Origin: a bacterium
GTDB lineage: Bacteria > Patescibacteriota > Minisyncoccia > Phycocordibacterales > JAKAEA01
Reading direction: 5' to 3'
Assembly (NCBI GenBank): GCA_021818465.1
Contig: JAKAEA010000002.1
Location: 31,882 to 95,881 of the forward strand
DNA length: 64,000 nucleotides
Under the pieces are notes generated by a model that had not been told where the DNA came from, searched no databases, and saw only the letters and a program-made list of their open reading frames with translations. The translations under genes and the position numbers were made by a program. Shown here piece after piece: positions 1 through 64,000 of the stretch (positions are counted from its first letter, which is position 1; each line of letters begins with the position of its first letter).

Positions 1-1291
1 CGTACGACGAGTTAGGTGGGCGACGATGATCGCATGTTCGTCCGGAATAATAGCGACATGCAGCATTTCGTTCAGCGGTGTAGGTACCCGCCGACGCACC
101 AAGATCGCCAAGAAAAATAGCGGAAGCAACAAAGGCTGTTTTGGGATCCCAAGGATTAGGCATACCGGTAGTGCCGAGCGCAGCGTTAATTTTCGGTTGC
201 ATTAATAGCCAGGTTGAAGGAATAAATTGCGCCGGTCCCATCGCCCCACCATAGCCACCACTTGCTTGTGGGCACGAAAGCGGCTGTGTAGCTGGATTAA
301 GACCGAGCGCTGAAGTAATTTGCAAATATGCCGGTTGATTTGCTCTAGACATAATAGATTGCCACTGTTTATAGGCTGGTTGACCGGGGCGATTGCACGT
401 GCCAACATTTTTTCCAAGGTTTGTCTCTTGAGTTAAGATGGCTAAAAGAAATGCTGGATCAACACCTGTTAATTGCTGTGCTGCTTGTGCATACTCAAGC
501 GCTGTACCAAAAGTAATTTGCGAAGTGGTCTGCAACAAGGAGAATAGTGCCTGCCGAATAGCATTTGCTTTCACTTGCTGCTCGGCGATAACACTCTTAT
601 AGTCGGCTTGCTGTTGTTTACTCAAACCCAAAAGGTGCGCTTTTTGATTTTCGTTTGCTTTCACTTGCTGCTCTTCTTGTTGAATTGCCGCTTGGGCATT
701 TTGCTCTTGGATTTGTTGCTGTGTCAGATTCTGCTTAGCGGTTTCTGTATTAGTTTGCGACTGTTGAATAGAGGCGAGTGTTATTTGAATTGATTGTTTA
801 AGTGAACTGAACGTGTCTAAATCTGAGAAAAAATTTGAAATACTTTGACCACTCAATATTACATCGGCCAGAGAAAATGAATCGAGTTGATTGGTTTCGC
901 GAATCAACTGCGCTAGCGATTGTTGGGTAGTGTTCACTTGAGCAGAAAGATCATTAATCGTTTGATTTTTTTGATCAATTTGCGTACCAAGTTGTTGAAT
1001 AGCGAGCTGGTGCGCCTTGATAGAAAGTTGCTCTTCTTTAATTTTATCGTTAAGAATATTGATATCTCGCTGCAGGGTTTGCCCTTTTTGTTGCTCGGTA
1101 ATTAGTGCTTGTTGCTGTTGGGCAATTTGGGCCAATACTTGCGAAAGTTCCGCTTGCAAAGCGGCTTGTTGAGCAGCTTTAGTAGCACTCGCGGATGATG
1201 AGGTTACTGATTGAGCAACCACCATATCAGGAGCCGCCGCATACAACAGTAACGAGAGTATGAGAGAAAGAGAAACGATTTGTGTCTTCAT
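1..1291 (-). CDS. Secreted coiled-coil protein with C-terminal lytic-transglycosylase-like (MltB/SLT_2-like) domain; 3' end runs off the window start
   Basis: Continuous minus-strand frame from ATG near 1291 to the window edge; partial ORFs are not in the supplied track. N-terminal signal peptide (MKTQIVSLSLILSLLLYAAAP), a long Q/A-rich coiled coil with an internal repeat (EQQVKAN x2), and a C-terminal segment with a GAMGPAQFIPSTW motif resembling the MltB-family GxMGQxQFMPS motif. Confidence 0.5.
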   Translation of the reverse strand, partial: MKTQIVSLSLILSLLLYAAAPDMVVAQSVTSSSASATKAAQQAALQAELSQVLAQIAQQQQALITEQQKGQTLQRDINILNDKIKEEQLSIKAHQLAIQQLGTQIDQKNQTINDLSAQVNTTQQSLAQLIRETNQLDSFSLADVILSGQSISNFFSDLDTFSSLKQSIQITLASIQQSQTNTETAKQNLTQQQIQEQNAQAAIQQEEQQVKANENQKAHLLGLSKQQQADYKSVIAEQQVKANAIRQALFSLLQTTSQITFGTALEYAQAAQQLTGVDPAFLLAILTQETNLGKNVGTCNRPGQPAYKQWQSIMSRANQPAYLQITSALGLNPATQPLSCPQASGGYGGAMGPAQFIPSTWLLMQPKINAALGTTGMPNPWDPKTAFVASAIFLGDLGASAGTYTAERNAACRYYSGRTCDHRRPPNSSY

Positions 1292-1358
1292 AGAAATAAA
1301 AATCCTGCGGCACAACCGCAAGATTTAGTATACTACAAATCCTGATTTTCCAAATAGA

Positions 1359-2027
1359 TTACTTTTTGTCGCTCGTTTTAGCCTCAGGAGCAGCACCATC
1401 ACCTTCCGCTGGTTCTTCTTTACCTTTGGCACCCACAACCTCAATATCTTCAATAGACTTGGTTGGCTCTTCAACTTCTTCTTTGGTAACTGCAATAGCC
1501 GCACTGACTTCTTCTCCATCAGTCAGCATTTCTACACCAACCGGCAGTGCTATATCTTTTACCAAAATTTGACTGTCTAAAGTAGCGAGCGAGGCAATAT
1601 CAACAGTCAATTCGTGTGGTAAATCTTTAGGGAGCGCTTCAATTTCAACTTCGTGCAATACTTTTACCAGCGTACCACCAAGATCTTTGACTGCCGGCGC
1701 AACGCCAGTAAATACAAGCGGTACAGAAATTTGCAGTTTTTTACCTTTCTCAATAACGTAAAAATCAGCATGGAGTGGTTGGTCACTTACGGGATTGAGT
1801 GCCACATCATGAATAAGCGCTTCGTGTTCTTCACCTTTTGGTCCTTTTAAGAGAATGATGGATGATTCACCTGCGCTCTTCCAAACCTTAGAAAAATCTA
1901 TAGCCGTAAGAGTGACTGGCGTCGATGGCTCTTTCGGCCCATATAAAACCGCAGGCAATGAACCGCTTTTTCGGAGCGCCTCTGGTTTTTTCGTACTATC
2001 GCGACCTGTGTAATGTAACGTCAACAT
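1359..2027 (-). CDS. rplY: 50S ribosomal protein L25 / general stress protein Ctc
   Basis: MLTLHYTGRDSTKKPEALRKSGSLPAVLYG N-terminus typical of L25/Ctc, plus an acidic C-terminal tail. The track ORF extends to 2048; the internal Met at 2027 is the more likely start. Confidence 0.8.
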   Translation of the reverse strand: MLTLHYTGRDSTKKPEALRKSGSLPAVLYGPKEPSTPVTLTAIDFSKVWKSAGESSIILLKGPKGEEHEALIHDVALNPVSDQPLHADFYVIEKGKKLQISVPLVFTGVAPAVKDLGGTLVKVLHEVEIEALPKDLPHELTVDIASLATLDSQILVKDIALPVGVEMLTDGEEVSAAIAVTKEEVEEPTKSIEDIEVVGAKGKEEPAEGDGAAPEAKTSDKK

Positions 2028-2072
2028 AAAAGTAGCAGCAGTATACAAGAACGCGCGAAAAATGCAACCGTT

Positions 2073-2966
2073 CTACACGAGTTTATTGAATAGTTTTAGA
2101 CGTGCACTCACTACCTTTTGCATAGCTTTGAGACCTTCATTGAGATATTTGTACGGCGCAACTTCGTCGGGTTTTTCTTGCAGTGTTAATTCTAGAGCCT
2201 TACGATAGGCTACGCGGATTTCAGTATTGATATGCACAATGGCCATTCCGGCTGTAATTGCGGCAGTAAAATCTTCATCTACCGTACCCGAACCACCGTG
2301 AAGCACGAGTGGTACACCCGCCGTCTGACGAATAGTGGCGATGCGATTAATATCGAGACGGGGATCGTGACCAACTCGCAGCATGCCATGTATATTACCG
2401 ACGGCCGGTGCCAGAAGATCAACGCCGGTTTTTTCGACAAATTCTTTGGCTTTCTCTGGTGACGTCAAACCAACGCCCGATGTGGAAACACCTTCAGGAA
2501 TTGCATCGAGTATTTTTGAAGAAACACCGATATAGCCAAGCTCACCTTCAATGAGAATATCGCGGCCAGTTTTTCGACTCACTTCACGGGCATAATCAAC
2601 ACACTGCTTTGCCTGCCGTACATTTTCCTCAAAAGAAAGCTGCGCACCATCAAAAATCACCGAGTCAAAACCGGCATCAATAGCTGCTTGTACTTTTTCA
2701 AACGAATAGGTGTGGTCACCATTGAGAAAAATCGGGTACTCAAATTCTTCACGGACACTTTTAACGAGAGCCGCCGCCTGCGGCACGCCGATAAAAGCCC
2801 GCTCACCTTCTGAAACACCAATAAGTATTGGGGTTTTTTGTTCCGGCTGTAGTTCCCGAGCCGCCTGAAAAACTGCCCACAAAGCTGTGACATCGGAAAT
2901 ATTAAAGTGACCAATGGCGATTTTTTTCTCGCTCGCTGCGGCGATGTATTCACGTAACGTTTTCAT
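2073..2966 (-). CDS. fba: Class II fructose/ketose-bisphosphate aldolase
   Basis: Motifs LNGDH, APAVGNIHG and LVLHGGSG. Met at 2964-2966 begins MKTLREYIAA. Confidence 0.85.
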   Translation of the reverse strand: MKTLREYIAAASEKKIAIGHFNISDVTALWAVFQAARELQPEQKTPILIGVSEGERAFIGVPQAAALVKSVREEFEYPIFLNGDHTYSFEKVQAAIDAGFDSVIFDGAQLSFEENVRQAKQCVDYAREVSRKTGRDILIEGELGYIGVSSKILDAIPEGVSTSGVGLTSPEKAKEFVEKTGVDLLAPAVGNIHGMLRVGHDPRLDINRIATIRQTAGVPLVLHGGSGTVDEDFTAAITAGMAIVHINTEIRVAYRKALELTLQEKPDEVAPYKYLNEGLKAMQKVVSARLKLFNKLV

Positions 2967-3066
2967 ATATACGTAGTATATCACAGCAATATTTAGTCTT
3001 GATTTTCTTGTGGTATACTAAAAATTGTCGGATCTATTTTAATGTTAATCCAATTTATTCTCCCCT

Positions 3067-4107
3067 ATGTTTTCTCAACCATTTGATTTTATAGCCATCG
3101 GTGACACAGTTACCGACGCATTTATCCGCTTGAACGATGCCAGTATTCTGCCCGCCGCTGACGGTGTCACCAAAGAATTGTGTGTTACTTTTGGCGACAA
3201 AGTTCCTTATGAATCTTTGAAAGTTATTGCTGGTGTTGGTAATAGTCCGAACGCTGCCGTTGCCGCTGCTCGTCTTGGCTTGCGTACCGCCATAGTCAGC
3301 GATATTGGCGGTGATACTTATGGCACAGAAATGCTGGCTTCCTATAAAAACAATCGGGTTGATACGCGCTTTGTACACAAGCATCAGAATATGGTTTCTA
3401 ATTATCATTTTGTCCTTTGGTATGGTGTCGAGCGCACCATACTCGTTAAACACGAAACATACCCCTATACATTCAAGAGTGAGCAGCGCACCTTAATTGG
3501 AAAAAATACACCACGCTGGATATATTTAAGTTCACTGGGAAAAAATTCCCTACCATACCATCAAGAAATTGCCGCGTATCTTGCTGCCCATCCATCAGTT
3601 AAACTTGCGTTTCAGCCAGGTACCTTCCAGATGGAATTTGGCACAGCCGCATTGGCAGATATATACAAACACACGGAAATTTTCTTTTGTAACCGTGAAG
3701 AGGCTGCACGTATACTAGGTAAACAAGAAACTGCCGACACAACTGCTCAAGCAAAACAAAATGAGATTTTAGAATTTTCAAAAGGCCTCAAAGCGCTTGG
3801 TCCTAAAACGGTCTGCATTACTGACGGCATTGACGGTGCGTGGGGTTACGACGGCACTGACCTGTGGTTCGTACCTATTTATCCGCATGACCCTTACGAA
3901 CGCACTGGTGCTGGCGACGCCTTCAGCTCAACAGTCACCGTGGCGCTGGCACTGGGAAAACCGTTGCCTGAAGCGCTCAGTTGGGGTCCGGTAAACTCAA
4001 TGTCCGTTGTGCAAAAAATCGGCGCTCAAGAAGGGTTGCTCACTCGCGCCCAACTACTTGATTATCTTGCCAAAGCACCCGTTGATTACAAAGTTAAAAA
4101 AATGTAA
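3067..4107 (+). CDS. PfkB-family carbohydrate/nucleoside kinase (ribokinase-like)
   Basis: N-terminal IGDTVTD glycine motif and C-terminal TGAGDAFSS anion-hole motif of the PfkB family. Lies inside the sugar-phosphate cluster. Confidence 0.75.
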   Translation: MFSQPFDFIAIGDTVTDAFIRLNDASILPAADGVTKELCVTFGDKVPYESLKVIAGVGNSPNAAVAAARLGLRTAIVSDIGGDTYGTEMLASYKNNRVDTRFVHKHQNMVSNYHFVLWYGVERTILVKHETYPYTFKSEQRTLIGKNTPRWIYLSSLGKNSLPYHQEIAAYLAAHPSVKLAFQPGTFQMEFGTAALADIYKHTEIFFCNREEAARILGKQETADTTAQAKQNEILEFSKGLKALGPKTVCITDGIDGAWGYDGTDLWFVPIYPHDPYERTGAGDAFSSTVTVALALGKPLPEALSWGPVNSMSVVQKIGAQEGLLTRAQLLDYLAKAPVDYKVKKM

Positions 4108-4152
4108 TAAAAAGTATCTTTTTATTGTGCAAAAATTTTAGATGCTTTAGTT

Positions 4153-5169
4153 TTAGGTGAGAGAATGTTTTCTCTGCAACACGCTGCGCACCGCATCACG
4201 AACACCAGTCACACCCATACCGTAATGCTCGATGAGTTCGGCAGGAGTACCGGACTGGCCAAATTGATTATGAACACCGACAAATTCTATCGGTACCGGC
4301 TGGCCTTTGGCAGCCACGAGCTCGGCTACGGCGCTACCCATGCCGCCAGCGATTTGGTGTTCTTCAACAGTGACGAGCGCACCAGCAGATGCAGCAAGAT
4401 GCAATAAAGCGCGTTCATCAAGTGGTTTGATGGTAGAAAGATTGAGCACGGTGACACCAATTTTTTCTTTTTCCAGCTCGCGCGCTACTTGAAGAGCTTT
4501 GTGCACCAGTGCGCCAGTAGCAATGATACCGACGTCGGGCGTGCGCGTAACAGGCTGCCAAAAAATCTGGGCTTTCCCTATTTCAAACGACGTACTAGCG
4601 GTGGTGATAATTGGTGTCTGCTCACGTGCCAAACGCACGTAAACGGGCGTGTCGGTCTTTGCAACAGCGAGCGTGGCTTTCTTCGCTTCAATAGCATCAC
4701 AAGGCGAAATAACCACCATACGCGGCAGTACACGAGTGATAGCAATATCTTCAATCGCTTGATGTGTACCGCCATCAGGACCAACAGAGACACCCGCGTG
4801 TGAGCCGGCAATTTTAACCGGACGATTGTTGTAACAAATAGTGGTGCGGATTTGTTCCCAATTACGGCCGGGACTAAACATGGCATACGATGCAATAAAA
4901 GGAATTTTTCCCATAGCTGCCATACCACTTGCCGTAGCTGCAAGATTTTGCTCAGCAATACCTATCTCCACAAAGCGCTCAGGAAATTTTTCTTTAAACA
5001 AGTGCATTTGGGCCGACTCAGTAAGATCAGCACATAAGCCAACCACTCGCTCATCAGCCTCACCAGCGGCGAGTAAACCTTCACCAAAACCACGACGAAT
5101 GGGCACCTGCTCCACAGCATCGTCAAAAATTTTCTGATTGAGTTTTACATGCGAGGGTATCATAGACAA
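4153..5169 (-). CDS. Transketolase, C-terminal (pyrimidine-binding) subunit of a split enzyme
   Basis: EIGIAEQNLAATASGMAAMGKIPF and HAGVSVGPDGGTHQAIEDIA motifs. Sits directly downstream of the N-terminal subunit gene. Confidence 0.9.
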   Translation of the reverse strand: MSMIPSHVKLNQKIFDDAVEQVPIRRGFGEGLLAAGEADERVVGLCADLTESAQMHLFKEKFPERFVEIGIAEQNLAATASGMAAMGKIPFIASYAMFSPGRNWEQIRTTICYNNRPVKIAGSHAGVSVGPDGGTHQAIEDIAITRVLPRMVVISPCDAIEAKKATLAVAKTDTPVYVRLAREQTPIITTASTSFEIGKAQIFWQPVTRTPDVGIIATGALVHKALQVARELEKEKIGVTVLNLSTIKPLDERALLHLAASAGALVTVEEHQIAGGMGSAVAELVAAKGQPVPIEFVGVHNQFGQSGTPAELIEHYGMGVTGVRDAVRSVLQRKHSLT

Positions 5170-5174
5170 GTAGA

Positions 5175-6074
5175 TTATTGATGTTCACTTTGAATGCGAC
5201 CTTGCAGAGTGCGCAATTCAGTAAGTGCCATTTTTGCTTCGACAGCGTTTGGTGGTTTACCATGCCATTCAAATTTTCGTTCAAACTCAACAACGCCTTT
5301 GCCGGGAATAGTGTGGGCAATAATAACCGAGGGTTTATCAAAAATCGCTTTTGCTTGATCCACCGCCGCGACAATGTCCGTAAAGCTATGTCCATCAATT
5401 TCCAAGACGTGCCAATTAAATGCTTCCCACTTGGCGCGTAAATCTTCTAGTGGTAAAACATTTTCAGTATAGCCGTCAATTTGGATATTATTACGATCTA
5501 CAATGGCAATGAGATTGCCTAGTCGCTCACGACCCGCCACCAGCACCGCTTCCCAGTTATTGCCCTCATTTAGTTCGCCATCGCCCAAAAGACAGAAAAA
5601 GAAATGCGACACCACCGCACTCGCATCATCACCATTTTTTTTGCGGTCGATAGCGGCGTTCATCCGGTCAGCGATAGCCATACCAACCGCTTGCGAAAGA
5701 CCTGAACCGAGTGGTCCTGAGCTTGTTTCCAATGCTGGCAAAAAGTCGCGGTGCGGATGACCTTGTAAACGTGAACCAAACTTACGCAACGTGACCAATT
5801 CTGCAATTGGAAAATAACCGGCGTGGGCCATACTAGCATAGAGCACTGGGCAAATGTGACCGTTCGAAAGAATCACCCGATCGCGATCGGGCCAATGGGG
5901 CTGCTTCGGATCATGCTTTAAAATATAAAAATAAAGAGCAGTAAAAATATCTGCCATACCGAGTGGGCCAGCAGTGTGACCGGAACCCGCAGCCAAGAGC
6001 ATTGTAATGATAGATTCGCGAATAGCGTTGGCCTGCAACTCTAATTTTTTGATCGTCGTATCATCAAGGTGCAT
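5175..6074 (-). CDS. Transketolase, N-terminal (TPP-binding) subunit
   Basis: GSGHTAGPLG, GHPHRD and GDGELNEGNNWEA (TPP-binding) motifs. Split tktN/tktC arrangement. Confidence 0.9.
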   Translation of the reverse strand: MHLDDTTIKKLELQANAIRESIITMLLAAGSGHTAGPLGMADIFTALYFYILKHDPKQPHWPDRDRVILSNGHICPVLYASMAHAGYFPIAELVTLRKFGSRLQGHPHRDFLPALETSSGPLGSGLSQAVGMAIADRMNAAIDRKKNGDDASAVVSHFFFCLLGDGELNEGNNWEAVLVAGRERLGNLIAIVDRNNIQIDGYTENVLPLEDLRAKWEAFNWHVLEIDGHSFTDIVAAVDQAKAIFDKPSVIIAHTIPGKGVVEFERKFEWHGKPPNAVEAKMALTELRTLQGRIQSEHQ

Positions 6075-6125
6075 TGTTTCATTTTACCATACACAAATAC
6101 TAATCTTAAAAAAACGCGAACAAAA

Positions 6126-6854
6126 TTATACACACGTTTTAAATTTTTCTAGAGCAGCAACAACTGACGTGTGGGCTAATGCTTCAGGAGAACCAAAAAT
6201 TGCTGATCCAATAATAAGGCGCGAGGCACCAGCTTCTACTAATACTCGAGCATGTTCCACATTCACGCCACCATCTACAGTAATAGGAATTTCTGGATGA
6301 GCACTATGAAACGCACGCACCCGATCAAACACCCGATCACCGGCAAATTCTTGCCCTTGATATCCCACTCGCTCAATTCCCATTAATTGAATACCGTTTA
6401 CGTCTTCTAGATACTCGGTTACCACCTCAAGAGGTGTTTCTAGAGCAAGTGCCAAACCAAATTCAAGAAACGTGGCGGCATCGCGGCGACTAGCCAAATG
6501 ACCAATAAGCTCTTTGAGGTGGTGCGGCGTGGCGCTCTCTAGATGCACAATAATTCGTGATGCACCCGCAGCAATCCAATCATCAATGATTGCCGGTGTC
6601 GGTCCCTGCACCATCAAATCAATTTCATAATCAAGTTGCTGCCACTGTGGTAACCCCTCCTGTTGATTAACTATGTTTGCAAAATGTTGGTCGCGGTGCA
6701 GATCTGCTCCTCTATAGGGCCAGCTACGTGACGGTACAAATCGACCATCGCAGACATCGAGCTGAACGAGCGGCACTCGACCAGCGACGAGCGCCACTTT
6801 TTCTTGTATTTCTTTAAAATCAGCCGGCAACATCGCCGGAATAATCTCCACCAT
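6126..6854 (-). CDS. rpe: Ribulose-phosphate 3-epimerase-like (TIM barrel)
   Basis: IIPAMLPADF...LDVCDGRFVP and ITVDGGVN resemble the Rpe catalytic and phosphate-binding motifs, with an insertion relative to the canonical HLDVMDxHFVPN. Confidence 0.7.
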   Translation of the reverse strand: MVEIIPAMLPADFKEIQEKVALVAGRVPLVQLDVCDGRFVPSRSWPYRGADLHRDQHFANIVNQQEGLPQWQQLDYEIDLMVQGPTPAIIDDWIAAGASRIIVHLESATPHHLKELIGHLASRRDAATFLEFGLALALETPLEVVTEYLEDVNGIQLMGIERVGYQGQEFAGDRVFDRVRAFHSAHPEIPITVDGGVNVEHARVLVEAGASRLIIGSAIFGSPEALAHTSVVAALEKFKTCV

Positions 6855-6866
6855 ATTCGTAGTATA

Positions 6867-7337
6867 TCAAACTCGTGTGCCGTGTTTCCTTTCAATATCA
6901 CGAATTTTTTCAATACGCCGCGCGTGACGTGGTTCGTTGGAAAATGCGGTTGAAAGCCAGATGTCCACAACCCGCTTGGCATCTGCCGGTGTAATAAATT
7001 TTGCACCCAGCGAAAGCACATTGGCATCATTGTGCTCGCGTAGTAGTTGAATAATTTCTTCTGATCCACCATAAAAAACACCGGCGCGCACATTGGCAAA
7101 TTTATTAGCAACCATAGCTTCACCCTGGCCAGACAAACCAATCACAATCCCCCGCGCTTCTGTTGGATTTTTAGCAACTTCTTGCGCGGCAAGGGAAATA
7201 AAATCGGGATAATCATCGTGCGGTTCGAATGTCGCTGGTCCCATATCAGAAACTTCAAAACCGGCGCTCCGCAGATACTCGCCGAGATGTTTTTTGAGGG
7301 TAAAACCCGCATGATCAGAAGCAAGATAAATTTTCAT
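6867..7337 (-). CDS. rpiB: Ribose-5-phosphate isomerase B
   Basis: MKIYLASDHAGFTLK N-terminus; RpiB/LacAB family; 156 aa. Confidence 0.9.
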   Translation of the reverse strand: MKIYLASDHAGFTLKKHLGEYLRSAGFEVSDMGPATFEPHDDYPDFISLAAQEVAKNPTEARGIVIGLSGQGEAMVANKFANVRAGVFYGGSEEIIQLLREHNDANVLSLGAKFITPADAKRVVDIWLSTAFSNEPRHARRIEKIRDIERKHGTRV

Positions 7338-7383
7338 ATCACTTTATAATACCAACGAAAAAAATGACACATGCGCACAGTAT

Positions 7384-7656
7384 TTACTGCACCGCTGCCG
7401 CTGGTGTTTGTGTTAGCGTCGGCGTAAAGGCGGGCGTATGCGACTGAATTTGCATTTCACCAAGTACCACAAACACAATTGCACCTATAAACATAATAAG
7501 AGCTAGGCCAATAATGATAGCGGTGCCAACATTTTTTGATTTAGCAATATGATACCGAATCAAAAAACGAACAAGTGGAGAAGAGACCGATTCTTCAATA
7601 AGCTTGCGCTCAGTCGGTTTAAATGATTCTTCTTCAAATTGAACACCGGAAGACAT
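7384..7656 (-). CDS. Small membrane protein (one C-terminal TM helix), hypothetical
   Basis: 90-aa ORF between gap and rpiB on the same strand; hydrophobic segment AIIIGLALIMFIGAIVFVVLG. Confidence 0.35.
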   Translation of the reverse strand: MSSGVQFEEESFKPTERKLIEESVSSPLVRFLIRYHIAKSKNVGTAIIIGLALIMFIGAIVFVVLGEMQIQSHTPAFTPTLTQTPAAAVQ

Positions 7657-7670
7657 GGTTAGCTATGTTA

Positions 7671-8705
7671 TTAAAGTTGCTGCGCAGCTCGTATGACGTG
7701 TTCCACTAATGAATGGGTGTACCCCATTTCATTGTCGTACCACGCCATCACCTTCACAAGCGTACCGTCTACAACACGAGTCAAACCCAAGTCGGCAATA
7801 GACGCGTGACTATCACCGACAATATCACTCGAGACTAATGGCTCATCGGTTACAGCAAACGTTTTTTGCCACTGCGGATCAGCTGCTGCTTTTTTCAAAA
7901 TAGCATTAACTTCTTCAACACTCGTCGGCCGTTTGGCAATAAATGTAATATCGGCTATAGAACCAGTAATAACCGGCACACGAATAGAAATGCCATCAAA
8001 TTTACCCTTCAGAGCCGGCACAGCTTTAGTCACAGCAATAGCCGCACCAGTTGATGTCGGTACCAAGTTATGAGCGGCCGCTCGTCCTTCTTTCCAATCA
8101 CCTTTCTTACTCGGCCCATCAACAAGCGCCTGACTTGCCGTATATCCATGTACCGTATTGAGAATCGCTTTTTCAATACCAATTGTTTCGTTTAAAATTT
8201 GAATGACTGGCGAACTAGCATTCGTGGTACATGATGCATTGGAGCTCAACTGACTGGCATCGAGTTCATGCTCGTTAATCCCCATAAGAACGGTCACACC
8301 GGCAACAGCGGATGATGGATCATCTTTGGCGGGCGCACTAATAACAACACGCTTTGCTCCCGCTGAAATATGAGCCGAAGCTTTACCAAAATTAGTAAAG
8401 AAACCAGTGGATTCAATAACAATATCGATATTTAAATCTTTCCACGGCAAAGCCGCTGGATCTTTTTCTGATAGATATGCCACTTCCGTACCGTTTACAA
8501 TAAGAGCCTTCGCGTCATCACGAACCGTAATATCAAGTCCGCTGCGGCCATATGCAGAATCATATTTGAGTAAGTAAGCAATGTTGTGAATGTCTGCTAA
8601 ATCATTCATCGCCACCACCTCAAGTTCGGGTCGGGTGATAGCAACTTTATAAAATGCTCGGCCGATACGGCCAGCGCCATTGATGGCAATGCGTATTTTT
8701 TTCAT
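7671..8705 (-). CDS. gap: Glyceraldehyde-3-phosphate dehydrogenase
   Basis: N-terminal IAINGAGRIGR NAD-binding motif and SNASCTTNASSPV active-site Cys motif. Confidence 0.92.
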   Translation of the reverse strand: MKKIRIAINGAGRIGRAFYKVAITRPELEVVAMNDLADIHNIAYLLKYDSAYGRSGLDITVRDDAKALIVNGTEVAYLSEKDPAALPWKDLNIDIVIESTGFFTNFGKASAHISAGAKRVVISAPAKDDPSSAVAGVTVLMGINEHELDASQLSSNASCTTNASSPVIQILNETIGIEKAILNTVHGYTASQALVDGPSKKGDWKEGRAAAHNLVPTSTGAAIAVTKAVPALKGKFDGISIRVPVITGSIADITFIAKRPTSVEEVNAILKKAAADPQWQKTFAVTDEPLVSSDIVGDSHASIADLGLTRVVDGTLVKVMAWYDNEMGYTHSLVEHVIRAAQQL

Positions 8706-8743
8706 ATACGTCTAGTATAGCAAATATTCGAATGATTAAAAAA

Positions 8744-9334
8744 TTAATTTTGAGCAATCAGATTAGGCGGTATGGCAACGTTTGTCCCCACCGTCACGCC
8801 CGTAGCAGCAGCCGTTCCAGCATCTGCCTCAATAACATACATCGCCTGAGAAAAGCTAGTTGGTGCAAATACGGTCGGATAGGTACTTGTTGCCACATTC
8901 TCTTTCATATAGATAACCTTTCCTGTTTTATCAAGCCAAAAAATATCTAGTGGAAAATTCATACCTTTCATCCAAATACCCCAGTTACTCGCCGATGGAA
9001 ATACAAAGAGCATCACGCTATTTGCTGGTAAATTTTGCTGATATGAAAGACCGAGCTCTCGACTAGCTAAACTCGTGACAATGTCAGCAGAAAACACTTT
9101 TCCATTAAGCATCACCGTATTGGGTGCACTCGTAAGAGCTAGTGGAGTGTGCGAACTCTGCGTTGCTGTTGTCCCTGCCGATTGCGTATCTGACGATGCG
9201 GTAAATTGACTATTATCGACAGACGCCGCTTGTATTTTTTGAGCTAAACCATGAAATACCAGCACAAATGTTGGTACAAAAAATCCTAAAAAAACGAGAG
9301 CCGCCACACCACCGAAAAGAAGAGCTTTAATCAT
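8744..9334 (-). CDS. DUF192-family protein with N-terminal membrane anchor
   Basis: FPLDIFWLDKTGKVIYM matches the conserved DUF192 (COG1430) core; N-terminal TM helix. Confidence 0.6.
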   Translation of the reverse strand: MIKALLFGGVAALVFLGFFVPTFVLVFHGLAQKIQAASVDNSQFTASSDTQSAGTTATQSSHTPLALTSAPNTVMLNGKVFSADIVTSLASRELGLSYQQNLPANSVMLFVFPSASNWGIWMKGMNFPLDIFWLDKTGKVIYMKENVATSTYPTVFAPTSFSQAMYVIEADAGTAAATGVTVGTNVAIPPNLIAQN

Positions 9335-9370
9335 ATGTGTATTGTGACATAGCCCGCAAGAACGAGCAAT

Positions 9371-10756
9371 TTACTTTCTACGCCAAAAAAATGTCGCGAG
9401 ATGTAATTTCTCAGGCACGCGATTGAGATATGGAATATAGGGAAACAAAATGAGTAAAAGAACCAATGCGCCAAGAATTTCCGCGCCATCTCGATCGCCA
9501 TTAGGATCATTGGCGAGCACAGTATGATCTAACACGCCAAGCGGCGCCAGCCACCATGCTCCTGGTGGAACACTGCGCCCTTCCTCGTGAATCATTCCCC
9601 ACTGGTCGGTTGTTATGTGCAAATCACTCGCTTCATCATCCATCACACCAGTATCATCCAAGAAACGGAGTGAGTAGGTTGGCGCAATCGTGGGCGCTTC
9701 AGCATCCACTACCGCCTGATAGGTACCGCTGCTACTCATATGTACGAGCGATGTAATAACTGAAAGAAAGGGATTACCAATTGTAGACGTGGCAACTGAT
9801 GCGCCCTGGAAATACGCTTCGGCAGTTGTAATATCACTTTTTTGTTGAGCGGCCGACTCAGCAAAAAATACCGTCAGCTCATTGGGACCACCCGCAAGCG
9901 CCACGTACTGATCGTACGGCTTCACAATATACACCGTGCGCGTATTAAATGTGTAAGGATCAATAGAATCAAAATAGGTTGCTGTATCAGAGGTGTGATT
10001 AAATTCAGCAATAAGTGTTTGGGCAACACCGGCAGCATCGTCGGCAGCCACAGAAGCAATGGTAGCTGGTGTAATAAGCGGCGAAGGAAAAATAATTGCT
10101 AAAACAACAATGCACACCACAAGAACCCCACCTCGCACAAAAAGCTTTGTGTGATTTGCTGGCACAATCGGCACACGCACATCCTGCCGATACGGCGATG
10201 CAATGCCACGCGCTTTCACTAAAAGATAGTGCGTCAGCAGCAGGCCAAGCATAATGAGTGGAAGAATAACGATATGCAGACCGAATACTTGGAGATGGTT
10301 AAGTGTGTTTATATAATAGCCAAGATACGCACCATTCCAAAAATCAGCACCTTGTAAAGCGCGATATTGGGAAGAAAAATCACCACGCAAGTAATAACCA
10401 AATTCTGCTTCAAGTAATAAAAATACAAGCACGATAGCTCCCAGCGTCCACGTCAATCGACGTGGATGTTTAAAACCGCTCGTGGCAAATACCACCAACA
10501 GGTGCAACAAAATAATGAGAACGAACGCCTGCGCCGCCCACAAGTGAATGCTACGAAACAGAATTCCCCAAAAATTTATTGTCCACCACGCACTCCCCTC
10601 AAACACCATAACCAGACCAGTACCAAGCAAGATTGCAAAACACACCAATCCCAAAAATCCGAGTGAATAAAAAATACTATTGCCGTAGCGCGGCACATCA
10701 GTAATAAAAATTTTTTTTCTAATAATGCCGAGCACGCCTGGCGTATCGTTCTGCAT
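9371..10756 (-). CDS. Cytochrome b/b6 N-terminal-domain protein fused to a large extracytoplasmic domain and a terminal TM helix
   Basis: FRSIHLWAAQAFVLIILLHLLVVF has two His 14 residues apart (helix B heme ligands). PRRLTWTLGAIVLVFLLLEAEFGYYL parallels QcrB/PetB PRELNWIVGVLIF...GYLLPWD. HLQVFGLHIVILPLIMLGLLLTHYLLVKARGIASP parallels the helix-D His-containing segment. This is followed by about 250 non-hydrophobic residues and a final TM helix. Confidence 0.6.
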   Translation of the reverse strand: MQNDTPGVLGIIRKKIFITDVPRYGNSIFYSLGFLGLVCFAILLGTGLVMVFEGSAWWTINFWGILFRSIHLWAAQAFVLIILLHLLVVFATSGFKHPRRLTWTLGAIVLVFLLLEAEFGYYLRGDFSSQYRALQGADFWNGAYLGYYINTLNHLQVFGLHIVILPLIMLGLLLTHYLLVKARGIASPYRQDVRVPIVPANHTKLFVRGGVLVVCIVVLAIIFPSPLITPATIASVAADDAAGVAQTLIAEFNHTSDTATYFDSIDPYTFNTRTVYIVKPYDQYVALAGGPNELTVFFAESAAQQKSDITTAEAYFQGASVATSTIGNPFLSVITSLVHMSSSGTYQAVVDAEAPTIAPTYSLRFLDDTGVMDDEASDLHITTDQWGMIHEEGRSVPPGAWWLAPLGVLDHTVLANDPNGDRDGAEILGALVLLLILFPYIPYLNRVPEKLHLATFFWRRK

Positions 10757-10804
10757 AGTAGATAGATGCAGTATACCAAACCACCACTATGTGCTGCCAG
10801 CTAT

Positions 10805-13219
10805 TTACGCAATATCCAAGAGTTTTTGAATACCGCGTATTCTTTTTATTGCTTCAATAAGTATAAAACTTAGAATTGCCCCAATAATGATGAGCCAGAA
10901 AAAGAGCGGTGGCAATGGCGCGATAAAGAGACCCAGCCCGGCCACAATTGTTGAAAATGCCAATGAAAAGAGTAATGCAATAATGAGAATGCTTTTAGGT
11001 CGCACACTCCAACTAAACGGCCACGCTCGAATAGCAAGCAGTGTCGTAGCACCAAGGTAGATGAGTGACAAGTACACAATGGTTCTAATCGTATTAAACG
11101 GATACCGCATATGCCAAGCAATGACATATAAACTCATAGTAAAAATGTACGGAATAACGGCAATAAAGAACGCAGCAATGATGAGATTGCGAATATTCCA
11201 GCGAGCTGGATGATGAATAGGACTGGTATGATCAGTAGATATAGAAATGGTAACGAAGTCATTTGATAGAAGAATCAGAATAGCAATGAGCGGCGAGAGA
11301 ATGTATGAGTGTGTCAAAACAAAAATAACTGTCGCAATAAAAAGCGATTCCACTGATTTTATAACCTTATTTAAAGCCCACGTACGAATTCTAAAATACA
11401 CCCGGCGACCAGCCGTCACCACTCGCCGCACCCCCTCCAAACCAGGTGTCGTGAGAATGAAACTGGCTGCTTGCTTAGCAACCTCCGTTGCGCCCAACAC
11501 AGCAATGCCCACTTCCGCGCGGTGTAATGCCGGCGCATCATTCACACCATCACCAGTCATGCCAACTGAATGTCCAGCCTTCTGCAAAGCTTCAATAATA
11601 ATGAGCTTATCCTCGGGATATGCTTCAGCAAACACTACACCAGTAAGAGCGATGCTGGGGTTTTTATGTAATTCAGCAGGTGTAAACACGTCTCCCTCTA
11701 GTCCGAGACTGCGAGCAACCGCTTGCGCTGTTATTCGTCCATCGCCCGTAATCATTACCACGCGTACACCTAAACCGTTGAGTTCTTTAATTAATGCTGG
11801 AGCATCAGGACGAATCGGATCACTTAAACCAATAAGACCGACACACTCCTTAGGCGCACCAACCTCACCAGCAACAACAGCCAGAACTCGCAATCCATCA
11901 TCGCTCATGCGCGCGACATCCTGCAAAGCTTCGGGAGCGAAATGTACATCATTCGTCAGCAACAAATCCGGCAAACCCATTTGTATGTGTATATGCTTAT
12001 CTCCTTCAAGCACCTCAGCTTCTGTTCGCTTTGTTGATGGATCAAACGGTGTAAAACTCAAACGTTGCGGAGCGGTAAAACCTTCCGTTGCTGCTTTTTG
12101 TAAAATTGCCTGGTCAATAGAATTTTCATCAGCCGCATCGCTCGCTGCCGAGGCAAGCATGAACACTCTTTTTTCATCATTTGTACCATAATATTTTGTT
12201 GCCGAAACCGCTAGTTTATTTTGGGTCAACGTACCAGTTTTATCACTACAGAGCACATCAATAACCGCTGCTTCTTGCACAGCCCCCAATCGACGTACTA
12301 ACACGCGCCGATCATCACCATCACTACCACCATCTCCCGCATTAAGTTGGAGCGCGCCATAGGTTTGAGCAACCGCAAACATTGTCGGAAACGCAATAGG
12401 TACCGACATAAGCATAAGCACAATGACGTAATTAATAATTTGTAGTGCGGGCGCATGCACCAATACGCCAAAGATAATAACCCCGAGTGCTACCAACATG
12501 TTCAAAATAAAAAAGTATTTGATGATAGCAAATACCACCTTTTCCATATGCGTTGGTGGATGAGCCACTTGGAGAAGCTCTGTTGTTTTGCCGTAGCGCG
12601 TCGCTTTACCAATAGTGGTTACTGCCACCGTTGCTTCACCGCGGCGCACAATGCTACCTGAATACACCGTATCGTGTACGGTCACATCCTGTGGCAATGA
12701 TTCACCAGTCAAACTAGAAAGATCAACACTCACATTGCCATCTAAAATTTTTGCATCAGCAGGAACAACGTCACCAGCCCGAATACGCACCACATCCCCT
12801 GGTAAAAGTTCTCGCGCTGCCACCACCTTCCAATTACCACTACGATTAACACGCGCTTCAACTTGAATTGCTTTGCGTAATGTCGCCAACGCCTTATCAG
12901 CCGAGCGGCGCTGTAAAATATTGATAGCGCTGTTCACAAAAAGCAAAACAACGATAATGAGTGCCTCAACCTGATTACCTGAAAAATAGGTAATGACCAC
13001 CATGAGCTCCAAAAGCCACGGTAATGGACCCCAAAAATTTTTAAAGTAGAGCAGAAGTAAACTCTCATGATACTCCGGTAGCTCGTTCCATCCATAGCGT
13101 GTTCGTAACGCTGTAATATCCGAATCTTGTAAACCTGTATGCGTATTTTTAGGAGTACCGTTTGTCGTTAGCATCATTTCTAACCATACCAAATTTTTCA
13201 AGACAGCGTCAATAAACAA
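10805..13219 (-). CDS. P-type ATPase, type III-like (plasma-membrane H+/Mg2+ type)
   Basis: CSDKTGTLT phosphorylation site, TGES, MTGDGVNDAPAL hinge and 10 predicted TM segments. The N-terminus (WNELPEYHESLLLLYFKNFWGPLPWLLE) resembles P3A proton pumps. Confidence 0.88.
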   Translation of the reverse strand: MFIDAVLKNLVWLEMMLTTNGTPKNTHTGLQDSDITALRTRYGWNELPEYHESLLLLYFKNFWGPLPWLLELMVVITYFSGNQVEALIIVVLLFVNSAINILQRRSADKALATLRKAIQVEARVNRSGNWKVVAARELLPGDVVRIRAGDVVPADAKILDGNVSVDLSSLTGESLPQDVTVHDTVYSGSIVRRGEATVAVTTIGKATRYGKTTELLQVAHPPTHMEKVVFAIIKYFFILNMLVALGVIIFGVLVHAPALQIINYVIVLMLMSVPIAFPTMFAVAQTYGALQLNAGDGGSDGDDRRVLVRRLGAVQEAAVIDVLCSDKTGTLTQNKLAVSATKYYGTNDEKRVFMLASAASDAADENSIDQAILQKAATEGFTAPQRLSFTPFDPSTKRTEAEVLEGDKHIHIQMGLPDLLLTNDVHFAPEALQDVARMSDDGLRVLAVVAGEVGAPKECVGLIGLSDPIRPDAPALIKELNGLGVRVVMITGDGRITAQAVARSLGLEGDVFTPAELHKNPSIALTGVVFAEAYPEDKLIIIEALQKAGHSVGMTGDGVNDAPALHRAEVGIAVLGATEVAKQAASFILTTPGLEGVRRVVTAGRRVYFRIRTWALNKVIKSVESLFIATVIFVLTHSYILSPLIAILILLSNDFVTISISTDHTSPIHHPARWNIRNLIIAAFFIAVIPYIFTMSLYVIAWHMRYPFNTIRTIVYLSLIYLGATTLLAIRAWPFSWSVRPKSILIIALLFSLAFSTIVAGLGLFIAPLPPLFFWLIIIGAILSFILIEAIKRIRGIQKLLDIA

Positions 13220-13256
13220 ACTGTTAATATAGTTCTTTTATACATTGTCTAAACTT

Positions 13257-14399
13257 TTACTGATACTGAATAAAAATAGGTCGCGGCCGCAACGAAAGAA
13301 TCTCTCGTGGCGTCATAAGGTGACTACCGTTGGCCACATCGTTTTTATAAAATATTTTTATACCGGCAAATTGAACTGGCTCGGGATAGATAATTTCGTT
13401 ATAAACCTTAGTCTTTTGTGCAGGTGTACCGAAACCATCCATATCCATAACTATCTCGGTTTGCGGTAATGGCGTAATATCCTGATAATTGGTCACCATA
13501 GACTTAGTAAAACGGTGCACCACAAGAAATTTTGGTGGCAAATTGTATTGTGTAACAAGGTGCGCAAGATATCGTGCCGCAAAATTTATATCCGAAGCAT
13601 CCAAAGAACCGATGGCGGTACCGGGGCGTTTAGGCGGCTGGAGAGCAAATTCTGGATCTAAAGCCAATTCAACATTCGGCAATTTTAGATATGGTTCAAG
13701 CAACGGTACCTCTTGCTCTACCGTACTCCAACCAACTTGTACATCTAAAATGACTAAACCGTGCACTTGGTTTGCTAACTGTATTGCTTCTTCAATACTG
13801 CTCGATGCCATGCGCAAGCGATACATACCATTTGGCCCTGGACTTCCCTGTGCTGAAACGGCTATGTAATCCAGAGCTGGTATCACCGGCGTAGCTGGGT
13901 CAGCAGCTTTCCATTGGGCCACCTGATTCATAAGGCGCGTAAGCATTTCCTGTGGCGGATATTGTCCCAAAATACCCATTGCTGGAGAAAGAAAATTACC
14001 ATAATACGCCACCACTCGATTAAATGGCAAAATAGCACCATACGCAGGATACGCTGCATGGGCAGGCCAAAGATATGTGGGCTGCCGCACAATAGTTGAG
14101 GAAGCCCGGGCAGCACTCGTGCTTGCTACAAAAGAAGGTGCGACTGGATTGTTCGCCAACTCTTCCATCAATTTGTTATACAAAGCTATATTCAGCTGTG
14201 GTTGAGGTGGTGGTGGGTCTATTTTGGGTGGATCTACTTTTATAGGGGGCACGTGGTAATACACCACTGGATTAAAAAAAGCCGCATGGTCGGCAACAAC
14301 TACAAACAAGACAACTACAATAAAGAGCACGGGCATCAGAAGTCCCCACACAATCGGATACTTTTCTTTTGATTTTTTACTCTTTTTAATAATAGACAA
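13257..14399 (-). CDS. Membrane-anchored hypothetical protein with Pro-rich linker and a possible hydrolase-like extracytoplasmic domain
   Basis: N-terminal basic stretch plus TM helix, PPIKVDPPKIDPPPPQPQ linker, then a 280-aa globular region with no motif I can name confidently. Confidence 0.45.
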   Translation of the reverse strand: MSIIKKSKKSKEKYPIVWGLLMPVLFIVVVLFVVVADHAAFFNPVVYYHVPPIKVDPPKIDPPPPQPQLNIALYNKLMEELANNPVAPSFVASTSAARASSTIVRQPTYLWPAHAAYPAYGAILPFNRVVAYYGNFLSPAMGILGQYPPQEMLTRLMNQVAQWKAADPATPVIPALDYIAVSAQGSPGPNGMYRLRMASSSIEEAIQLANQVHGLVILDVQVGWSTVEQEVPLLEPYLKLPNVELALDPEFALQPPKRPGTAIGSLDASDINFAARYLAHLVTQYNLPPKFLVVHRFTKSMVTNYQDITPLPQTEIVMDMDGFGTPAQKTKVYNEIIYPEPVQFAGIKIFYKNDVANGSHLMTPREILSLRPRPIFIQYQ

Positions 14400-14599
14400 A
14401 AGTATATCAATAAAGTGTCGTTATAGACATATTGGAAAACTAGCCAATATAAATTACTGCGATTATGGTGACGTTTCAAACGTTTAAAGCAAGACTGTTT
14501 GAAATGTTTTTTAACCTATATTGTCTATATAGGTGCATGGCCTAGTATCAAGGTAAAAAGTAATTATAGGTCGATAATTACTATAGTAATAGCTTAATT

Positions 14600-15553
14600 A
14601 TGAGTATTATGAATATAACGAACATACAACGAACTCTACTCGGGGTGTTTCTTGGTGGCATCATGATTCCAGCATTAACTTTTGCGGCAGGTGGAAGTGG
14701 TGGCGGTGGCGCTAGTGGTGGCGGGACAGGAGGAGTTGGTACGAGTGTAAACGTAAACACGGGTATCCAGCAACAAGATCAAACGCGTGATCGTATTCAA
14801 GATCCAACCACGCATACAGGCGATGAGCCACTACAGACGCGTGATCAGGATCGTGATCGTCTCTATCTTTATCAAAGTACCACCACAGTACCAATGGGAG
14901 CTGGACAAATGAATCAAAATCAAGGTGTTGTACCGAGTCTTGGTAGTCAATATCAATATGGACAACCGATGCCAACCGCAACCACGGGTCAAGGCACCCA
15001 AACCCAATATCAATATCGACTCCAAATAGACCCTGAGCATCTACAGATACAAGCAGGTAATGCTGCACAATTGCAGCAAATGGTGCAAACACGCGAACAA
15101 GAACTCACACAAGAAGCATCGACAACTCCCACACAAAACCGTACAGCGGTACAAAACGCAAATCGTACACGCCTTGCAGTCTATGCTGTGATGGCAGCTC
15201 AAAATATGCTTCCGGCGACTATCGGTCAACAGATGACGCAACTCGCCAATCAAATAAATGCCTCAATCCAAACTTCAACCACTCTTGAAGCGCAGATGGA
15301 GAATAGAGGTTTCTTGGAGCGACTCTTATTTGGTGGTGATACCAATTCCGCACAAACACTTGCACAAATATCCAACGAAAACCAAGCGAGAGTCCAATAC
15401 ATGATGCAGTTACTTTCACAAGCGAGTTCAACACCAGACGTGCAAGCACAACTCCAGACACAACTCCAGACCATACTACAAGAGCAGCAACAGCTTCAAA
15501 ACCTTGCTCAACAAGAACAAAACCGATGGGGCATCTTTAGTTGGCGTTTGTGA
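14600..15553 (+). CDS. Secreted Gln/Thr-rich low-complexity protein
   Basis: Signal/TM segment followed by a Gly-rich stretch (GGSGGGGASGGGTGG) and a long Q/T-rich region with repeated QxQxQ and LQxQ patterns. Terminator-like hairpin plus T-run downstream. Confidence 0.5.
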   Translation: MSIMNITNIQRTLLGVFLGGIMIPALTFAAGGSGGGGASGGGTGGVGTSVNVNTGIQQQDQTRDRIQDPTTHTGDEPLQTRDQDRDRLYLYQSTTTVPMGAGQMNQNQGVVPSLGSQYQYGQPMPTATTGQGTQTQYQYRLQIDPEHLQIQAGNAAQLQQMVQTREQELTQEASTTPTQNRTAVQNANRTRLAVYAVMAAQNMLPATIGQQMTQLANQINASIQTSTTLEAQMENRGFLERLLFGGDTNSAQTLAQISNENQARVQYMMQLLSQASSTPDVQAQLQTQLQTILQEQQQLQNLAQQEQNRWGIFSWRL

Positions 15554-15581
15554 TGTGGTCTACGCACCTCGTAAAAACTGC

Positions 15582-15612
15582 CGGGCACTCCCCGACAGTT
15601 TTTAGTAGCGAT
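15582..15612 (+). terminator. Imperfect rho-independent terminator for the 14600..15553 gene
   Basis: CTGCCGGGCACTCCCCGACAG imperfect stem-loop followed by TTTTT. Confidence 0.35.
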
Positions 15613-15769
15613 AATATGTGTACTGACTAAAAAAGAAATTAACATTCAAAAATACCATGATTAGAATATTATCCATTATTTTTCTCATATGTTTTGTACT
15701 GTACTTTTTTTTATTTCTATTTTTAAAGATTGTAATGTACACGCTCATCTTTATATAAATATATAAAAG

Positions 15770-15795
15770 GAGCACTCGCGAATAATCGAGTGCTC
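15770..15795 (-). terminator. Rho-independent terminator for the 15808..16437 gene
   Basis: Perfect 9-bp inverted repeat GAGCACTCG-N8-CGAGTGCTC immediately 3' of the stop codon, followed on the minus strand by a T/A-rich run (CCTTTTATATATTT). Confidence 0.45.
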
Positions 15796-15807
15796 AAAGA
15801 TTAACTA

Positions 15808-16437
15808 CTATTTCATAACAGTAGCCAATCGCAGCGTAGGATACTTGTCCTCATCCCAACAATCACGTATATGAATTTTGTCGAGACTAACACCAACACA
15901 GATACGAAAATGTGATTCTAAATCAACACAGCGAATGTAATTTTCCTTAAATAACCGTTCCTTCGTAGCGAGATAATGGCCGATTATGGTGTAAATCAAA
16001 ATTCGAGCAGTTGGTATTTCCTCGTCGTTCGAGAGAAGTGTCTGCTGTTCACTCCAGGTCTTTGATGCCGATCCATTGACTGGCCTCTTGCGAACCAACT
16101 GCCAACCAATTTCACCTTTGTTTTGAAAAAACACTGCTTCTTCGTAGTTATATTCTTGATGAAATAAGTCTAATTTTTGTACGGTACCATATATATTGGC
16201 AATTGATAGTGGGAAAACAGCAACGAGGACATGACTATCCTTGCAGGCATTCAACGTTTTCTCGCTGAATGGAATTTGAGCAAGCGCAGCAAACTGGCGC
16301 GTAGTAGGATTAACCCCGAAGTGTTTGGCGGCTGCCTCGATGCCGAAAAAGTTGCGACCCATAATCTTGCAGGCAGTCTCATGAGATGACATTTCGTAGT
16401 TCTCGTTTAGAACAGATTCTGAACTGATTGTAGACAT
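15808..16437 (-). CDS. Hypothetical protein (209 aa, no recognisable family) in an AT-rich island
   Basis: Clean ORF with a terminator hairpin 3' and a structured AT-rich leader 5'. Codon usage by eye is more AT-rich than the flanking housekeeping genes. Confidence 0.45.
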   Translation of the reverse strand: MSTISSESVLNENYEMSSHETACKIMGRNFFGIEAAAKHFGVNPTTRQFAALAQIPFSEKTLNACKDSHVLVAVFPLSIANIYGTVQKLDLFHQEYNYEEAVFFQNKGEIGWQLVRKRPVNGSASKTWSEQQTLLSNDEEIPTARILIYTIIGHYLATKERLFKENYIRCVDLESHFRICVGVSLDKIHIRDCWDEDKYPTLRLATVMK

Positions 16438-16666
16438 GACATTCTCCTTTGTTATTAACCCTGAAGGGTCCTGAACAAATCTCCACGTAACCTGGGAGAT
16501 GAAGGTCTCAGTCTCGTTTAAGATGAGCTTTTTGTATCCTTGTAAAGACGCAAAAAGCTCACCTCAAGCAATAATTTACTTTCAAAGAACAGCCATAAAA
16601 TACAATATATTTCATCATTTGACAACAACTCGTAAAAAATCAGTAATATTATTACTCTCAAAAGTA

Positions 16667-17392
16667 CTAATTCTTCATCGCCTGCCTTTTAAGCTGCATG
16701 GGCATTTTTTCTATCGCATATCGTAGCGCAGTTCTCGGCATGTTGGTTTTACGCGTCATCACAAAAGCAAACACTTCTTTCTGATGATGAATCGACGTCG
16801 CTTTTAACAGCCAGCCGTAACCTTTTTGAACCAAGTCTTCCCCACTACACAGTAACGTGTCTACTACTTCGAAAATATCTTTTAAATTATGTCGCGTTGC
16901 ATACACAGCATTACTGGTGGTAATAAAACTCACTGCCGAAGCTCGTTGCGCCCAAATATTTTTTGCGCCTGCCCACCCTTTTACGGTATCAATTAGTTCC
17001 GGATATTTCTCAAGCATAGGATGAATAATGTGTAGACAAAAATCGTCATCCTTGCTCCAGTTATCTATATAGGTAAACAGTCAACCTTCAAAAACTTTAA
17101 AATCTTCTTTTTTGAAACGACCAATGAGTGCACTAATCCATTGTATGGCAACTGTCGCCTCCTCGTTGTATTTATTTTCCAGTAGTTTTTCGCTTAAAGA
17201 AAAAATCTGCCCAGTATCCAAATTTCGAATTTGTTTGAAATATTTTTTTGCAATCGTACGAACCATAGGAGTTCGCACACCGTACATAACAACGTTTTCC
17301 TTAAAGAACTTTTGACTGCTGGCACGATGTTTGGCGGTGCTCTCTTTTAACAATTCCTGTCGAATAGTGTCTACAATATTCATAGATGTCAT
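16667..17392 (-). pseudogene. DNA alkylation repair enzyme (AlkD/AlkC HEAT-like family) interrupted by one in-frame TGA
   Basis: Track ORFs 17081..17392 (KFFKENVVMYGVRTPMVRTIAKKYFK) and 16667..17017 (GYGWLLKATS...RTALRYAIEKMP) are the N- and C-halves of one AlkD-like protein. Both are in the same frame; hand translation of 17018..17080 shows a single TGA at 17081-17083 and no other stop. Confidence 0.6.
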
Positions 17393-17555
17393 CTTCTAAC
17401 TTTTAAAAAAGAAATACGAATAAACACATATAAATATAAATAATTTTTCTTTGGTGTACTATTTTATATAGTATATATGTTTGCTGTATAAAATATAAAT
17501 CACTAGTAAAACAAAGGCGCCTAAACCGTCGGCATAGTTCGATAAAAAGTGCTGT

Positions 17556-17643
17556 TGGCGGAGGGTAAGAGATTCGAACTCTTGGTGGGTTTCCCCACAC
17601 ACGCTTTCCAAGCGTGCGCACTAGACCACTATGCGAACCCTCC
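17556..17643 (-). tRNA. tRNA-Ser (anticodon GGA), class II with long variable arm, CCA encoded
   Basis: Hand-folded cloverleaf: acceptor GGAGGGT/ACCCTCC; D-stem GCA/TGC; anticodon stem CACGC/GCGTG with loop TTGGAAA; variable stem GTGGG-GAAA-CCCAC; T-arm AAGAG-TTCGAAT-CTCTT; discriminator G; CCA. Confidence 0.85.
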
Positions 17644-17666
17644 TTTAAAATCCGCCGCTTACTATA

Positions 17667-18500
17667 TCATCGAAATGTGACGGTGGAAAGAATTTGATAG
17701 AACAGTGTGGAAAGTTGACTTTCAAAAGTCTGATTAATTTGATTCATTTTTTGAAATGCTTGTTGACTTGGAGCATAGACGCCCGGATCAGTTACCGCTG
17801 CTTGTAAATCGAATTGATAACAGGTGTTGTGCTGGTACGCAGCAACGAGCGTGCCAAAGGCGCAGCCGCCGGCCCAACAACCGCCATACATATTTGGAAA
17901 CTGATAAAAATTGACGGGCGGCGCGCTTGGCACAGCAGTGGGTGGCACGATGGAAATTTGTGTCGGCGTAGTCGTGGGAACTGAGATGCCTGACGTTGTC
18001 ACACCTTGACTTACCGCATTGGCTGCAGACATACAATCAGCAAATGTTGGTGAGGTGGTTGCGGCAATTACTATCGCTGCTTGGCGTACCGTCGTACTGG
18101 CTGGATATTGCGACGAGGGCAACGTTAAGACAACTGTCGCCGCTGGATTAATTGGTAAAAAACCTTTTATACTTTTTATATCGGCAGGTTTGGTGTACGC
18201 ATGCATAATGCCCGAGGGATAATCAAACGAAAATCCGGCAGCAGCAATAGTGTACGTTCCCCACGACTCTCCGGTACCAATAGGTACCGTACCGGTAGCT
18301 GTTGATGGAATAGAAAATGGTGCGCCGATTTTAACGCGAACACCAGAAACGGTTGCGTAGCTACCAACTGCAGGTTGCGTCGGTGGTACTGATTGCGAGG
18401 ACGGCTTTGACGAAGTTGGTTGTACGGAATTAGTAAGAAACAACCAGCCGAGTAAGATAGCGATGATGACAATAACGAGAATGGCGAGAATTTTTTTCAT
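17667..18500 (-). CDS. Membrane-anchored secreted hypothetical protein (Ser/Thr/Pro-rich)
   Basis: N-terminal TM anchor (MKKILAILVIVIIAILLGWLFL), then a low-complexity S/T/P-rich linker and a Cys-containing C-terminal domain. Confidence 0.45.
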   Translation of the reverse strand: MKKILAILVIVIIAILLGWLFLTNSVQPTSSKPSSQSVPPTQPAVGSYATVSGVRVKIGAPFSIPSTATGTVPIGTGESWGTYTIAAAGFSFDYPSGIMHAYTKPADIKSIKGFLPINPAATVVLTLPSSQYPASTTVRQAAIVIAATTSPTFADCMSAANAVSQGVTTSGISVPTTTPTQISIVPPTAVPSAPPVNFYQFPNMYGGCWAGGCAFGTLVAAYQHNTCYQFDLQAAVTDPGVYAPSQQAFQKMNQINQTFESQLSTLFYQILSTVTFR

Positions 18501-18512
18501 ATACCTATCATA

Positions 18513-19409
18513 TTACGAATGTTCTTGGCCTCGCAAGATAGCGATACGTTTAGCAATTGGCGGATGCGTGCTGAACAAGTTAGAAATATGACGGCCAACC
18601 TTACCAAATGGATTAGCAATAAAAAGATGTGCTGTAGCTTCGTTTGCGTCACGCATTGGCTGAGCATGGGCGCCAATTTTTTCCAACGCACTCGCTAAAC
18701 CTTCTGGATAGCGCGTGAGCAGCGCACCAGAAGCATCAGCAAGGTATTCGCGATGACGAGAAACCGCAAGCTGAATCAACGTCACAGCAATGGGTGAAAG
18801 AATCGCCAACACCAAACCAATAATAATAAAAATCTGATTGTTGTTCCCGCGGCTGCGCCCTCCCCCTAAACCGCCAAAGAATGATGCCTGTAAAAAGAAG
18901 TGAGCCAACAAACTTACGAAGCCAACCAGCACCACTACAATAGTAGACAGCAGAATGTCGCGATTCTTAACGTGTGAAAGTTCGTGTGCAATGACACCCT
19001 CCAATTCTGTTTGGTTGAGTATCTGCAATAAGCCGGCGGTTACCACCACTGCCGAATGCTCTTTGTTGCGACCAGTGGCAAATGCATTAGGGGCCGGATC
19101 AGGAATAATGTATATTTTGGGCGTCGGAATACCAGCGGTAATAGCCAAATTTTCTACTGTATTGTATAACGCCGGATTGGTATCGTGCGTCACTACTTGT
19201 GCCTTATAGTGCGCCAAAATAATTTTGTCAGAATACCAATAGCTCGTAATGTTCATAACCAACGCAAAAGCAATGGCGACATAGAGAATTATAGGACTCT
19301 GAAATGCTTCAGCAAACACAAAACCGATACCAATCACCACCACTAAAAAAGCGGTTAGTATAAACCAGGTTTTCCAAATATTGCGCGATTGCTGTTTGTA
19401 GATATCCAT
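18513..19409 (-). CDS. htpX: Zinc metalloprotease HtpX (M48 family)
   Basis: HELSHV zinc-binding motif, downstream EYLADASGA motif and 4 TM helices. Confidence 0.85.
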   Translation of the reverse strand: MDIYKQQSRNIWKTWFILTAFLVVVIGIGFVFAEAFQSPIILYVAIAFALVMNITSYWYSDKIILAHYKAQVVTHDTNPALYNTVENLAITAGIPTPKIYIIPDPAPNAFATGRNKEHSAVVVTAGLLQILNQTELEGVIAHELSHVKNRDILLSTIVVVLVGFVSLLAHFFLQASFFGGLGGGRSRGNNNQIFIIIGLVLAILSPIAVTLIQLAVSRHREYLADASGALLTRYPEGLASALEKIGAHAQPMRDANEATAHLFIANPFGKVGRHISNLFSTHPPIAKRIAILRGQEHS

Positions 19410-20006
19410 TTAGAAACGTACTTGTGGTGCGGTGCGAGCAGCTTGGTCATCGGCGTTTTCACCGAGTTCAAAAAATTCCATTTTTTGAAAGTGGAACGAG
19501 GTAGCAATAATATTTGAAGGAAAACGTTGCATGCGAATAGCAAGATCGCGGACATTGGTGTTATAGAAACGACGTGCCGCTTGAATTTTATTTTCCGTAT
19601 CGGTGAGTTGCGCCTGCAAATCCAAGAAATTTTGATTGGCTTTAAGGTCGGGATAATTTTCCGCAACGGCAAAGAGTGATTTCAGTGTGCCAGATAGCAT
19701 ATTTTCAGCTTGAGATTTTCCAGCCACACCCGTTGCTCCCATCGCAGCCGTGCGCGCATCGGTGACATTTTGGAATGTTGTTTTTTCGTGAGCAGCATAC
19801 CCTTTAACGGAGTTGACAAGATTGGGAATGAGATCATATCGACGCTTCAGTTGAACATCAATATCAGCCCACGACTCCTGAGCGCGATTAGTGAGCGTCA
19901 CAAGACCGTTAAATGAAATAATAATCCATATAAGAACAGCAACAACCAAACCTAAAATAATATAGAGGGTAATCATATATAGTACGTAATTAAAACGTGC
20001 CCTCAA
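19410..20006 (-). CDS. lemA: LemA-family membrane protein
   Basis: N-terminal TM; the segment ESWADIDVQLKRRYDLIPNLVNSVKGYAAHEKTTFQNVTDAR matches LemA. Abuts htpX with no gap, the usual lemA-htpX pair. Confidence 0.85.
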   Translation of the reverse strand: MRARFNYVLYMITLYIILGLVVAVLIWIIISFNGLVTLTNRAQESWADIDVQLKRRYDLIPNLVNSVKGYAAHEKTTFQNVTDARTAAMGATGVAGKSQAENMLSGTLKSLFAVAENYPDLKANQNFLDLQAQLTDTENKIQAARRFYNTNVRDLAIRMQRFPSNIIATSFHFQKMEFFELGENADDQAARTAPQVRF

Positions 20007-20024
20007 TTGTACTACAATCTTTCT

Positions 20025-22364
20025 TTAATGACTATTGACGTACTCAATGGTGCTAGGACCAAAGAAACCAGTACCAACAGTGAGACCGCTAGGATGTAAG
20101 ATTGCAATAGCATGGGCATTTTGAAATGCAATAAGCGCAGCCTTGGTTTTTGAACCAAAATATTTCGTTTCCCGACCAGACGAACCCGGACCGCTGACCG
20201 CTACGGGAAAACCGTTCGCATTTAAGTATATTTGCAACGCGAGAACGTCCAAACCACGCATACCCTCTTTCAGCCAGCGAGTAAAAAGGTGGGGAGCGGG
20301 TGCGGTGGACGTGGCAACAGTAGGTGTGATTGATGCGTCGAGTGTGGTACTAAGATTTTGAGGGGCATAGTGACACAAAGTTGGATTGTTTGCCACCCAC
20401 GGTTGAAAATTGAGCGCACGCGGATCAGTGCAGCCATATTCAACAGGACCTCCAGCAGCAACCGGTGATCCTGCTACCGTTGCCTGCGCTGGTGCCGCCG
20501 TACCAAAAAGAGCAAAGTCAGAAAAATTAGACGTAGTACAAGTGACCGTATGAGCTGATGTATTAACACTACAGCCAGAAAGAGGCGTCCACGTGCCACT
20601 GTCATAGCGATATATCCAGAGCGACGATGTTTCTAGACTGGCCACATCACTCGGGGCATACGAGAGCGTTACAGTAATAGGCGTACTGAATGTGGAAAGT
20701 GCTGTTGTTTGTTTAATAAGCGCAACAAGATGCACAACAGTATTTCCTGCTTGTTCAAAACCGTTCGGTGTACCAGCAGTAGCAAAAAAATTCGTACTAT
20801 TGAGTTGGTCTGCCTGAAATGTCGCCGACGATGAAGAGGCGGTAAACATTGTCGGGATAGTAAGGGTTACAGCACCTTGTGTGAGTGTACCGCCACCATT
20901 CATGCTGATAATGTTTTGATTGTGCGCAATGATTGCAGCATTTCCAGTACAACCCGCAGTGGTAAATGTCGATGGAGAGCTGGTTGAAGTCTCATTACTT
21001 AAACTGGTACTCACAGCCACAAATTGATATGTCGTGCAAACAGAGAGACCAGAAAGACTCACTGCGTGACGAGTCACACCACCAGTATCATACGTCGGCG
21101 TAGCTGAAGCGACATCAGAACTGACACCAAAAAATATTTGCGATGAACCAGCATTCGCTGTTGACCAAGTAATAGTGGCCGCGTTGGATGTGGTGGAAGC
21201 AGTCACGAAGGCTGGTGCGGCAAGATTATTAATCATGAATGTCACCGCTGACGATGTTGCGTAATTATTAGACGTATCACGAGCCACAGCGAATGCGGTG
21301 TGTGTACCGCTGGAAGTCGCTGTGGTGGTATACAAAATCGTATATGGTGGATTGGTCACTTCACTACCCTCTTTAGTCCCATCAATATAAAACGTCACAC
21401 CCGCCACCGCGACATTGTCGCTTGATGACGCCACCAAAGTCATTGTGCTAGATGTGGCTTCGCCGGAAGTTGGTAAAACAAGTGATACGAGCGGTGGTGT
21501 CGTATCAGGCGGGTTCATGGTATACCAAAAAACATCGTAAGGCCCGTTGCCACCACCCAAGGTATACAAATAGCCCGCTGTGGCATTAGTGGCTAGACCA
21601 TGCATATACCCATCTTGGTTTGTTAGAGCAAATGTCTTGGAGTCATTTGCTGCGGTAGTAATATTCCACGGTGTAGAAAGGGTGTACTGTTCAAGAGACG
21701 CATCACCTGAACTAATACTTTGATGTAACAAATAGAGTGTAGAACCATCGGACGAAAAAGCTGCGCCCAAGATATAACCGCTCGGCTCAGCAATGGATCC
21801 AGTTTGCGAAGCGGTCGTAATGTCCCACGGTGTTGCAAGTGTGTACTCATACATCGTATCTGTATATTCGTTAAAATCGTAGAGCTTCGTACCATCAGAA
21901 CTGAATGTCATTGTGTAATTATTTCCGTAGGGTACCGCCATTGATGCTATTTTTGAAATCGTACTGATATTCCACGGCGTGGAGAGCGTATATTCATCCA
22001 GTATGTCATTATAAAATTCTAGTGCATACATTTTTGTACCATCGGAACTAAAATACAAACCAGTGATGCCATCGGCAACAGCATTACCGCTGCCCGTGTA
22101 CAAAGCAGTCGTGATATCCCACGGCGTAGAGAGCGTATATTCATAAATAGTAGTACCGCTGTAATTACTAGACAGGTACATATGCGTACCATCGGATGAA
22201 AAAGCCAATGACTCGCCGCCATTCGGCAACTGTGACGAAGCAGAAAATGCTTTGTTGGAATAGGTCAACGTGGAAAGATCGGCACGAGCGGCCTGTGGCA
22301 CCAAAAACCATAGACTAGCGAAGGCCATTATCCCCACAACACATGCGACCTGTACCTTTTGCAT
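20025..22364 (-). CDS. Large cell-surface protein: about six beta-propeller-like repeats, Ig-like and FN3-like domains, C-terminal peptidoglycan-binding domain
   Basis: Signal peptide; repeats of the form FSSDGTK(M/L)Y...EYTLSTPW(D/N)ITT; DNVAVAGVTFYIDG Ig-like motif; C-terminal GMRGLDVLALQIYLNANGF...KTKAALIAFQ PG_binding_1-like. The track ORF (to 22574) overlaps the groEL 3' end; the internal Met near 22364 (MQKVQVACVVGIMAFASLW, +/-1 nt) is the likely start. Confidence 0.65.
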   Translation of the reverse strand: MQKVQVACVVGIMAFASLWFLVPQAARADLSTLTYSNKAFSASSQLPNGGESLAFSSDGTHMYLSSNYSGTTIYEYTLSTPWDITTALYTGSGNAVADGITGLYFSSDGTKMYALEFYNDILDEYTLSTPWNISTISKIASMAVPYGNNYTMTFSSDGTKLYDFNEYTDTMYEYTLATPWDITTASQTGSIAEPSGYILGAAFSSDGSTLYLLHQSISSGDASLEQYTLSTPWNITTAANDSKTFALTNQDGYMHGLATNATAGYLYTLGGGNGPYDVFWYTMNPPDTTPPLVSLVLPTSGEATSSTMTLVASSSDNVAVAGVTFYIDGTKEGSEVTNPPYTILYTTTATSSGTHTAFAVARDTSNNYATSSAVTFMINNLAAPAFVTASTTSNAATITWSTANAGSSQIFFGVSSDVASATPTYDTGGVTRHAVSLSGLSVCTTYQFVAVSTSLSNETSTSSPSTFTTAGCTGNAAIIAHNQNIISMNGGGTLTQGAVTLTIPTMFTASSSSATFQADQLNSTNFFATAGTPNGFEQAGNTVVHLVALIKQTTALSTFSTPITVTLSYAPSDVASLETSSLWIYRYDSGTWTPLSGCSVNTSAHTVTCTTSNFSDFALFGTAAPAQATVAGSPVAAGGPVEYGCTDPRALNFQPWVANNPTLCHYAPQNLSTTLDASITPTVATSTAPAPHLFTRWLKEGMRGLDVLALQIYLNANGFPVAVSGPGSSGRETKYFGSKTKAALIAFQNAHAIAILHPSGLTVGTGFFGPSTIEYVNSH

Positions 22365-22449
22365 ACAGAAAATAGTAGCAGACCGGGTAAAAAAATGAAA
22401 AGCTCGGTGGGGATTACACCGAGCTTTTTCAAAATATATGTACGAATTA

Positions 22450-24454
<2,005 letters not shown>

Positions 24455-24488
24455 AATTTTAAATGTTATTACACGCTAGTAAATTGTT

Positions 24489-24541
24489 TTGAGGACTGCA
24501 TTATAATGAGCGAGCCTATTTTTGTCATCTTGCGTCCTCAA
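24489..24541 (-). promoter_or_regulatory. Sigma70-like groES promoter bracketed by an inverted repeat (candidate non-CIRCE operator)
   Basis: On the minus strand: -35 ATGACA (plus 24523-24528), 17-nt spacer, -10 TATAAT (plus 24500-24505). Flanked by TTGAGGACTGCA (24489-24500) and TGCGTCCTCAA (24531-24541), which are inverted repeats at 11 of 12 positions. Confidence 0.4.
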
Positions 24542-24564
24542 TAAAAGCGTGATACTATGCCGCG

Positions 24565-24801
24565 GTGACTACGTTTTCTGTTATCATCCCCTATGTGCAA
24601 ATTGCCCTCGCTGCCATTACGGTAGTGCTTGTCTTACTTCAACAGTCAGACGCTGATTTAGGCGGCGCTTTCGGCGGTAGCGATCTTGCAAGCGCACCGG
24701 CCCACACCCGCCGCGGCGCTGAGCGCGTTCTTTTTTATCTTACTATCGTTGGTGGCGCTCTATTTGCTCTCTCTGTCTTAATCGGTGTACTTGTCGGTTA
24801 G
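24565..24801 (+). CDS. secG: Preprotein translocase subunit SecG
   Basis: VVLVLLQQSDADLGGAFGG core typical of SecG, 2 TM, 78 aa. Confidence 0.7.
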   Translation: MTTFSVIIPYVQIALAAITVVLVLLQQSDADLGGAFGGSDLASAPAHTRRGAERVLFYLTIVGGALFALSVLIGVLVG

Positions 24802-24828
24802 TTTTTTGAACGTTAATTTTATTCCTCT

Positions 24829-26556
24829 ATGCGCGATGTGCGCGCAAAAATTATTGCGAAGATTACACAGGCTATTGTCGGTCTTTCTATCACCGGCCGT
24901 TTTGTATTCGGCGTACTTACCGTTACATGTATCGTTGCTATAGTATGGATGCTTTCTGCTATTAGTTTGCATTTTATTGTCACCATACCTGCATACGGTG
25001 GCACCGTCACGATCGGTTCTGTTGGTAATCCACAACTGATTAACCCTGTGCTCGCGATAAGCACCACAGACAAAGACATGACGACACTGGTGTATTCCGG
25101 GTTAACACGATGGGATCCGCAACGACATACGTTTATTCCTGATCTTGCCGATCATTGGACCGTTTCGCCAGATGGCACAACATACACCTTTACCCTTAAA
25201 AAAGGATTAACGTTTCAAGATGGCACACCACTGACCGCCGACGATGTCGTCTTCACGGTGCATGCTATTCAAAATCCCGCTTTACAAAGTCCACGAGCCG
25301 CAGACTGGGCTGGTATCACCGTTAAAAAAATTGATAGATATACTGTGCAATTTATTTTACCAGCTCCCTATGCGCCATTTATTGAAAACACGACTGTTGG
25401 TATTTTACCCGCCCATCTTTGGAAAAATCTTTCGCCCACAAACTTTCTCAACTCACCCCTCAACAGTATTCCTATTGGATCAGGACCATACGCCGTCGCA
25501 TACATACACTATACGAGAAACAATGTGGCCACCAGTTATGTACTCACGCCGTTTAGCCACTTTGCTCTAGGCCAACCATACATTAGTCACGTTATCGTTC
25601 ATTTCTATCAAGACACCGCTACTGCTTTAACCGCAGCACTCAATCACCAAATAGACGAGCTTGACAGTATCCCTGTCGCCCAAACGACCAAACTTTCTGC
25701 CGCTGGTTTTTCCATAGACCATTTTCCCCTGCCACGCGTATTTGGCATTTTCTTTAATCAAACGCAAAACATTGCGCTCGCCGACCCAGTCGTACGCCAA
25801 GCACTAGCTCTTGCCACTAATCGCACGCCAATCATTCAAACAGTTTTTGGCAACGCGGCACATCCGCTTAACGGCCCCGTACCTGCAGCATTTTTAAATA
25901 TGCCACCCCTACCCACAAGCCCCGCCAGCACGTCGCTAGCCGCCGCTCTTCTTGACAAAGATGGTTGGATCCTTAATACTAATGGTATTAGAGAAAAGAA
26001 GAGAGCCACGGGTACCACGACACTTTCTTTTGCCATCTCCACTGCCGACGCGCCGGAATTAGTAGCAGTCGCCAACCTCCTCGCGAGTCAATGGCGAGCT
26101 ATTGGTGCCGACGTCGCCGTGAAAGTATTCCAAAGCGGGTTTGAAGATCAAGTGATTCAGCCAAGAAATTATGACGCCCTGCTTTTTGGACAAGACGTTG
26201 GTCGGGATTTTGATCTCTATCCGTTTTGGGCATCATCGCAAGTAGCAAACCCAGGTCTCAACATTGCTCTCTATAAAAATCCGACTGCTGATATTTTACT
26301 GAACGATTTACGTGCTACCAGTAGTCCTGAAATTCGCCAGCAAGCATATACTGTGTTTGCCACGATGCTTTCCCAGGATGTGCCTGCCATTTTCCTCTAC
26401 GAACCCGATCTCATTGATGCGCGACGACGTATTCTCGGCGGAAATGTCGGGCCGATTATTGAAGAAAATGAACGACTCAATGACATATACCGCTGGTATG
26501 TACGAACACAAGACGTTTGGAAAATATTTGCCTCCAATGCCACCACCACATCGTAG
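24829..26556 (+). CDS. ABC transporter substrate-binding protein, family 5 (peptide/nickel type), membrane-anchored
   Basis: N-terminal TM anchor; YTFTLKKGLTFQDGTPLTADDVVFTV signature of SBP_bac_5; 575 aa. Confidence 0.75.
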   Translation: MRDVRAKIIAKITQAIVGLSITGRFVFGVLTVTCIVAIVWMLSAISLHFIVTIPAYGGTVTIGSVGNPQLINPVLAISTTDKDMTTLVYSGLTRWDPQRHTFIPDLADHWTVSPDGTTYTFTLKKGLTFQDGTPLTADDVVFTVHAIQNPALQSPRAADWAGITVKKIDRYTVQFILPAPYAPFIENTTVGILPAHLWKNLSPTNFLNSPLNSIPIGSGPYAVAYIHYTRNNVATSYVLTPFSHFALGQPYISHVIVHFYQDTATALTAALNHQIDELDSIPVAQTTKLSAAGFSIDHFPLPRVFGIFFNQTQNIALADPVVRQALALATNRTPIIQTVFGNAAHPLNGPVPAAFLNMPPLPTSPASTSLAAALLDKDGWILNTNGIREKKRATGTTTLSFAISTADAPELVAVANLLASQWRAIGADVAVKVFQSGFEDQVIQPRNYDALLFGQDVGRDFDLYPFWASSQVANPGLNIALYKNPTADILLNDLRATSSPEIRQQAYTVFATMLSQDVPAIFLYEPDLIDARRRILGGNVGPIIEENERLNDIYRWYVRTQDVWKIFASNATTTS

Positions 26557-26581
26557 TAATTAATTATCACCCTATCACATT

Positions 26582-28600
26582 ATGAATACACAACGACCCT
26601 ATTCGAGAGGCCGCGACAACAATCGTCGCCGTTCCAGCTGGATGGAACGACAGCCAGCACGTTCATTCCATCCACGTACCGGTACGTATCAAGCGCCTGA
26701 TATGAAAGCGCCACGTACCGCTACACATATAAGTAATGGCACCAAAAAGACCGCAATCGGACGACCTGCGGGCCGACCGATGCGACGCTCCCGTTTTAAT
26801 ACCGGAGCGCCCCGCTATGGCGGCACAAAATCAAATACCCCTCGATCAACGGAGCAACACGCTCCCAATCGTGATACAGGCGACACCAAAGAAAAGCTTG
26901 TACCCATTCCGCCCATCGGCGATAATTTGCGTATCATTCCCCTCGGTGGCGTAGAAGAAATCGGTCGCAATATGACGGCTATCCAATACCACGATGATAT
27001 TATTATCATTGATGTTGGTATTCAGTTCAGCGATGAAGAAACACCTGGCGTAGATTATATTTTACCGAATATTCGCTATCTTGAAGAAAATAAAGATAAA
27101 ATTCGTGGCGTATTCATCACGCACGGTCACCTCGACCACATTGGCGGTATTCCCTATGTCCTACCCCGCATCGGTAACCCACCAATTTACTGCCGTGAAT
27201 TCGCCGCACTCTTTATTCAAAAACGCCAAGAAGAATTTAGTCATTTGCCACCACTCGTTATTAAGACGGTTAAAAAAAATGATGCGCCGGTTGCTGCTGG
27301 CCCCCATTTTAAAATAAGTTTTTTCGGCTTGACCCACTCTATTCCCGACTCCACTGGCATTATCGTCGACACACCACTTGGTCGCATCATCACGACGGGC
27401 GATGTTCGTGTAGAAAATAACGACGGCGTCCCCGATGATGATGAAATCAGTCAGTATGAGATATTTAAAAAAGATAAAGCCTTGCTTTTGATGATGGATT
27501 CCACCGGCGTCGATCGTCCTGGTTGGACTATTTCTGAAAGTCAGGTTATTAAAAATATTGATGATATCGTTGCCAAAGTTGGCGGTCGCGTTATCATCGC
27601 CACCTTCGCCTCGCAAGTCGAACGCGTCATGGAGTTCATTAAGATTGCCGCAAAATACGATAAAAAAATTGTCATTGAAGGCCGTAGTATGAAAGCCAAC
27701 GTGGCCATCGTTAAGCAATTAGATCTCGTTAAAATGGATCATGTTATTCCCATCGAAGACATTGATACTGTTCCACCACACAAAGTAATGATTATCGCTA
27801 CAGGCGCTCAAGGTGAAGAGTTCGCCGCCCTGATGCGTATTTCTAACCAGACACATAAAAGTATTCGCCTGAATGAAACTGACACGGTTATTCTTTCGTC
27901 GTCCGTCATCCCTGGCAACGAGCGCGCGGTCACGAAATTAAAAGACAATCTCTATCGCCACAACGCGCGCATCATCACCTATCTTGATTCCGATGTGCAC
28001 GCATCCGGTCACGGCAAACGCTCCGAACTTGAGTGGATTCACCGTCAAATTCCCTACACCTTTTTTATTCCCGTTCACGGTCACCACTTTATGCTCAAGA
28101 TGCACGCCGAACTCGCCCGCAGTCTTGGAGCAGAAGCGAAAAATATTATCGTGCCCGACAACGGCTCAGTCATCGAAATTACACCCGAGAGCGCCGAGGG
28201 CGGCCAGAAAATTTTTGTTCGTCCCGAGCGCGCGCCGCATGAAGACATGATTGTGGAAGGCTTTCGCATCGGTGAAGCTCAAGAAGTAGTTATTCGCGAC
28301 CGCCAAGCACTGGCGCAAGACGGCATGTTCGTCTTGATCGCCTCCATCAACGTTGCTAACGGCAAGCTCAAAAAGAGTCCTGACATCATCTCTCGCGGCT
28401 TCGTCTACCTGCGCGAATCACAAGATTTACTCCACCAAACTCGCTGGATCATTAAGAAAACTATTGAGGATGCCACCGTCGGCATGAATCCCATCAACTT
28501 TGATTACGTCAAACAAGCCGTCACCGACGCCGTCTCTAAGTTTCTCTTCCAACAAACCGCCAAGCGACCTATCGTTATTCCGGTGCTATTAGGAGTGTAA
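26582..28600 (+). CDS. rnj: Ribonuclease J (beta-CASP metallo-beta-lactamase) with a 110-aa Arg/Gly-rich disordered N-terminal extension
   Basis: ITHGHLDHIGGIPYVLP motif II, beta-CASP and C-terminal domain. The N-terminus is RGRDNNRRRSSW...GRPAGRPMRRSRFNTGAPRYGG. Confidence 0.88.
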   Translation: MNTQRPYSRGRDNNRRRSSWMERQPARSFHPRTGTYQAPDMKAPRTATHISNGTKKTAIGRPAGRPMRRSRFNTGAPRYGGTKSNTPRSTEQHAPNRDTGDTKEKLVPIPPIGDNLRIIPLGGVEEIGRNMTAIQYHDDIIIIDVGIQFSDEETPGVDYILPNIRYLEENKDKIRGVFITHGHLDHIGGIPYVLPRIGNPPIYCREFAALFIQKRQEEFSHLPPLVIKTVKKNDAPVAAGPHFKISFFGLTHSIPDSTGIIVDTPLGRIITTGDVRVENNDGVPDDDEISQYEIFKKDKALLLMMDSTGVDRPGWTISESQVIKNIDDIVAKVGGRVIIATFASQVERVMEFIKIAAKYDKKIVIEGRSMKANVAIVKQLDLVKMDHVIPIEDIDTVPPHKVMIIATGAQGEEFAALMRISNQTHKSIRLNETDTVILSSSVIPGNERAVTKLKDNLYRHNARIITYLDSDVHASGHGKRSELEWIHRQIPYTFFIPVHGHHFMLKMHAELARSLGAEAKNIIVPDNGSVIEITPESAEGGQKIFVRPERAPHEDMIVEGFRIGEAQEVVIRDRQALAQDGMFVLIASINVANGKLKKSPDIISRGFVYLRESQDLLHQTRWIIKKTIEDATVGMNPINFDYVKQAVTDAVSKFLFQQTAKRPIVIPVLLGV

Positions 28601-28654
28601 AATTTTCTCCTACAATTTCCACGTAGCGTTGTAGAAATCTGTTACAATAGCGAC

Positions 28655-29875
28655 ATGGAAAAACCGCCAGCAATTGCTCTGGAAAATCCGCCCGTTGCCC
28701 TGGAGCAACAGTCCGTAACTCGTCGATCATTCAAGACCATGTACCTGGCGGTTTTTTTGTTGTCCCTGGTCACTGCCGGCACACTCTATATTAACTCCAG
28801 CTATCTGACACAATATTTTTCGGCAGGCTGGATGGAAGCACTCTATATTTTTGCGGCAATCGGCAATATCATCGGGTTAGTAATCGGGCCACGTGTCATT
28901 CGGCGCTGGAGCAATTTTCGTTGTCTACTTACCTATCTGATTGGCGAAACCGTTGCCCTGTTTGGACTGGCGACAATACATAATATCGTCATTGTCGCGC
29001 TCTTGTTTGTGGCGCAGCAAATGCTGCCGCCACTTGTGCTCTTTTCTTTTGACATCGTACTGGAGCACGCCATTGATACTGAGAGTATTACCGGTGGCGT
29101 GCGTTCACTGTATTTAACCGCGAGCAATGCCGCCTATGTTATCGTGCCGTTTTTTGTTGGCACAGTCATCAGTGCGTATTCGTTTCAGGCAGTGTATGCC
29201 ATCACCGGCATCGTCATGGTGCTTGTTGTTATTTTGGCACTCACCCGCTTCAATCGCACAGAGCCACAGCGATTTCGCCAGGTGAATATTTTTGAGAGCA
29301 TCCGCGGTTTCCCCAGTCGAGCAGGCATCCTCGAAGTGTTTGGCAGTGACCTATTGCTACAATCATTTTATGCAATCATGAGCATTTTTCTACCACTATA
29401 TTTGTTGTACGTGATGAAGTTTCCTTGGCAGACTATCGGCTTGATTATTTCAGTGATGCTCATTCCCTTCGTGATTTTCGAAGCGCCGCTCGGGCGAATT
29501 TTTGACTACTTCCGTGTGGAGCGCGACGTGATTATGGTTGGATTTTTTATTATGAGTGTCAGCACGATGATTATGTTTTTCGACAACAGTCACAGTGCCA
29601 TTACGTGGGCGGCGCTTCTTTTTATCGGACGTATTGGTTCCAGTTTTGTGGAAGTCGGTAATGAATATTCATTTTTCCGTCGGGTCAACGACAGTGACGC
29701 TGGATTCATCAGTGTATTTCGATCAACGTTTCCCCTCGCATATATTATCGGGCCGCTCGTACTAGCACTGCTCGGTTCATCATCATCACCACTCGCGCTA
29801 CTGTTGATCGCAGTACTGATGCTCTGCGGCATATTTGTAGCATACCGTTTACCACCACGACCTCGACGCGTTTAA
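28655..29875 (+). CDS. MFS-family transporter
   Basis: About 12 TM helices in two 6-helix halves separated by a basic loop (TRFNRTEPQRFRQ). Confidence 0.65.
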   Translation: MEKPPAIALENPPVALEQQSVTRRSFKTMYLAVFLLSLVTAGTLYINSSYLTQYFSAGWMEALYIFAAIGNIIGLVIGPRVIRRWSNFRCLLTYLIGETVALFGLATIHNIVIVALLFVAQQMLPPLVLFSFDIVLEHAIDTESITGGVRSLYLTASNAAYVIVPFFVGTVISAYSFQAVYAITGIVMVLVVILALTRFNRTEPQRFRQVNIFESIRGFPSRAGILEVFGSDLLLQSFYAIMSIFLPLYLLYVMKFPWQTIGLIISVMLIPFVIFEAPLGRIFDYFRVERDVIMVGFFIMSVSTMIMFFDNSHSAITWAALLFIGRIGSSFVEVGNEYSFFRRVNDSDAGFISVFRSTFPLAYIIGPLVLALLGSSSSPLALLLIAVLMLCGIFVAYRLPPRPRRV

Positions 29876-30333
29876 GCACTATCAAGCTGCGATGTACAAT
29901 TGGGGCAACGGTGAGCTTCAAGAGGAATACTGGTACAACACTGGGGACATATTTTCGTGGTAGCAGGCGGTGACACCTTTTTTGTAGTGCCACGATTTCG
30001 CCAATAAGTAATGTGCTTAATCACAAGGAATATAACAAAGGCAATGATAATAAATGAAATGAACGTATTGAGAAAATCACCATACTGCAAAATAGGCGCC
30101 CCGGCCGTTTGCGCAGCAGCTAGTGTTGGATAGGAAACACCATTAAGACTCAAGAAGAGAGTACTGAAATTAACGCTATTGAGTACAATACTGATTGGCG
30201 GGGTTATAATATCTTTAACGAGCGCGTTAACCACACCATTAAAAGCAGTGCCAATCATAATACCGACAGCTAAATCAATGACGCTGCCTTTAGTGGCAAA
30301 TTCTTTAAATTCGTTAAAAAACTTTTTCATCAA
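29872..30333 (-). CDS. mscL: Large-conductance mechanosensitive channel MscL with C-terminal CxxC...CxxC zinc-ribbon extension
   Basis: FKEFATKGSVIDLAVGIMIGTAFNGVVNALVKDIITPP aligns with the E. coli MscL TM1. The extra C-terminal tail is KICPQCCTSIPLEAHRCPNCTSQL. Confidence 0.85.
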   Translation of the reverse strand: MMKKFFNEFKEFATKGSVIDLAVGIMIGTAFNGVVNALVKDIITPPISIVLNSVNFSTLFLSLNGVSYPTLAAAQTAGAPILQYGDFLNTFISFIIIAFVIFLVIKHITYWRNRGTTKKVSPPATTKICPQCCTSIPLEAHRCPNCTSQLDSA

Positions 30334-30575
30334 TTGAGAAAATTGCCCGACAATGGCGCAGCATAGTTGTTAATAAATTGCGGAATAGCCCACACCAGTC
30401 CAATAGCTGGCAAAAGAATAGCGGCAACACTAATGATAACGGTAATGAGAAAATATAGTCGTAGACGATTCACGATTTTAGACAGTACGTCTATTTTGTG
30501 CTCAATAGCAGCGAGACGGGTGACAATGTCGTTTTGCTGTGGATCCATACGCCTATTATACCAGGCGCGCCTCAA
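30330..30575 (-). CDS. Small membrane protein (81 aa), hypothetical
   Basis: 4-nt ATGA overlap with mscL; single TM (LYFLITVIISVAAILLPAIGLVWAI). Confidence 0.4.
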   Translation of the reverse strand: MRRAWYNRRMDPQQNDIVTRLAAIEHKIDVLSKIVNRLRLYFLITVIISVAAILLPAIGLVWAIPQFINNYAAPLSGNFLN

Positions 30576-31311
30576 TCAACATAAAAAGTGGTATTTCCTT
30601 GCGAAGGCGGTCTTCTTCTTTTTGTCGAGGACCGTGTTGGGATTTTTTCGGCGAAATCCACTCTTCTAGGCGCGTAACCACGAAACCAGCAGCGGTGAGT
30701 AATTTGACATAGTATTGCAAAGGCCGATGAAATGAGATGGTTGCTTTTGATTTTTGTTGACCAGGATGAGCAACGATGTCTACCGTTTTTTCCGACAGAT
30801 AATAGTCCACGCGGCGATATTGTTTGTGCGTTGTTGCATCCCAACCCCACGCCGATCCTTGGGGAATGCGAAACGCCGGATGATTGAGGACGAGCTCTAG
30901 ACGACCCGATGGTTTCAATACTCGCGCGCACTCAACGAACGTTTCTTTGACCGACTGAATATTTTGAATGGCGAGCACACACACCGCACTATCTACAGCA
31001 CGATCAGCGAGAGGTAGTTTGTCGGCCGGAGTAACATAGAATTTTGGTTGCGGAGAAATATCGACTGTACTTTTTTGAGCATGCGCAATAAGGGTACTGC
31101 TTGCATCAACCCCCGTAACCAATGCTCCCGCTTGCGCAAGTGCAGCACTCACCACACCAGCACCGCAAGCCAAGTCGAGTACACCACAATCACGCACCGG
31201 ACCAAGAACACGTATAAGATTGGGAATGATGACCGTCTGATGATAACTGCGCGCATCAGCGGAGTAATCAGCGTACCAATCAGCAACCTTCTGCCACGAC
31301 GTATCTTTCAT
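30556..31311 (-). CDS. Class I SAM-dependent methyltransferase
   Basis: VLDLACGAGVVSAALAQAGALVTGVDAS motif I/II. Confidence 0.75.
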   Translation of the reverse strand: MKDTSWQKVADWYADYSADARSYHQTVIIPNLIRVLGPVRDCGVLDLACGAGVVSAALAQAGALVTGVDASSTLIAHAQKSTVDISPQPKFYVTPADKLPLADRAVDSAVCVLAIQNIQSVKETFVECARVLKPSGRLELVLNHPAFRIPQGSAWGWDATTHKQYRRVDYYLSEKTVDIVAHPGQQKSKATISFHRPLQYYVKLLTAAGFVVTRLEEWISPKKSQHGPRQKEEDRLRKEIPLFMLIEARLV

Positions 31312-31574
31312 GATTTAAAAAGTCTGCGGAAAAAACGTTTTAAAAACATGAGTCGCGTTTTAAGGCGAGCGTGGCGTCGATGCAAATCGTGACGTAATGT
31401 TTCGACATCATGAACAACGTTATTTGTTTCAGTCTCAATAGTTTTTGAAATACGAAAAAGAGTACGTACGGAAGCAATTGCATATATAAGTAGAATGAGA
31501 AGCGCGACTGCCAAACAGATAACCACAATAGTGGTAATAAAAAAGAAAATGTCGGCGTGAATGAAACTAGACAT
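31308..31574 (-). CDS. Small membrane protein (88 aa) with basic amphipathic C-terminus, hypothetical
   Basis: N-terminal TM (IFFFITTIVVICLAVALLILLIYAIA), Arg/Lys-rich C-terminus, 4-nt overlap with the methyltransferase gene. Confidence 0.4.
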   Translation of the reverse strand: MSSFIHADIFFFITTIVVICLAVALLILLIYAIASVRTLFRISKTIETETNNVVHDVETLRHDLHRRHARLKTRLMFLKRFFRRLFKS

Positions 31575-31586
31575 AGCGGTATGATA

Positions 31587-32660
31587 TCACGGCTTAGGAA
31601 GCAATGAAATGATAGGTTGACCAGCAGTTACTAATTGACCAATACTGGGGAGCCGCGCCGGCGCAGCCGGCGCGGCAATACTGCCGGCGGCCGGTGCGTG
31701 CAATGTAAGTTTAGCTAATGCCGCCAGTGTAGAACTAGCAACCGATTTAGCACTCGCCAGCGCACGGGCGGCCGCCGCTTCGTGACTAGCTAAATGGTTA
31801 TCGAGCACCACCGCAGAAGACGAAGCCTGCGGCATCTGCGTATCGTAGGTTAGGGCGTCTTGGGCTGAGAGAATACTATAAATAAGTGTATCGATACCTG
31901 TGCGAGCAGTCGCAATTTTTTGTTGCCACAGGTCTAATTGTGCTGTACTTGTAGCAGCACTCGTGCTCGCTTGTTGTTCTAGAAAATGTAAACTTTCTAG
32001 AAACAATTGAATTTCAGCAATGTCAGCAGTGGCATTTTGCGCAGTTGCAATAAGATCTGCCGACGTTGAGGAAGCAGAAACACTATTTTCTAAAGCAACA
32101 AGGTTGTCTACATTAGCAGTTACCGATGTTCGACCCGATTCCGCTGCTGCTGCAGACAGAGCATCGGCAGGAACAAGAAGCACCGGATTAGAACTTGTTG
32201 CGTTAATAAAAAGCGCATTCGTATGAGCCACCGCATTTTGTGTTGTTGTAGCCATGGTGGCAAGAACCGTACGCAATGTCTGACGATCTTTTTTAAAAAG
32301 TGCATTTTGATCGTTCGTAGCCTCACGCATTGCCGTGCGACTAAGTAGATTTTGTTCCGCGGCAACAGCTTGTAATTCTGCTGCTTTTGCTTCTGCAACA
32401 GCAACATTAACCTCAGCTTGTCGTACCGCAGCAGAAAGTGCACTATCGTCGAGACGCGCCACCACATCACCGGCAGCAACAGTGGTACCAATCGGCACCA
32501 CAAATGTTAACCGACCAGGCACGCTAAAATACATATTGAGAGGACGCTCTGCAGAAACAGTGGGGTGATTCCATCCCAACACCACAGCACTCACACCGAC
32601 ACCAACAGCCACGCCAAGTAACATTATTCCTCCTATATACACTATTCGTTGAATACGCAT
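31587..32660 (-). CDS. HlyD-family periplasmic adaptor / membrane-fusion-like protein
   Basis: N-terminal TM, biotin-lipoyl-like hairpins (VPIGTTVAAGDVVARLDD; LVTAGQPIISL) and a long Ala-rich coiled coil. Confidence 0.6.
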   Translation of the reverse strand: MRIQRIVYIGGIMLLGVAVGVGVSAVVLGWNHPTVSAERPLNMYFSVPGRLTFVVPIGTTVAAGDVVARLDDSALSAAVRQAEVNVAVAEAKAAELQAVAAEQNLLSRTAMREATNDQNALFKKDRQTLRTVLATMATTTQNAVAHTNALFINATSSNPVLLVPADALSAAAAESGRTSVTANVDNLVALENSVSASSTSADLIATAQNATADIAEIQLFLESLHFLEQQASTSAATSTAQLDLWQQKIATARTGIDTLIYSILSAQDALTYDTQMPQASSSAVVLDNHLASHEAAAARALASAKSVASSTLAALAKLTLHAPAAGSIAAPAAPARLPSIGQLVTAGQPIISLLPKP

Positions 32661-32905
32661 AATTAGTCAATAAGTTTGGTCCACCAATCAAATGTTAAAA
32701 ATAAAAAGAGGCCTAGAGTTCCATACACGGGCAAAAGCACTATAAACAATATTCTTTTCCAGGTAATTTTCATATTAAAGGGCCATAATACGCCACCAAA
32801 GTGCTTTTTGCAATGAAGCCCTTACAAAGAGATAAAAATTTTTTAAAGCCTAATCCACACTCTTATTTTTAAAAAAATCGACTATTTTGTTAATCTATTT
32901 ACTAT

Positions 32906-33580
32906 ATGCGAATGCTTATTGCGGACGACGATGCTACGGTGCGAGAATCCTTACGACGCGCTTTTGAAGAAGAACGAATTGTGGTTGACATTGCTACCGA
33001 CGGCGAGCGAGCTTCATATTTGGGACGAATCAATGAATACGATATTGCTATTATAGATCTCATTATGCCCAATAAAGACGGCTGCACCGTGTGTAGCGAC
33101 TTGCGCCACCGTGGACGCACCTTCCCCATTCTCGTACTTTCCGTCAATGCCACCACTGAACAGAAAGTGCGACTCTTAAATGTTGGCGCCGATGATTATA
33201 TGACAAAACCATTTTCCTTTCGGGAAATTTCTGCACGTGTTAAAGCCCTCACTCGTCGGCCACAACCGATTGAACCTGACGTCCTAGAAGTCGGCGATTT
33301 GCGCGTAGATACAGCTCAGCAAAAAGTGACTCGCGGTAAACGTGATATTTACCTAACACGTAAAGAATTTTCTCTCTTGGAATTTTTAATGCGGCGACAC
33401 GGACAAGTAATTTCGCGCGGTAGTATTATGGAACATATTTGGAACGCTGACGCAGATCCATTCTCAAACACCATAGAAGCCCACATTCTTAATATTCGAA
33501 AAAAAATTAGTGATACCAAACGTAATCGCCTCGTTCACACTGTTCCTGGTCGCGGTTACAAAGTAGACTGTACATCTTGA
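32906..33580 (+). CDS. OmpR-family response regulator
   Basis: Receiver domain (LIADDD...DLIMPNKDG...KPF) plus winged-helix Trans_reg_C (LTRKEFSLLEFLMRRHGQVISRGSIMEHIW). Confidence 0.9.
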   Translation: MRMLIADDDATVRESLRRAFEEERIVVDIATDGERASYLGRINEYDIAIIDLIMPNKDGCTVCSDLRHRGRTFPILVLSVNATTEQKVRLLNVGADDYMTKPFSFREISARVKALTRRPQPIEPDVLEVGDLRVDTAQQKVTRGKRDIYLTRKEFSLLEFLMRRHGQVISRGSIMEHIWNADADPFSNTIEAHILNIRKKISDTKRNRLVHTVPGRGYKVDCTS

Positions 33581-33583
33581 AAA

Positions 33584-34825
33584 ATGAGACACGACTCCAT
33601 ACTCAGCGTACTTTTGATTTCATTTATTATAGTAATTATTTTCGGTGACAGTTTAGCTATCACGCACTCGGTTTTAGTTGGTTATAGTGGTGTACATTTT
33701 TGGCTACTATCAAGTTTGCTACCTTTAGCCGTTGGATTATTGTGGTTGTCAAAAAGCGGTAAACCGGAACTTGCCGCACACGGTTTTATTTTGACACTTA
33801 TAGCTATAACAACATATGTGAGTTTCATCTGGGGTGCAAATCTTCAACATGCCCTGCTCGGTTCAGTCCTTGTTATTATTATCGCCAACGTGCTTATTGG
33901 TACCACATACAGTGTCATTGTTGCCACTATTATTTCTATCATCACTGTTATTCTTTGGGATTTACAAATTAGAGCAATCATTAAACCGCACTGGTTTTGG
34001 CAATACCCGTTACAATTTCATCACGCTACTGATTTTATTATTTTATTTTTTAGTATTACTGCCGTTCTGTGGTTATCCAATAGAGAAACTGAGCGAGTGG
34101 CACATACCGCGCACACGCTCTATCGTTTTGCTAAAGTTGGTAAACTCTCATCTGGTATTTTTCATGATCTTGCTAGTCCCCTTACCGCAGTAACGCTCAG
34201 CATAGAATATCTTAAACACCATCGCGACGATGCCTCTGCAGATCTCGAATCACATATCACGACCGCCCTCCGCGCGACAGATGAAATGCGAATGCTCATT
34301 ACCGCCATCAGTAAAAATCTTCATGGTCAAACTGATACGGTGAGTGTTTTTTCTGTATCTAAAGAAATTGGTGATGCAATAGCTGTATTAGCCTACAAAA
34401 GTCGCTTAGCTGGCGTACACATACAATATCGCAACAGCGATGCTTATTTTCTCCTCGGAAACTCGTTACGTTTTCATCAGGCAATTATTAATGTGTTGGC
34501 AAACGCTATTGATGCATGTGAGCGTAACGAGACAGGAACCACTCGGTTGTGCACGATTACGTGCACTGAAGAATCGAGGACCGTCTGGGTTGTCATTTCA
34601 AATAGTGGTCCAGAAATTCCCGAAGCAATACGACAATATATTTTTGATCCATTCTTTACCACAAAAACAAAAGGATACGGCAACGGCATAGGTCTATCTA
34701 TTACTAAAGAAATTGTAGAAAAAGAATTCGGTGGAAAGGTGCTGGTTGAAAGCACGCCAGCCAGTACAACATTTTATTTAGGATTTCCTAGTACTAAAGA
34801 TATTCGACTTCCCGTTCGAGCGTAA
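33584..34825 (+). CDS. Sensor histidine kinase (multi-TM sensor, HisKA, HATPase_c)
   Basis: Six N-terminal TM helices, H-box HDLASPLTAV, N-box and G-box (GNGIGLSITKEIVE). Confidence 0.85.
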   Translation: MRHDSILSVLLISFIIVIIFGDSLAITHSVLVGYSGVHFWLLSSLLPLAVGLLWLSKSGKPELAAHGFILTLIAITTYVSFIWGANLQHALLGSVLVIIIANVLIGTTYSVIVATIISIITVILWDLQIRAIIKPHWFWQYPLQFHHATDFIILFFSITAVLWLSNRETERVAHTAHTLYRFAKVGKLSSGIFHDLASPLTAVTLSIEYLKHHRDDASADLESHITTALRATDEMRMLITAISKNLHGQTDTVSVFSVSKEIGDAIAVLAYKSRLAGVHIQYRNSDAYFLLGNSLRFHQAIINVLANAIDACERNETGTTRLCTITCTEESRTVWVVISNSGPEIPEAIRQYIFDPFFTTKTKGYGNGIGLSITKEIVEKEFGGKVLVESTPASTTFYLGFPSTKDIRLPVRA

Positions 34826-35828
34826 TGCCTGTGGCGGCGGCAGTTGCCGCCGCCATGCGCGCGGCGGCAGCGGCAACATCCGCTGCCGCCGCGCCACCAA
34901 AATTAACAAGTACCAACGCCTGTTCACTGTGTGTCCCCACCGCACCCCATCGCTTTCCTTTTAAACCGCAAACTTTATCCAAAAGCCAACCAGCAGGCAC
35001 CTTAATTCGCAACGCCGAATCAGGTTCAGAAAATCCGGGCATATCTGGAAACTGCTTTTTTAATTTTTCAAAAACTGAACTTCCTATAATAGGATTTTTA
35101 AAAAACGAGCCAGCCGTTCCCACCTGCTGAAGATTGGGTAATTTTTTCGCCCGAATTTCTAATACCGCCGTTCGCACATGATGTGGTGTCACTGTAGCTA
35201 CTGCGATATGTTCTTTTGCAAAGTATGCGTGTACATCCGGGTAGTCTGCTGCTACTATCGGTTTTCGATGCAATTGAAATGTTGCTCGCACTACCACGAG
35301 TTTTTTTCCATCTGCTGTCTTAAAAAAACTAGAGCGATACCCGAAGCGACATTCGTCGGCTGTTAATTGCCGCATTTTTTCACCATCAATAACTTCAACT
35401 GAGACGAGCGTGTCACACACTTCTCGTCCGTAGGCACCAACATTACCCACAACTGCACCGCCAACTGTTCCGGGAATTCCCGAAAGATTTTCTAACCCAA
35501 AAAGTTTGTGTGCTATCGTCCACGCCACAAAATCATCCCATATAACACCAGCGCCTACAGTCACGCATTCACCAACACTACGTATACCGCCGATGGCCAT
35601 TTTTGCCACTAATCCCGAAAAACCAGCATCTGCAAAAAGCATATTAGAACCGCCGCCGAGAACAAAAAACGGCACCCGTAATTCGTCGCTCATTTTTTTT
35701 GCTTCACGTGCTTCTTCAGAAGTTTTAACTACAGTAAAAAATTGCGCTGGGCCACCAATACGAAAAGTGCCATGCGCAGCAAGTGGAATATGTTCTTGCA
35801 CCTCAATCATTACCTCATAATACCTCAC
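34794..35828 (-). CDS. murB: UDP-N-acetylenolpyruvoylglucosamine reductase MurB
   Basis: FAD-binding N-domain (GTFRIGGPAQFF...FVLGGGSN) and MurB C-domain. Ala-rich C-terminal tail. The 3' end overlaps the convergent HK gene by 32 nt. Confidence 0.85.
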   Translation of the reverse strand: MRYYEVMIEVQEHIPLAAHGTFRIGGPAQFFTVVKTSEEAREAKKMSDELRVPFFVLGGGSNMLFADAGFSGLVAKMAIGGIRSVGECVTVGAGVIWDDFVAWTIAHKLFGLENLSGIPGTVGGAVVGNVGAYGREVCDTLVSVEVIDGEKMRQLTADECRFGYRSSFFKTADGKKLVVVRATFQLHRKPIVAADYPDVHAYFAKEHIAVATVTPHHVRTAVLEIRAKKLPNLQQVGTAGSFFKNPIIGSSVFEKLKKQFPDMPGFSEPDSALRIKVPAGWLLDKVCGLKGKRWGAVGTHSEQALVLVNFGGAAAADVAAAAARMAAATAAATGITLEREVEYL

Positions 35829-35950
35829 CTGCGATTATGTCCAAAATTGGTTGACGGGGCTAGCTCCAAAACAATGTAGTATGTGAGTGCGACCGTCAAC
35901 CAATTCTGCACGTAATCTTCTGACAAAAGTATACCATACGGCCATCACGT

Positions 35951-35976
35951 AAAAAACCTGCCGAAGCAGGTTTTTT
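35951..35976. terminator. Bidirectional rho-independent terminator
   Basis: AAAAAACCTGC-CGAA-GCAGGTTTTTT: perfect 5-bp GC-rich stem flanked by an A6 run and a T6 run. Lies 3' of the 36060..38558 gene. Confidence 0.6.
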
Positions 35977-36059
35977 ACGCTACATTGAGAGATGCCAGAG
36001 CCAAAACTCTTACACTCACGCATAGTAGTATAGCACAAGCTACTTAATTGTCAATAAAC

Positions 36060-38558
36060 CTACGCTACCTTTCCTTGTTGGATAGCTTGAATGTATTGCT
36101 CTACTTGTGATTTTGCTTGTGGATCTAATGTCTCTACTTTCTTAAGTGTTGCAATAGCATCAACACTATCTTTGACTAATAAGTATGCCCCGGCCAAAGA
36201 AACATAATTATTAACATTTGTAGGATCAATTGCCACCCGTTCTTGCCACATTTTCAGTACCGCCTTGTAATCCCCAATAAAATAGTAGGCGTGCAAAATT
36301 GCATCATTCGTCGCGAGCGTCGTTGTCGACACCGCCGGCGCTTGGAGAATCTGGTTAGCGAGTGTTTCATTTTTGTTGTAAATGGCGGCGGCAGCATACA
36401 GTAATTGTGCGGCTTGATCTTTTGTATCTAATTCATAAGCAGTTCGTAAGGTTTTCAGTGCGTTCACAAAATCCTCCTCGCCAATATACACTGAAGCAAT
36501 TTCAAAGAGAATGGTTTGTTTATCAGGAGATAGTTGCTGTGCTTTTTGGAGAAGCGGTAACGCCACCTGATACTGACCAGCGCTGGCAAGTACCGAACCA
36601 GGTAATAGATAGTAGCGTGCATCATACGGCGTGCGAGAAATTTGAATATTCGCCTGCTGCTCAACAAATGCGATGAGTTTATTTTCTTCAGTGACAAGAC
36701 CAGGGTCAGGTTGACCAGTGCCACTTTGCTGAGCAGAGTTAGCGACTTGCGTGGAAAGTTGATCAAGCGCGCCAAAAAGCTGTTCACGAATTTCCGGATC
36801 ACCAAAGGTACGCCAGGAGAGCGCCTGTTGATAGGCGGCAATGGTTTCCTCAACGGTCGGCTGGGTAGATGGATTAATAGCAGCAATCAAATCAACGTTA
36901 GCCATTATGGGCTTCACATTAACAAAGTACAGCAGCAGCACGAGCGCCACAGCGGTAATCGGTACAATAACCCGATTAGGTTGATAGCTAGCAGATGCTG
37001 TTTCAAGCACTTTTGTATCAGCGTCTACAGACATTGTCCGACGAGTATAGACATACGCCGCGATACTAACATAGAAAAGATAGCTTGCTATATTATCAAA
37101 CACAAAAAAGTTATTGATAAAGTAGCCAGCAAGCATGCCAGTTAATACTGATTTTTCCGCAACTGAAAAAGGATTATCACCCGCAATGCCGCCAAGACGT
37201 TTAAGATATCTTAAACTACGCCACCCCCGAGCGGTGTCAGTATCTTCAAGCAATGTGTAGTCGCGTTTCCCCACCCAGATATACCAGATGATCGACGCAA
37301 AGAGGGCGATATACGAAAGGAAGCCGAGCGCACCACCAGTGACGAGCCAATCAAAAATAATATTGTGAGCGCGATCAAACCACTGCTCGTCGGCATACAA
37401 CCGAGGATCGTAAAATTTATTAAAGACGTAGTTAAAACTTTCTTGACCCCAACCAAGTATCGGCCGCTCCAAGAAACCTTGCCAGGCCATACCCCACAAA
37501 ATGAGACGCGACTGAGTTGTAGTATTGTGAATTGAAATATCAGCAAAGCGTTTCAACGTGCCGTTATCCTTCATAAGGCTGGTATTTTTCAGACCAAAGA
37601 AAAGTATCAGTATAGCGACCATACCAATCACAATCCCCCAGCCTGTGCGACGCAACCAGCGGCGATCACGTTCAAAAATTCCTATGAGCAGTGCTACCAA
37701 ACCTAAGCCACCCAAAAAACCGAGAATGGCGCCGCGTGTTTCTGTTTCAAAAACTACCCAGAAGTCTAACAGGAACAGTAGAGCGTACAACCAATAGCCG
37801 CGCTCAAAGAGAGCAGAAAAAAGTAAGAGTAAGTCGCCAATAATAAGACCCGCGACGGTCCAAAACACTGCTGCCGGCAACATCGTCGAATTCACCGCTG
37901 TCGCTGTTAAATTAGGGGCAATAAAAGCAATGACACCGACGTTGAGACCAAGCGCAACAAACCAATGATTGCGAATGTTGAAATTCCCTTTTCGCCGCAC
38001 CAAGAAAAACAAAACCAAGAAAGCGCTAAAGAGCATGTAGATAGCGAGGTAGGCCGAGTTTCCCAGAGCCGCGTCAATACGTGTATTACCTTGATCAATA
38101 CGTAGCAAGCCGAATGTTTGCAAAAACGAAAAAAGAATCATCGCACCACTCGCGCCAATCCATGTTTGCCAGAGGCGCTCCCACATATCTTTCGTGAGAA
38201 TAGTGCCGGCAACAATACCATAACCAAGTAGATGTGCGAATGTTACCCACCCCTCCATGCGCTCAAAATTTGACCAGAAACTTTTATAGGGGTACTGACT
38301 ATGGAGATCGGCGATAAACATAATTGCCACCACCAACACTGCCGCCCAGCCTAACCAAGAATTTTTCGGACGGAATTTTGTGTTAGTCACCGCCAAAATA
38401 AGCCATGAACCGAAAATGATTTCGGTAATGATTCGGAAGTAAAAACCCTTACCGGTAATAAATGGAAAAAACAGATTATTAGAAACGAGGAGTGGCACGA
38501 AGGCAAGCGCAAACAAGCCGACGATGCACACCCATTGTAAAATACGGTTGAGCTTCAT
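36060..38558 (-). CDS. O-antigen ligase/polymerase-like (Wzy_C-type) polytopic membrane protein fused to C-terminal TPR repeats
   Basis: About 12 TM helices in the N-terminal 470 aa with a large periplasmic loop, then about 350 aa of TPR-like helical repeats. Confidence 0.65.
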   Translation of the reverse strand: MKLNRILQWVCIVGLFALAFVPLLVSNNLFFPFITGKGFYFRIITEIIFGSWLILAVTNTKFRPKNSWLGWAAVLVVAIMFIADLHSQYPYKSFWSNFERMEGWVTFAHLLGYGIVAGTILTKDMWERLWQTWIGASGAMILFSFLQTFGLLRIDQGNTRIDAALGNSAYLAIYMLFSAFLVLFFLVRRKGNFNIRNHWFVALGLNVGVIAFIAPNLTATAVNSTMLPAAVFWTVAGLIIGDLLLLFSALFERGYWLYALLFLLDFWVVFETETRGAILGFLGGLGLVALLIGIFERDRRWLRRTGWGIVIGMVAILILFFGLKNTSLMKDNGTLKRFADISIHNTTTQSRLILWGMAWQGFLERPILGWGQESFNYVFNKFYDPRLYADEQWFDRAHNIIFDWLVTGGALGFLSYIALFASIIWYIWVGKRDYTLLEDTDTARGWRSLRYLKRLGGIAGDNPFSVAEKSVLTGMLAGYFINNFFVFDNIASYLFYVSIAAYVYTRRTMSVDADTKVLETASASYQPNRVIVPITAVALVLLLYFVNVKPIMANVDLIAAINPSTQPTVEETIAAYQQALSWRTFGDPEIREQLFGALDQLSTQVANSAQQSGTGQPDPGLVTEENKLIAFVEQQANIQISRTPYDARYYLLPGSVLASAGQYQVALPLLQKAQQLSPDKQTILFEIASVYIGEEDFVNALKTLRTAYELDTKDQAAQLLYAAAAIYNKNETLANQILQAPAVSTTTLATNDAILHAYYFIGDYKAVLKMWQERVAIDPTNVNNYVSLAGAYLLVKDSVDAIATLKKVETLDPQAKSQVEQYIQAIQQGKVA

Positions 38559-38649
38559 AGTGGTGGTTGATAATTAATACGTCTTTCAATACTACCACAG
38601 AGATTTTTTCGCGCTAGCGGTTACTACTTGCTCATGCTACCATTTTTGC

Positions 38650-39933
38650 ATGTTTTCTGAGCTACGAAACCGCACGTATCGTTTTTTGCGCTGGAGCGAG
38701 CGTTATACAAAAATGGACATGATCTACTTGACATCTGGAAGTTTTTGGGCCGTATTTGGACAATTCTCTGCAGCCATTATTGCCTTTGGACTAGCAATTG
38801 CCGTAGCGCGTTTCGTATCCAAAGACGTCTACGGTACCTATAAATACGTTTTAGCTATCGTTTCAGTTGTCGCTACCCTTTCGCTAAGTGGCATTGGTCA
38901 GGCCGTCTTTCAATCCATCACTCGCGGCTTCCGTCGCTCGCTCTCCGACGGATTCTGGGCAAATTTACGCTGGAGTTTTTTAGTTTTTATAATCACTCTT
39001 ACTGTTGGTGGATACTACCTTTTCCAAGGCAATCAAACACTTGGTTTGGGTATTTTACTTGGTGGCTGTATAACACCATTTCTTTCCGGCTTTAATTTAT
39101 ACACATCACTCTTCTCTGGTGAAAAAGATTTTCGACGCGCAGCATGGTATGGCGACGTTGTCACCAACATCATTCCCGCACTCACCTTGATAGCGGTTGC
39201 CCTTATTGCTCCCACTGCACTCAATTTGGTTATCGCCTATTTTCTCGCAAACCTTGCTGCTGCTGCATATAGTTATTGGCGCGGCACACGACATTATCGT
39301 TCAACAGCCGATGCTGCACATGATCCTGATCTACTTTCGTATGGCAAACACCTAAGTTTAATGGCCGTCTTAAGTGGCATCGCTGGCAATATTGACCAAC
39401 TGCTACTTTTTCACTTTGGTGGCGCTATTGATCTTGCTATCTATAATTTTGCCATTGCTATTCCTGATCAAGCAAAAGGCCCTCTTAAGCAACTCGATAC
39501 GATGACACAAGCTCGTTTTGTTAATCGAACTACTCATGACATTCATACGAGTTTGCGTAACAAAATGCTGTGGCTCACTGCAACAAGTATTATTACTATA
39601 AGTGTTTACGTTATAGTCGCTCCATTCATCTACCAATTATTTTTCCCTGCGTACAGCATTGCTGCTGCGTATTCTCAAATTTATGCACTATCATTATTCT
39701 CAATGATTATAAGTCCTGCTGCTTCATATCTTTCAGCAAAAAAACGAGTACGAGCTCTGTATGTTAATACTTTCGGCAGTTCCATCTTACATATCGGACT
39801 TATGGTAATTGGTGTAGTTTGGTTTGGTTTATGGGGTTTAATTATTGCTCGCGTTTTCATTCGACTTGGTGGTGCTCTGTTATCACTTGGACTCTATTAC
39901 CGAACGACGCGTCTTGAACGAAAAACAATATGA
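38650..39933 (+). CDS. Polysaccharide biosynthesis protein / oligosaccharide flippase (Wzx, MOP superfamily)
   Basis: 427 aa with about 12-14 TM helices and Wzx-like topology. The stop overlaps the start of the downstream methyltransferase (ATGA). Confidence 0.6.
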   Translation: MFSELRNRTYRFLRWSERYTKMDMIYLTSGSFWAVFGQFSAAIIAFGLAIAVARFVSKDVYGTYKYVLAIVSVVATLSLSGIGQAVFQSITRGFRRSLSDGFWANLRWSFLVFIITLTVGGYYLFQGNQTLGLGILLGGCITPFLSGFNLYTSLFSGEKDFRRAAWYGDVVTNIIPALTLIAVALIAPTALNLVIAYFLANLAAAAYSYWRGTRHYRSTADAAHDPDLLSYGKHLSLMAVLSGIAGNIDQLLLFHFGGAIDLAIYNFAIAIPDQAKGPLKQLDTMTQARFVNRTTHDIHTSLRNKMLWLTATSIITISVYVIVAPFIYQLFFPAYSIAAAYSQIYALSLFSMIISPAASYLSAKKRVRALYVNTFGSSILHIGLMVIGVVWFGLWGLIIARVFIRLGGALLSLGLYYRTTRLERKTI

Positions 39934-40862
39934 AAAATATTCCATGTATATTGTGTGGAAAAAATAAAGCGGATACCGTAAAACGTCTGCGTGATATGCA
40001 TATGTATATTGATAGATCTACATTTACTCTTGTTCGCTGTCGCCAATGTGGTCTTATGTACCTAAATCCTCAACCAACAATAGAAGAATTGGCTCGTTAC
40101 TATCCTCCCCATTATTCTGCATACTGCAATGAAGTATCAGTTTTTGGACAAAATTATTTTTACAACGTTCTGCGACATATAAAACGTTTTTTTACATCGC
40201 ACCGTTCCATAAAAGTTTTTACAAAACTACACAACGATAACTCGAGTAAAACCGTTTTAGATTTCGGTTGTGGCAATGGCACCTACCTCTTAGGTTTACG
40301 TCACAACCACCCATCATGGAAACTATATGGTTCAGATATTCAAATAAATGAAACAGTAAAAAATGCACTTGAGAAAAATACTATCGTAACAATAATAGGA
40401 CCAACACACCTACCTTGGAAACAATTACCAACAAAAAGTTTTGATCGCATAACTCTTTTTCAAGTATTAGAACATGTAAATAATCCTCGTGAGGTTTTGG
40501 AAAATCTTCGACCGCTGCTTAAAAAAGATGGGGAGTTGCATATTGAAGTTCCTAATATTGCTACCTTAAAATTTAAAATTTTTGGACGTTATTTTTCCAA
40601 TCTTGATGCCCCGCGCCATCTCTATCATTTCTCACCCAATACACTTCAGCGTCTTTGTGAGCAGTGTGGTTTCCGTATTACGAAACTAGAGGTATCCGGC
40701 ACCACAAAAAGCACCGTACGCAGTCTATATAATTTGTTTCATATTCACAATCGCCAACTTGATCCGTTACTCTATAGTCTTGTGGATATACTCACAAAAT
40801 ATATCGGTAAAAATCGCCTTAATACCGAAGCGTTAGAGGTTAGATGTGTACCTGCCAAATAA
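39930..40862 (+). CDS. Class I SAM-dependent methyltransferase with N-terminal zinc-ribbon (CxxC...CxxC)
   Basis: CILCG...CRQCG zinc ribbon followed by the VLDFGCGNGTYLLGL SAM motif I. Confidence 0.7.
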   Translation: MKNIPCILCGKNKADTVKRLRDMHMYIDRSTFTLVRCRQCGLMYLNPQPTIEELARYYPPHYSAYCNEVSVFGQNYFYNVLRHIKRFFTSHRSIKVFTKLHNDNSSKTVLDFGCGNGTYLLGLRHNHPSWKLYGSDIQINETVKNALEKNTIVTIIGPTHLPWKQLPTKSFDRITLFQVLEHVNNPREVLENLRPLLKKDGELHIEVPNIATLKFKIFGRYFSNLDAPRHLYHFSPNTLQRLCEQCGFRITKLEVSGTTKSTVRSLYNLFHIHNRQLDPLLYSLVDILTKYIGKNRLNTEALEVRCVPAK

Positions 40863-41810
40863 TTTTTTTAACCAATGATATGGGCGTGGATAGTGCCATT
40901 TTAAAAACCATTTAAAACGTTGCATGTGTGTGCGGCCAATACCAAAAACATATTGAGAAGTGTACCGTTCCGCTTGTTGATTAATTACGAAAAAGTTAGG
41001 GTGCTTGAGTGGAAACATCATTGATTCGGATGGGATATTGGCAAGTGGATCATTTGGATTTTTTGCTGAGACTGCCTCTTGTCCAAAACCAATATTGGTC
41101 ACGAGATTAACACACGGATTAATGCAAAGACCACCTTGCGACAAAACTGCAAACGTCCACTGTCCATCCCATGACCGAATGCGATCTTCGTAATAGTCTT
41201 GGAAACGTTGTTCCCAACGGTAGGCTACCGCTGGATCAGAAAAGATATTGTATGTCAGTTGTTGCTTTCGTGCTTCAGGCCAATGCTGTACGTCAGGATC
41301 ATAATGCACCCAAGCACGTCGCCAACTTGCCCAACCCCAAATATGCGGGATGTGCGAAAAATAATAACTTTCTCGACAAACAAATTTTTTATTATTTTGT
41401 TGAAAATTATTACCACCAATATGCATCACCCGCGTATCATCAGCATAACGTTCTAAAAGTTCTTCGCAAAAACGAAAAAAACTCTGATTTGGTAAACAAT
41501 CATGCTCAAGAATAATAGCGCGTTCTTCGTTTTCAAAAATCCACTGAAGACCAGTTGCTAAACGACGTTTTACGTCCATGTGTTCTGTAGCATAATTAGT
41601 TCGCACTTCACACCAATCAATTTTCTCCACAAGCGCTTTGCTAGCAGCAAACCTTGCCTTATCTGCGGGCGTTTGCCCTTCATCACAAAAGCAATAGAGT
41701 ATTTTCGGCCGCGCTTCTTTAATGGCAGCAATCACACGCGTCAGTGTTTCGGTTCGATTAGAAAGCACGAGAGCAACGGGTGTGTGTAGTTGATATATTT
41801 TTTCATTCAT
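40833..41810 (-). CDS. Putative glycosyltransferase (GT-A-like; HlpA/EPS-cluster-like), family uncertain
   Basis: 325-aa soluble protein inside the glycan cluster with DxD-like acidic motifs (ILEHDCLP). Internal Met at 41810 (MNEKIYQL) is the likely start. Assignment is by context and weak resemblance only. Confidence 0.35.
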   Translation of the reverse strand: MNEKIYQLHTPVALVLSNRTETLTRVIAAIKEARPKILYCFCDEGQTPADKARFAASKALVEKIDWCEVRTNYATEHMDVKRRLATGLQWIFENEERAIILEHDCLPNQSFFRFCEELLERYADDTRVMHIGGNNFQQNNKKFVCRESYYFSHIPHIWGWASWRRAWVHYDPDVQHWPEARKQQLTYNIFSDPAVAYRWEQRFQDYYEDRIRSWDGQWTFAVLSQGGLCINPCVNLVTNIGFGQEAVSAKNPNDPLANIPSESMMFPLKHPNFFVINQQAERYTSQYVFGIGRTHMQRFKWFLKWHYPRPYHWLKKLFGRYTSNL

Positions 41811-43050
41811 AAAAAGCAGTATAGACTTTTTCTGTGCGTTGCACCCAATCATCTAGAGAAAAAAGATTTTTGACTCTTTTATAACCAGCTATTCCTAATG
41901 TGTGTTGTAATTTTTGATCAGCAAGAATTTTTTCTAGAGCAACAGAAAAAGCATGTATATCGTTCGGATCAATAATGAATCCTGTTTCTCCATTTTTTAC
42001 CATTTCAGGAGTACCGCCCCAACATGTGCCCACAACTGGTTTACGAGAAGCCATCGCTTCCAACACAACCGTCGGTAATGGATCAAGATAAAGGGATGGC
42101 ACCACAACAACACTCGCCGCCGCGTATATTGTCGTCAGCTCATCACCACTAAGCCAGCCCATGCTCACCACGTTTTCTTTCATTCCCCACGCTGCTGCTT
42201 GTTGTATTAGTTGATTACTATATGCAGTAGATGCACCAAGAAGTACGAGAGTCGCTGATGGTTCTTTATGTATCACGTGTCGCATCGCTTGTAGTATTAC
42301 ATTACCACCTTTAGAAGCACTTATTCGTCCACCAAACAACACAATTCGCTTTTGTTCTAGGTGATTTTTTTTAATATACACATCTACTTGCTGTACTTGC
42401 ACATCCCATGCCTCTACAGCAATACCGTTATGTATCATTGCAATATTATGAATACCATTTTCTTGTAACGCACTTTGGAGAGCATTACTAACAGCAAATA
42501 TTTTATGAACATTTTTTAATAAAATTTTAATAAAAATATTTCTAAAAGGATTGTATCGGAATCGGTATTCACACCACTGCTGCCATGCTGATAACACATA
42601 ATTCCCTTTTTTATTTTTAAAAAGTTTTCCGTAATGCACAAGCATTGCATCATGTGCGGTTAAAAAGACTTTTGCACCACTTCGATGTGCTTGATGAAGC
42701 GTCCAATACGACAAATGATAATGAATATTGTGCGCATGCACTACATCTGGTTTTATTTCTCTAAGCAAACGACTCACTGTTGAAACTGTTGTTGGATTAT
42801 ACAGGCTTCGCCACCCTCGCCAACGCTCGGTGTAGTTAGAATATATCCGCTCTACTCGAATCCCATCTTCGTAAAATGTGCCTGTATGTGCACGATTTCC
42901 AACCGCAGTAATAACAGTTACTGTATGCTTTCGCCGAACAAGTGCACGAGCAAGCGTATGTGCAACAATCCCTGCCCCACCCTTAGCATATGGTGGAAAA
43001 TCGTCTTGAAGAAAAAGTATGTTCATTTTTTTTGAAATACTGCGCACCAC
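41803..43050 (-). CDS. Glycosyltransferase family 4
   Basis: N-terminal GGAGIVAHTLARAL Gly-rich motif and C-terminal Glycos_transf_1 (LVLLGAS...; EAMASRKPVVGT). Confidence 0.8.
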   Translation of the reverse strand: MVRSISKKMNILFLQDDFPPYAKGGAGIVAHTLARALVRRKHTVTVITAVGNRAHTGTFYEDGIRVERIYSNYTERWRGWRSLYNPTTVSTVSRLLREIKPDVVHAHNIHYHLSYWTLHQAHRSGAKVFLTAHDAMLVHYGKLFKNKKGNYVLSAWQQWCEYRFRYNPFRNIFIKILLKNVHKIFAVSNALQSALQENGIHNIAMIHNGIAVEAWDVQVQQVDVYIKKNHLEQKRIVLFGGRISASKGGNVILQAMRHVIHKEPSATLVLLGASTAYSNQLIQQAAAWGMKENVVSMGWLSGDELTTIYAAASVVVVPSLYLDPLPTVVLEAMASRKPVVGTCWGGTPEMVKNGETGFIIDPNDIHAFSVALEKILADQKLQHTLGIAGYKRVKNLFSLDDWVQRTEKVYTAFYE

Positions 43051-43712
43051 CCTATAGTATGTTTACGATTGGCAACAGAATGGTCACGACGATCACGCCA
43101 TATCGCTAACCGACCCCATAGAGCAAAAATCTTGCTGGCTATTCGCCCCCCCCAAGGATGGTTGTGCAGATGGAATACGTCTATATAAAATCGCATAGCC
43201 ATTTGAGCTCGCGTTGAAAAATATCCACCGCGCTGATCGATACTAATAAGTTTTAGATCATGCCGTTCAAAAAGTGCGACTAGTCCATAGCGAGTATAAC
43301 GCCAATAATCGTGTGGTTCTTCATGAAGTTCATTCCACTGCGGTACTGTAATAAGTAGGTATCCATCTTTTCTTAGAACTCTCCCCACTTCCGTTGCGGC
43401 TTGTTCAGGATTTTCCACATGCTCAAAAACCTGCGTTGAAATTATTGCATCGAAACATGTATCAGGAAATGGTAATTTTTCAGCACGTCCCACCACATCA
43501 ACATTTTCGCCGGCAGCAATATCCATACGTACATACTCAGTTACTGTCGTTGGCAGTTCATATCGCTCAAACTGACCACTACCAATATTTAATGTTTTTC
43601 CTTTTAAATATCTGATTTTTTCAGCAATTTGTTTCTGTAAAAGAAACCTGTCAACTTGAAAAATATACATATGTTTATGAATTGTATTAACCGAGTATAT
43701 GCACAATCTCAT
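43023..43712 (-). CDS. Class I SAM-dependent methyltransferase (Methyltransf_11-like)
   Basis: TLNIGSGQFER...FDAIISTQVFEHVENP...LRKDGYLLITVP. True start is probably an internal Met near 43670. Confidence 0.7.
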   Translation of the reverse strand: MRLCIYSVNTIHKHMYIFQVDRFLLQKQIAEKIRYLKGKTLNIGSGQFERYELPTTVTEYVRMDIAAGENVDVVGRAEKLPFPDTCFDAIISTQVFEHVENPEQAATEVGRVLRKDGYLLITVPQWNELHEEPHDYWRYTRYGLVALFERHDLKLISIDQRGGYFSTRAQMAMRFYIDVFHLHNHPWGGRIASKIFALWGRLAIWRDRRDHSVANRKHTIGWCAVFQKK

Positions 43713-44811
43713 GAATAACCATTTCTACTGAAATAGCCTCGACCTGCCGCCGCGCCTCGACTCTATTATACATACGAGCGTTCATAATATGCAGCTGTGG
43801 CGCGCGACGTGTATGATCAAATACGACTCGATTTTTTTCGCTCCGCGGCGGCTGCTCCTGTTCACTCATTGGACCGAGAATATCGACCGTCGGGACATTA
43901 AAAGCTTCGGCTATATACAATGGACCAGTATCAACACTTACAAAAATTTTTGCTTGAGCAATAAGCGCCTTGAGTTCATCTAAAGAAAAAAGTTCGCTGA
44001 CGTTTATAACGCCACGCTGTCCATGAAGCGCTGCTACCATAGCTGCAACTTCTTCTGTATCACGTTTACCGCCAATAATAATAACCGGTATATGGCGAGC
44101 AATAAAATATTCAGCCACCTGCGCAAAACGTTCGGCTGGCCAATTTTTTATTTTGTTTCCTGCAGACGGTGATATAAGAGCAAATTCACCTCGCATCACG
44201 TTTTTGTCGTGCAGAAATTTTTCTATGGTTAACCGTGCAGCATCAGAATAGCCGAGTCGCTTGGTTGTATCGTTATTGGTTATACTAAGCGGCTCCAACA
44301 GTCGCATATACTCTCGAGGAGCATACTGATACATTGTATGAGGACGTGTTTCGGCAACGTGACGCAGTAACACATATGGTTTTGTTTCATACGGACTCCA
44401 ACCGCCTTCTACTCGCGGCACAGCAATCACACGCACACCACCGAGATACATCGCCGACAGCGCTCGAAAATCCGGCACAACAGTGCACCCAAAATCAAAA
44501 TTCTCTTGCCGAATCAATCGGATTAATTCTTTCGTTGAAAATTTGTCGTAAGAAATATACGCATCAACATCGTGGTTATATGCGAGCACCTCGCGATTAA
44601 GCGAATTACCAACAACAGTAAGTAGTACATGAGGATATGTTGCTTTCAGTGCCCGAAACACTGGCGTAGTGCACACCATGTCCCCTAACTTTGCTCCCTG
44701 AAACACAATAACTTTTTGAGGGGTTTGTACCTCGCCTTTAGCAAATCCACGAAATGGAAAAAAAACGAAACTTTTTAATAACAAAAATATATTTTGAAAT
44801 CTAGAATTCAT
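43687..44811 (-). CDS. Glycosyltransferase family 9 (heptosyltransferase-like)
   Basis: VIVFQGAKLGDMVCTTPVFRALKATYPHV N-terminal motif and C-terminal VDTGPLYIAEAFNVPTVDILGP motif. Confidence 0.7.
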   Translation of the reverse strand: MNSRFQNIFLLLKSFVFFPFRGFAKGEVQTPQKVIVFQGAKLGDMVCTTPVFRALKATYPHVLLTVVGNSLNREVLAYNHDVDAYISYDKFSTKELIRLIRQENFDFGCTVVPDFRALSAMYLGGVRVIAVPRVEGGWSPYETKPYVLLRHVAETRPHTMYQYAPREYMRLLEPLSITNNDTTKRLGYSDAARLTIEKFLHDKNVMRGEFALISPSAGNKIKNWPAERFAQVAEYFIARHIPVIIIGGKRDTEEVAAMVAALHGQRGVINVSELFSLDELKALIAQAKIFVSVDTGPLYIAEAFNVPTVDILGPMSEQEQPPRSEKNRVVFDHTRRAPQLHIMNARMYNRVEARRQVEAISVEMVIHEIVHILG

Positions 44812-45674
44812 AGGTGCAGAAAATTTTTAAGGCGCACATACATCGCAATAGCATCAGACACTTTCGCTTTAAATTGCCCGAAGGTGGTTGAAGAATCTAT
44901 AGAATTTCTTTTTAATTCATATAGAGCATCACCAGCATGAACAATACCCTCGTGCACGGTCACCCCCGCACAGTAACCAGTTTCGTGGGCAATGGTGACA
45001 GTTTCGTCAGTATATTTACCTTTTGGATACGCAATAACGGGCTCAGGTATGTGCACGAGTTTTTGTATATCAGCAAGTGCTGTGTGCAATTCGTATCGCT
45101 GCTCTTCTCGTGTCGCCTCGCGCAAGATGCGGTGCGTCGCTGTATGTGGCATAAAATCAATACGTCCCTGATGAGCAACATCTGTAACCTCTGCCGCAGT
45201 AACTATATCAGACGTACCGAGCAATTTGCTGGCAATAAATACGGTCGCCGGAAACCCTACGTCATTCAAAACTGGTAGCGCGTGTGTTAAAAAATTTTTA
45301 TATCCATCGTCAAAGGTAATAACGACGCTTGGTTGCAGTGTTCGACCAGCTCGCATATCGCGCACTACCTCACTAAGCCGTCGCACTAAAAATTTCTTCT
45401 CTTTCAAATACATCATCTGCCGCCGAAATTCCTGCACGGAAACCGTAAAAAACCGACTATCTTCCCCCACCGAGTGATACATTAAAATGCTCACCCCGGA
45501 AAGGCGCGGCTTCCACATCCGCAAGAAAAAAAATAAGATTGATTTAATAACCGCTTTCATGATTTTTTTCCATAAACGCAAGAATCGCTTGAGCTCGCCT
45601 ATCCCACGTATAAGCTTGAACATCACGTAATGCTTGTGTAGCCCGACGAGAGGCCTCTTCTTTGTTAGCAACAA
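44808..45674 (-). CDS. Polysaccharide deacetylase (NodB-homology)
   Basis: ITFDDGYKNF catalytic motif 1 and downstream His motifs. The track ORF overlaps the upstream GT4 gene; the true start is likely an internal Met near 45518-45560. Confidence 0.7.
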   Translation of the reverse strand: MLLTKKRPLVGLHKHYVMFKLIRGIGELKRFLRLWKKIMKAVIKSILFFFLRMWKPRLSGVSILMYHSVGEDSRFFTVSVQEFRRQMMYLKEKKFLVRRLSEVVRDMRAGRTLQPSVVITFDDGYKNFLTHALPVLNDVGFPATVFIASKLLGTSDIVTAAEVTDVAHQGRIDFMPHTATHRILREATREEQRYELHTALADIQKLVHIPEPVIAYPKGKYTDETVTIAHETGYCAGVTVHEGIVHAGDALYELKRNSIDSSTTFGQFKAKVSDAIAMYVRLKNFLHL

Positions 45675-46683
45675 CTGACTGGATTTTCACCGCGAGTGCA
45701 TCAACATCGCCTGGAGGCACTAGAAATGCATTCTTCTCTGATAAAATTTCCCGAATACTTGGCAAATCAGAGGCAACAATAGGTGTGCCGCTTGCCATAT
45801 ATTCAAAAAGCTTCAACGGCGAGGTGTAGCGTTCAGAATTAGCATCACCACGCGTATTAGGTAATACGAGAACATCCGCCACCTGAAGATACGCGGCAAC
45901 TTCAGCATGTTTTTTTCTACCAATTAGTAGAAGATTTTTTGCCGTTGGATACGTGGTTTGAATAGTCGCTATTTCGTGTTCGTTACCACCAACAGCAACG
46001 ACAACAATGTTTTCTGGTAATTTCTCAGCGGCTCGCAGAAGTACATCAACCCCCTTCCAGTCATACAAATAGAAACTACCAACATACATAGCTATTTTTT
46101 TCTCAACAGGTAAACCGAGTTGGTGTCGAATCTGGTGATGAGAATTCAAGGCATTAAAAGCCTGAAGATTAACACCATCTGGCGCAACAATTATTTTTGA
46201 TTCTGGAATACCTTGTGCAACAATTTCCTCTTTTAGATATTTCGTGAGTACAACAATTTTTTGTGCTCGCCGCCACACTAGTCGCTGCCACCGAGAAATA
46301 TGCTTCGGCAAATCGTGAACTTCTAAAACAAAATTTTTAAACATGAGTCCCACTCGTGGTTCGCGAGTATAGAGCACGTCAGACGACTCACGAGCCAATA
46401 CACGACGCGCCATCCAGAGAAATGTTATTGTTTGAATCCAAAAACCCAACGCTCCAATAGGCCATCCCACCGCATCAACACACCACAGATATTTAATAGA
46501 AAATGTTTTGTTAATTCCATAATAGGTAAAAGGATTTTCAATAATCGGTGTGGCTCGTCGTGGCACCAAAAGGTGCACATCGGCGCCTGCCTTTGCAAAG
46601 GCAGCACACATTTCCATAATCTGCACACCATGTGCTTTTTCCGTCGGTAAGCGTATGTTAGCAATGTAGTAAAATCGCTTCAT
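45544..46683 (-). CDS. Glycosyltransferase family 4
   Basis: C-terminal Glycos_transf_1 (IGRKKHAEVAAYLQVADVLVLPN...LKLFEYMASGTPIVASDLPSIREIL). Confidence 0.8.
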   Translation of the reverse strand: MKRFYYIANIRLPTEKAHGVQIMEMCAAFAKAGADVHLLVPRRATPIIENPFTYYGINKTFSIKYLWCVDAVGWPIGALGFWIQTITFLWMARRVLARESSDVLYTREPRVGLMFKNFVLEVHDLPKHISRWQRLVWRRAQKIVVLTKYLKEEIVAQGIPESKIIVAPDGVNLQAFNALNSHHQIRHQLGLPVEKKIAMYVGSFYLYDWKGVDVLLRAAEKLPENIVVVAVGGNEHEIATIQTTYPTAKNLLLIGRKKHAEVAAYLQVADVLVLPNTRGDANSERYTSPLKLFEYMASGTPIVASDLPSIREILSEKNAFLVPPGDVDALAVKIQSVVANKEEASRRATQALRDVQAYTWDRRAQAILAFMEKNHESGY

Positions 46684-46868
46684 CTTTTTTTATCTAGATA
46701 TATAGCATTAGCTGGAGTCTGGGCCATAAGCTCATAGTCGTGCTCGGTCAGGAGTTTTTGAACTGTATCTGAAAAATGCGATACTCCCTCTGTACCAAAA
46801 ATTACCGACTCCACACAGAATATAACCGGTCTCGTTTTCCAACTGAAATTAGAAATAATACGGCGACA

Positions 46869-47930
46869 TTATAGGTCAGTATAGAAACGAACGAGCTTAC
46901 GAGCCGATTTTTCCCACGATTGACCAGCAACACTCTGTATAATAGCATCCCCCCTCGGTAGTGGACAGGTGGAGATTTTTTGAAAAATTTTTTTGAGTTC
47001 TGCGTCATCACGAAAAACCCAACCCGTACTAGCAGGTTGAATTATTTCCGCAGCAGCAATATCTCTTATAATAACAGGAACCCCATACGACAGTGCCAGC
47101 AACATACCGCCCGAGGTCATTTCCGAATTGTCATAATAAAACACGCACACATCCGCAACTCCGAGAAGACGTGGTAATTCATCATTGGGAATATAACGAT
47201 TTTCAAACACAATGTGCGGACAACCCTCGCTGGCACGACGTATACAAGCGGAATACGTTTCATCAGCTTTACCAACAATATATAGTTTTACTTTTTTATT
47301 TCCCCAATCAATAGTTTTAAAAACCTGTATGATGCTGTCGATTTTTTTGTAAGGCCGGACAGCACCAAAAACTAAAAATACAATTTCTTCATGAGTACAA
47401 CCGTAGTTTCTTTTTATTGCATCACGATCAGGCACAACGGGACCATACGCACCACTATAGTTTCCATGGGCAACAAAACACATTTTTTTCCTCTGCCCGA
47501 TGGACGCAGAAAGCGCATCGTAGGTACATTGCTGCTGCACAACAATACCATCTGCTATATACCCAAGCACATATCTACCCAACCTATCAATCAAAGGATG
47601 CGGGTAGTCGTGCGCGTAGGCGTTATGCATAGTCCAACAAATTTTATATCCCCGATATTTGAGAATATAAAGCAACGCCGCTGTTCCGAAAATCATCAAA
47701 AAACTTTTAAGCGCATAGCGACTGCCGTAGAGAACCGTTGACCAATGAATGGTAATTATTTTTTTCGTGGCAGCAGGTGTACGCTCTGTGTTAGCAAGAA
47801 GGCCAAGGAGACCGTATCGCGGCAATGATTTAATTTCTATACCACCCTGAGCTTCTAGAGCGGCATGCAAAAGTTCAAAATAAGCATTGTGCTTATCAGA
47901 AAAAGGTATGGAGTAAAGAAGAATAGACAT
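46869..47930 (-). CDS. Glycosyltransferase (GT4-like, GT-B fold)
   Basis: C-terminal half LVFGAVRPYKKI...VCVFYY...GGMLLALSYGVPVII consistent with Glycos_transf_1. Confidence 0.6.
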   Translation of the reverse strand: MSILLYSIPFSDKHNAYFELLHAALEAQGGIEIKSLPRYGLLGLLANTERTPAATKKIITIHWSTVLYGSRYALKSFLMIFGTAALLYILKYRGYKICWTMHNAYAHDYPHPLIDRLGRYVLGYIADGIVVQQQCTYDALSASIGQRKKMCFVAHGNYSGAYGPVVPDRDAIKRNYGCTHEEIVFLVFGAVRPYKKIDSIIQVFKTIDWGNKKVKLYIVGKADETYSACIRRASEGCPHIVFENRYIPNDELPRLLGVADVCVFYYDNSEMTSGGMLLALSYGVPVIIRDIAAAEIIQPASTGWVFRDDAELKKIFQKISTCPLPRGDAIIQSVAGQSWEKSARKLVRFYTDL

Positions 47931-47932
47931 AG

Positions 47933-50143
47933 TTACAACTTCCTAAGCTCGTTAGAGATAGTGTCTATGAGCCCAGTAATGTTCGCTTGTGTACGCACGG
48001 TGTTTTGCAGCTCTTCAGTAAGGGTGCGTATATCTTTGTATTCGTGGAGTGCTGATATTTTTAAGGCCAAATCCTCAGCGTCTCGTTCTCTAAACATAAG
48101 GATTTGGCTATATGGTCCTAGCACTTCTTTGAATGCGGGATTGGAAGTTAACACGGGTGTTCCGGCGGCCATAGATTCGAGCACCGCTTTATCTTGACCA
48201 CCGCTTGGCGCGGCATTAATACTAATGTCAGCGTGCCAATACTGCTCGGCAATTTTTGTCGACGCAATAGCACCGACCCAACGAATTTCTTTGGTAAGAT
48301 TAAGTGCGCTAATCTGTTGTTCTAATTTTTTCTTATATATTGTATCGGCGGGATACGTTGCCTCACCGACAAGATCAAGCGCCACCATATTACCTCGTTT
48401 TTTCAAAAGCGCGACGGCATCAATAATCGTATCCAGATTTTTAATGGGCGTGACACGACCCACACTCACGAGATGTAGTGAATGGTGGTGGCGATGGTGG
48501 TGCTGCGCCACGCTCGTGTGCGGTCGAATAAAAGCAGCAACGTCTACTGCCTGTCCTAGATAGTGAACTTTTTTACTTGCAATCCGAAAACTTTGTGGCG
48601 TCGCGGTAAAAACGCTATTGGCTATACGCGTCGCTAACCGCAAGGTTATACTAACGTGTCGATGCACATACCACAACGCAATTTTTTTACGCCACTGTTT
48701 CCACAACAATCCTCCGAGCACAACGTATATGGGATTCATGTGTACCAACACCGCATCATATTTTTCCCGTTCGTGACGAATATAATAAAAAAATCTGCGA
48801 ATATATTTCCACCGCGAACGACCGTTTTCTTTGCCAAGCGAACGTATAGTGACATTAGCCGGCAGAGCATGTCGTCCTTCTTCTAAACAAATTACCGTCA
48901 CTGTCTCAAAATGCTCCGCGAATGCTTCAATCCACCGATGAAAAAAACCAAGGACAGGATTATCGAGATTAACACTCTGGGTCACAATAAGTAATCGTTT
49001 TATTTTTTCGACGTGTAGTGTTTGTTCAAACAATGTCTTATATTCTTCCAGATACCGCTCGTTGGAAATTAAACCTTGGGTAACAGCAGCACCCGCAGCA
49101 ACACCGAGCCTCTGACACGTCTCGGGTGCAGCCAGTAACTCGCTGAGCGTTTTTTCAAAATCATCTTCGTTCGCCACTCGACACACGCGCGCACTCACGT
49201 TATCACGTAACACATCTCCAGCAATACCAACGTCAGACGTCACAATAGTCTTACCTGCCGCAGCTGCTTCGAGAAGCGTCAAACCGTAGCCTTCATAGAG
49301 CGACGTAGAAAGAAAAATGTTCGCTGCCGCATAATACGGAGCAACATCATTCGTCCACGGCTCAAAAACTACCGCCTCACCGAGACCGAGCTTCGCGCAT
49401 AAACGTTGTAATCGTTTTTTTTCTGGACCATCGCCAACAATAACCAAACCAACCGTTGGAAAATCAGCAAGAATTTTTTTAAAAACACGTATAGCCAGAG
49501 CGATATTTTTTTCTGGCGCTAAACGAGATACCATCAAAATGACATCGGAAAATTGCGGATACTTGTCGGTACTGGTGGCAGCTATCGCTTGGAATCGCGT
49601 CGCATCGGTGTAAATCGGGAGCACCGATATTTTTGTTCGATCGATGTCGGGAAAATGCTCGACGAGTGAACGAGCGATGCGTTGAGAAACAACGCGAACG
49701 GTATCAGCTCGAGGTACCACCCGCCAGGCAATAAACGATCGCAAAAAATTGAGCACAGAGTGGCGCCAAAAGTATGGGCTCAAAAAATCAGTGTGCACCT
49801 GCACCTGCAATCGCATGCCGAATCGTTTTTTTAAAAATATCCCCACAAGACCCGTTTCAAACGGATCTTGTACCGAAACAATTGTGTCAGCTGCTGTATA
49901 TTTTTTCTGACGAATGCATGTCGCAGCGACACGCCGAGCATCCTGTATATAGAAAAATTTTGAACGAGAATTTGTCGGATAGACCCACACATTATGTGCA
50001 AGCTGTTGTGGCGTATACCCACGTACGGTAAAAACAATAATGTGCATTTCTCCCACACGATTGCCATATGCGACCATTCGCTGGCGCACAGCGCTGCCCT
50101 CTTCAAAAAGTTTGCGATCGGTACCAATACTAATGACGTTCAT
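47933..50143 (-). CDS. Tandem (fused) double GT4 glycosyltransferase
   Basis: Two complete Glycos_transf_1 units: SLYEGYGLTLLEAAAAGKTIVTSDVG (N-half) and PSGGQDKAVLESMAAGTPVLTSNPAF (C-half); 736 aa. Confidence 0.75.
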   Translation of the reverse strand: MNVISIGTDRKLFEEGSAVRQRMVAYGNRVGEMHIIVFTVRGYTPQQLAHNVWVYPTNSRSKFFYIQDARRVAATCIRQKKYTAADTIVSVQDPFETGLVGIFLKKRFGMRLQVQVHTDFLSPYFWRHSVLNFLRSFIAWRVVPRADTVRVVSQRIARSLVEHFPDIDRTKISVLPIYTDATRFQAIAATSTDKYPQFSDVILMVSRLAPEKNIALAIRVFKKILADFPTVGLVIVGDGPEKKRLQRLCAKLGLGEAVVFEPWTNDVAPYYAAANIFLSTSLYEGYGLTLLEAAAAGKTIVTSDVGIAGDVLRDNVSARVCRVANEDDFEKTLSELLAAPETCQRLGVAAGAAVTQGLISNERYLEEYKTLFEQTLHVEKIKRLLIVTQSVNLDNPVLGFFHRWIEAFAEHFETVTVICLEEGRHALPANVTIRSLGKENGRSRWKYIRRFFYYIRHEREKYDAVLVHMNPIYVVLGGLLWKQWRKKIALWYVHRHVSITLRLATRIANSVFTATPQSFRIASKKVHYLGQAVDVAAFIRPHTSVAQHHHRHHHSLHLVSVGRVTPIKNLDTIIDAVALLKKRGNMVALDLVGEATYPADTIYKKKLEQQISALNLTKEIRWVGAIASTKIAEQYWHADISINAAPSGGQDKAVLESMAAGTPVLTSNPAFKEVLGPYSQILMFRERDAEDLALKISALHEYKDIRTLTEELQNTVRTQANITGLIDTISNELRKL

Positions 50144-50153
50144 ATACTATAGA

Positions 50154-51302
50154 TTATGTTATTTGAGCCAACACGCGTTCGTGAGCGACGAGCACATCTT
50201 TCCACGTCCAGTGTGGCATACATTTTCGTAAACTCGCTGCAAATGCTTGGTACTCGATCGGATCAAGCAAGCGATTAAGTTTCTCGGCTATATCATCCAC
50301 AGATGCTGGATTGATTTTTAAAAAGTCACTGGAGGCAAAAGGCAAGTAATTTTCTTGTGTTATTAAACAAGGAATATCGGCGGCCACACATTCGTACATT
50401 TGGTGTGGTGAAATATCTGTCCAACTTGGTATGACCACAAGGTAGCAGGCACGAATTTTTTGATACAGTTGCGTCTGCGATTGCGCCGGTAAAAAACGGA
50501 CGCGTGATTGTAGACCAAGTGTGTCTACTAATTGTCGTAGTCGCCCTTCCTCCGGCCCTTCGCCGATAATCGTAAGTATAAATGATGTGTCGCGCAAGCG
50601 CGCGAAGGCTCGCACAAGCGAGTCTATGTTTTTCATAATAATTAATCGACCAGCAAAAACGATTTCATGCTGGCGATTTTCTAACGCAATCGGTGCAGTG
50701 GCGGCTGCAACATCATGGTTCGGTGCAACGTTATAAATAGTTTGTGTACGCAGTGCGGGTAATTTGTAATATGTCTCAAACAAGAGTCGCTGCTCGTTTG
50801 AATTAAAAATGACCATTCGTGCCCCGCGCAGCACCCAGCCAATCAGAATAAATAAATGTTGATACTCACGATATATTCCCCGTTCATAAAACGACTTGAG
50901 TGTCATCGGTGGTCGACCTTGTGAAAGATATTTTTCCCAAATATAGCCACCACCAACGCGTACGATGTACGGTATACCGCGTAGTCGGCACACCGCCGCC
51001 GCTGGCACACCCGCTGAAAACCAATCCAATAAATACACGCTATCTGGTCGGCTCGCGCGACCTGTCAAACGCCACAGTTGCCAAAAGTAACGGGCATAAT
51101 TAGAAAGTTTATTACGCCGACGTTTAACTCGAACTATAGGAAATGAAAAATTAGTACCATCAGCATCAGTCAACACTGGTGCATAGGTTACCAGCGTCAC
51201 ATGATGTCCGGCCGCCATGAGACGTTCACCAATCTCCGCAGCAAATGTCGCCGGTCCGCCAAGCTCTGGTTTAAAAATACCCGTGGCTATAATAATTTTC
51301 AC
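50154..51302 (-). CDS. Glycosyltransferase family 4
   Basis: GT-B fold, FAGRLIIMKNIDSLVRAFARL...IPSWTDISPHQMYECVAADIPCLI. Confidence 0.75.
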   Translation of the reverse strand: MKIIIATGIFKPELGGPATFAAEIGERLMAAGHHVTLVTYAPVLTDADGTNFSFPIVRVKRRRNKLSNYARYFWQLWRLTGRASRPDSVYLLDWFSAGVPAAAVCRLRGIPYIVRVGGGYIWEKYLSQGRPPMTLKSFYERGIYREYQHLFILIGWVLRGARMVIFNSNEQRLLFETYYKLPALRTQTIYNVAPNHDVAAATAPIALENRQHEIVFAGRLIIMKNIDSLVRAFARLRDTSFILTIIGEGPEEGRLRQLVDTLGLQSRVRFLPAQSQTQLYQKIRACYLVVIPSWTDISPHQMYECVAADIPCLITQENYLPFASSDFLKINPASVDDIAEKLNRLLDPIEYQAFAASLRKCMPHWTWKDVLVAHERVLAQIT

Positions 51303-51345
51303 GCTTTAACTATAGCGTTTTTACCAATAAGAGCAAATAAAATTT

Positions 51346-52479
51346 TCAACAAAAAAATGTCGTATCCATCCTCTCGGCAAGCAGGTCCCAATCATACGCC
51401 ACAACCAGCTTCTTGCCGTTTGCAATCAGTGTCGCCTGTAGCGTAGCGTCATGCATTATTTTTTGTACTGCCGTAGCAATACTGTGAGGATTATGCGGCT
51501 GACAAAAAACACCAGTTTCTCCATCATGCAAAAAATCAGGAATGCCCCCAACCGGCGTACCCACAATCGGCACACCCGCAGCCATTGCTTCAATAAAAAC
51601 ATTACCCATCCCCTCTGAACGTGAGGGGCGAATAAAAATATCGCTGGCCGAAAGCCACACGGGCAGCTCACCATGAGGCACCTGCCCAGCAAAAAAAACT
51701 CTAGTAGATAGACCGAGAGCGACCGTCTGTTCGCGTAATTTTTTTTCTAACACACCCGTACCAAGTATATAGAGGCCAACATGTTCAGGTAGTATAGCGA
51801 GAGCGCGTAGAATGTCTTCTGTGCCATTCTTTTCTACTAATCGGGAAACCGTGATGAGACGCACGGTCACGTGCGGCAACTGTTGAAGAATTTTTTGTTG
51901 TTCGATGTGCGCGATAGTGGCACCGAATTTTTTTACATCAACACCATTAGGAATAATTTCTATTGGTGCTCGTGCCCCCATATCGTGCGCAAAATGTCGT
52001 AGATATGAAGAAATTGCCTGAATTCGATGGGCCTGGCGAAAAATTTGCGTGAAGAGTGGCCACACAATCATCGCTCGATGTTTGGGTCGCTCGAGCGGAT
52101 CTCCTTCCTGAAGCGACAAAAAATACGGCACCTGAGGATACAACATTTTAAAAAAAATAGCAGCAAAACCACTGAAACTAGCCATAATACTCCACGTTGC
52201 CGTAAAAGACTTTTTTGTATGCAGTCGGCGCGCCAGATACAGTGCGGCAAATGGATATAGTATTTTATAGAAATACCCCCGCCCACCAAGTCGGTGTACA
52301 CGCACCGCCCCCACCACTTCGTCTCTCGACTCACGACCAGTAAGATTAATGGTGATCATCTCAAATTCATACCCACGTCGCGCCAGACGATCGGTAATTT
52401 CTTTAACAGCAATTTCCGCCCCGCCCACCCACGGCAAGTACGCAGTAGAAAAAATAAGAATTCGTTTATTCGCCACCAT
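51346..52479 (-). CDS. Glycosyltransferase family 4
   Basis: LPWVGGAEIAVKEITDRLARRGYE; C-terminal RPSRSEGMGNVFIEAMAAGVPIVGTPVGG. Internal Met at about 52479 is the likely start; the track ORF runs to 52551. Confidence 0.8.
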   Translation of the reverse strand: MVANKRILIFSTAYLPWVGGAEIAVKEITDRLARRGYEFEMITINLTGRESRDEVVGAVRVHRLGGRGYFYKILYPFAALYLARRLHTKKSFTATWSIMASFSGFAAIFFKMLYPQVPYFLSLQEGDPLERPKHRAMIVWPLFTQIFRQAHRIQAISSYLRHFAHDMGARAPIEIIPNGVDVKKFGATIAHIEQQKILQQLPHVTVRLITVSRLVEKNGTEDILRALAILPEHVGLYILGTGVLEKKLREQTVALGLSTRVFFAGQVPHGELPVWLSASDIFIRPSRSEGMGNVFIEAMAAGVPIVGTPVGGIPDFLHDGETGVFCQPHNPHSIATAVQKIMHDATLQATLIANGKKLVVAYDWDLLAERMDTTFFC

Positions 52480-54256
52480 TGAGAATATTGCGCAACACTG
52501 ATTCCGGCACTTCTTGTGTCTCGTGTACTGGGCGTGTATTTTTTTCGGCAACTGTAGCAGGTGTGTCAGATTTTTTTTCTTCTTTTTTAGGCGCCGCGAC
52601 AGATGTGGGGACGGCTCGTGACAGTGCTGATGCCGTTGACTGTTTTTCTTTTACTGCTGCTTCAATTGCGTTTCGTAACGCATTTTTATTTTCTGTCGAT
52701 AGCGTTTTTGTAGTAGCATTCGACGTGAAAGGATGCGGCGTCGGGGAACTAGGGCGAGGCTGTGACGGTGGTACCACAGGTGGTTGATGCGGTTTGACCT
52801 GCTGCTGTGGCCGCGCACCATCTGCCGCCGGTCGCTCAAATTTTCTATCACGTGAGCCACGGTTTTCCTGAGAAGAACCAATACCATTTTGCTGCTGACG
52901 GGAACTTGGTGGCGACACTATTGGCGCATGCCAATCGCGAATTATTTTCTCAACATCTGCGCGCGGCCGAGCAAAAAATTCTCGCGAAAAGGTAATCACA
53001 TCTTCCTTGAAAGAGACCGTGGGCGCATCAATGGGTGGCAAGGTGCGTGCCGAAAATGGCTGCGATGTGACACCATCAATCATCAACTTTAAATAAATCT
53101 GTACGAATCCCAAATTCACCAAATCCTCCTTAGTAAAAGTGGGGAAAAATTCTTTCTCCAGTACCTCGGCATCGTAGGCACCAACACGAAACACAATCAT
53201 GGTGCCCACGTTGCCAAACACAGCCGCTCGCACCTCTTCACTCATTTGCTCAATATACTGATGGGCAATCGTGAGATTGAGTTTGTATTTGCGGGCTTCT
53301 GAAAGAATATCAGCGAATGACTCATTGGCGAACGATTGAAATTCATCCACATACAAATAGAAATTCGGCAATGCTTTTTGCGAAGCGCCAGACACGTCAG
53401 CACGCGACATTGCCGCCAAATAAATTTTGGTAATAATCATTGAGCCAAGCAAGTTGGCATTCATTTCCCCCACTCGCCCCTTAGATAGGTTAATAATAAT
53501 AATTTTTCGCTCATCCATCATTGCGCGTAAATCAAATGTGGACTTTGATTGACCGATAATGTTGCGTACCAGCGGATTAGACACAAATTGACCGACTTTA
53601 TTCTGAATTGCCGCAGTTGCATCGGTAGCAAGTCGGTCGTTATATTTAGCAAATTCATCTGTCCAAAATGCTTTTACCGAAGGATCGGTAACCTTTTCCA
53701 CCACTTTATTTCTATAAGCCTTGTCAGCAAACATTCTGTTAACGCCCAAAATAGTCGCGCCAGGATATTCCAAAAGAGCCAGGAGTGCATTGTTGAGAAT
53801 GTATTCCATGCGCGCACTCCATGCATCCACCCAAATTTTCTTAAACGCACTCATAAGACCACTCACCACCAAGTGGCGCTTATCAAAACCAACATCTTCC
53901 ATAACGTTAAAAGCGATCGGATATTCCAGATCAAATGGCGCGAAATAGAGCACATCCTTCATCCGCTCCGGCGGAATGTAATCAAGCAGAAGTTCAGCTG
54001 TTTTACCGTGCGGATCAATAAAAGCCAATCCTTCACCAGCAGCAATATCTTGAATGGCCATATTTTCTAATACCGTCGACTTACCCATACCGGTTTTGCC
54101 GATGATGTAGGTATGACGTGAACGATCATCGCTCTTAATGCCAAAAGGGATACGCTGACCACGGCTATCTGTTTCAGCAAAATAGGTTATCCGATTACCA
54201 TTAATAACTGGCGGCGTCTTTTTATTTTCATGGTTACGAGGAGGCATACGATACAA
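52466..54256 (-). CDS. TraG/TraD/VirD4-family or HerA/FtsK-like P-loop ATPase (type-IV-secretion-coupling-protein-like), soluble, with Pro/Gln-rich disordered C-terminal tail
   Basis: Walker A YIIGKTGMGKST; downstream hydrophobic-DE Walker B (LYVDEF); about 430-aa ATPase core followed by about 160 aa of low-complexity P/Q/S tail. No TM helices and no other T4SS genes nearby. Confidence 0.55.
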   Translation of the reverse strand: MYRMPPRNHENKKTPPVINGNRITYFAETDSRGQRIPFGIKSDDRSRHTYIIGKTGMGKSTVLENMAIQDIAAGEGLAFIDPHGKTAELLLDYIPPERMKDVLYFAPFDLEYPIAFNVMEDVGFDKRHLVVSGLMSAFKKIWVDAWSARMEYILNNALLALLEYPGATILGVNRMFADKAYRNKVVEKVTDPSVKAFWTDEFAKYNDRLATDATAAIQNKVGQFVSNPLVRNIIGQSKSTFDLRAMMDERKIIIINLSKGRVGEMNANLLGSMIITKIYLAAMSRADVSGASQKALPNFYLYVDEFQSFANESFADILSEARKYKLNLTIAHQYIEQMSEEVRAAVFGNVGTMIVFRVGAYDAEVLEKEFFPTFTKEDLVNLGFVQIYLKLMIDGVTSQPFSARTLPPIDAPTVSFKEDVITFSREFFARPRADVEKIIRDWHAPIVSPPSSRQQQNGIGSSQENRGSRDRKFERPAADGARPQQQVKPHQPPVVPPSQPRPSSPTPHPFTSNATTKTLSTENKNALRNAIEAAVKEKQSTASALSRAVPTSVAAPKKEEKKSDTPATVAEKNTRPVHETQEVPESVLRNILNGGE

Positions 54257-54353
54257 AAAATTATACTATAAAATTCGTTGTTTTAGAAGGTGCTGTGACA
54301 CATTGCATACGGCGGTCAAAAGAAGTACTCTATAGACATACTTACCCATACTA

Positions 54354-55502
54354 TTGTACACGCATATGGCTCTTGAAACATATCAACAAGAACAAGAACG
54401 ACACAGTACCCCAGCTCAACCCGCACAGCCGGTAGAAAACCTATATAGTCTGAAAACTGTACTACGCAATCCTGAACTGAATACTCTTTTTAGTAAATAT
54501 ATATCATTACAAAACGATGATGCGCACAAAAAAATATTCGCGCATTTACATTCTGAAAACCCCAATCTTTCAAACGATGAAATGGATGTTTTGAAACAAT
54601 TAGAGGATGGATTTTCAAAACACATGCGCGCCGTTGATACTTTCAAACAACAACTAACCCCAAAAATAATTACTGAAATGGGTCGAGATCCTCGTTTCAA
54701 AGAACTGATTCAACGACTCGGGGGCGAATCGGAAACAAAGAATTTTTTTACCAAAAACGTAGCCGAATGGAGTGTAAAAGAACCTTCTCTTCTTAATGCT
54801 ATTACTCAGAGCATAACCGAGCTTCAAGCTTACGAAAACGGTGAATTAAAAACGCTTAACGATGAAATTGTGAAGCGCTGTAAAGAAGAAAAAATCAACG
54901 TTAATGCATATATGAGAGTTATGGCAATTAAAGATGACGCTGAACGACAAGAAGCTTTAAAAAATTTTATGAGAAATGTGCAAGGAGAACGGGGCTTGGT
55001 TAAAAAAGGCCTTGATTGGCTACGGGGAGAATCTTCAAAAGATATATTGAAACGTTTATTAGAACCTGGTGCCAGAAAAGAAGATATCGATGATCATTTA
55101 AGAGAACTTCAACAACGCAAACAATCTTTAGGCCAGATACTTGCAGCAAGTATTGAAAACAACCAAACTGTCCGTACATCATTTGTGCGAGATATATTGG
55201 GAACATCTCTTGTACAAGAACCAGGAATGAAAGAAGCTGCACAAAAAATTCGTGAAGCTGCACAGATTAACAATAACGATTTGCAGCGCTTTTGGAGAGA
55301 GAAAAAAATAGAAATAATAAAACAACAAGGGAAAGGGGCTTGGAGTCAAATTCCCAAGAACGAACAAGAGCAAATACGAAAAGAATTTATTCAGGATATT
55401 TTTGAAAAACAAAAAGCAAAAATCCAAAAACCAGGTTGGTTTGATATTTTGGAATATTTATTTGATATGTTTTTTACTATTGATAAAAATTCACTACAAT
55501 AA
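54354..55502 (+). CDS. Hypothetical Lys/Glu-rich alpha-helical protein (382 aa), AT-rich codon usage
   Basis: Long ORF with strongly charged helical composition and no recognisable motif. Divergent from the ATPase gene; stop overlaps the next ORF start. Confidence 0.5.
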   Translation: MYTHMALETYQQEQERHSTPAQPAQPVENLYSLKTVLRNPELNTLFSKYISLQNDDAHKKIFAHLHSENPNLSNDEMDVLKQLEDGFSKHMRAVDTFKQQLTPKIITEMGRDPRFKELIQRLGGESETKNFFTKNVAEWSVKEPSLLNAITQSITELQAYENGELKTLNDEIVKRCKEEKINVNAYMRVMAIKDDAERQEALKNFMRNVQGERGLVKKGLDWLRGESSKDILKRLLEPGARKEDIDDHLRELQQRKQSLGQILAASIENNQTVRTSFVRDILGTSLVQEPGMKEAAQKIREAAQINNNDLQRFWREKKIEIIKQQGKGAWSQIPKNEQEQIRKEFIQDIFEKQKAKIQKPGWFDILEYLFDMFFTIDKNSLQ

Positions 55503-55504
55503 CC

Positions 55505-55792
55505 ATGAACCAATCTTTACAAGAACAGTTTTTAAAAATTATAGAAACCGGTGATGAAGAAGCGGCTGAGAAATTTCTGATTGCGCACATACAGGAATTT
55601 TCAGAACCATTGCAAAAGAAAATCGCTTTTGCTTTTCTAGAAAAAACTGTACGCAAACAAACTACTGAAACCGAAGCTATTATAGATTTTCAAAAACAAG
55701 CACTGGCAGCATTTGATGACATAGAAAAAGAAGAGCGCATACTTACTGACAAAAAGAAAGAACTAGAGACCAGGGAGCAACTGGGGTTGTAA
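55505..55792 (+). CDS. Hypothetical small helical protein (95 aa)
   Basis: Start 3 nt after the upstream stop (translational coupling) with similar composition. Confidence 0.4.
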   Translation: MNQSLQEQFLKIIETGDEEAAEKFLIAHIQEFSEPLQKKIAFAFLEKTVRKQTTETEAIIDFQKQALAAFDDIEKEERILTDKKKELETREQLGL

Positions 55793-55812
55793 TTTTTCTA
55801 ATAACGCATATT

Positions 55813-57165
55813 CTAGTTCCCCGTCAAAAGCTGTTTCGTAGCAGTGTAGGCATTGCTCGGATCCCAAATGATCCAGCTACTGAGGCCCACGTCTTGAATC
55901 GCCCGCATTTCGTCGGCAATCATGGCAGGAGTATATGAAATTCCATGAAGAGTGAAGTCTTGAATCCACGGGCGCAATTCTGAAGGACTCGTCCGACGAC
56001 GATCAGCTAGCGGAATAGCTAGAATACTAGCAATAACGCCCGCAGTGCGAGGCACACCATAGGACGTAGTGGTAGCAACACTCCCTTGAGCCAAACGCGT
56101 GGCACGATACACCGCTGAACTCATTGCTTCTTGCACAACTTGATAGGGATATTTGTCCGGCGGCGTAAAACCACCCCACCCATTTACGAAATGTGATGGA
56201 TATACTTCTGGATCAACATAATCAAAATATGGCAGAGCATCTTCCAACACTTCGCCAATACCCATATCGCCAGACGTTGTCGTTGTCTGACCAAAAAGAT
56301 CTTGCGATATTTTTAAACCCGGACCAGAGTGACTTGTAGGGCCGCGGTAATCGTGTAAATTTTTATACAAATATTGATACACCCGAGTTAACACCACTGG
56401 CGCCGGTGTTGATCCGCTTGCTGGAAATACCGCATCGGCCACGTCACCATCTGAAGGAAATCTCATATAATCAAAATTGACTTCGTCGAAACCTCGAGCA
56501 TAAGCTTCTTGGGCAATGTGTACGAAATAATTCCAGTCGCCTGTAGCGGCTGGATCAATCCACATATTTCCATGTGCATCTTTCCAAGGAGTACCGATGA
56601 GATTAGCTGGTGTACGAATGCGTTTTCCCGCAACGTTCATCATATATTTGCCATACTGAACTGCCCACGCTGGATGTTTCTGTGCCATAAGCGGATCTTC
56701 AAACACATTTACACGACCAATAACATACACTCCGGCGGCATGTAATTGAGCAATCAGTGCATCGATATTTGAAATGCGATTTTGATATGTATGGAGCGCC
56801 CGCAGCGTTGGATCATTGGGGACAAATGAAAGGTATCCGGTTTCGTCTTTGATATCAATAACTACTGCATTAAGTTTAGTTGATTCAATTAGTGAAAAGA
56901 GTGGTGCACGCAAACGTGGTGTACCTGCCACCCAACTAGTAAGATATAGTGCCCTAATAGAAGCCGGCGCCGAAATATGATTGGTTGTAGACGACACTTC
57001 TTCGGTTGTTGGCAACGTCGAAACCGACACTGCACTCGATACAGGAGAGACCTTACTACTGTACACCACCTGATTAATTCCTGGTAAAAAACTGCCGGCA
57101 ATACCACACGCTACAATAACCATAACGAGCGCGCCAACACTACGCAGCCGGCCTGTACGTTTCAT
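55813..57165 (-). CDS. Membrane-anchored putative glycoside-hydrolase-like TIM-barrel protein (GHL/DUF4015-like)
   Basis: N-terminal TM anchor and S/T linker, then ALYLTSW...LNAVVIDIKDETGYLSF...GVYVIGRVNVFEDP and FDEVNFDYMRFP motifs reminiscent of GH-like TIM barrels. Assignment is tentative. Confidence 0.45.
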   Translation of the reverse strand: MKRTGRLRSVGALVMVIVACGIAGSFLPGINQVVYSSKVSPVSSAVSVSTLPTTEEVSSTTNHISAPASIRALYLTSWVAGTPRLRAPLFSLIESTKLNAVVIDIKDETGYLSFVPNDPTLRALHTYQNRISNIDALIAQLHAAGVYVIGRVNVFEDPLMAQKHPAWAVQYGKYMMNVAGKRIRTPANLIGTPWKDAHGNMWIDPAATGDWNYFVHIAQEAYARGFDEVNFDYMRFPSDGDVADAVFPASGSTPAPVVLTRVYQYLYKNLHDYRGPTSHSGPGLKISQDLFGQTTTTSGDMGIGEVLEDALPYFDYVDPEVYPSHFVNGWGGFTPPDKYPYQVVQEAMSSAVYRATRLAQGSVATTTSYGVPRTAGVIASILAIPLADRRRTSPSELRPWIQDFTLHGISYTPAMIADEMRAIQDVGLSSWIIWDPSNAYTATKQLLTGN

Positions 57166-57168
57166 GGT

Positions 57169-57393
57169 TTAAGATATAGAAGCATCTTCTGCGGTCTTTT
57201 TTTGAGACTCACGTTGTGCCCGCGGTCGCTGTGGTGCATGAGCGCGAATATACGAAATAAATACCCCGACAGCTAATGCAAAACCTGAAAGTATATAGAA
57301 AATATTTTTCCATACTTGCGGAAAACCGAGAACAGGAAAAGGCATGGCTATAAGCACAAGACCCAAAATAAAAAGTGCAGTACGCGGTGACAT
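57169..57393 (-). CDS. Small membrane protein (2 TM, 74 aa), hypothetical
   Basis: Two hydrophobic helices and a basic C-terminal tail; tightly packed between the DedA and GH-like genes. Confidence 0.4.
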   Translation of the reverse strand: MSPRTALFILGLVLIAMPFPVLGFPQVWKNIFYILSGFALAVGVFISYIRAHAPQRPRAQRESQKKTAEDASIS

Positions 57394-57413
57394 ATGTTGT
57401 ATCTTAAGTATAG

Positions 57414-58088
57414 TTATTTTTTACGCTCGAGCAAGTTGGTAATAAAAAGCGGAATGAGTACAGCCGAACCAACAAGAAACAGAGCCAGTACTATTTCCCT
57501 GATTGATTTTGCAAGCACCAGCAATTCAAAAATTTGATCATGAAAAAACCAACCAATGCCGATAATTATAGGTATATATATGGCGGCCGAAACAAAAGAA
57601 GCACCAAAAAAAATCCGCCAACGAATTTCAACCAGGCCAGAAATAAGCGGAGAAAGTGCACGTAAGCCAATAATAAAGCGCGAGAAAAAAACCGTTCGAA
57701 ATGGAGCTTGACGCATATGGCGCACATACCAGCCGGCGTGGGTTTTTTCCACCGAAGCATGATATTTTTGGGTAAAACGAGTGCCATGGCCAGCAAGGTA
57801 ATAAATCAAATTATCACCACAGACAGCACCGGCAATACCCGTAAGCGCCACGAGCGGTAAAAACAAAATATGTTCAGCTGCTAAAAAACCGCCAGCAAGT
57901 AATACGAGTTCTTCAGGAACAGGTATGAGATAGCCGCTAAACGCTACTGCCAAAAAAATACCAGCGTACGATAATTGCGCCAAAGACTGTACATTGAAAT
58001 TCGTCAGCGACGGTATATGGACGAGATGTCGCACATAGGAAAAATAATACAGAAACGGTAGTGTGCTAACAAAAAAGTGATGGAACAT
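57414..58088 (-). CDS. DedA-family (VTT/SNARE-associated domain) membrane protein
   Basis: GYLIPVPEELVLLAGGFLAA and FFSRFIIGLRALSPLISG motifs. Confidence 0.8.
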   Translation of the reverse strand: MFHHFFVSTLPFLYYFSYVRHLVHIPSLTNFNVQSLAQLSYAGIFLAVAFSGYLIPVPEELVLLAGGFLAAEHILFLPLVALTGIAGAVCGDNLIYYLAGHGTRFTQKYHASVEKTHAGWYVRHMRQAPFRTVFFSRFIIGLRALSPLISGLVEIRWRIFFGASFVSAAIYIPIIIGIGWFFHDQIFELLVLAKSIREIVLALFLVGSAVLIPLFITNLLERKK

Positions 58089-58092
58089 TGTT

Positions 58093-59439
58093 TTAGTATA
58101 CTAAAGCGTCAGCGAGTTCTGTGCTATTCCCTGCCCCCATCACCACTACAACATCTTTTTCAGAAAGTTCGTGGCTCAGATGACGTTTGGCTTCCGAAAA
58201 ATCGAGACACGCGATTGCTGTAGTGTGTGGCGCCACAGCGATAAGTTTTTCTGCAAGCATATTTGAGGAAATACTTGCGTCTGGAGCTTCACGCGCCGCA
58301 TAAATAGGCGTGAGCACCACTTTGTCGGCCGCGGCTAATGCGTTAATGAAATCCATAAAAAATTGTTTTGTTCGACTATAGAGATGCGGTTGGAATATTA
58401 CCACCAGCCGACGATCAGGGTATAATTCACGCGCGCCAGCTATAGTAGCACTAACTTTTTGTGGATTATGTGCATAATCATCGTAGACAAGTGCGCCACC
58501 TGAAGTGGTTCCCTTATATTGAAAACGGCGCCATGTACCAGGAAAATTTTTTACAGAGTTCTCGATGGTTGCGAATGAAACGCCCAACATCTGTGCCGCC
58601 GTAGCGGCAGCCTGAGCATTGGCATAATTGTGTTTACCGGGAACCATAAGCTTAGGGAGTATACATTGAGTATAATCGACAACGCGGCCACGGGCCGAAG
58701 ACAGTACTGGTCTAATATGTGCATCGTTGGGGTTACATACAATATACCCTTCAGGTGGTATTCGACGCACAAGTTCCGCAAACGTTGCCTGAATATCATC
58801 GATGTCCTTATAAAAATCCAAGTGATCGGCATCAATGTTGGTGATAACCACGAGCCGCGGAGCTAAATGGAGAAACGATTTTCGATACTCATCTGCTTCA
58901 ACGACAAAATAATCACTTGCACCAAGAATAAAATTTACGCCGTGCTGCTCAAATGTTGGTGTTGATATATTTTTCTGTCGCGGATCAAACATAAGTCCCC
59001 CAACTAAAATAGTCGGGTCCACACCAGCCTCAAGAAGAATCGAACCGAGCATCGCTGTTGTGGTGGTTTTGCCATGCGTACCAGCCACAGCAACTGTGTA
59101 TTTTTCTGCAGATATAAGTTCTAACATTTCAGGATATGTTGCAATTGGCATACCTCGCTGACGCGCTTGTACTAATTCTGGATTATCATGGGGAATAGCA
59201 ACGGTGTGTACCACAAGATCACACCCATCAGGAATAATATCTGAAGTATGACCAATGGAAATGTTCGCGCCAGCACGCGTTAAACTTTTTGTAACCGCAG
59301 ACGTCGCACGATCTGAACCACTTATTTTGACACCACGACCCAACAACATACGTGCAATAGCAGACGTACCAATGCCACCAATACCAACGAAATGCACCCG
59401 AGAAAGATGGTTGAAATTAATATGTTTCATTATGCGCAA
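58093..59439 (-). CDS. murC: UDP-N-acetylmuramate--L-alanine ligase
   Basis: VHFVGIGGIGTSAIARML N-terminus and GTHGKTTTTAM P-loop; Mur ligase middle and C-terminal domains. Confidence 0.9.
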   Translation of the reverse strand: MRIMKHINFNHLSRVHFVGIGGIGTSAIARMLLGRGVKISGSDRATSAVTKSLTRAGANISIGHTSDIIPDGCDLVVHTVAIPHDNPELVQARQRGMPIATYPEMLELISAEKYTVAVAGTHGKTTTTAMLGSILLEAGVDPTILVGGLMFDPRQKNISTPTFEQHGVNFILGASDYFVVEADEYRKSFLHLAPRLVVITNIDADHLDFYKDIDDIQATFAELVRRIPPEGYIVCNPNDAHIRPVLSSARGRVVDYTQCILPKLMVPGKHNYANAQAAATAAQMLGVSFATIENSVKNFPGTWRRFQYKGTTSGGALVYDDYAHNPQKVSATIAGARELYPDRRLVVIFQPHLYSRTKQFFMDFINALAAADKVVLTPIYAAREAPDASISSNMLAEKLIAVAPHTTAIACLDFSEAKRHLSHELSEKDVVVVMGAGNSTELADALVY

Positions 59440-60784
59440 AACCTAAAACCAATTGATTAAATTGATCACCCCGATCAAATTCATGGGTAAACAAACCGAA
59501 AGACGCAAAAGCAGGACTTAATAAAATAGTATCGCCCGGCTCGGAAGAGTCAACTGCTGCTGCAACAGCCTCAGCCATAGTTGCCGCTTCTCGAATTGGC
59601 AGGCCAAGTGTATGTAATTGTGACGAAATCCGTGTCGTACCAGATCCAGGCAACAACACGATCGTTTTAGTAAACCTTGGTAAAAAAGTTAATAATGCAC
59701 TCATATCTAACTGTTTATCAGCACCGCCCATAATAAGTATGGTGGATTTTCCCAGTGCTTGCAGTGCCGCAATAGTTGCATCTGGTGTAGTTGCCGTGGT
59801 GTCGTTATAAAAAGAGACGCCTCGCACCGTGGCCACCAACTCTAGTCGACCAGGTACGCCAGTAAAAGATTCTATAACCGACCGACTAATAGTATCAGGA
59901 ACACCAGCGGCCCGGGCTGCGGCCATGGCCACCCCAGCATTATAACGATTATGTATACCTGGTACACGTATGCGCCAACTGTCTGGCAGTGTCGCCTGAT
60001 TGGCAATGATAATTTTTTTAGCACCAGACGATGATGTTGTTTTCATATACTCTTGAAAATAAGGATTCATTGTCACCTGTTCACCGACAACACACACATC
60101 ACGTACTTTTTGATACAAAAAAATAGCCGCTTTATCAGAAAAATAACTACAAAGATTATTTTTATAATAATTTAAGTGATCAGGTAAAAATGTAGTAAAA
60201 ACGCCTATGTGGGGACTTATCTGTCGCTCAGCAAAACCTTGTAACTGCCATGAGTCAAGTTCCAAAACCGCTACATCACCAACCGCCGCTTTCGTTAAGA
60301 AAGGCAATGTTGAGATACCGCGCACATTGCCACCAAGAAACACCTTGCCAGTAGTATGTGCAGTGAAAATAGCGTGCAACAAATGAGTAACCGTTGACTT
60401 TCCGCGTGTTCCTGTAACACCAACGATTGTCGCTGGCGTATACGCAGCAAAGAGAGCCGTACTCATTTCTATAGGAATATGATTACGACGCGCTTCGGCA
60501 ATATAAGGAGAATCCAGTGGCACACCAGCTGCTTTAAGAATAAAATCACGATTACGAAAATCTTCTAGGCGATGTTCACCTAAAATATATTCTATGTGCC
60601 CATTAATCGTAGCGAGTTCACGCAAACTCGATGAAAGTTCTTCCCGAGATTTAAGATCAGTGACAATAAGCCGAGCGCCCTGTTCAGCTAAAAAACGAAC
60701 ATCACCAATCCCCCGCCCTAAAAGCCCCAGACCCATCACGGTTACTTTTTTATCTCGTATATAGTTTTGCCAATCGTTTGTCAC
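59417..60784 (-). CDS. murD: UDP-N-acetylmuramoyl-L-alanine--D-glutamate ligase
   Basis: KVTVMGLGLLGRG Rossmann motif and GVTGTRGKSTVTHLL P-loop; overlaps the murC start. Confidence 0.9.
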   Translation of the reverse strand: MTNDWQNYIRDKKVTVMGLGLLGRGIGDVRFLAEQGARLIVTDLKSREELSSSLRELATINGHIEYILGEHRLEDFRNRDFILKAAGVPLDSPYIAEARRNHIPIEMSTALFAAYTPATIVGVTGTRGKSTVTHLLHAIFTAHTTGKVFLGGNVRGISTLPFLTKAAVGDVAVLELDSWQLQGFAERQISPHIGVFTTFLPDHLNYYKNNLCSYFSDKAAIFLYQKVRDVCVVGEQVTMNPYFQEYMKTTSSSGAKKIIIANQATLPDSWRIRVPGIHNRYNAGVAMAAARAAGVPDTISRSVIESFTGVPGRLELVATVRGVSFYNDTTATTPDATIAALQALGKSTILIMGGADKQLDMSALLTFLPRFTKTIVLLPGSGTTRISSQLHTLGLPIREAATMAEAVAAAVDSSEPGDTILLSPAFASFGLFTHEFDRGDQFNQLVLGFAHNETY

Positions 60785-60815
60785 GTCAGTAGAATCAAAA
60801 AATCATCAATTAATT

Positions 60816-61100
60816 TTATTTTTTCGCCACCAAAAGAGATTTTATCTTAATGAGCTCGTGCACAAGTGATTCGAGTCGTTCCGATTCAGCGGTCAACACA
60901 TTACTGGCCTGATCAAACCTAACTAATCTGGCAAGCAATAACTTATACACGTCGTTATAGTATTGCTCTAAAATGGAAATTGTTTTGGATTCAGTTCGGG
61001 ATATTGTCGTATGTTTAATTTTTACGTCACGCTCACTGTCACGAATTAAGAACAATGGTTTACTAATAACGTAAGGACTCTTTAAAGTGGTTATATTCAT
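60816..61100 (-). CDS. Hypothetical small protein (94 aa)
   Basis: ORF between murD and radC on the same strand; predicted helical C-terminus; no recognisable family. Confidence 0.3.
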   Translation of the reverse strand: MNITTLKSPYVISKPLFLIRDSERDVKIKHTTISRTESKTISILEQYYNDVYKLLLARLVRFDQASNVLTAESERLESLVHELIKIKSLLVAKK

Positions 61101-61144
61101 ATTTTTTCGACTGCGCTTTTTAACGAAGCCGTATTACATACTAA

Positions 61145-61930
61145 TTAATACTCCGCGGGGACGCTAGCAAAGGAATGTCTTCCAACAATAATATGATCAA
61201 TAAGATGTATACCGATAAGTTTACCGACGACTATAAGTTGTTTGGTTATATCAATATCAGCCTGACTTGGCGTAACATCATCAGAAGGATGATTGTGTGC
61301 CAAAATAACCGCCACGGCGCCATATTCAATAGCAGGTTTGAAAATTTCTCGCGGATGAATAAGACTTGAATTTACCGTACCAATAGAAACAACTTCATCG
61401 TGAATTATTTTATGGTGGCTAGTAAGATAGATGCCACGCATATGTTCACGTGGCAAATCACGCATATCTTTAAGATATTCAAACACTTCATTTGGTGTAC
61501 GAATAATAGGCGCCACTGAAGGGTTTTGTGCGAAAAAACGTCTACCCAGTTCGGCACACGCCACTACTTGCATAGCTTTTTGCAAAGGGATATCTAATTC
61601 GTGTGATAATTGAGCGGCGTTAGTTTGACGTGACAATATTCGTTCACCATACTCTTTAACGATTCTCGCAGCCATAGCGAGAACATCTTCTTTTTTTGAA
61701 CCCGTCCCAAAAACAATAGCCAGAAGTTCTGCCACTGAAAGCGTCATTGGACCTGCCGCTAAAAGTTTTTCCCGAGGCTTTTCTTCCGCCAACATATCCT
61801 TAATCTTAAGAACATAGCGCCGTTCTGATATAGATGGAAAACAATTAGCTGACTCTTCATCAAGTAAGAGATCCGAATCGGCAATAGTATATACAACGCT
61901 AGTATTTTTCATGCACCCATTATACTTCAC
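61145..61930 (-). CDS. radC: RadC-family JAB/MPN-domain protein
   Basis: C-terminal ILAHNHPSDDVTPSQADIDITKQL (JAMM HxH-type motif) and N-terminal helix-hairpin-helix region. The true start may be the internal Met at 61912. Confidence 0.85.
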   Translation of the reverse strand: MKYNGCMKNTSVVYTIADSDLLLDEESANCFPSISERRYVLKIKDMLAEEKPREKLLAAGPMTLSVAELLAIVFGTGSKKEDVLAMAARIVKEYGERILSRQTNAAQLSHELDIPLQKAMQVVACAELGRRFFAQNPSVAPIIRTPNEVFEYLKDMRDLPREHMRGIYLTSHHKIIHDEVVSIGTVNSSLIHPREIFKPAIEYGAVAVILAHNHPSDDVTPSQADIDITKQLIVVGKLIGIHLIDHIIVGRHSFASVPAEY

Positions 61931-62052
61931 ATAGATAAAATTATTATTAAAATATACTAAAGAAAAAATAAAATAACCCTATAAGCAACATTTTTTAAAC
62001 TTAGACAAGTGTCCAGTAAAAAATATATAGTACAAATCGCCATTACCTAATA

Positions 62053-62137
62053 TGGTGGGCACGGAGGGATTTGAACCCTCAACCCTTTCGGGATACGCTT
62101 CTGAGACGTACGCGTATGCCAATTCCGCCACGTGCCC
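62053..62137 (-). tRNA. tRNA-Leu (anticodon CAG), class II, CCA encoded
   Basis: Hand-folded: acceptor GGGCACG/CGTGCCC; anticodon stem TACGT/GCGTA with loop CTCAGAA; long variable arm TCCCGAAAGGGT; T-arm GAGGG-TTCAAAT-CCCTC; discriminator A; CCA. Confidence 0.85.
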
Positions 62138-62173
62138 GTGGTTTTAGATTACCACATACTGTCTTTGCCGCTA

Positions 62174-63628
62174 CTAGAGCGCATTTACAAGGAGAGTGTT
62201 TGTTGTTTCGCTATGGTTACCAAGTGGCAAACCAAACGTGAGCACCGTTAAATCTTTTTTATCTCCCAATGCACGCTTGAAAATTTCATTTCGGGCAACA
62301 GTTAAAACTTGCTCAACGCGCGACATTTTTTTTACCATAACAGGAATAATGCCGAATTGTAAAAGAAGTTGACGATAGGATGTCTCATTATCAGTAAGAG
62401 CGATAACTGGCTGCAATGGTTTGTAACGAGAAATCATACGTGCAGTAAAACCTGATTGAGTCAATACAGTAATAACTTTTGCTCCAACAGAATTAGCAAC
62501 GTCTACCACCTCGCTTGCTACAGCGTTCGCCACGTGACGTGACGAGGAAAGACTTTTTTCTGTAGCTATATCTGCATGTTTGCTTTTTTGTGATTCGAGC
62601 ACGCGTTGGCAATAGAGTGGATCATGTTCCGTCTTGATTGCCACTTTAGTCATAACCTCTACCGCTTCCACAGGAAACTGTCCCAATGTTGTTTCTTCAG
62701 ACAGCATCACCGCATCGGTACCATCAAAAATTGCATTAGCAATATCAGAAACTTCAGCACGCGTTGGTACCGGTGACTTAATCATTGATTCAAGCATTTG
62801 TGTAGCGGTAATGACCGGTTTACCTACTTCATTACACTTCTTAATCATCATTTTTTGCGCTGCAGGCACATTTTCTGCGCCAATTTCCACCGCCAAATCA
62901 CCACGAGCAACCATAATGCCGTCAGAAAGTTCAAGAATACTATCAAAATTTTCTATAGCCTCAGCAGTCTCAATTTTTGAGATGATTTTTGCTGAGCTTT
63001 TAGCTTTGGTGAGTAATGCTCGCAACTCCTCAACATCTTTTGCGCGGCGCACAAATGAAAAAGCAACATAATCAACCTTATTCTGTATACCGAACTGCAA
63101 ATCTTTCTTATCTTTACTTGTCAGCGAACCAATAGACAGCCGAGCACCGGGTAAATTAACGCTTCGACGGCCTTTAGTATCACCGCCAATTATTATTTTA
63201 CACTTCACTTCCTTGCCTGAAATTTCTACTACTTCAAACTTTTTTTTACCATCATCCACCATAATACTACTGCCAACAGACAGTTCACTAGCGAGCGACG
63301 GGTAATTAAGAGAAACTCGTTTTTCATCACCCACTATTTTTTCCGGCGTCAGTGTAATATAGTCACCGGCTTTCAAAACAACACGTTCTTGATAAAAATC
63401 ACCGATACGAAACTTTGGGCCTGACAAATCTTGTAAAACGGCAGCGGGAATACCCGTTTTCTTTACAGCTTTAGCGAGATTGTCCACTTTAGCTTGATGT
63501 TCAGCAAAATCACCGTGAGAAAAATTGAGACGCATAATATTAAAACCAGCTTGCAAGAGCTTAGCAAGCATTTCAGGTGATTGTGTTGCAGGGCCGATAG
63601 TTGCCACAATTTTTGTCTTCTTATCCAT
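62174..63628 (-). CDS. pyk: Pyruvate kinase
   Basis: N-terminal KTKIVATIGPA, NFSHG, MVARGDLAVEIG and a C-terminal regulatory domain; 484 aa. Confidence 0.95.
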   Translation of the reverse strand: MDKKTKIVATIGPATQSPEMLAKLLQAGFNIMRLNFSHGDFAEHQAKVDNLAKAVKKTGIPAAVLQDLSGPKFRIGDFYQERVVLKAGDYITLTPEKIVGDEKRVSLNYPSLASELSVGSSIMVDDGKKKFEVVEISGKEVKCKIIIGGDTKGRRSVNLPGARLSIGSLTSKDKKDLQFGIQNKVDYVAFSFVRRAKDVEELRALLTKAKSSAKIISKIETAEAIENFDSILELSDGIMVARGDLAVEIGAENVPAAQKMMIKKCNEVGKPVITATQMLESMIKSPVPTRAEVSDIANAIFDGTDAVMLSEETTLGQFPVEAVEVMTKVAIKTEHDPLYCQRVLESQKSKHADIATEKSLSSSRHVANAVASEVVDVANSVGAKVITVLTQSGFTARMISRYKPLQPVIALTDNETSYRQLLLQFGIIPVMVKKMSRVEQVLTVARNEIFKRALGDKKDLTVLTFGLPLGNHSETTNTLLVNAL

Positions 63629-63672
63629 AAAGTCAGTTTTTGTTTTTTATCTTTATAAATACTACAGTGACT

Positions 63673-63698
63673 GGAAAAGCCGTCGCGTGTGCGACGGC
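63673..63698 (-). terminator. Rho-independent terminator downstream of tRNA-Ile
   Basis: GCCGTCGC-GTGT-GCGACGGC perfect 8-bp stem followed on the minus strand by TTTTCC. Confidence 0.45.
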
Positions 63699-63772
63699 CT
63701 CATCCACTAAAACTTCTTACGATAGTATCAAAACCATTCTCTCTGGTCAAGAATACCTGTTACGCTGTTTAG

Positions 63773-63846
63773 TGGGCGTACCACGACTCGAACGTGGGAC
63801 CTCGTCATTATCAGTGACGCGCTCTAACCACCTGAGCTATACGCCC
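63773..63846 (-). tRNA. tRNA-Ile (anticodon GAT), CCA not encoded
   Basis: Hand-folded: acceptor GGGCGTA/TACGCCC; D-arm GCTC-AGGTGGTTA-GAGC; anticodon stem CGTCA/TGACG with loop CTGATAA; T-arm CCACG-TTCGAGT-CGTGG. Confidence 0.85.
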
Positions 63847-63901
63847 GTCTACGTTGAGGGAATATAGCAGAAAAAAACGTTCTTGGCAAAAACCAGTTAA
63901 G

Positions 63902-63936
63902 AAAAAAGCCGCGGCTAGTGTGGTCTAGTCGCGGCT
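63902..63936 (-). terminator. Rho-independent terminator for a minus-strand gene lying beyond the window end
   Basis: AGCCGCGGCTAG / CTAGTCGCGGCT 12-bp stem with one mismatch, followed on the minus strand by T6. Confidence 0.45.
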
Positions 63937-64000
63937 TATATCAAGAACTCATCTTTCGGAGTGAAGGACTTTTTCAACCTTCCTCCAATAGCTTAAGGTA

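What the first reader, a model, noticed from the sequence alone, without database searches (positions are those of the whole stretch)
52466..55792. Orphan TraG/VirD4/HerA-like ATPase divergently paired with two AT-rich K/E-rich helical proteins
A soluble 596-aa P-loop ATPase (Walker A GKTGMGKST) of the coupling-protein / HerA-FtsK type, with a 160-aa Pro/Gln-rich disordered tail, sits between the glycan cluster and a GH-like gene. No other type IV secretion, pilus or conjugation gene is in the window. Divergently transcribed from a shared 97-bp intergenic region is a translationally coupled pair of highly charged helical proteins (382 aa and 95 aa). Their codon usage is visibly more AT-rich than the surrounding genes. 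The arrangement of a DNA-translocase-like ATPase with an unknown partner pair resembles remnants of conjugative elements or ATPase-based defence modules, and the composition suggests foreign origin.
Basis: partly seen in the sequence, partly recalled or inferred. Interest (0 to 1): 0.55.

Follow-up and report, generated by a model that had tools for sequence, protein, structure and literature searches.

The report
Core secretion-type ATPase, inserted partner pair
The motor-protein gene that looked like a stray relic of DNA-transfer machinery is a standard, fixed-position gene of these ultra-small bacteria; only the two helical-protein genes next to it are a lineage-specific insertion, and that gene pair tends to sit beside motors of this same family in other genomes.

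Summary
In detail: all three ORFs, the Walker A motif, the disordered tail and the AT-rich composition are there, with minor start-codon corrections.

The ATPase is not an orphan or a relic. It is the short paralogue of the VirD4/TrwB-type coupling-protein-like ATPases found in nearly all Patescibacteria. Its core is 55-80% identical across at least 590 species genomes. Its neighbours are fixed: DUF4015 upstream in 63 of 86 loci and GT4 glycosyltransferases downstream in 56 of 86.

In the closest relatives, DUF4015 and the ATPase are 12-39 bp apart. Here a 1.5-kb segment carrying the 378-aa and 95-aa genes lies between them. The large gene has the lowest GC3 of 48 window genes.

The pair is not an ORFan. 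It belongs to a fast-evolving two-gene family (about 355-420 aa plus 93-101 aa, 98 distant homologues) with no known domain.

The pair lies next to an ATPase of this family in 4 of 9 contexts, which represent 3 of 6 independent neighbourhoods. Usually that ATPase is a long DUF8128-fused paralogue, 42% identical in the core. That suggests, but does not prove, a partner or client role.

No defence or conjugation signature was found.

The parts
52466..54247 (-). Short VirD4/TrwB-type coupling-protein-like ATPase, 593 aa from ATG 54247. The maximal ORF from TTG 54256 gives 596 aa.
   Evidence: Pfam hits PF10412, PF02534, PF12696 and PF01935 are all above their gathering scores. The best fold matches are DotL, TrwB and Cag-beta.
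54074..54100 (-). Walker A motif GKTGMGKST (residues 50-58)
   Evidence: Invariant in 26 homologues. Aligns with the TrwB P-loop.
53339..53362 (-). Walker B motif FYLYVDEF (residues 296-303)
53513..53887 (-). Predicted all-alpha domain inserted in the nucleotide-binding domain (residues about 121-245)
   Evidence: The AlphaFold model shows eight helices between strands 99-102 and 249-253, with pLDDT 85-95. Foldseek aligns about 440 columns to TrwB, DotL and Cag-beta.
52469..52927 (-). Disordered Pro/Gln/Ser/Thr/Ala-rich C-terminal tail (residues 441-593)
   Evidence: Length and sequence vary among homologues.
52643..52690 (-). Conserved tail helix NKNALRNAIEAAVKEK, a candidate docking motif
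   Evidence: Conserved NxxALRxAL block in alignment A1. Predicted helix 518-538. Coordinates.
52481..52516 (-). Conserved C-terminal motif QEVPESVLRNIL, a candidate docking motif
   Evidence: The (K/Q)EVPExVLRxIL block is present in 23 of the 26 aligned homologues. Predicted helix 582-588. Coordinates.
54260..54265 (-). -10 box TATAAT of the ATPase's own promoter, 12 nt upstream of the ATG
   Evidence: The same TGnTATAAT geometry occurs in relatives L002-L006, inside their short (36-39 nt) DUF4015-ATPase spacer.
54248..54365 (.). 118-bp divergent intergenic region between the ATPase and the inserted pair
   Evidence: A -10-like TATAGA lies about 37 nt upstream of the large gene's ATG. Comparable -10-like hexamers lie upstream of the large gene in the seven other loci shown.
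54366..55502 (+). 378-aa all-helical K/E/Q-rich protein. It belongs to an unnamed fast-evolving family of 355-420 aa.
   Evidence: There are 98 full-length distant homologues at 19-34% identity, aligned as A2. No Pfam, PHROG, PADLOC or PDB match was found.
55431..55481 (+). Conserved aromatic/hydrophobic C-terminal segment PGWFDILEYLFDMFFTI of the 378-aa protein, a possible membrane-binding or tail-anchor segment
   Evidence: GFWxxIFxxxF consensus in A2. Mean hydrophobicity reaches 0.62-0.69 over 19 aa in five members. Membrane binding is inferred only.
55505..55792 (+). 95-aa acidic (pI 4.8) helical protein, the obligate downstream partner of the large protein
   Evidence: It is 35-44% identical to the 93-100-aa genes that follow the large gene in the other loci with DNA. 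The L176 partner is a 70-aa C-terminally truncated copy. The two DNA-less contexts carry 99- and 101-aa genes at the same position. pI.
54270..55812 (.). Roughly 1.5-kb segment absent from the closest relatives, in which DUF4015 and the ATPase are 12-39 bp apart (approximate limits)
   Evidence: No terminal direct or inverted repeats. No tRNA here.
55813..57165 (-). DUF4015 putative glycoside hydrolase, the conserved upstream neighbour of the ATPase
   Evidence: E 2e-71. Upstream on the same strand in 63 of 86 loci.
51346..52479 (-). GT4 glycosyltransferase, the conserved downstream neighbour. Its ATG overlaps the end of the ATPase gene by 14 nt.
   Evidence: GT4 lies downstream in 56 of 86 loci.

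Best explanation
SHOWN: what the genes are
- The ATPase is the short paralogue of a coupling-protein-like (VirD4/TrwB fold) P-loop ATPase family that is chromosomally fixed across Patescibacteria.
- It has intact Walker A and B motifs, a predicted all-alpha domain and no membrane anchor.
- Its disordered C-terminal tail carries two conserved short helices.
- It is inherited vertically in the block MurD-MurC-DedA/VTT-DUF4015-ATPase-GT4. It has its own -10 box and is coupled to the downstream glycosyltransferase gene.
- The 378-aa and 95-aa genes are one copy of a fast-evolving accessory two-gene module: a large helical protein with a hydrophobic C-terminal segment, followed by a small acidic helical protein. 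In this lineage the module was inserted, with its own promoter, between DUF4015 and the ATPase promoter.

INFERRED: how they work
- The module recurs next to ATPases of this family in independent arrangements, so it most likely encodes proteins that work with such an ATPase.
- One possibility is a client/effector with a small chaperone or adaptor. Another is a membrane tether for the anchorless motor.
- Docking would be on the tail helices or the all-alpha domain, as small helical partners do on DotL, Cag-beta and TraD.
- By family analogy, the ATPase itself is probably a hexameric motor that feeds nucleic acid or protein substrates to a membrane channel. In Patescibacteria the T4SS genes are normally encoded elsewhere in the genome.

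Confidence by step:
- ATPase identity and core status: about 0.95.
- The pair is an insertion: about 0.85.
- Functional link between the pair and the ATPase: about 0.45.
- The specific client/adaptor mechanism: about 0.25.
For: ATPase family and fold:
- Pfam TrwB_AAD_bind, T4SS-DNA_transf, TraG-D_C and DUF87 all score above their gathering thresholds.
- The profile-to-PDB search hits only TrwB.
- The AlphaFold core has pLDDT 85-95.
- The best Foldseek matches are DotL 6sz9, TrwB 1e9s and Cag-beta 8dol (E 2e-9, target TM 0.53-0.55), ahead of HerA and VirB4.

Core status:
- More than 8000 homologues were found. The top 120 score at least 767 bits.
- 590 of 600 pattern hits in species-representative genomes were confirmed.
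- The published census found 5,713 VirD4-like T4CPs in 2,918 of 3,035 Patescibacteria genomes, only 148 of them near virB4 (PMC12102498).

Fixed neighbours:
-.

Insertion:
- DUF4015 and the ATPase are 12-39 bp apart in the 72%- and 66%-identity relatives, against 1556 bp here.
- No other short-ATPase locus carries the module.
- The large gene has the lowest GC3 of 48 genes here, while the module matches its locus GC elsewhere.

Module family:
-.

Linkage to the ATPase family:
- The module is divergent from the long paralogue in L094, with a 125-bp spacer. That is the same geometry as here.
- In L177/L178 the order is large gene, small gene, long ATPase, head to tail with 7-bp and 41-bp spacers.
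- In L090/L091/L102 the module is one gene upstream of the long ATPase.
- The long paralogue's core is 42% identical to this ATPase.
- That makes 4 of 9 contexts, or 3 of 6 independent neighbourhoods. The binomial P for 4 of 9 is 1e-6 to 8e-3, for assumed chance rates of 1-10%.
- A second pair (large protein plus a 95-97-aa protein) flanks the long ATPase in 11 of 73 loci. Its small member aligns end to end with the 95-aa family (hhalign probability 86%, E 6e-6).
Against: - None of the 85 other short-ATPase loci has the module within 8 kb.
- Only 1 of 80 long-ATPase loci matches the large-protein profile.
- 5 of 9 module contexts have no ATPase of this family within 8-10 kb.
- The DUF4015-ATPase spacer and the Map-long-ATPase spacer are both variable slots that hold many unrelated inserts. 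Co-location could therefore reflect permissive landing sites.
- Homology between the large proteins of the two pair families is inconclusive (hhalign probability 37%).
- The ATPase is near-universal while the module is rare, so the ATPase does not need it.
- There is no structural or physical evidence of interaction.
- The one Tn-seq study cited found the T4CP homologue non-essential in a Saccharimonadia strain.
Confidence: 0.5

Rival explanations
1. Chance neighbours. The pair is an unrelated accessory cassette, for example a membrane-associated scaffold or stress protein with a small partner. It landed in a permissive intergenic slot at an operon boundary and has nothing to do with the ATPase.
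For: - The DUF4015-ATPase spacer carries unrelated inserts in about half of 63 loci: pilins, Mur ligases and singletons.
- The Map-long-ATPase slot is also variable, holding reverse-transcriptase-like genes and giant proteins.
- The module has its own -10-like promoter element in every context.
- It sits in non-ATPase contexts in 5 of 9 cases.
- 85 short-ATPase loci lack it.
Against: - Three independent neighbourhoods place it directly beside two different paralogues of one ATPase family, in three different gene orders (and the window).
- This pair superfamily is the commonest variable neighbour of the long ATPase, with 6 cluster-19 hits at position -1.
- Even at a generous 10% chance rate, 4 of 9 gives P = 0.008.
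Confidence: 0.35
2. The ATPase together with the pair is a remnant of a conjugative element or an ATPase-based anti-phage defence module of foreign origin.
For: - T4CP-type domains are present.
- PADLOC gives weak partial matches to mad8 (E 2e-14) and HerA models.
- Plasmid-borne homologues of the core exist at up to 42% identity, some in conjugation regions.
- The pair has low GC3.
Against: - The ATPase has native composition (GC3 0.41). It shows 55-80% identity and conserved synteny across the class. Its stop overlaps a core glycosyltransferase gene.
- The pair has no PADLOC, PHROG, phage-record or plasmid-record match.
- No relaxase, VirB4, integrase or terminal repeats are present.
Confidence: 0.03
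3. The ATPase serves cell-envelope glycan or wall biogenesis together with its fixed neighbours: DUF4015 hydrolase, the GT4 cluster and MurC/MurD. It might, for example, energise export or assembly, rather than any type-IV-secretion-like substrate transfer.
For: - DUF4015 lies upstream in 63 of 86 loci and GT4 downstream in 56 of 86.
- The ATPase and GT4 genes overlap by 14-17 nt in the window and in L002.
- Pilin, O-antigen-ligase-like and MurB genes also occur nearby in relatives.
Against: - No known glycan pathway uses a TrwB-fold ATPase (established knowledge).
- Synteny in tiny, slowly rearranging genomes can be purely historical.
- The ATPase has its own promoter.
- The paralogue sits in a completely different conserved block, SecY-Adk-Map-ATPase-NDK.
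Confidence: 0.08

Closest known systems
Type IV coupling proteins TrwB (R388), VirD4 and TraD/TraG
   Same: RecA-like nucleotide-binding domain with Walker A and B motifs. A predicted all-alpha domain is inserted in it. Pfam TrwB_AAD_bind, T4SS-DNA_transf and TraG-D_C score above threshold. These are the best fold matches.
   Different: There is no N-terminal transmembrane anchor. Identity to solved T4CPs is only 13-14%. NCBIfam equivalog scores are far below cut-off. No relaxase or VirB genes are nearby. The gene is chromosomal, core and syntenic with envelope genes.
VirD4-like T4CP homologues of Patescibacteria (Quinonero-Coronel et al. 2025, PMC12102498)
   Same: Same phylum and same situation. 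The census found about two T4CP homologues per genome in 96% of genomes, almost never near virB4. The authors raised possible exaptation. The short and long paralogues seen here fit that count.
   Different: As far as it was read, the paper does not split short (tail-bearing) from long (DUF8128-fused) forms. It does not describe their fixed syntenies or mention an associated helical two-gene module.
T4CPs with small helical partner proteins: DotL-IcmS/IcmW/LvgA, Cag-beta-CagZ, TraD-TraM
   Same: A coupling ATPase whose C-terminal tail or all-alpha domain is bound by small, often acidic, helical adaptor, chaperone or regulator proteins. 6sz9 and 8dol are among the top fold hits. Here there is a tail with two conserved helices and an adjacent small acidic helical protein.
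   Different: This is analogy only. There is no sequence or fold similarity between the 95-aa or 378-aa proteins and IcmS/W, CagZ or TraM. No interaction was tested.
Long paralogue: DUF8128 (PF26449) plus ATPase, the phrog_5156 / Bacillus phage SPO1 gp27.4 family
   Same: The ATPase core is 42% identical. The long form matches phrog_5156 end to end (E 4e-80). It is the usual neighbour of the helical module.
   Different: It has a roughly 500-aa N-terminal domain and no C-terminal tail. Its conserved block is different, SecY-Adk-Map-ATPase-NDK. In SPO1 and Bacillus plasmids it lies next to a nicking replication initiator or conjugation genes.
HerA/FtsK-type translocases, including defence-system HerA (Sir2-HerA, DUF4297-HerA)
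   Same: Same ASCE P-loop superfamily. DUF87 hit. Second-tier fold matches (E 1e-7 and weaker). Weak PADLOC HerA and mad8 matches.
   Different: No HerA N-terminal barrel domain and no FtsK gamma domain. No nuclease, Sir2 or DUF4297 partner. Fold scores are lower than for T4CPs.

Membership tests
Type IV coupling protein (VirD4/TrwB/TraD) | P-loop nucleotide-binding domain of the TrwB/FtsK/HerA type with Walker A and Walker B motifs | tested here: met
   GKTGMGKST and FYLYVDEF are invariant in 26 homologues. Both align to the TrwB motifs.
Type IV coupling protein (VirD4/TrwB/TraD) | All-alpha domain inserted in the nucleotide-binding domain; overall TrwB-like fold | tested here: met
   The AlphaFold model has a helical insert at residues 121-245 with pLDDT 85-95. 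The top Foldseek hits are DotL, TrwB and Cag-beta over about 440 columns, at E 2e-9 to 6e-8. This rests on a prediction, not an experiment.
Type IV coupling protein (VirD4/TrwB/TraD) | N-terminal transmembrane domain anchoring the hexamer at the membrane | tested here: not met
   The first strand starts at residue 20 and the N-terminus is hydrophilic. The highest 19-aa mean hydrophobicity is 0.52, within the helical domain.
Type IV coupling protein (VirD4/TrwB/TraD) | Curated family thresholds | tested here: inconclusive
   Pfam scores are above gathering: PF10412 26.3/20.5, PF02534 26.0/20.1, PF12696 23.8/22, PF01935 30.4/23.2. Every NCBIfam T4CP model is far below cut-off, for example TIGR03743 at 49.8/366.
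Type IV coupling protein (VirD4/TrwB/TraD) | Genetic linkage to a T4SS (VirB4, VirB6 and others) or a relaxase | tested here: not met
   None was found among the 32 scanned window ORFs or the seven further genes with precomputed Pfam annotation. The rest of the genome could not be read. The literature says this is the rule in Patescibacteria.
Type IV coupling protein (VirD4/TrwB/TraD) | Hexameric, nucleic-acid-stimulated ATPase that recruits substrates | not testable with these tools
   Needs biochemistry.
Patescibacteria short T4CP-like orthologue group (as delimited here) | At least 55% identity over residues about 20-440, a variable tail with ALRxAL and EVPExVLRxIL motifs, and synteny DUF4015-ATPase-GT4 | tested here: met
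   In this genome the synteny is interrupted only by the inserted pair.
HerA / FtsK translocases | HerA N-terminal barrel (HAS) domain, or FtsK alpha/beta/gamma architecture | tested here: not met
   No such domain is present in the sequence or the model. FtsK_SpoIIIE has no Pfam hit for the short form. HerA fold matches rank below T4CPs.
Known anti-phage defence systems (PADLOC) | A system-specific ATPase model together with its partner genes | tested here: not met
   There are only partial ATPase-domain matches (mad8 E 2e-14, HerA E 3e-10). Both partner proteins have no hit.
Unnamed helical two-gene module (355-420 aa plus 93-101 aa) | Full-length collinear homology of the large protein including the C-terminal GFWxxIF segment, with a homologous small gene 1-21 nt downstream | tested here: met
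   The small gene follows the large gene in all 9 contexts examined.

The most novel reading that the evidence does not exclude
The 378-aa plus 95-aa genes represent an undescribed, rapidly evolving client/adaptor module of the Patescibacteria coupling-protein-like ATPases. It could be an effector with its chaperone, or a membrane tether with an adaptor. Together with a sister pair family, it marks which proteins these enigmatic, near-universal motors handle. That would give the first experimental handle on what the 'exapted' T4CPs of Patescibacteria do, possibly in host-directed secretion or nucleic-acid acquisition.
Probability: 0.27. Interest if true: 0.7.

Novelty: new variant of a known kind. 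Interest (0 to 1): 0.4.

Why it matters
Patescibacteria keep about two VirD4-like ATPase genes in 96% of genomes, almost never next to their T4SS. Nobody knows what these ATPases do (PMC12102498). How these epibionts take nucleic acids and other material from hosts is also unresolved (bioRxiv 10.64898/2026.06.21.733656).

This locus adds nothing new about the ATPase as such, which is an ordinary member of that known family. The comparative work it prompted gives three usable leads:
- The family splits into a short, tail-bearing form and a long, DUF8128-fused form, each at a fixed chromosomal position.
- The short form's tail carries two conserved short helices that look like docking motifs.
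- A fast-evolving helical two-gene module recurs beside these ATPases.

If the module proteins really bind the ATPase, they are candidate substrates or adaptors. They could be tested directly by co-folding, two-hybrid assays, or pull-downs in cultivable Saccharimonadia or Paceibacteria co-cultures.

Tried and rejected
- Single-sequence AlphaFold of the 378-aa protein gave pLDDT 43.8. This is unusable for fold search, and it used one of the two prediction jobs before the homologues were known.
- The word-indexed protein search found only self-hits for both pair proteins. That wrongly suggested ORFans. Exhaustive phmmer corrected this.
- Neither pair protein has any significant match in Pfam, NCBIfam, PHROGs, PADLOC or PDB profile searches. 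The VPS4 MIT-domain hits to the small protein (E 0.2-0.4) are not significant.
- No terminal direct or inverted repeats, tRNA or integrase lie at the insert borders. The insertion mechanism is unknown.
- The viral-contig scan with the long paralogue's N-terminus found nothing. The large-protein alignment was too divergent for pattern scanning.
- The large protein has no match in phage or plasmid records.
- I checked whether the variable DUF4015-ATPase spacers in relatives hide tRNA or known RNA genes. None were found.
- The genes of 403 aa and 127 aa upstream of the long ATPase homologue on a Bacillus plasmid are not related to the module.
- Homology between the large proteins of the two pair families stayed inconclusive.

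Full report
**1. Observation**

The three ORFs exist as described. Public gene calls for the same contig (NCBI GCA_027341405.1, DAIEME010000002.1, 103 kb) and the orthologue N-termini place the starts at ATG 54247 (593 aa) and ATG 54366 (378 aa). The divergent spacer is therefore 118 bp.

- Walker A (residues 50-58) and Walker B (residues 296-303) are present.
- The protein has no hydrophobic segment.
- The last 153 residues are Pro/Gln/Ser/Thr/Ala-rich and are predicted disordered.
- The large gene's stop and the small gene's ATG are 2 nt apart.
- The pair is AT-rich at synonymous sites. GC3 is 0.251 and 0.292 against a window mean of 0.370 (sd 0.056), and the large gene is the lowest of 48 genes. 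It is also AT-rich because of its K/E/Q-rich composition, with GC2 of 0.25-0.30.
- Pfam scans of the two flanking genes and 30 other larger window ORFs show housekeeping and envelope genes only. Seven further glycan-cluster genes carry no T4SS family in the contig's precomputed gene table. Three ORFs at 39930-43050 and all small ORFs were not scanned.

**2. The ATPase is a core gene, not an orphan**

Family and fold:
- Pfam TrwB_AAD_bind, T4SS-DNA_transf, TraG-D_C and DUF87 all pass their gathering scores, but weakly. NCBIfam T4CP equivalogs are far below cut-off.
- A profile of 26 homologues hits only TrwB in the PDB.
- The AlphaFold model built on that alignment has a confident core (pLDDT 85-95), with an all-alpha insert at residues 121-245.
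- Its best Foldseek matches are DotL, TrwB and Cag-beta, ahead of HerA and VirB4.

By fold it is a coupling-protein-like ATPase that lacks the defining N-terminal membrane anchor.

Conservation:
- The word-indexed search saturated at 8000 hits. The top 120 score at least 767 bits, at 58-81% identity, and are named as Patescibacteria, Parcubacteria or Paceibacteria proteins.
- In alignment A1 about 210 columns are invariant. The variable tail keeps two short motifs, NxxALRxAL and (K/Q)EVPExVLRxIL, both predicted helical.

Synteny:
- In the genomes with 72%- and 66%-identical orthologues the order is PK-RadC-x-MurD-MurC-VTT-x-DUF4015-ATPase-GT4. DUF4015 and the ATPase are 12-39 bp apart on the same strand. 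A TGnTATAAT box sits in the spacer.
- Across 86 loci, DUF4015 lies upstream in 63 and GT4 genes downstream in 56.
- In the window the same -10 box is present 12 nt before the ATG. The ATPase stop overlaps the GT4 start by 14 nt.

The literature already records the general situation. There are 5,713 VirD4-like T4CP homologues in 2,918 of 3,035 Patescibacteria genomes. Only 148 are near virB4, relaxases are almost absent, and exaptation has been suggested (PMC12102498).

**3. The helical pair is an inserted copy of a sparse, fast-evolving two-gene module**

- In this genome 1556 bp carrying the two genes, on the opposite strand, separate DUF4015 from the ATPase.
- None of the 85 other short-ATPase loci carries a relative within 8 kb, by tblastn or by profile.
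- No repeats, tRNA or recombinase mark the borders.
- The indexed search found only self-hits. Exhaustive phmmer against 1.84 billion representatives found 98 full-length homologues of the large protein at 19-34% identity, mostly 350-420 aa.
- Alignment A2 shows end-to-end collinearity, an all-helical K/E-rich body and a conserved aromatic/hydrophobic C-terminal segment, GFWxxIFxxxF.
- In all nine genomic contexts retrieved, the large gene is followed by a small gene. In eight it encodes 93-101 aa. In L176 it is a truncated 70-aa copy. The spacers measured in the eight loci with DNA are 1-21 nt.
- In the loci with DNA these small proteins are 29-44% identical to the window's 95-aa protein.
- No Pfam, PHROG, PADLOC, PDB, phage-record or plasmid-record match exists for either protein.
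- Where the flanking long ATPases are 52-59% identical, the large proteins are 30-33% identical and the small ones 39-40%. The module therefore evolves roughly twice as fast.
- Elsewhere the module's GC equals its locus GC. Only here is it an outlier, which supports relatively recent acquisition.

**4. Is the pairing with the ATPase meaningful?**

From the module's side, yes, more often than chance.

- In L094 the module is divergent from a 930-aa ATPase across 125 bp, the same geometry as in the window.
- In L177/L178, a Nomurabacteria lineage seen in 127 data blocks, the order is large gene, small gene, 923-aa ATPase, head to tail with 7-bp and 41-bp spacers.
- In L090/L091/L102 a 119-aa gene separates the module from a 924-aa ATPase.
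- These long ATPases carry an N-terminal DUF8128 region plus a core 42% identical to the window ATPase over residues 21-440.
- The other contexts group into three neighbourhoods without such an ATPase:
  - L087 and L176, next to RbfA/IF-2.
  - The P0124 context and L095, next to MacB/RND/sigma-70 genes.
  - The P0137 context, next to a serine recombinase and a Phage_CRI replication gene.

- So 4 of 9 contexts, or 3 of 6 independent neighbourhoods, are ATPase-adjacent. For assumed chance rates of 1%, 5% and 10% per context, P(at least 4 of 9) is 1e-6, 6e-4 and 8e-3.

From the ATPase side the link is sparse.

- Only 1 of 80 long-ATPase loci matches the large-protein profile.
- However, 11 of 73 long-ATPase loci carry another pair directly beside the ATPase. 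It consists of a 394-442-aa helical protein, or a 697-1752-aa giant containing that domain, plus a 95-97-aa protein.
- The small proteins of the two families align end to end (hhalign probability 86%, E 6e-6). The large proteins align only over 120 columns (probability 37%).
- Both ATPase-flanking spacers are variable slots holding unrelated inserts. A landing-pad explanation therefore remains viable.

**5. Mechanism**

Shown:
- The family and fold of the ATPase, its intact motifs, the lack of an anchor and the conserved tail helices.
- Its core status and synteny.
- The pair as an inserted, autonomous module with its own promoter, and its recurrent adjacency to this ATPase family.

Inferred:
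- The ATPase is a hexameric motor that hands nucleic-acid or protein substrates to a membrane channel encoded elsewhere.
- The module proteins are clients, adaptors or a tether that dock on the tail helices or the all-alpha domain. The analogy is DotL-IcmSW, Cag-beta-CagZ and TraD-TraM. Those complexes are established knowledge, and two of them are among the top fold hits.

Relatives of the long form outside Patescibacteria give weak support for a nucleic-acid role of the wider family:
- SPO1 gp27.4 lies next to a nicking replication initiator and a partition protein.
- A Bacillus plasmid homologue lies upstream of TcpD/TcpE conjugation genes.

**6. Verdict**

- The ATPase is an ordinary member of a known but functionally unexplained family.
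- The pair is a real lineage-specific insertion of an undescribed family.
- A functional tie to these ATPases is plausible (about 0.45) but unproven.

Interest is moderate.

Noticed in passing
L090:10248-13022, L094:7083-9875, L177:11411-14182; 80 loci L096-L175: A long paralogue (about 915-995 aa; DUF8128 N-terminal region plus the same ATPase core, no tail) is itself a syntenic core gene of Patescibacteria. It sits in the block SecY-Adk-Map-[ATPase]-NDK-...-beta-CASP RNase-IF3. In L177 it has extra Cmk, ADK-like and CYTH genes nearby, a nucleotide-salvage flavour.
   Followed up: partly
L179 (Bacillus phage SPO1, 3884-6604) and L181 (B. subtilis plasmid, 4948-7689): The long form matches phrog_5156 end to end, the SPO1 gp27.4 family. 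In SPO1 it overlaps gp27.3 ('replication initiation by nicking') and follows a partition protein. On a 65-kb Bacillus plasmid a 913-aa homologue lies upstream of TcpD/TcpE conjugation genes.
   Followed up: partly
L105, L106, L118, L128, L132, L139, L158, L160, L166, L170, L174 (next to the long ATPase): A second helical gene-pair family flanks the long ATPase, either upstream or downstream. Its large member is 394-442 aa and its small member 95-97 aa. The large-protein domain also forms the C-terminus of giant proteins of 697-1752 aa (L174, L166, L132). The small member is probably a distant homologue of the window's 95-aa protein.
   Followed up: partly
window 54260-54265(-); L002-L006 DUF4015-ATPase spacers: The ATPase -10 box (TATAAT, TGnTATAAT in relatives) lies only 11-12 nt upstream of the ATG. 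This implies a leaderless or very short-leader mRNA.
   Followed up: no
window 52466-52479: The ATPase stop and the GT4 glycosyltransferase start overlap by 14 nt (17 nt in L002). The ATPase is therefore probably co-transcribed with the head of the glycan gene cluster.
   Followed up: partly
L007-L086, spacer between DUF4015 and the short ATPase: About half of the lineages carry unrelated inserts in this spacer. Type IV pilin genes (GFTLIELL N-terminus) occupy it in 5 loci. Others hold Mur ligases, a 1262-aa protein or singletons. Several GC-rich gaps of 300-800 bp have no tRNA or Rfam match.
   Followed up: partly
L127:8817-9932, L145:8531-9538, L149:8951-9961: Reverse-transcriptase-like genes (YADD motif, 335-371 aa) lie directly upstream of the long ATPase in three loci.
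   Followed up: no
P0137 context (no DNA) and L176:5314-8200: In one genome the module lies beside a serine recombinase and a Phage_CRI-type replication gene, which may be an integrated element. In another genome four T4SS_pilin (PF18895) genes lie 2-5 kb upstream of it.
   Followed up: no
window 9371-10756(-): A 461-aa ORF carries cytochrome b N-terminal domains (PF13631 E 1e-15, PF00033 E 9e-11). This is unexpected in a lineage usually described as lacking a respiratory chain. It lies next to a P-type ATPase.
   Followed up: no
window 39930-43712: Several glycan-cluster genes have GC3 of 0.26-0.28, as low as the inserted pair, and GC dips to 0.364 at 40-41 kb. This may be a horizontally exchanged part of the glycan cluster.
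   Followed up: no
L180 (Sulfitobacter mediterraneus plasmid, 5938-7125): A stand-alone 395-aa anchorless homologue of the ATPase core, 42% identical, sits among recombinase and transposase genes on an alphaproteobacterial plasmid. Soluble T4CP-like cores are therefore not confined to Patescibacteria.
   Followed up: no
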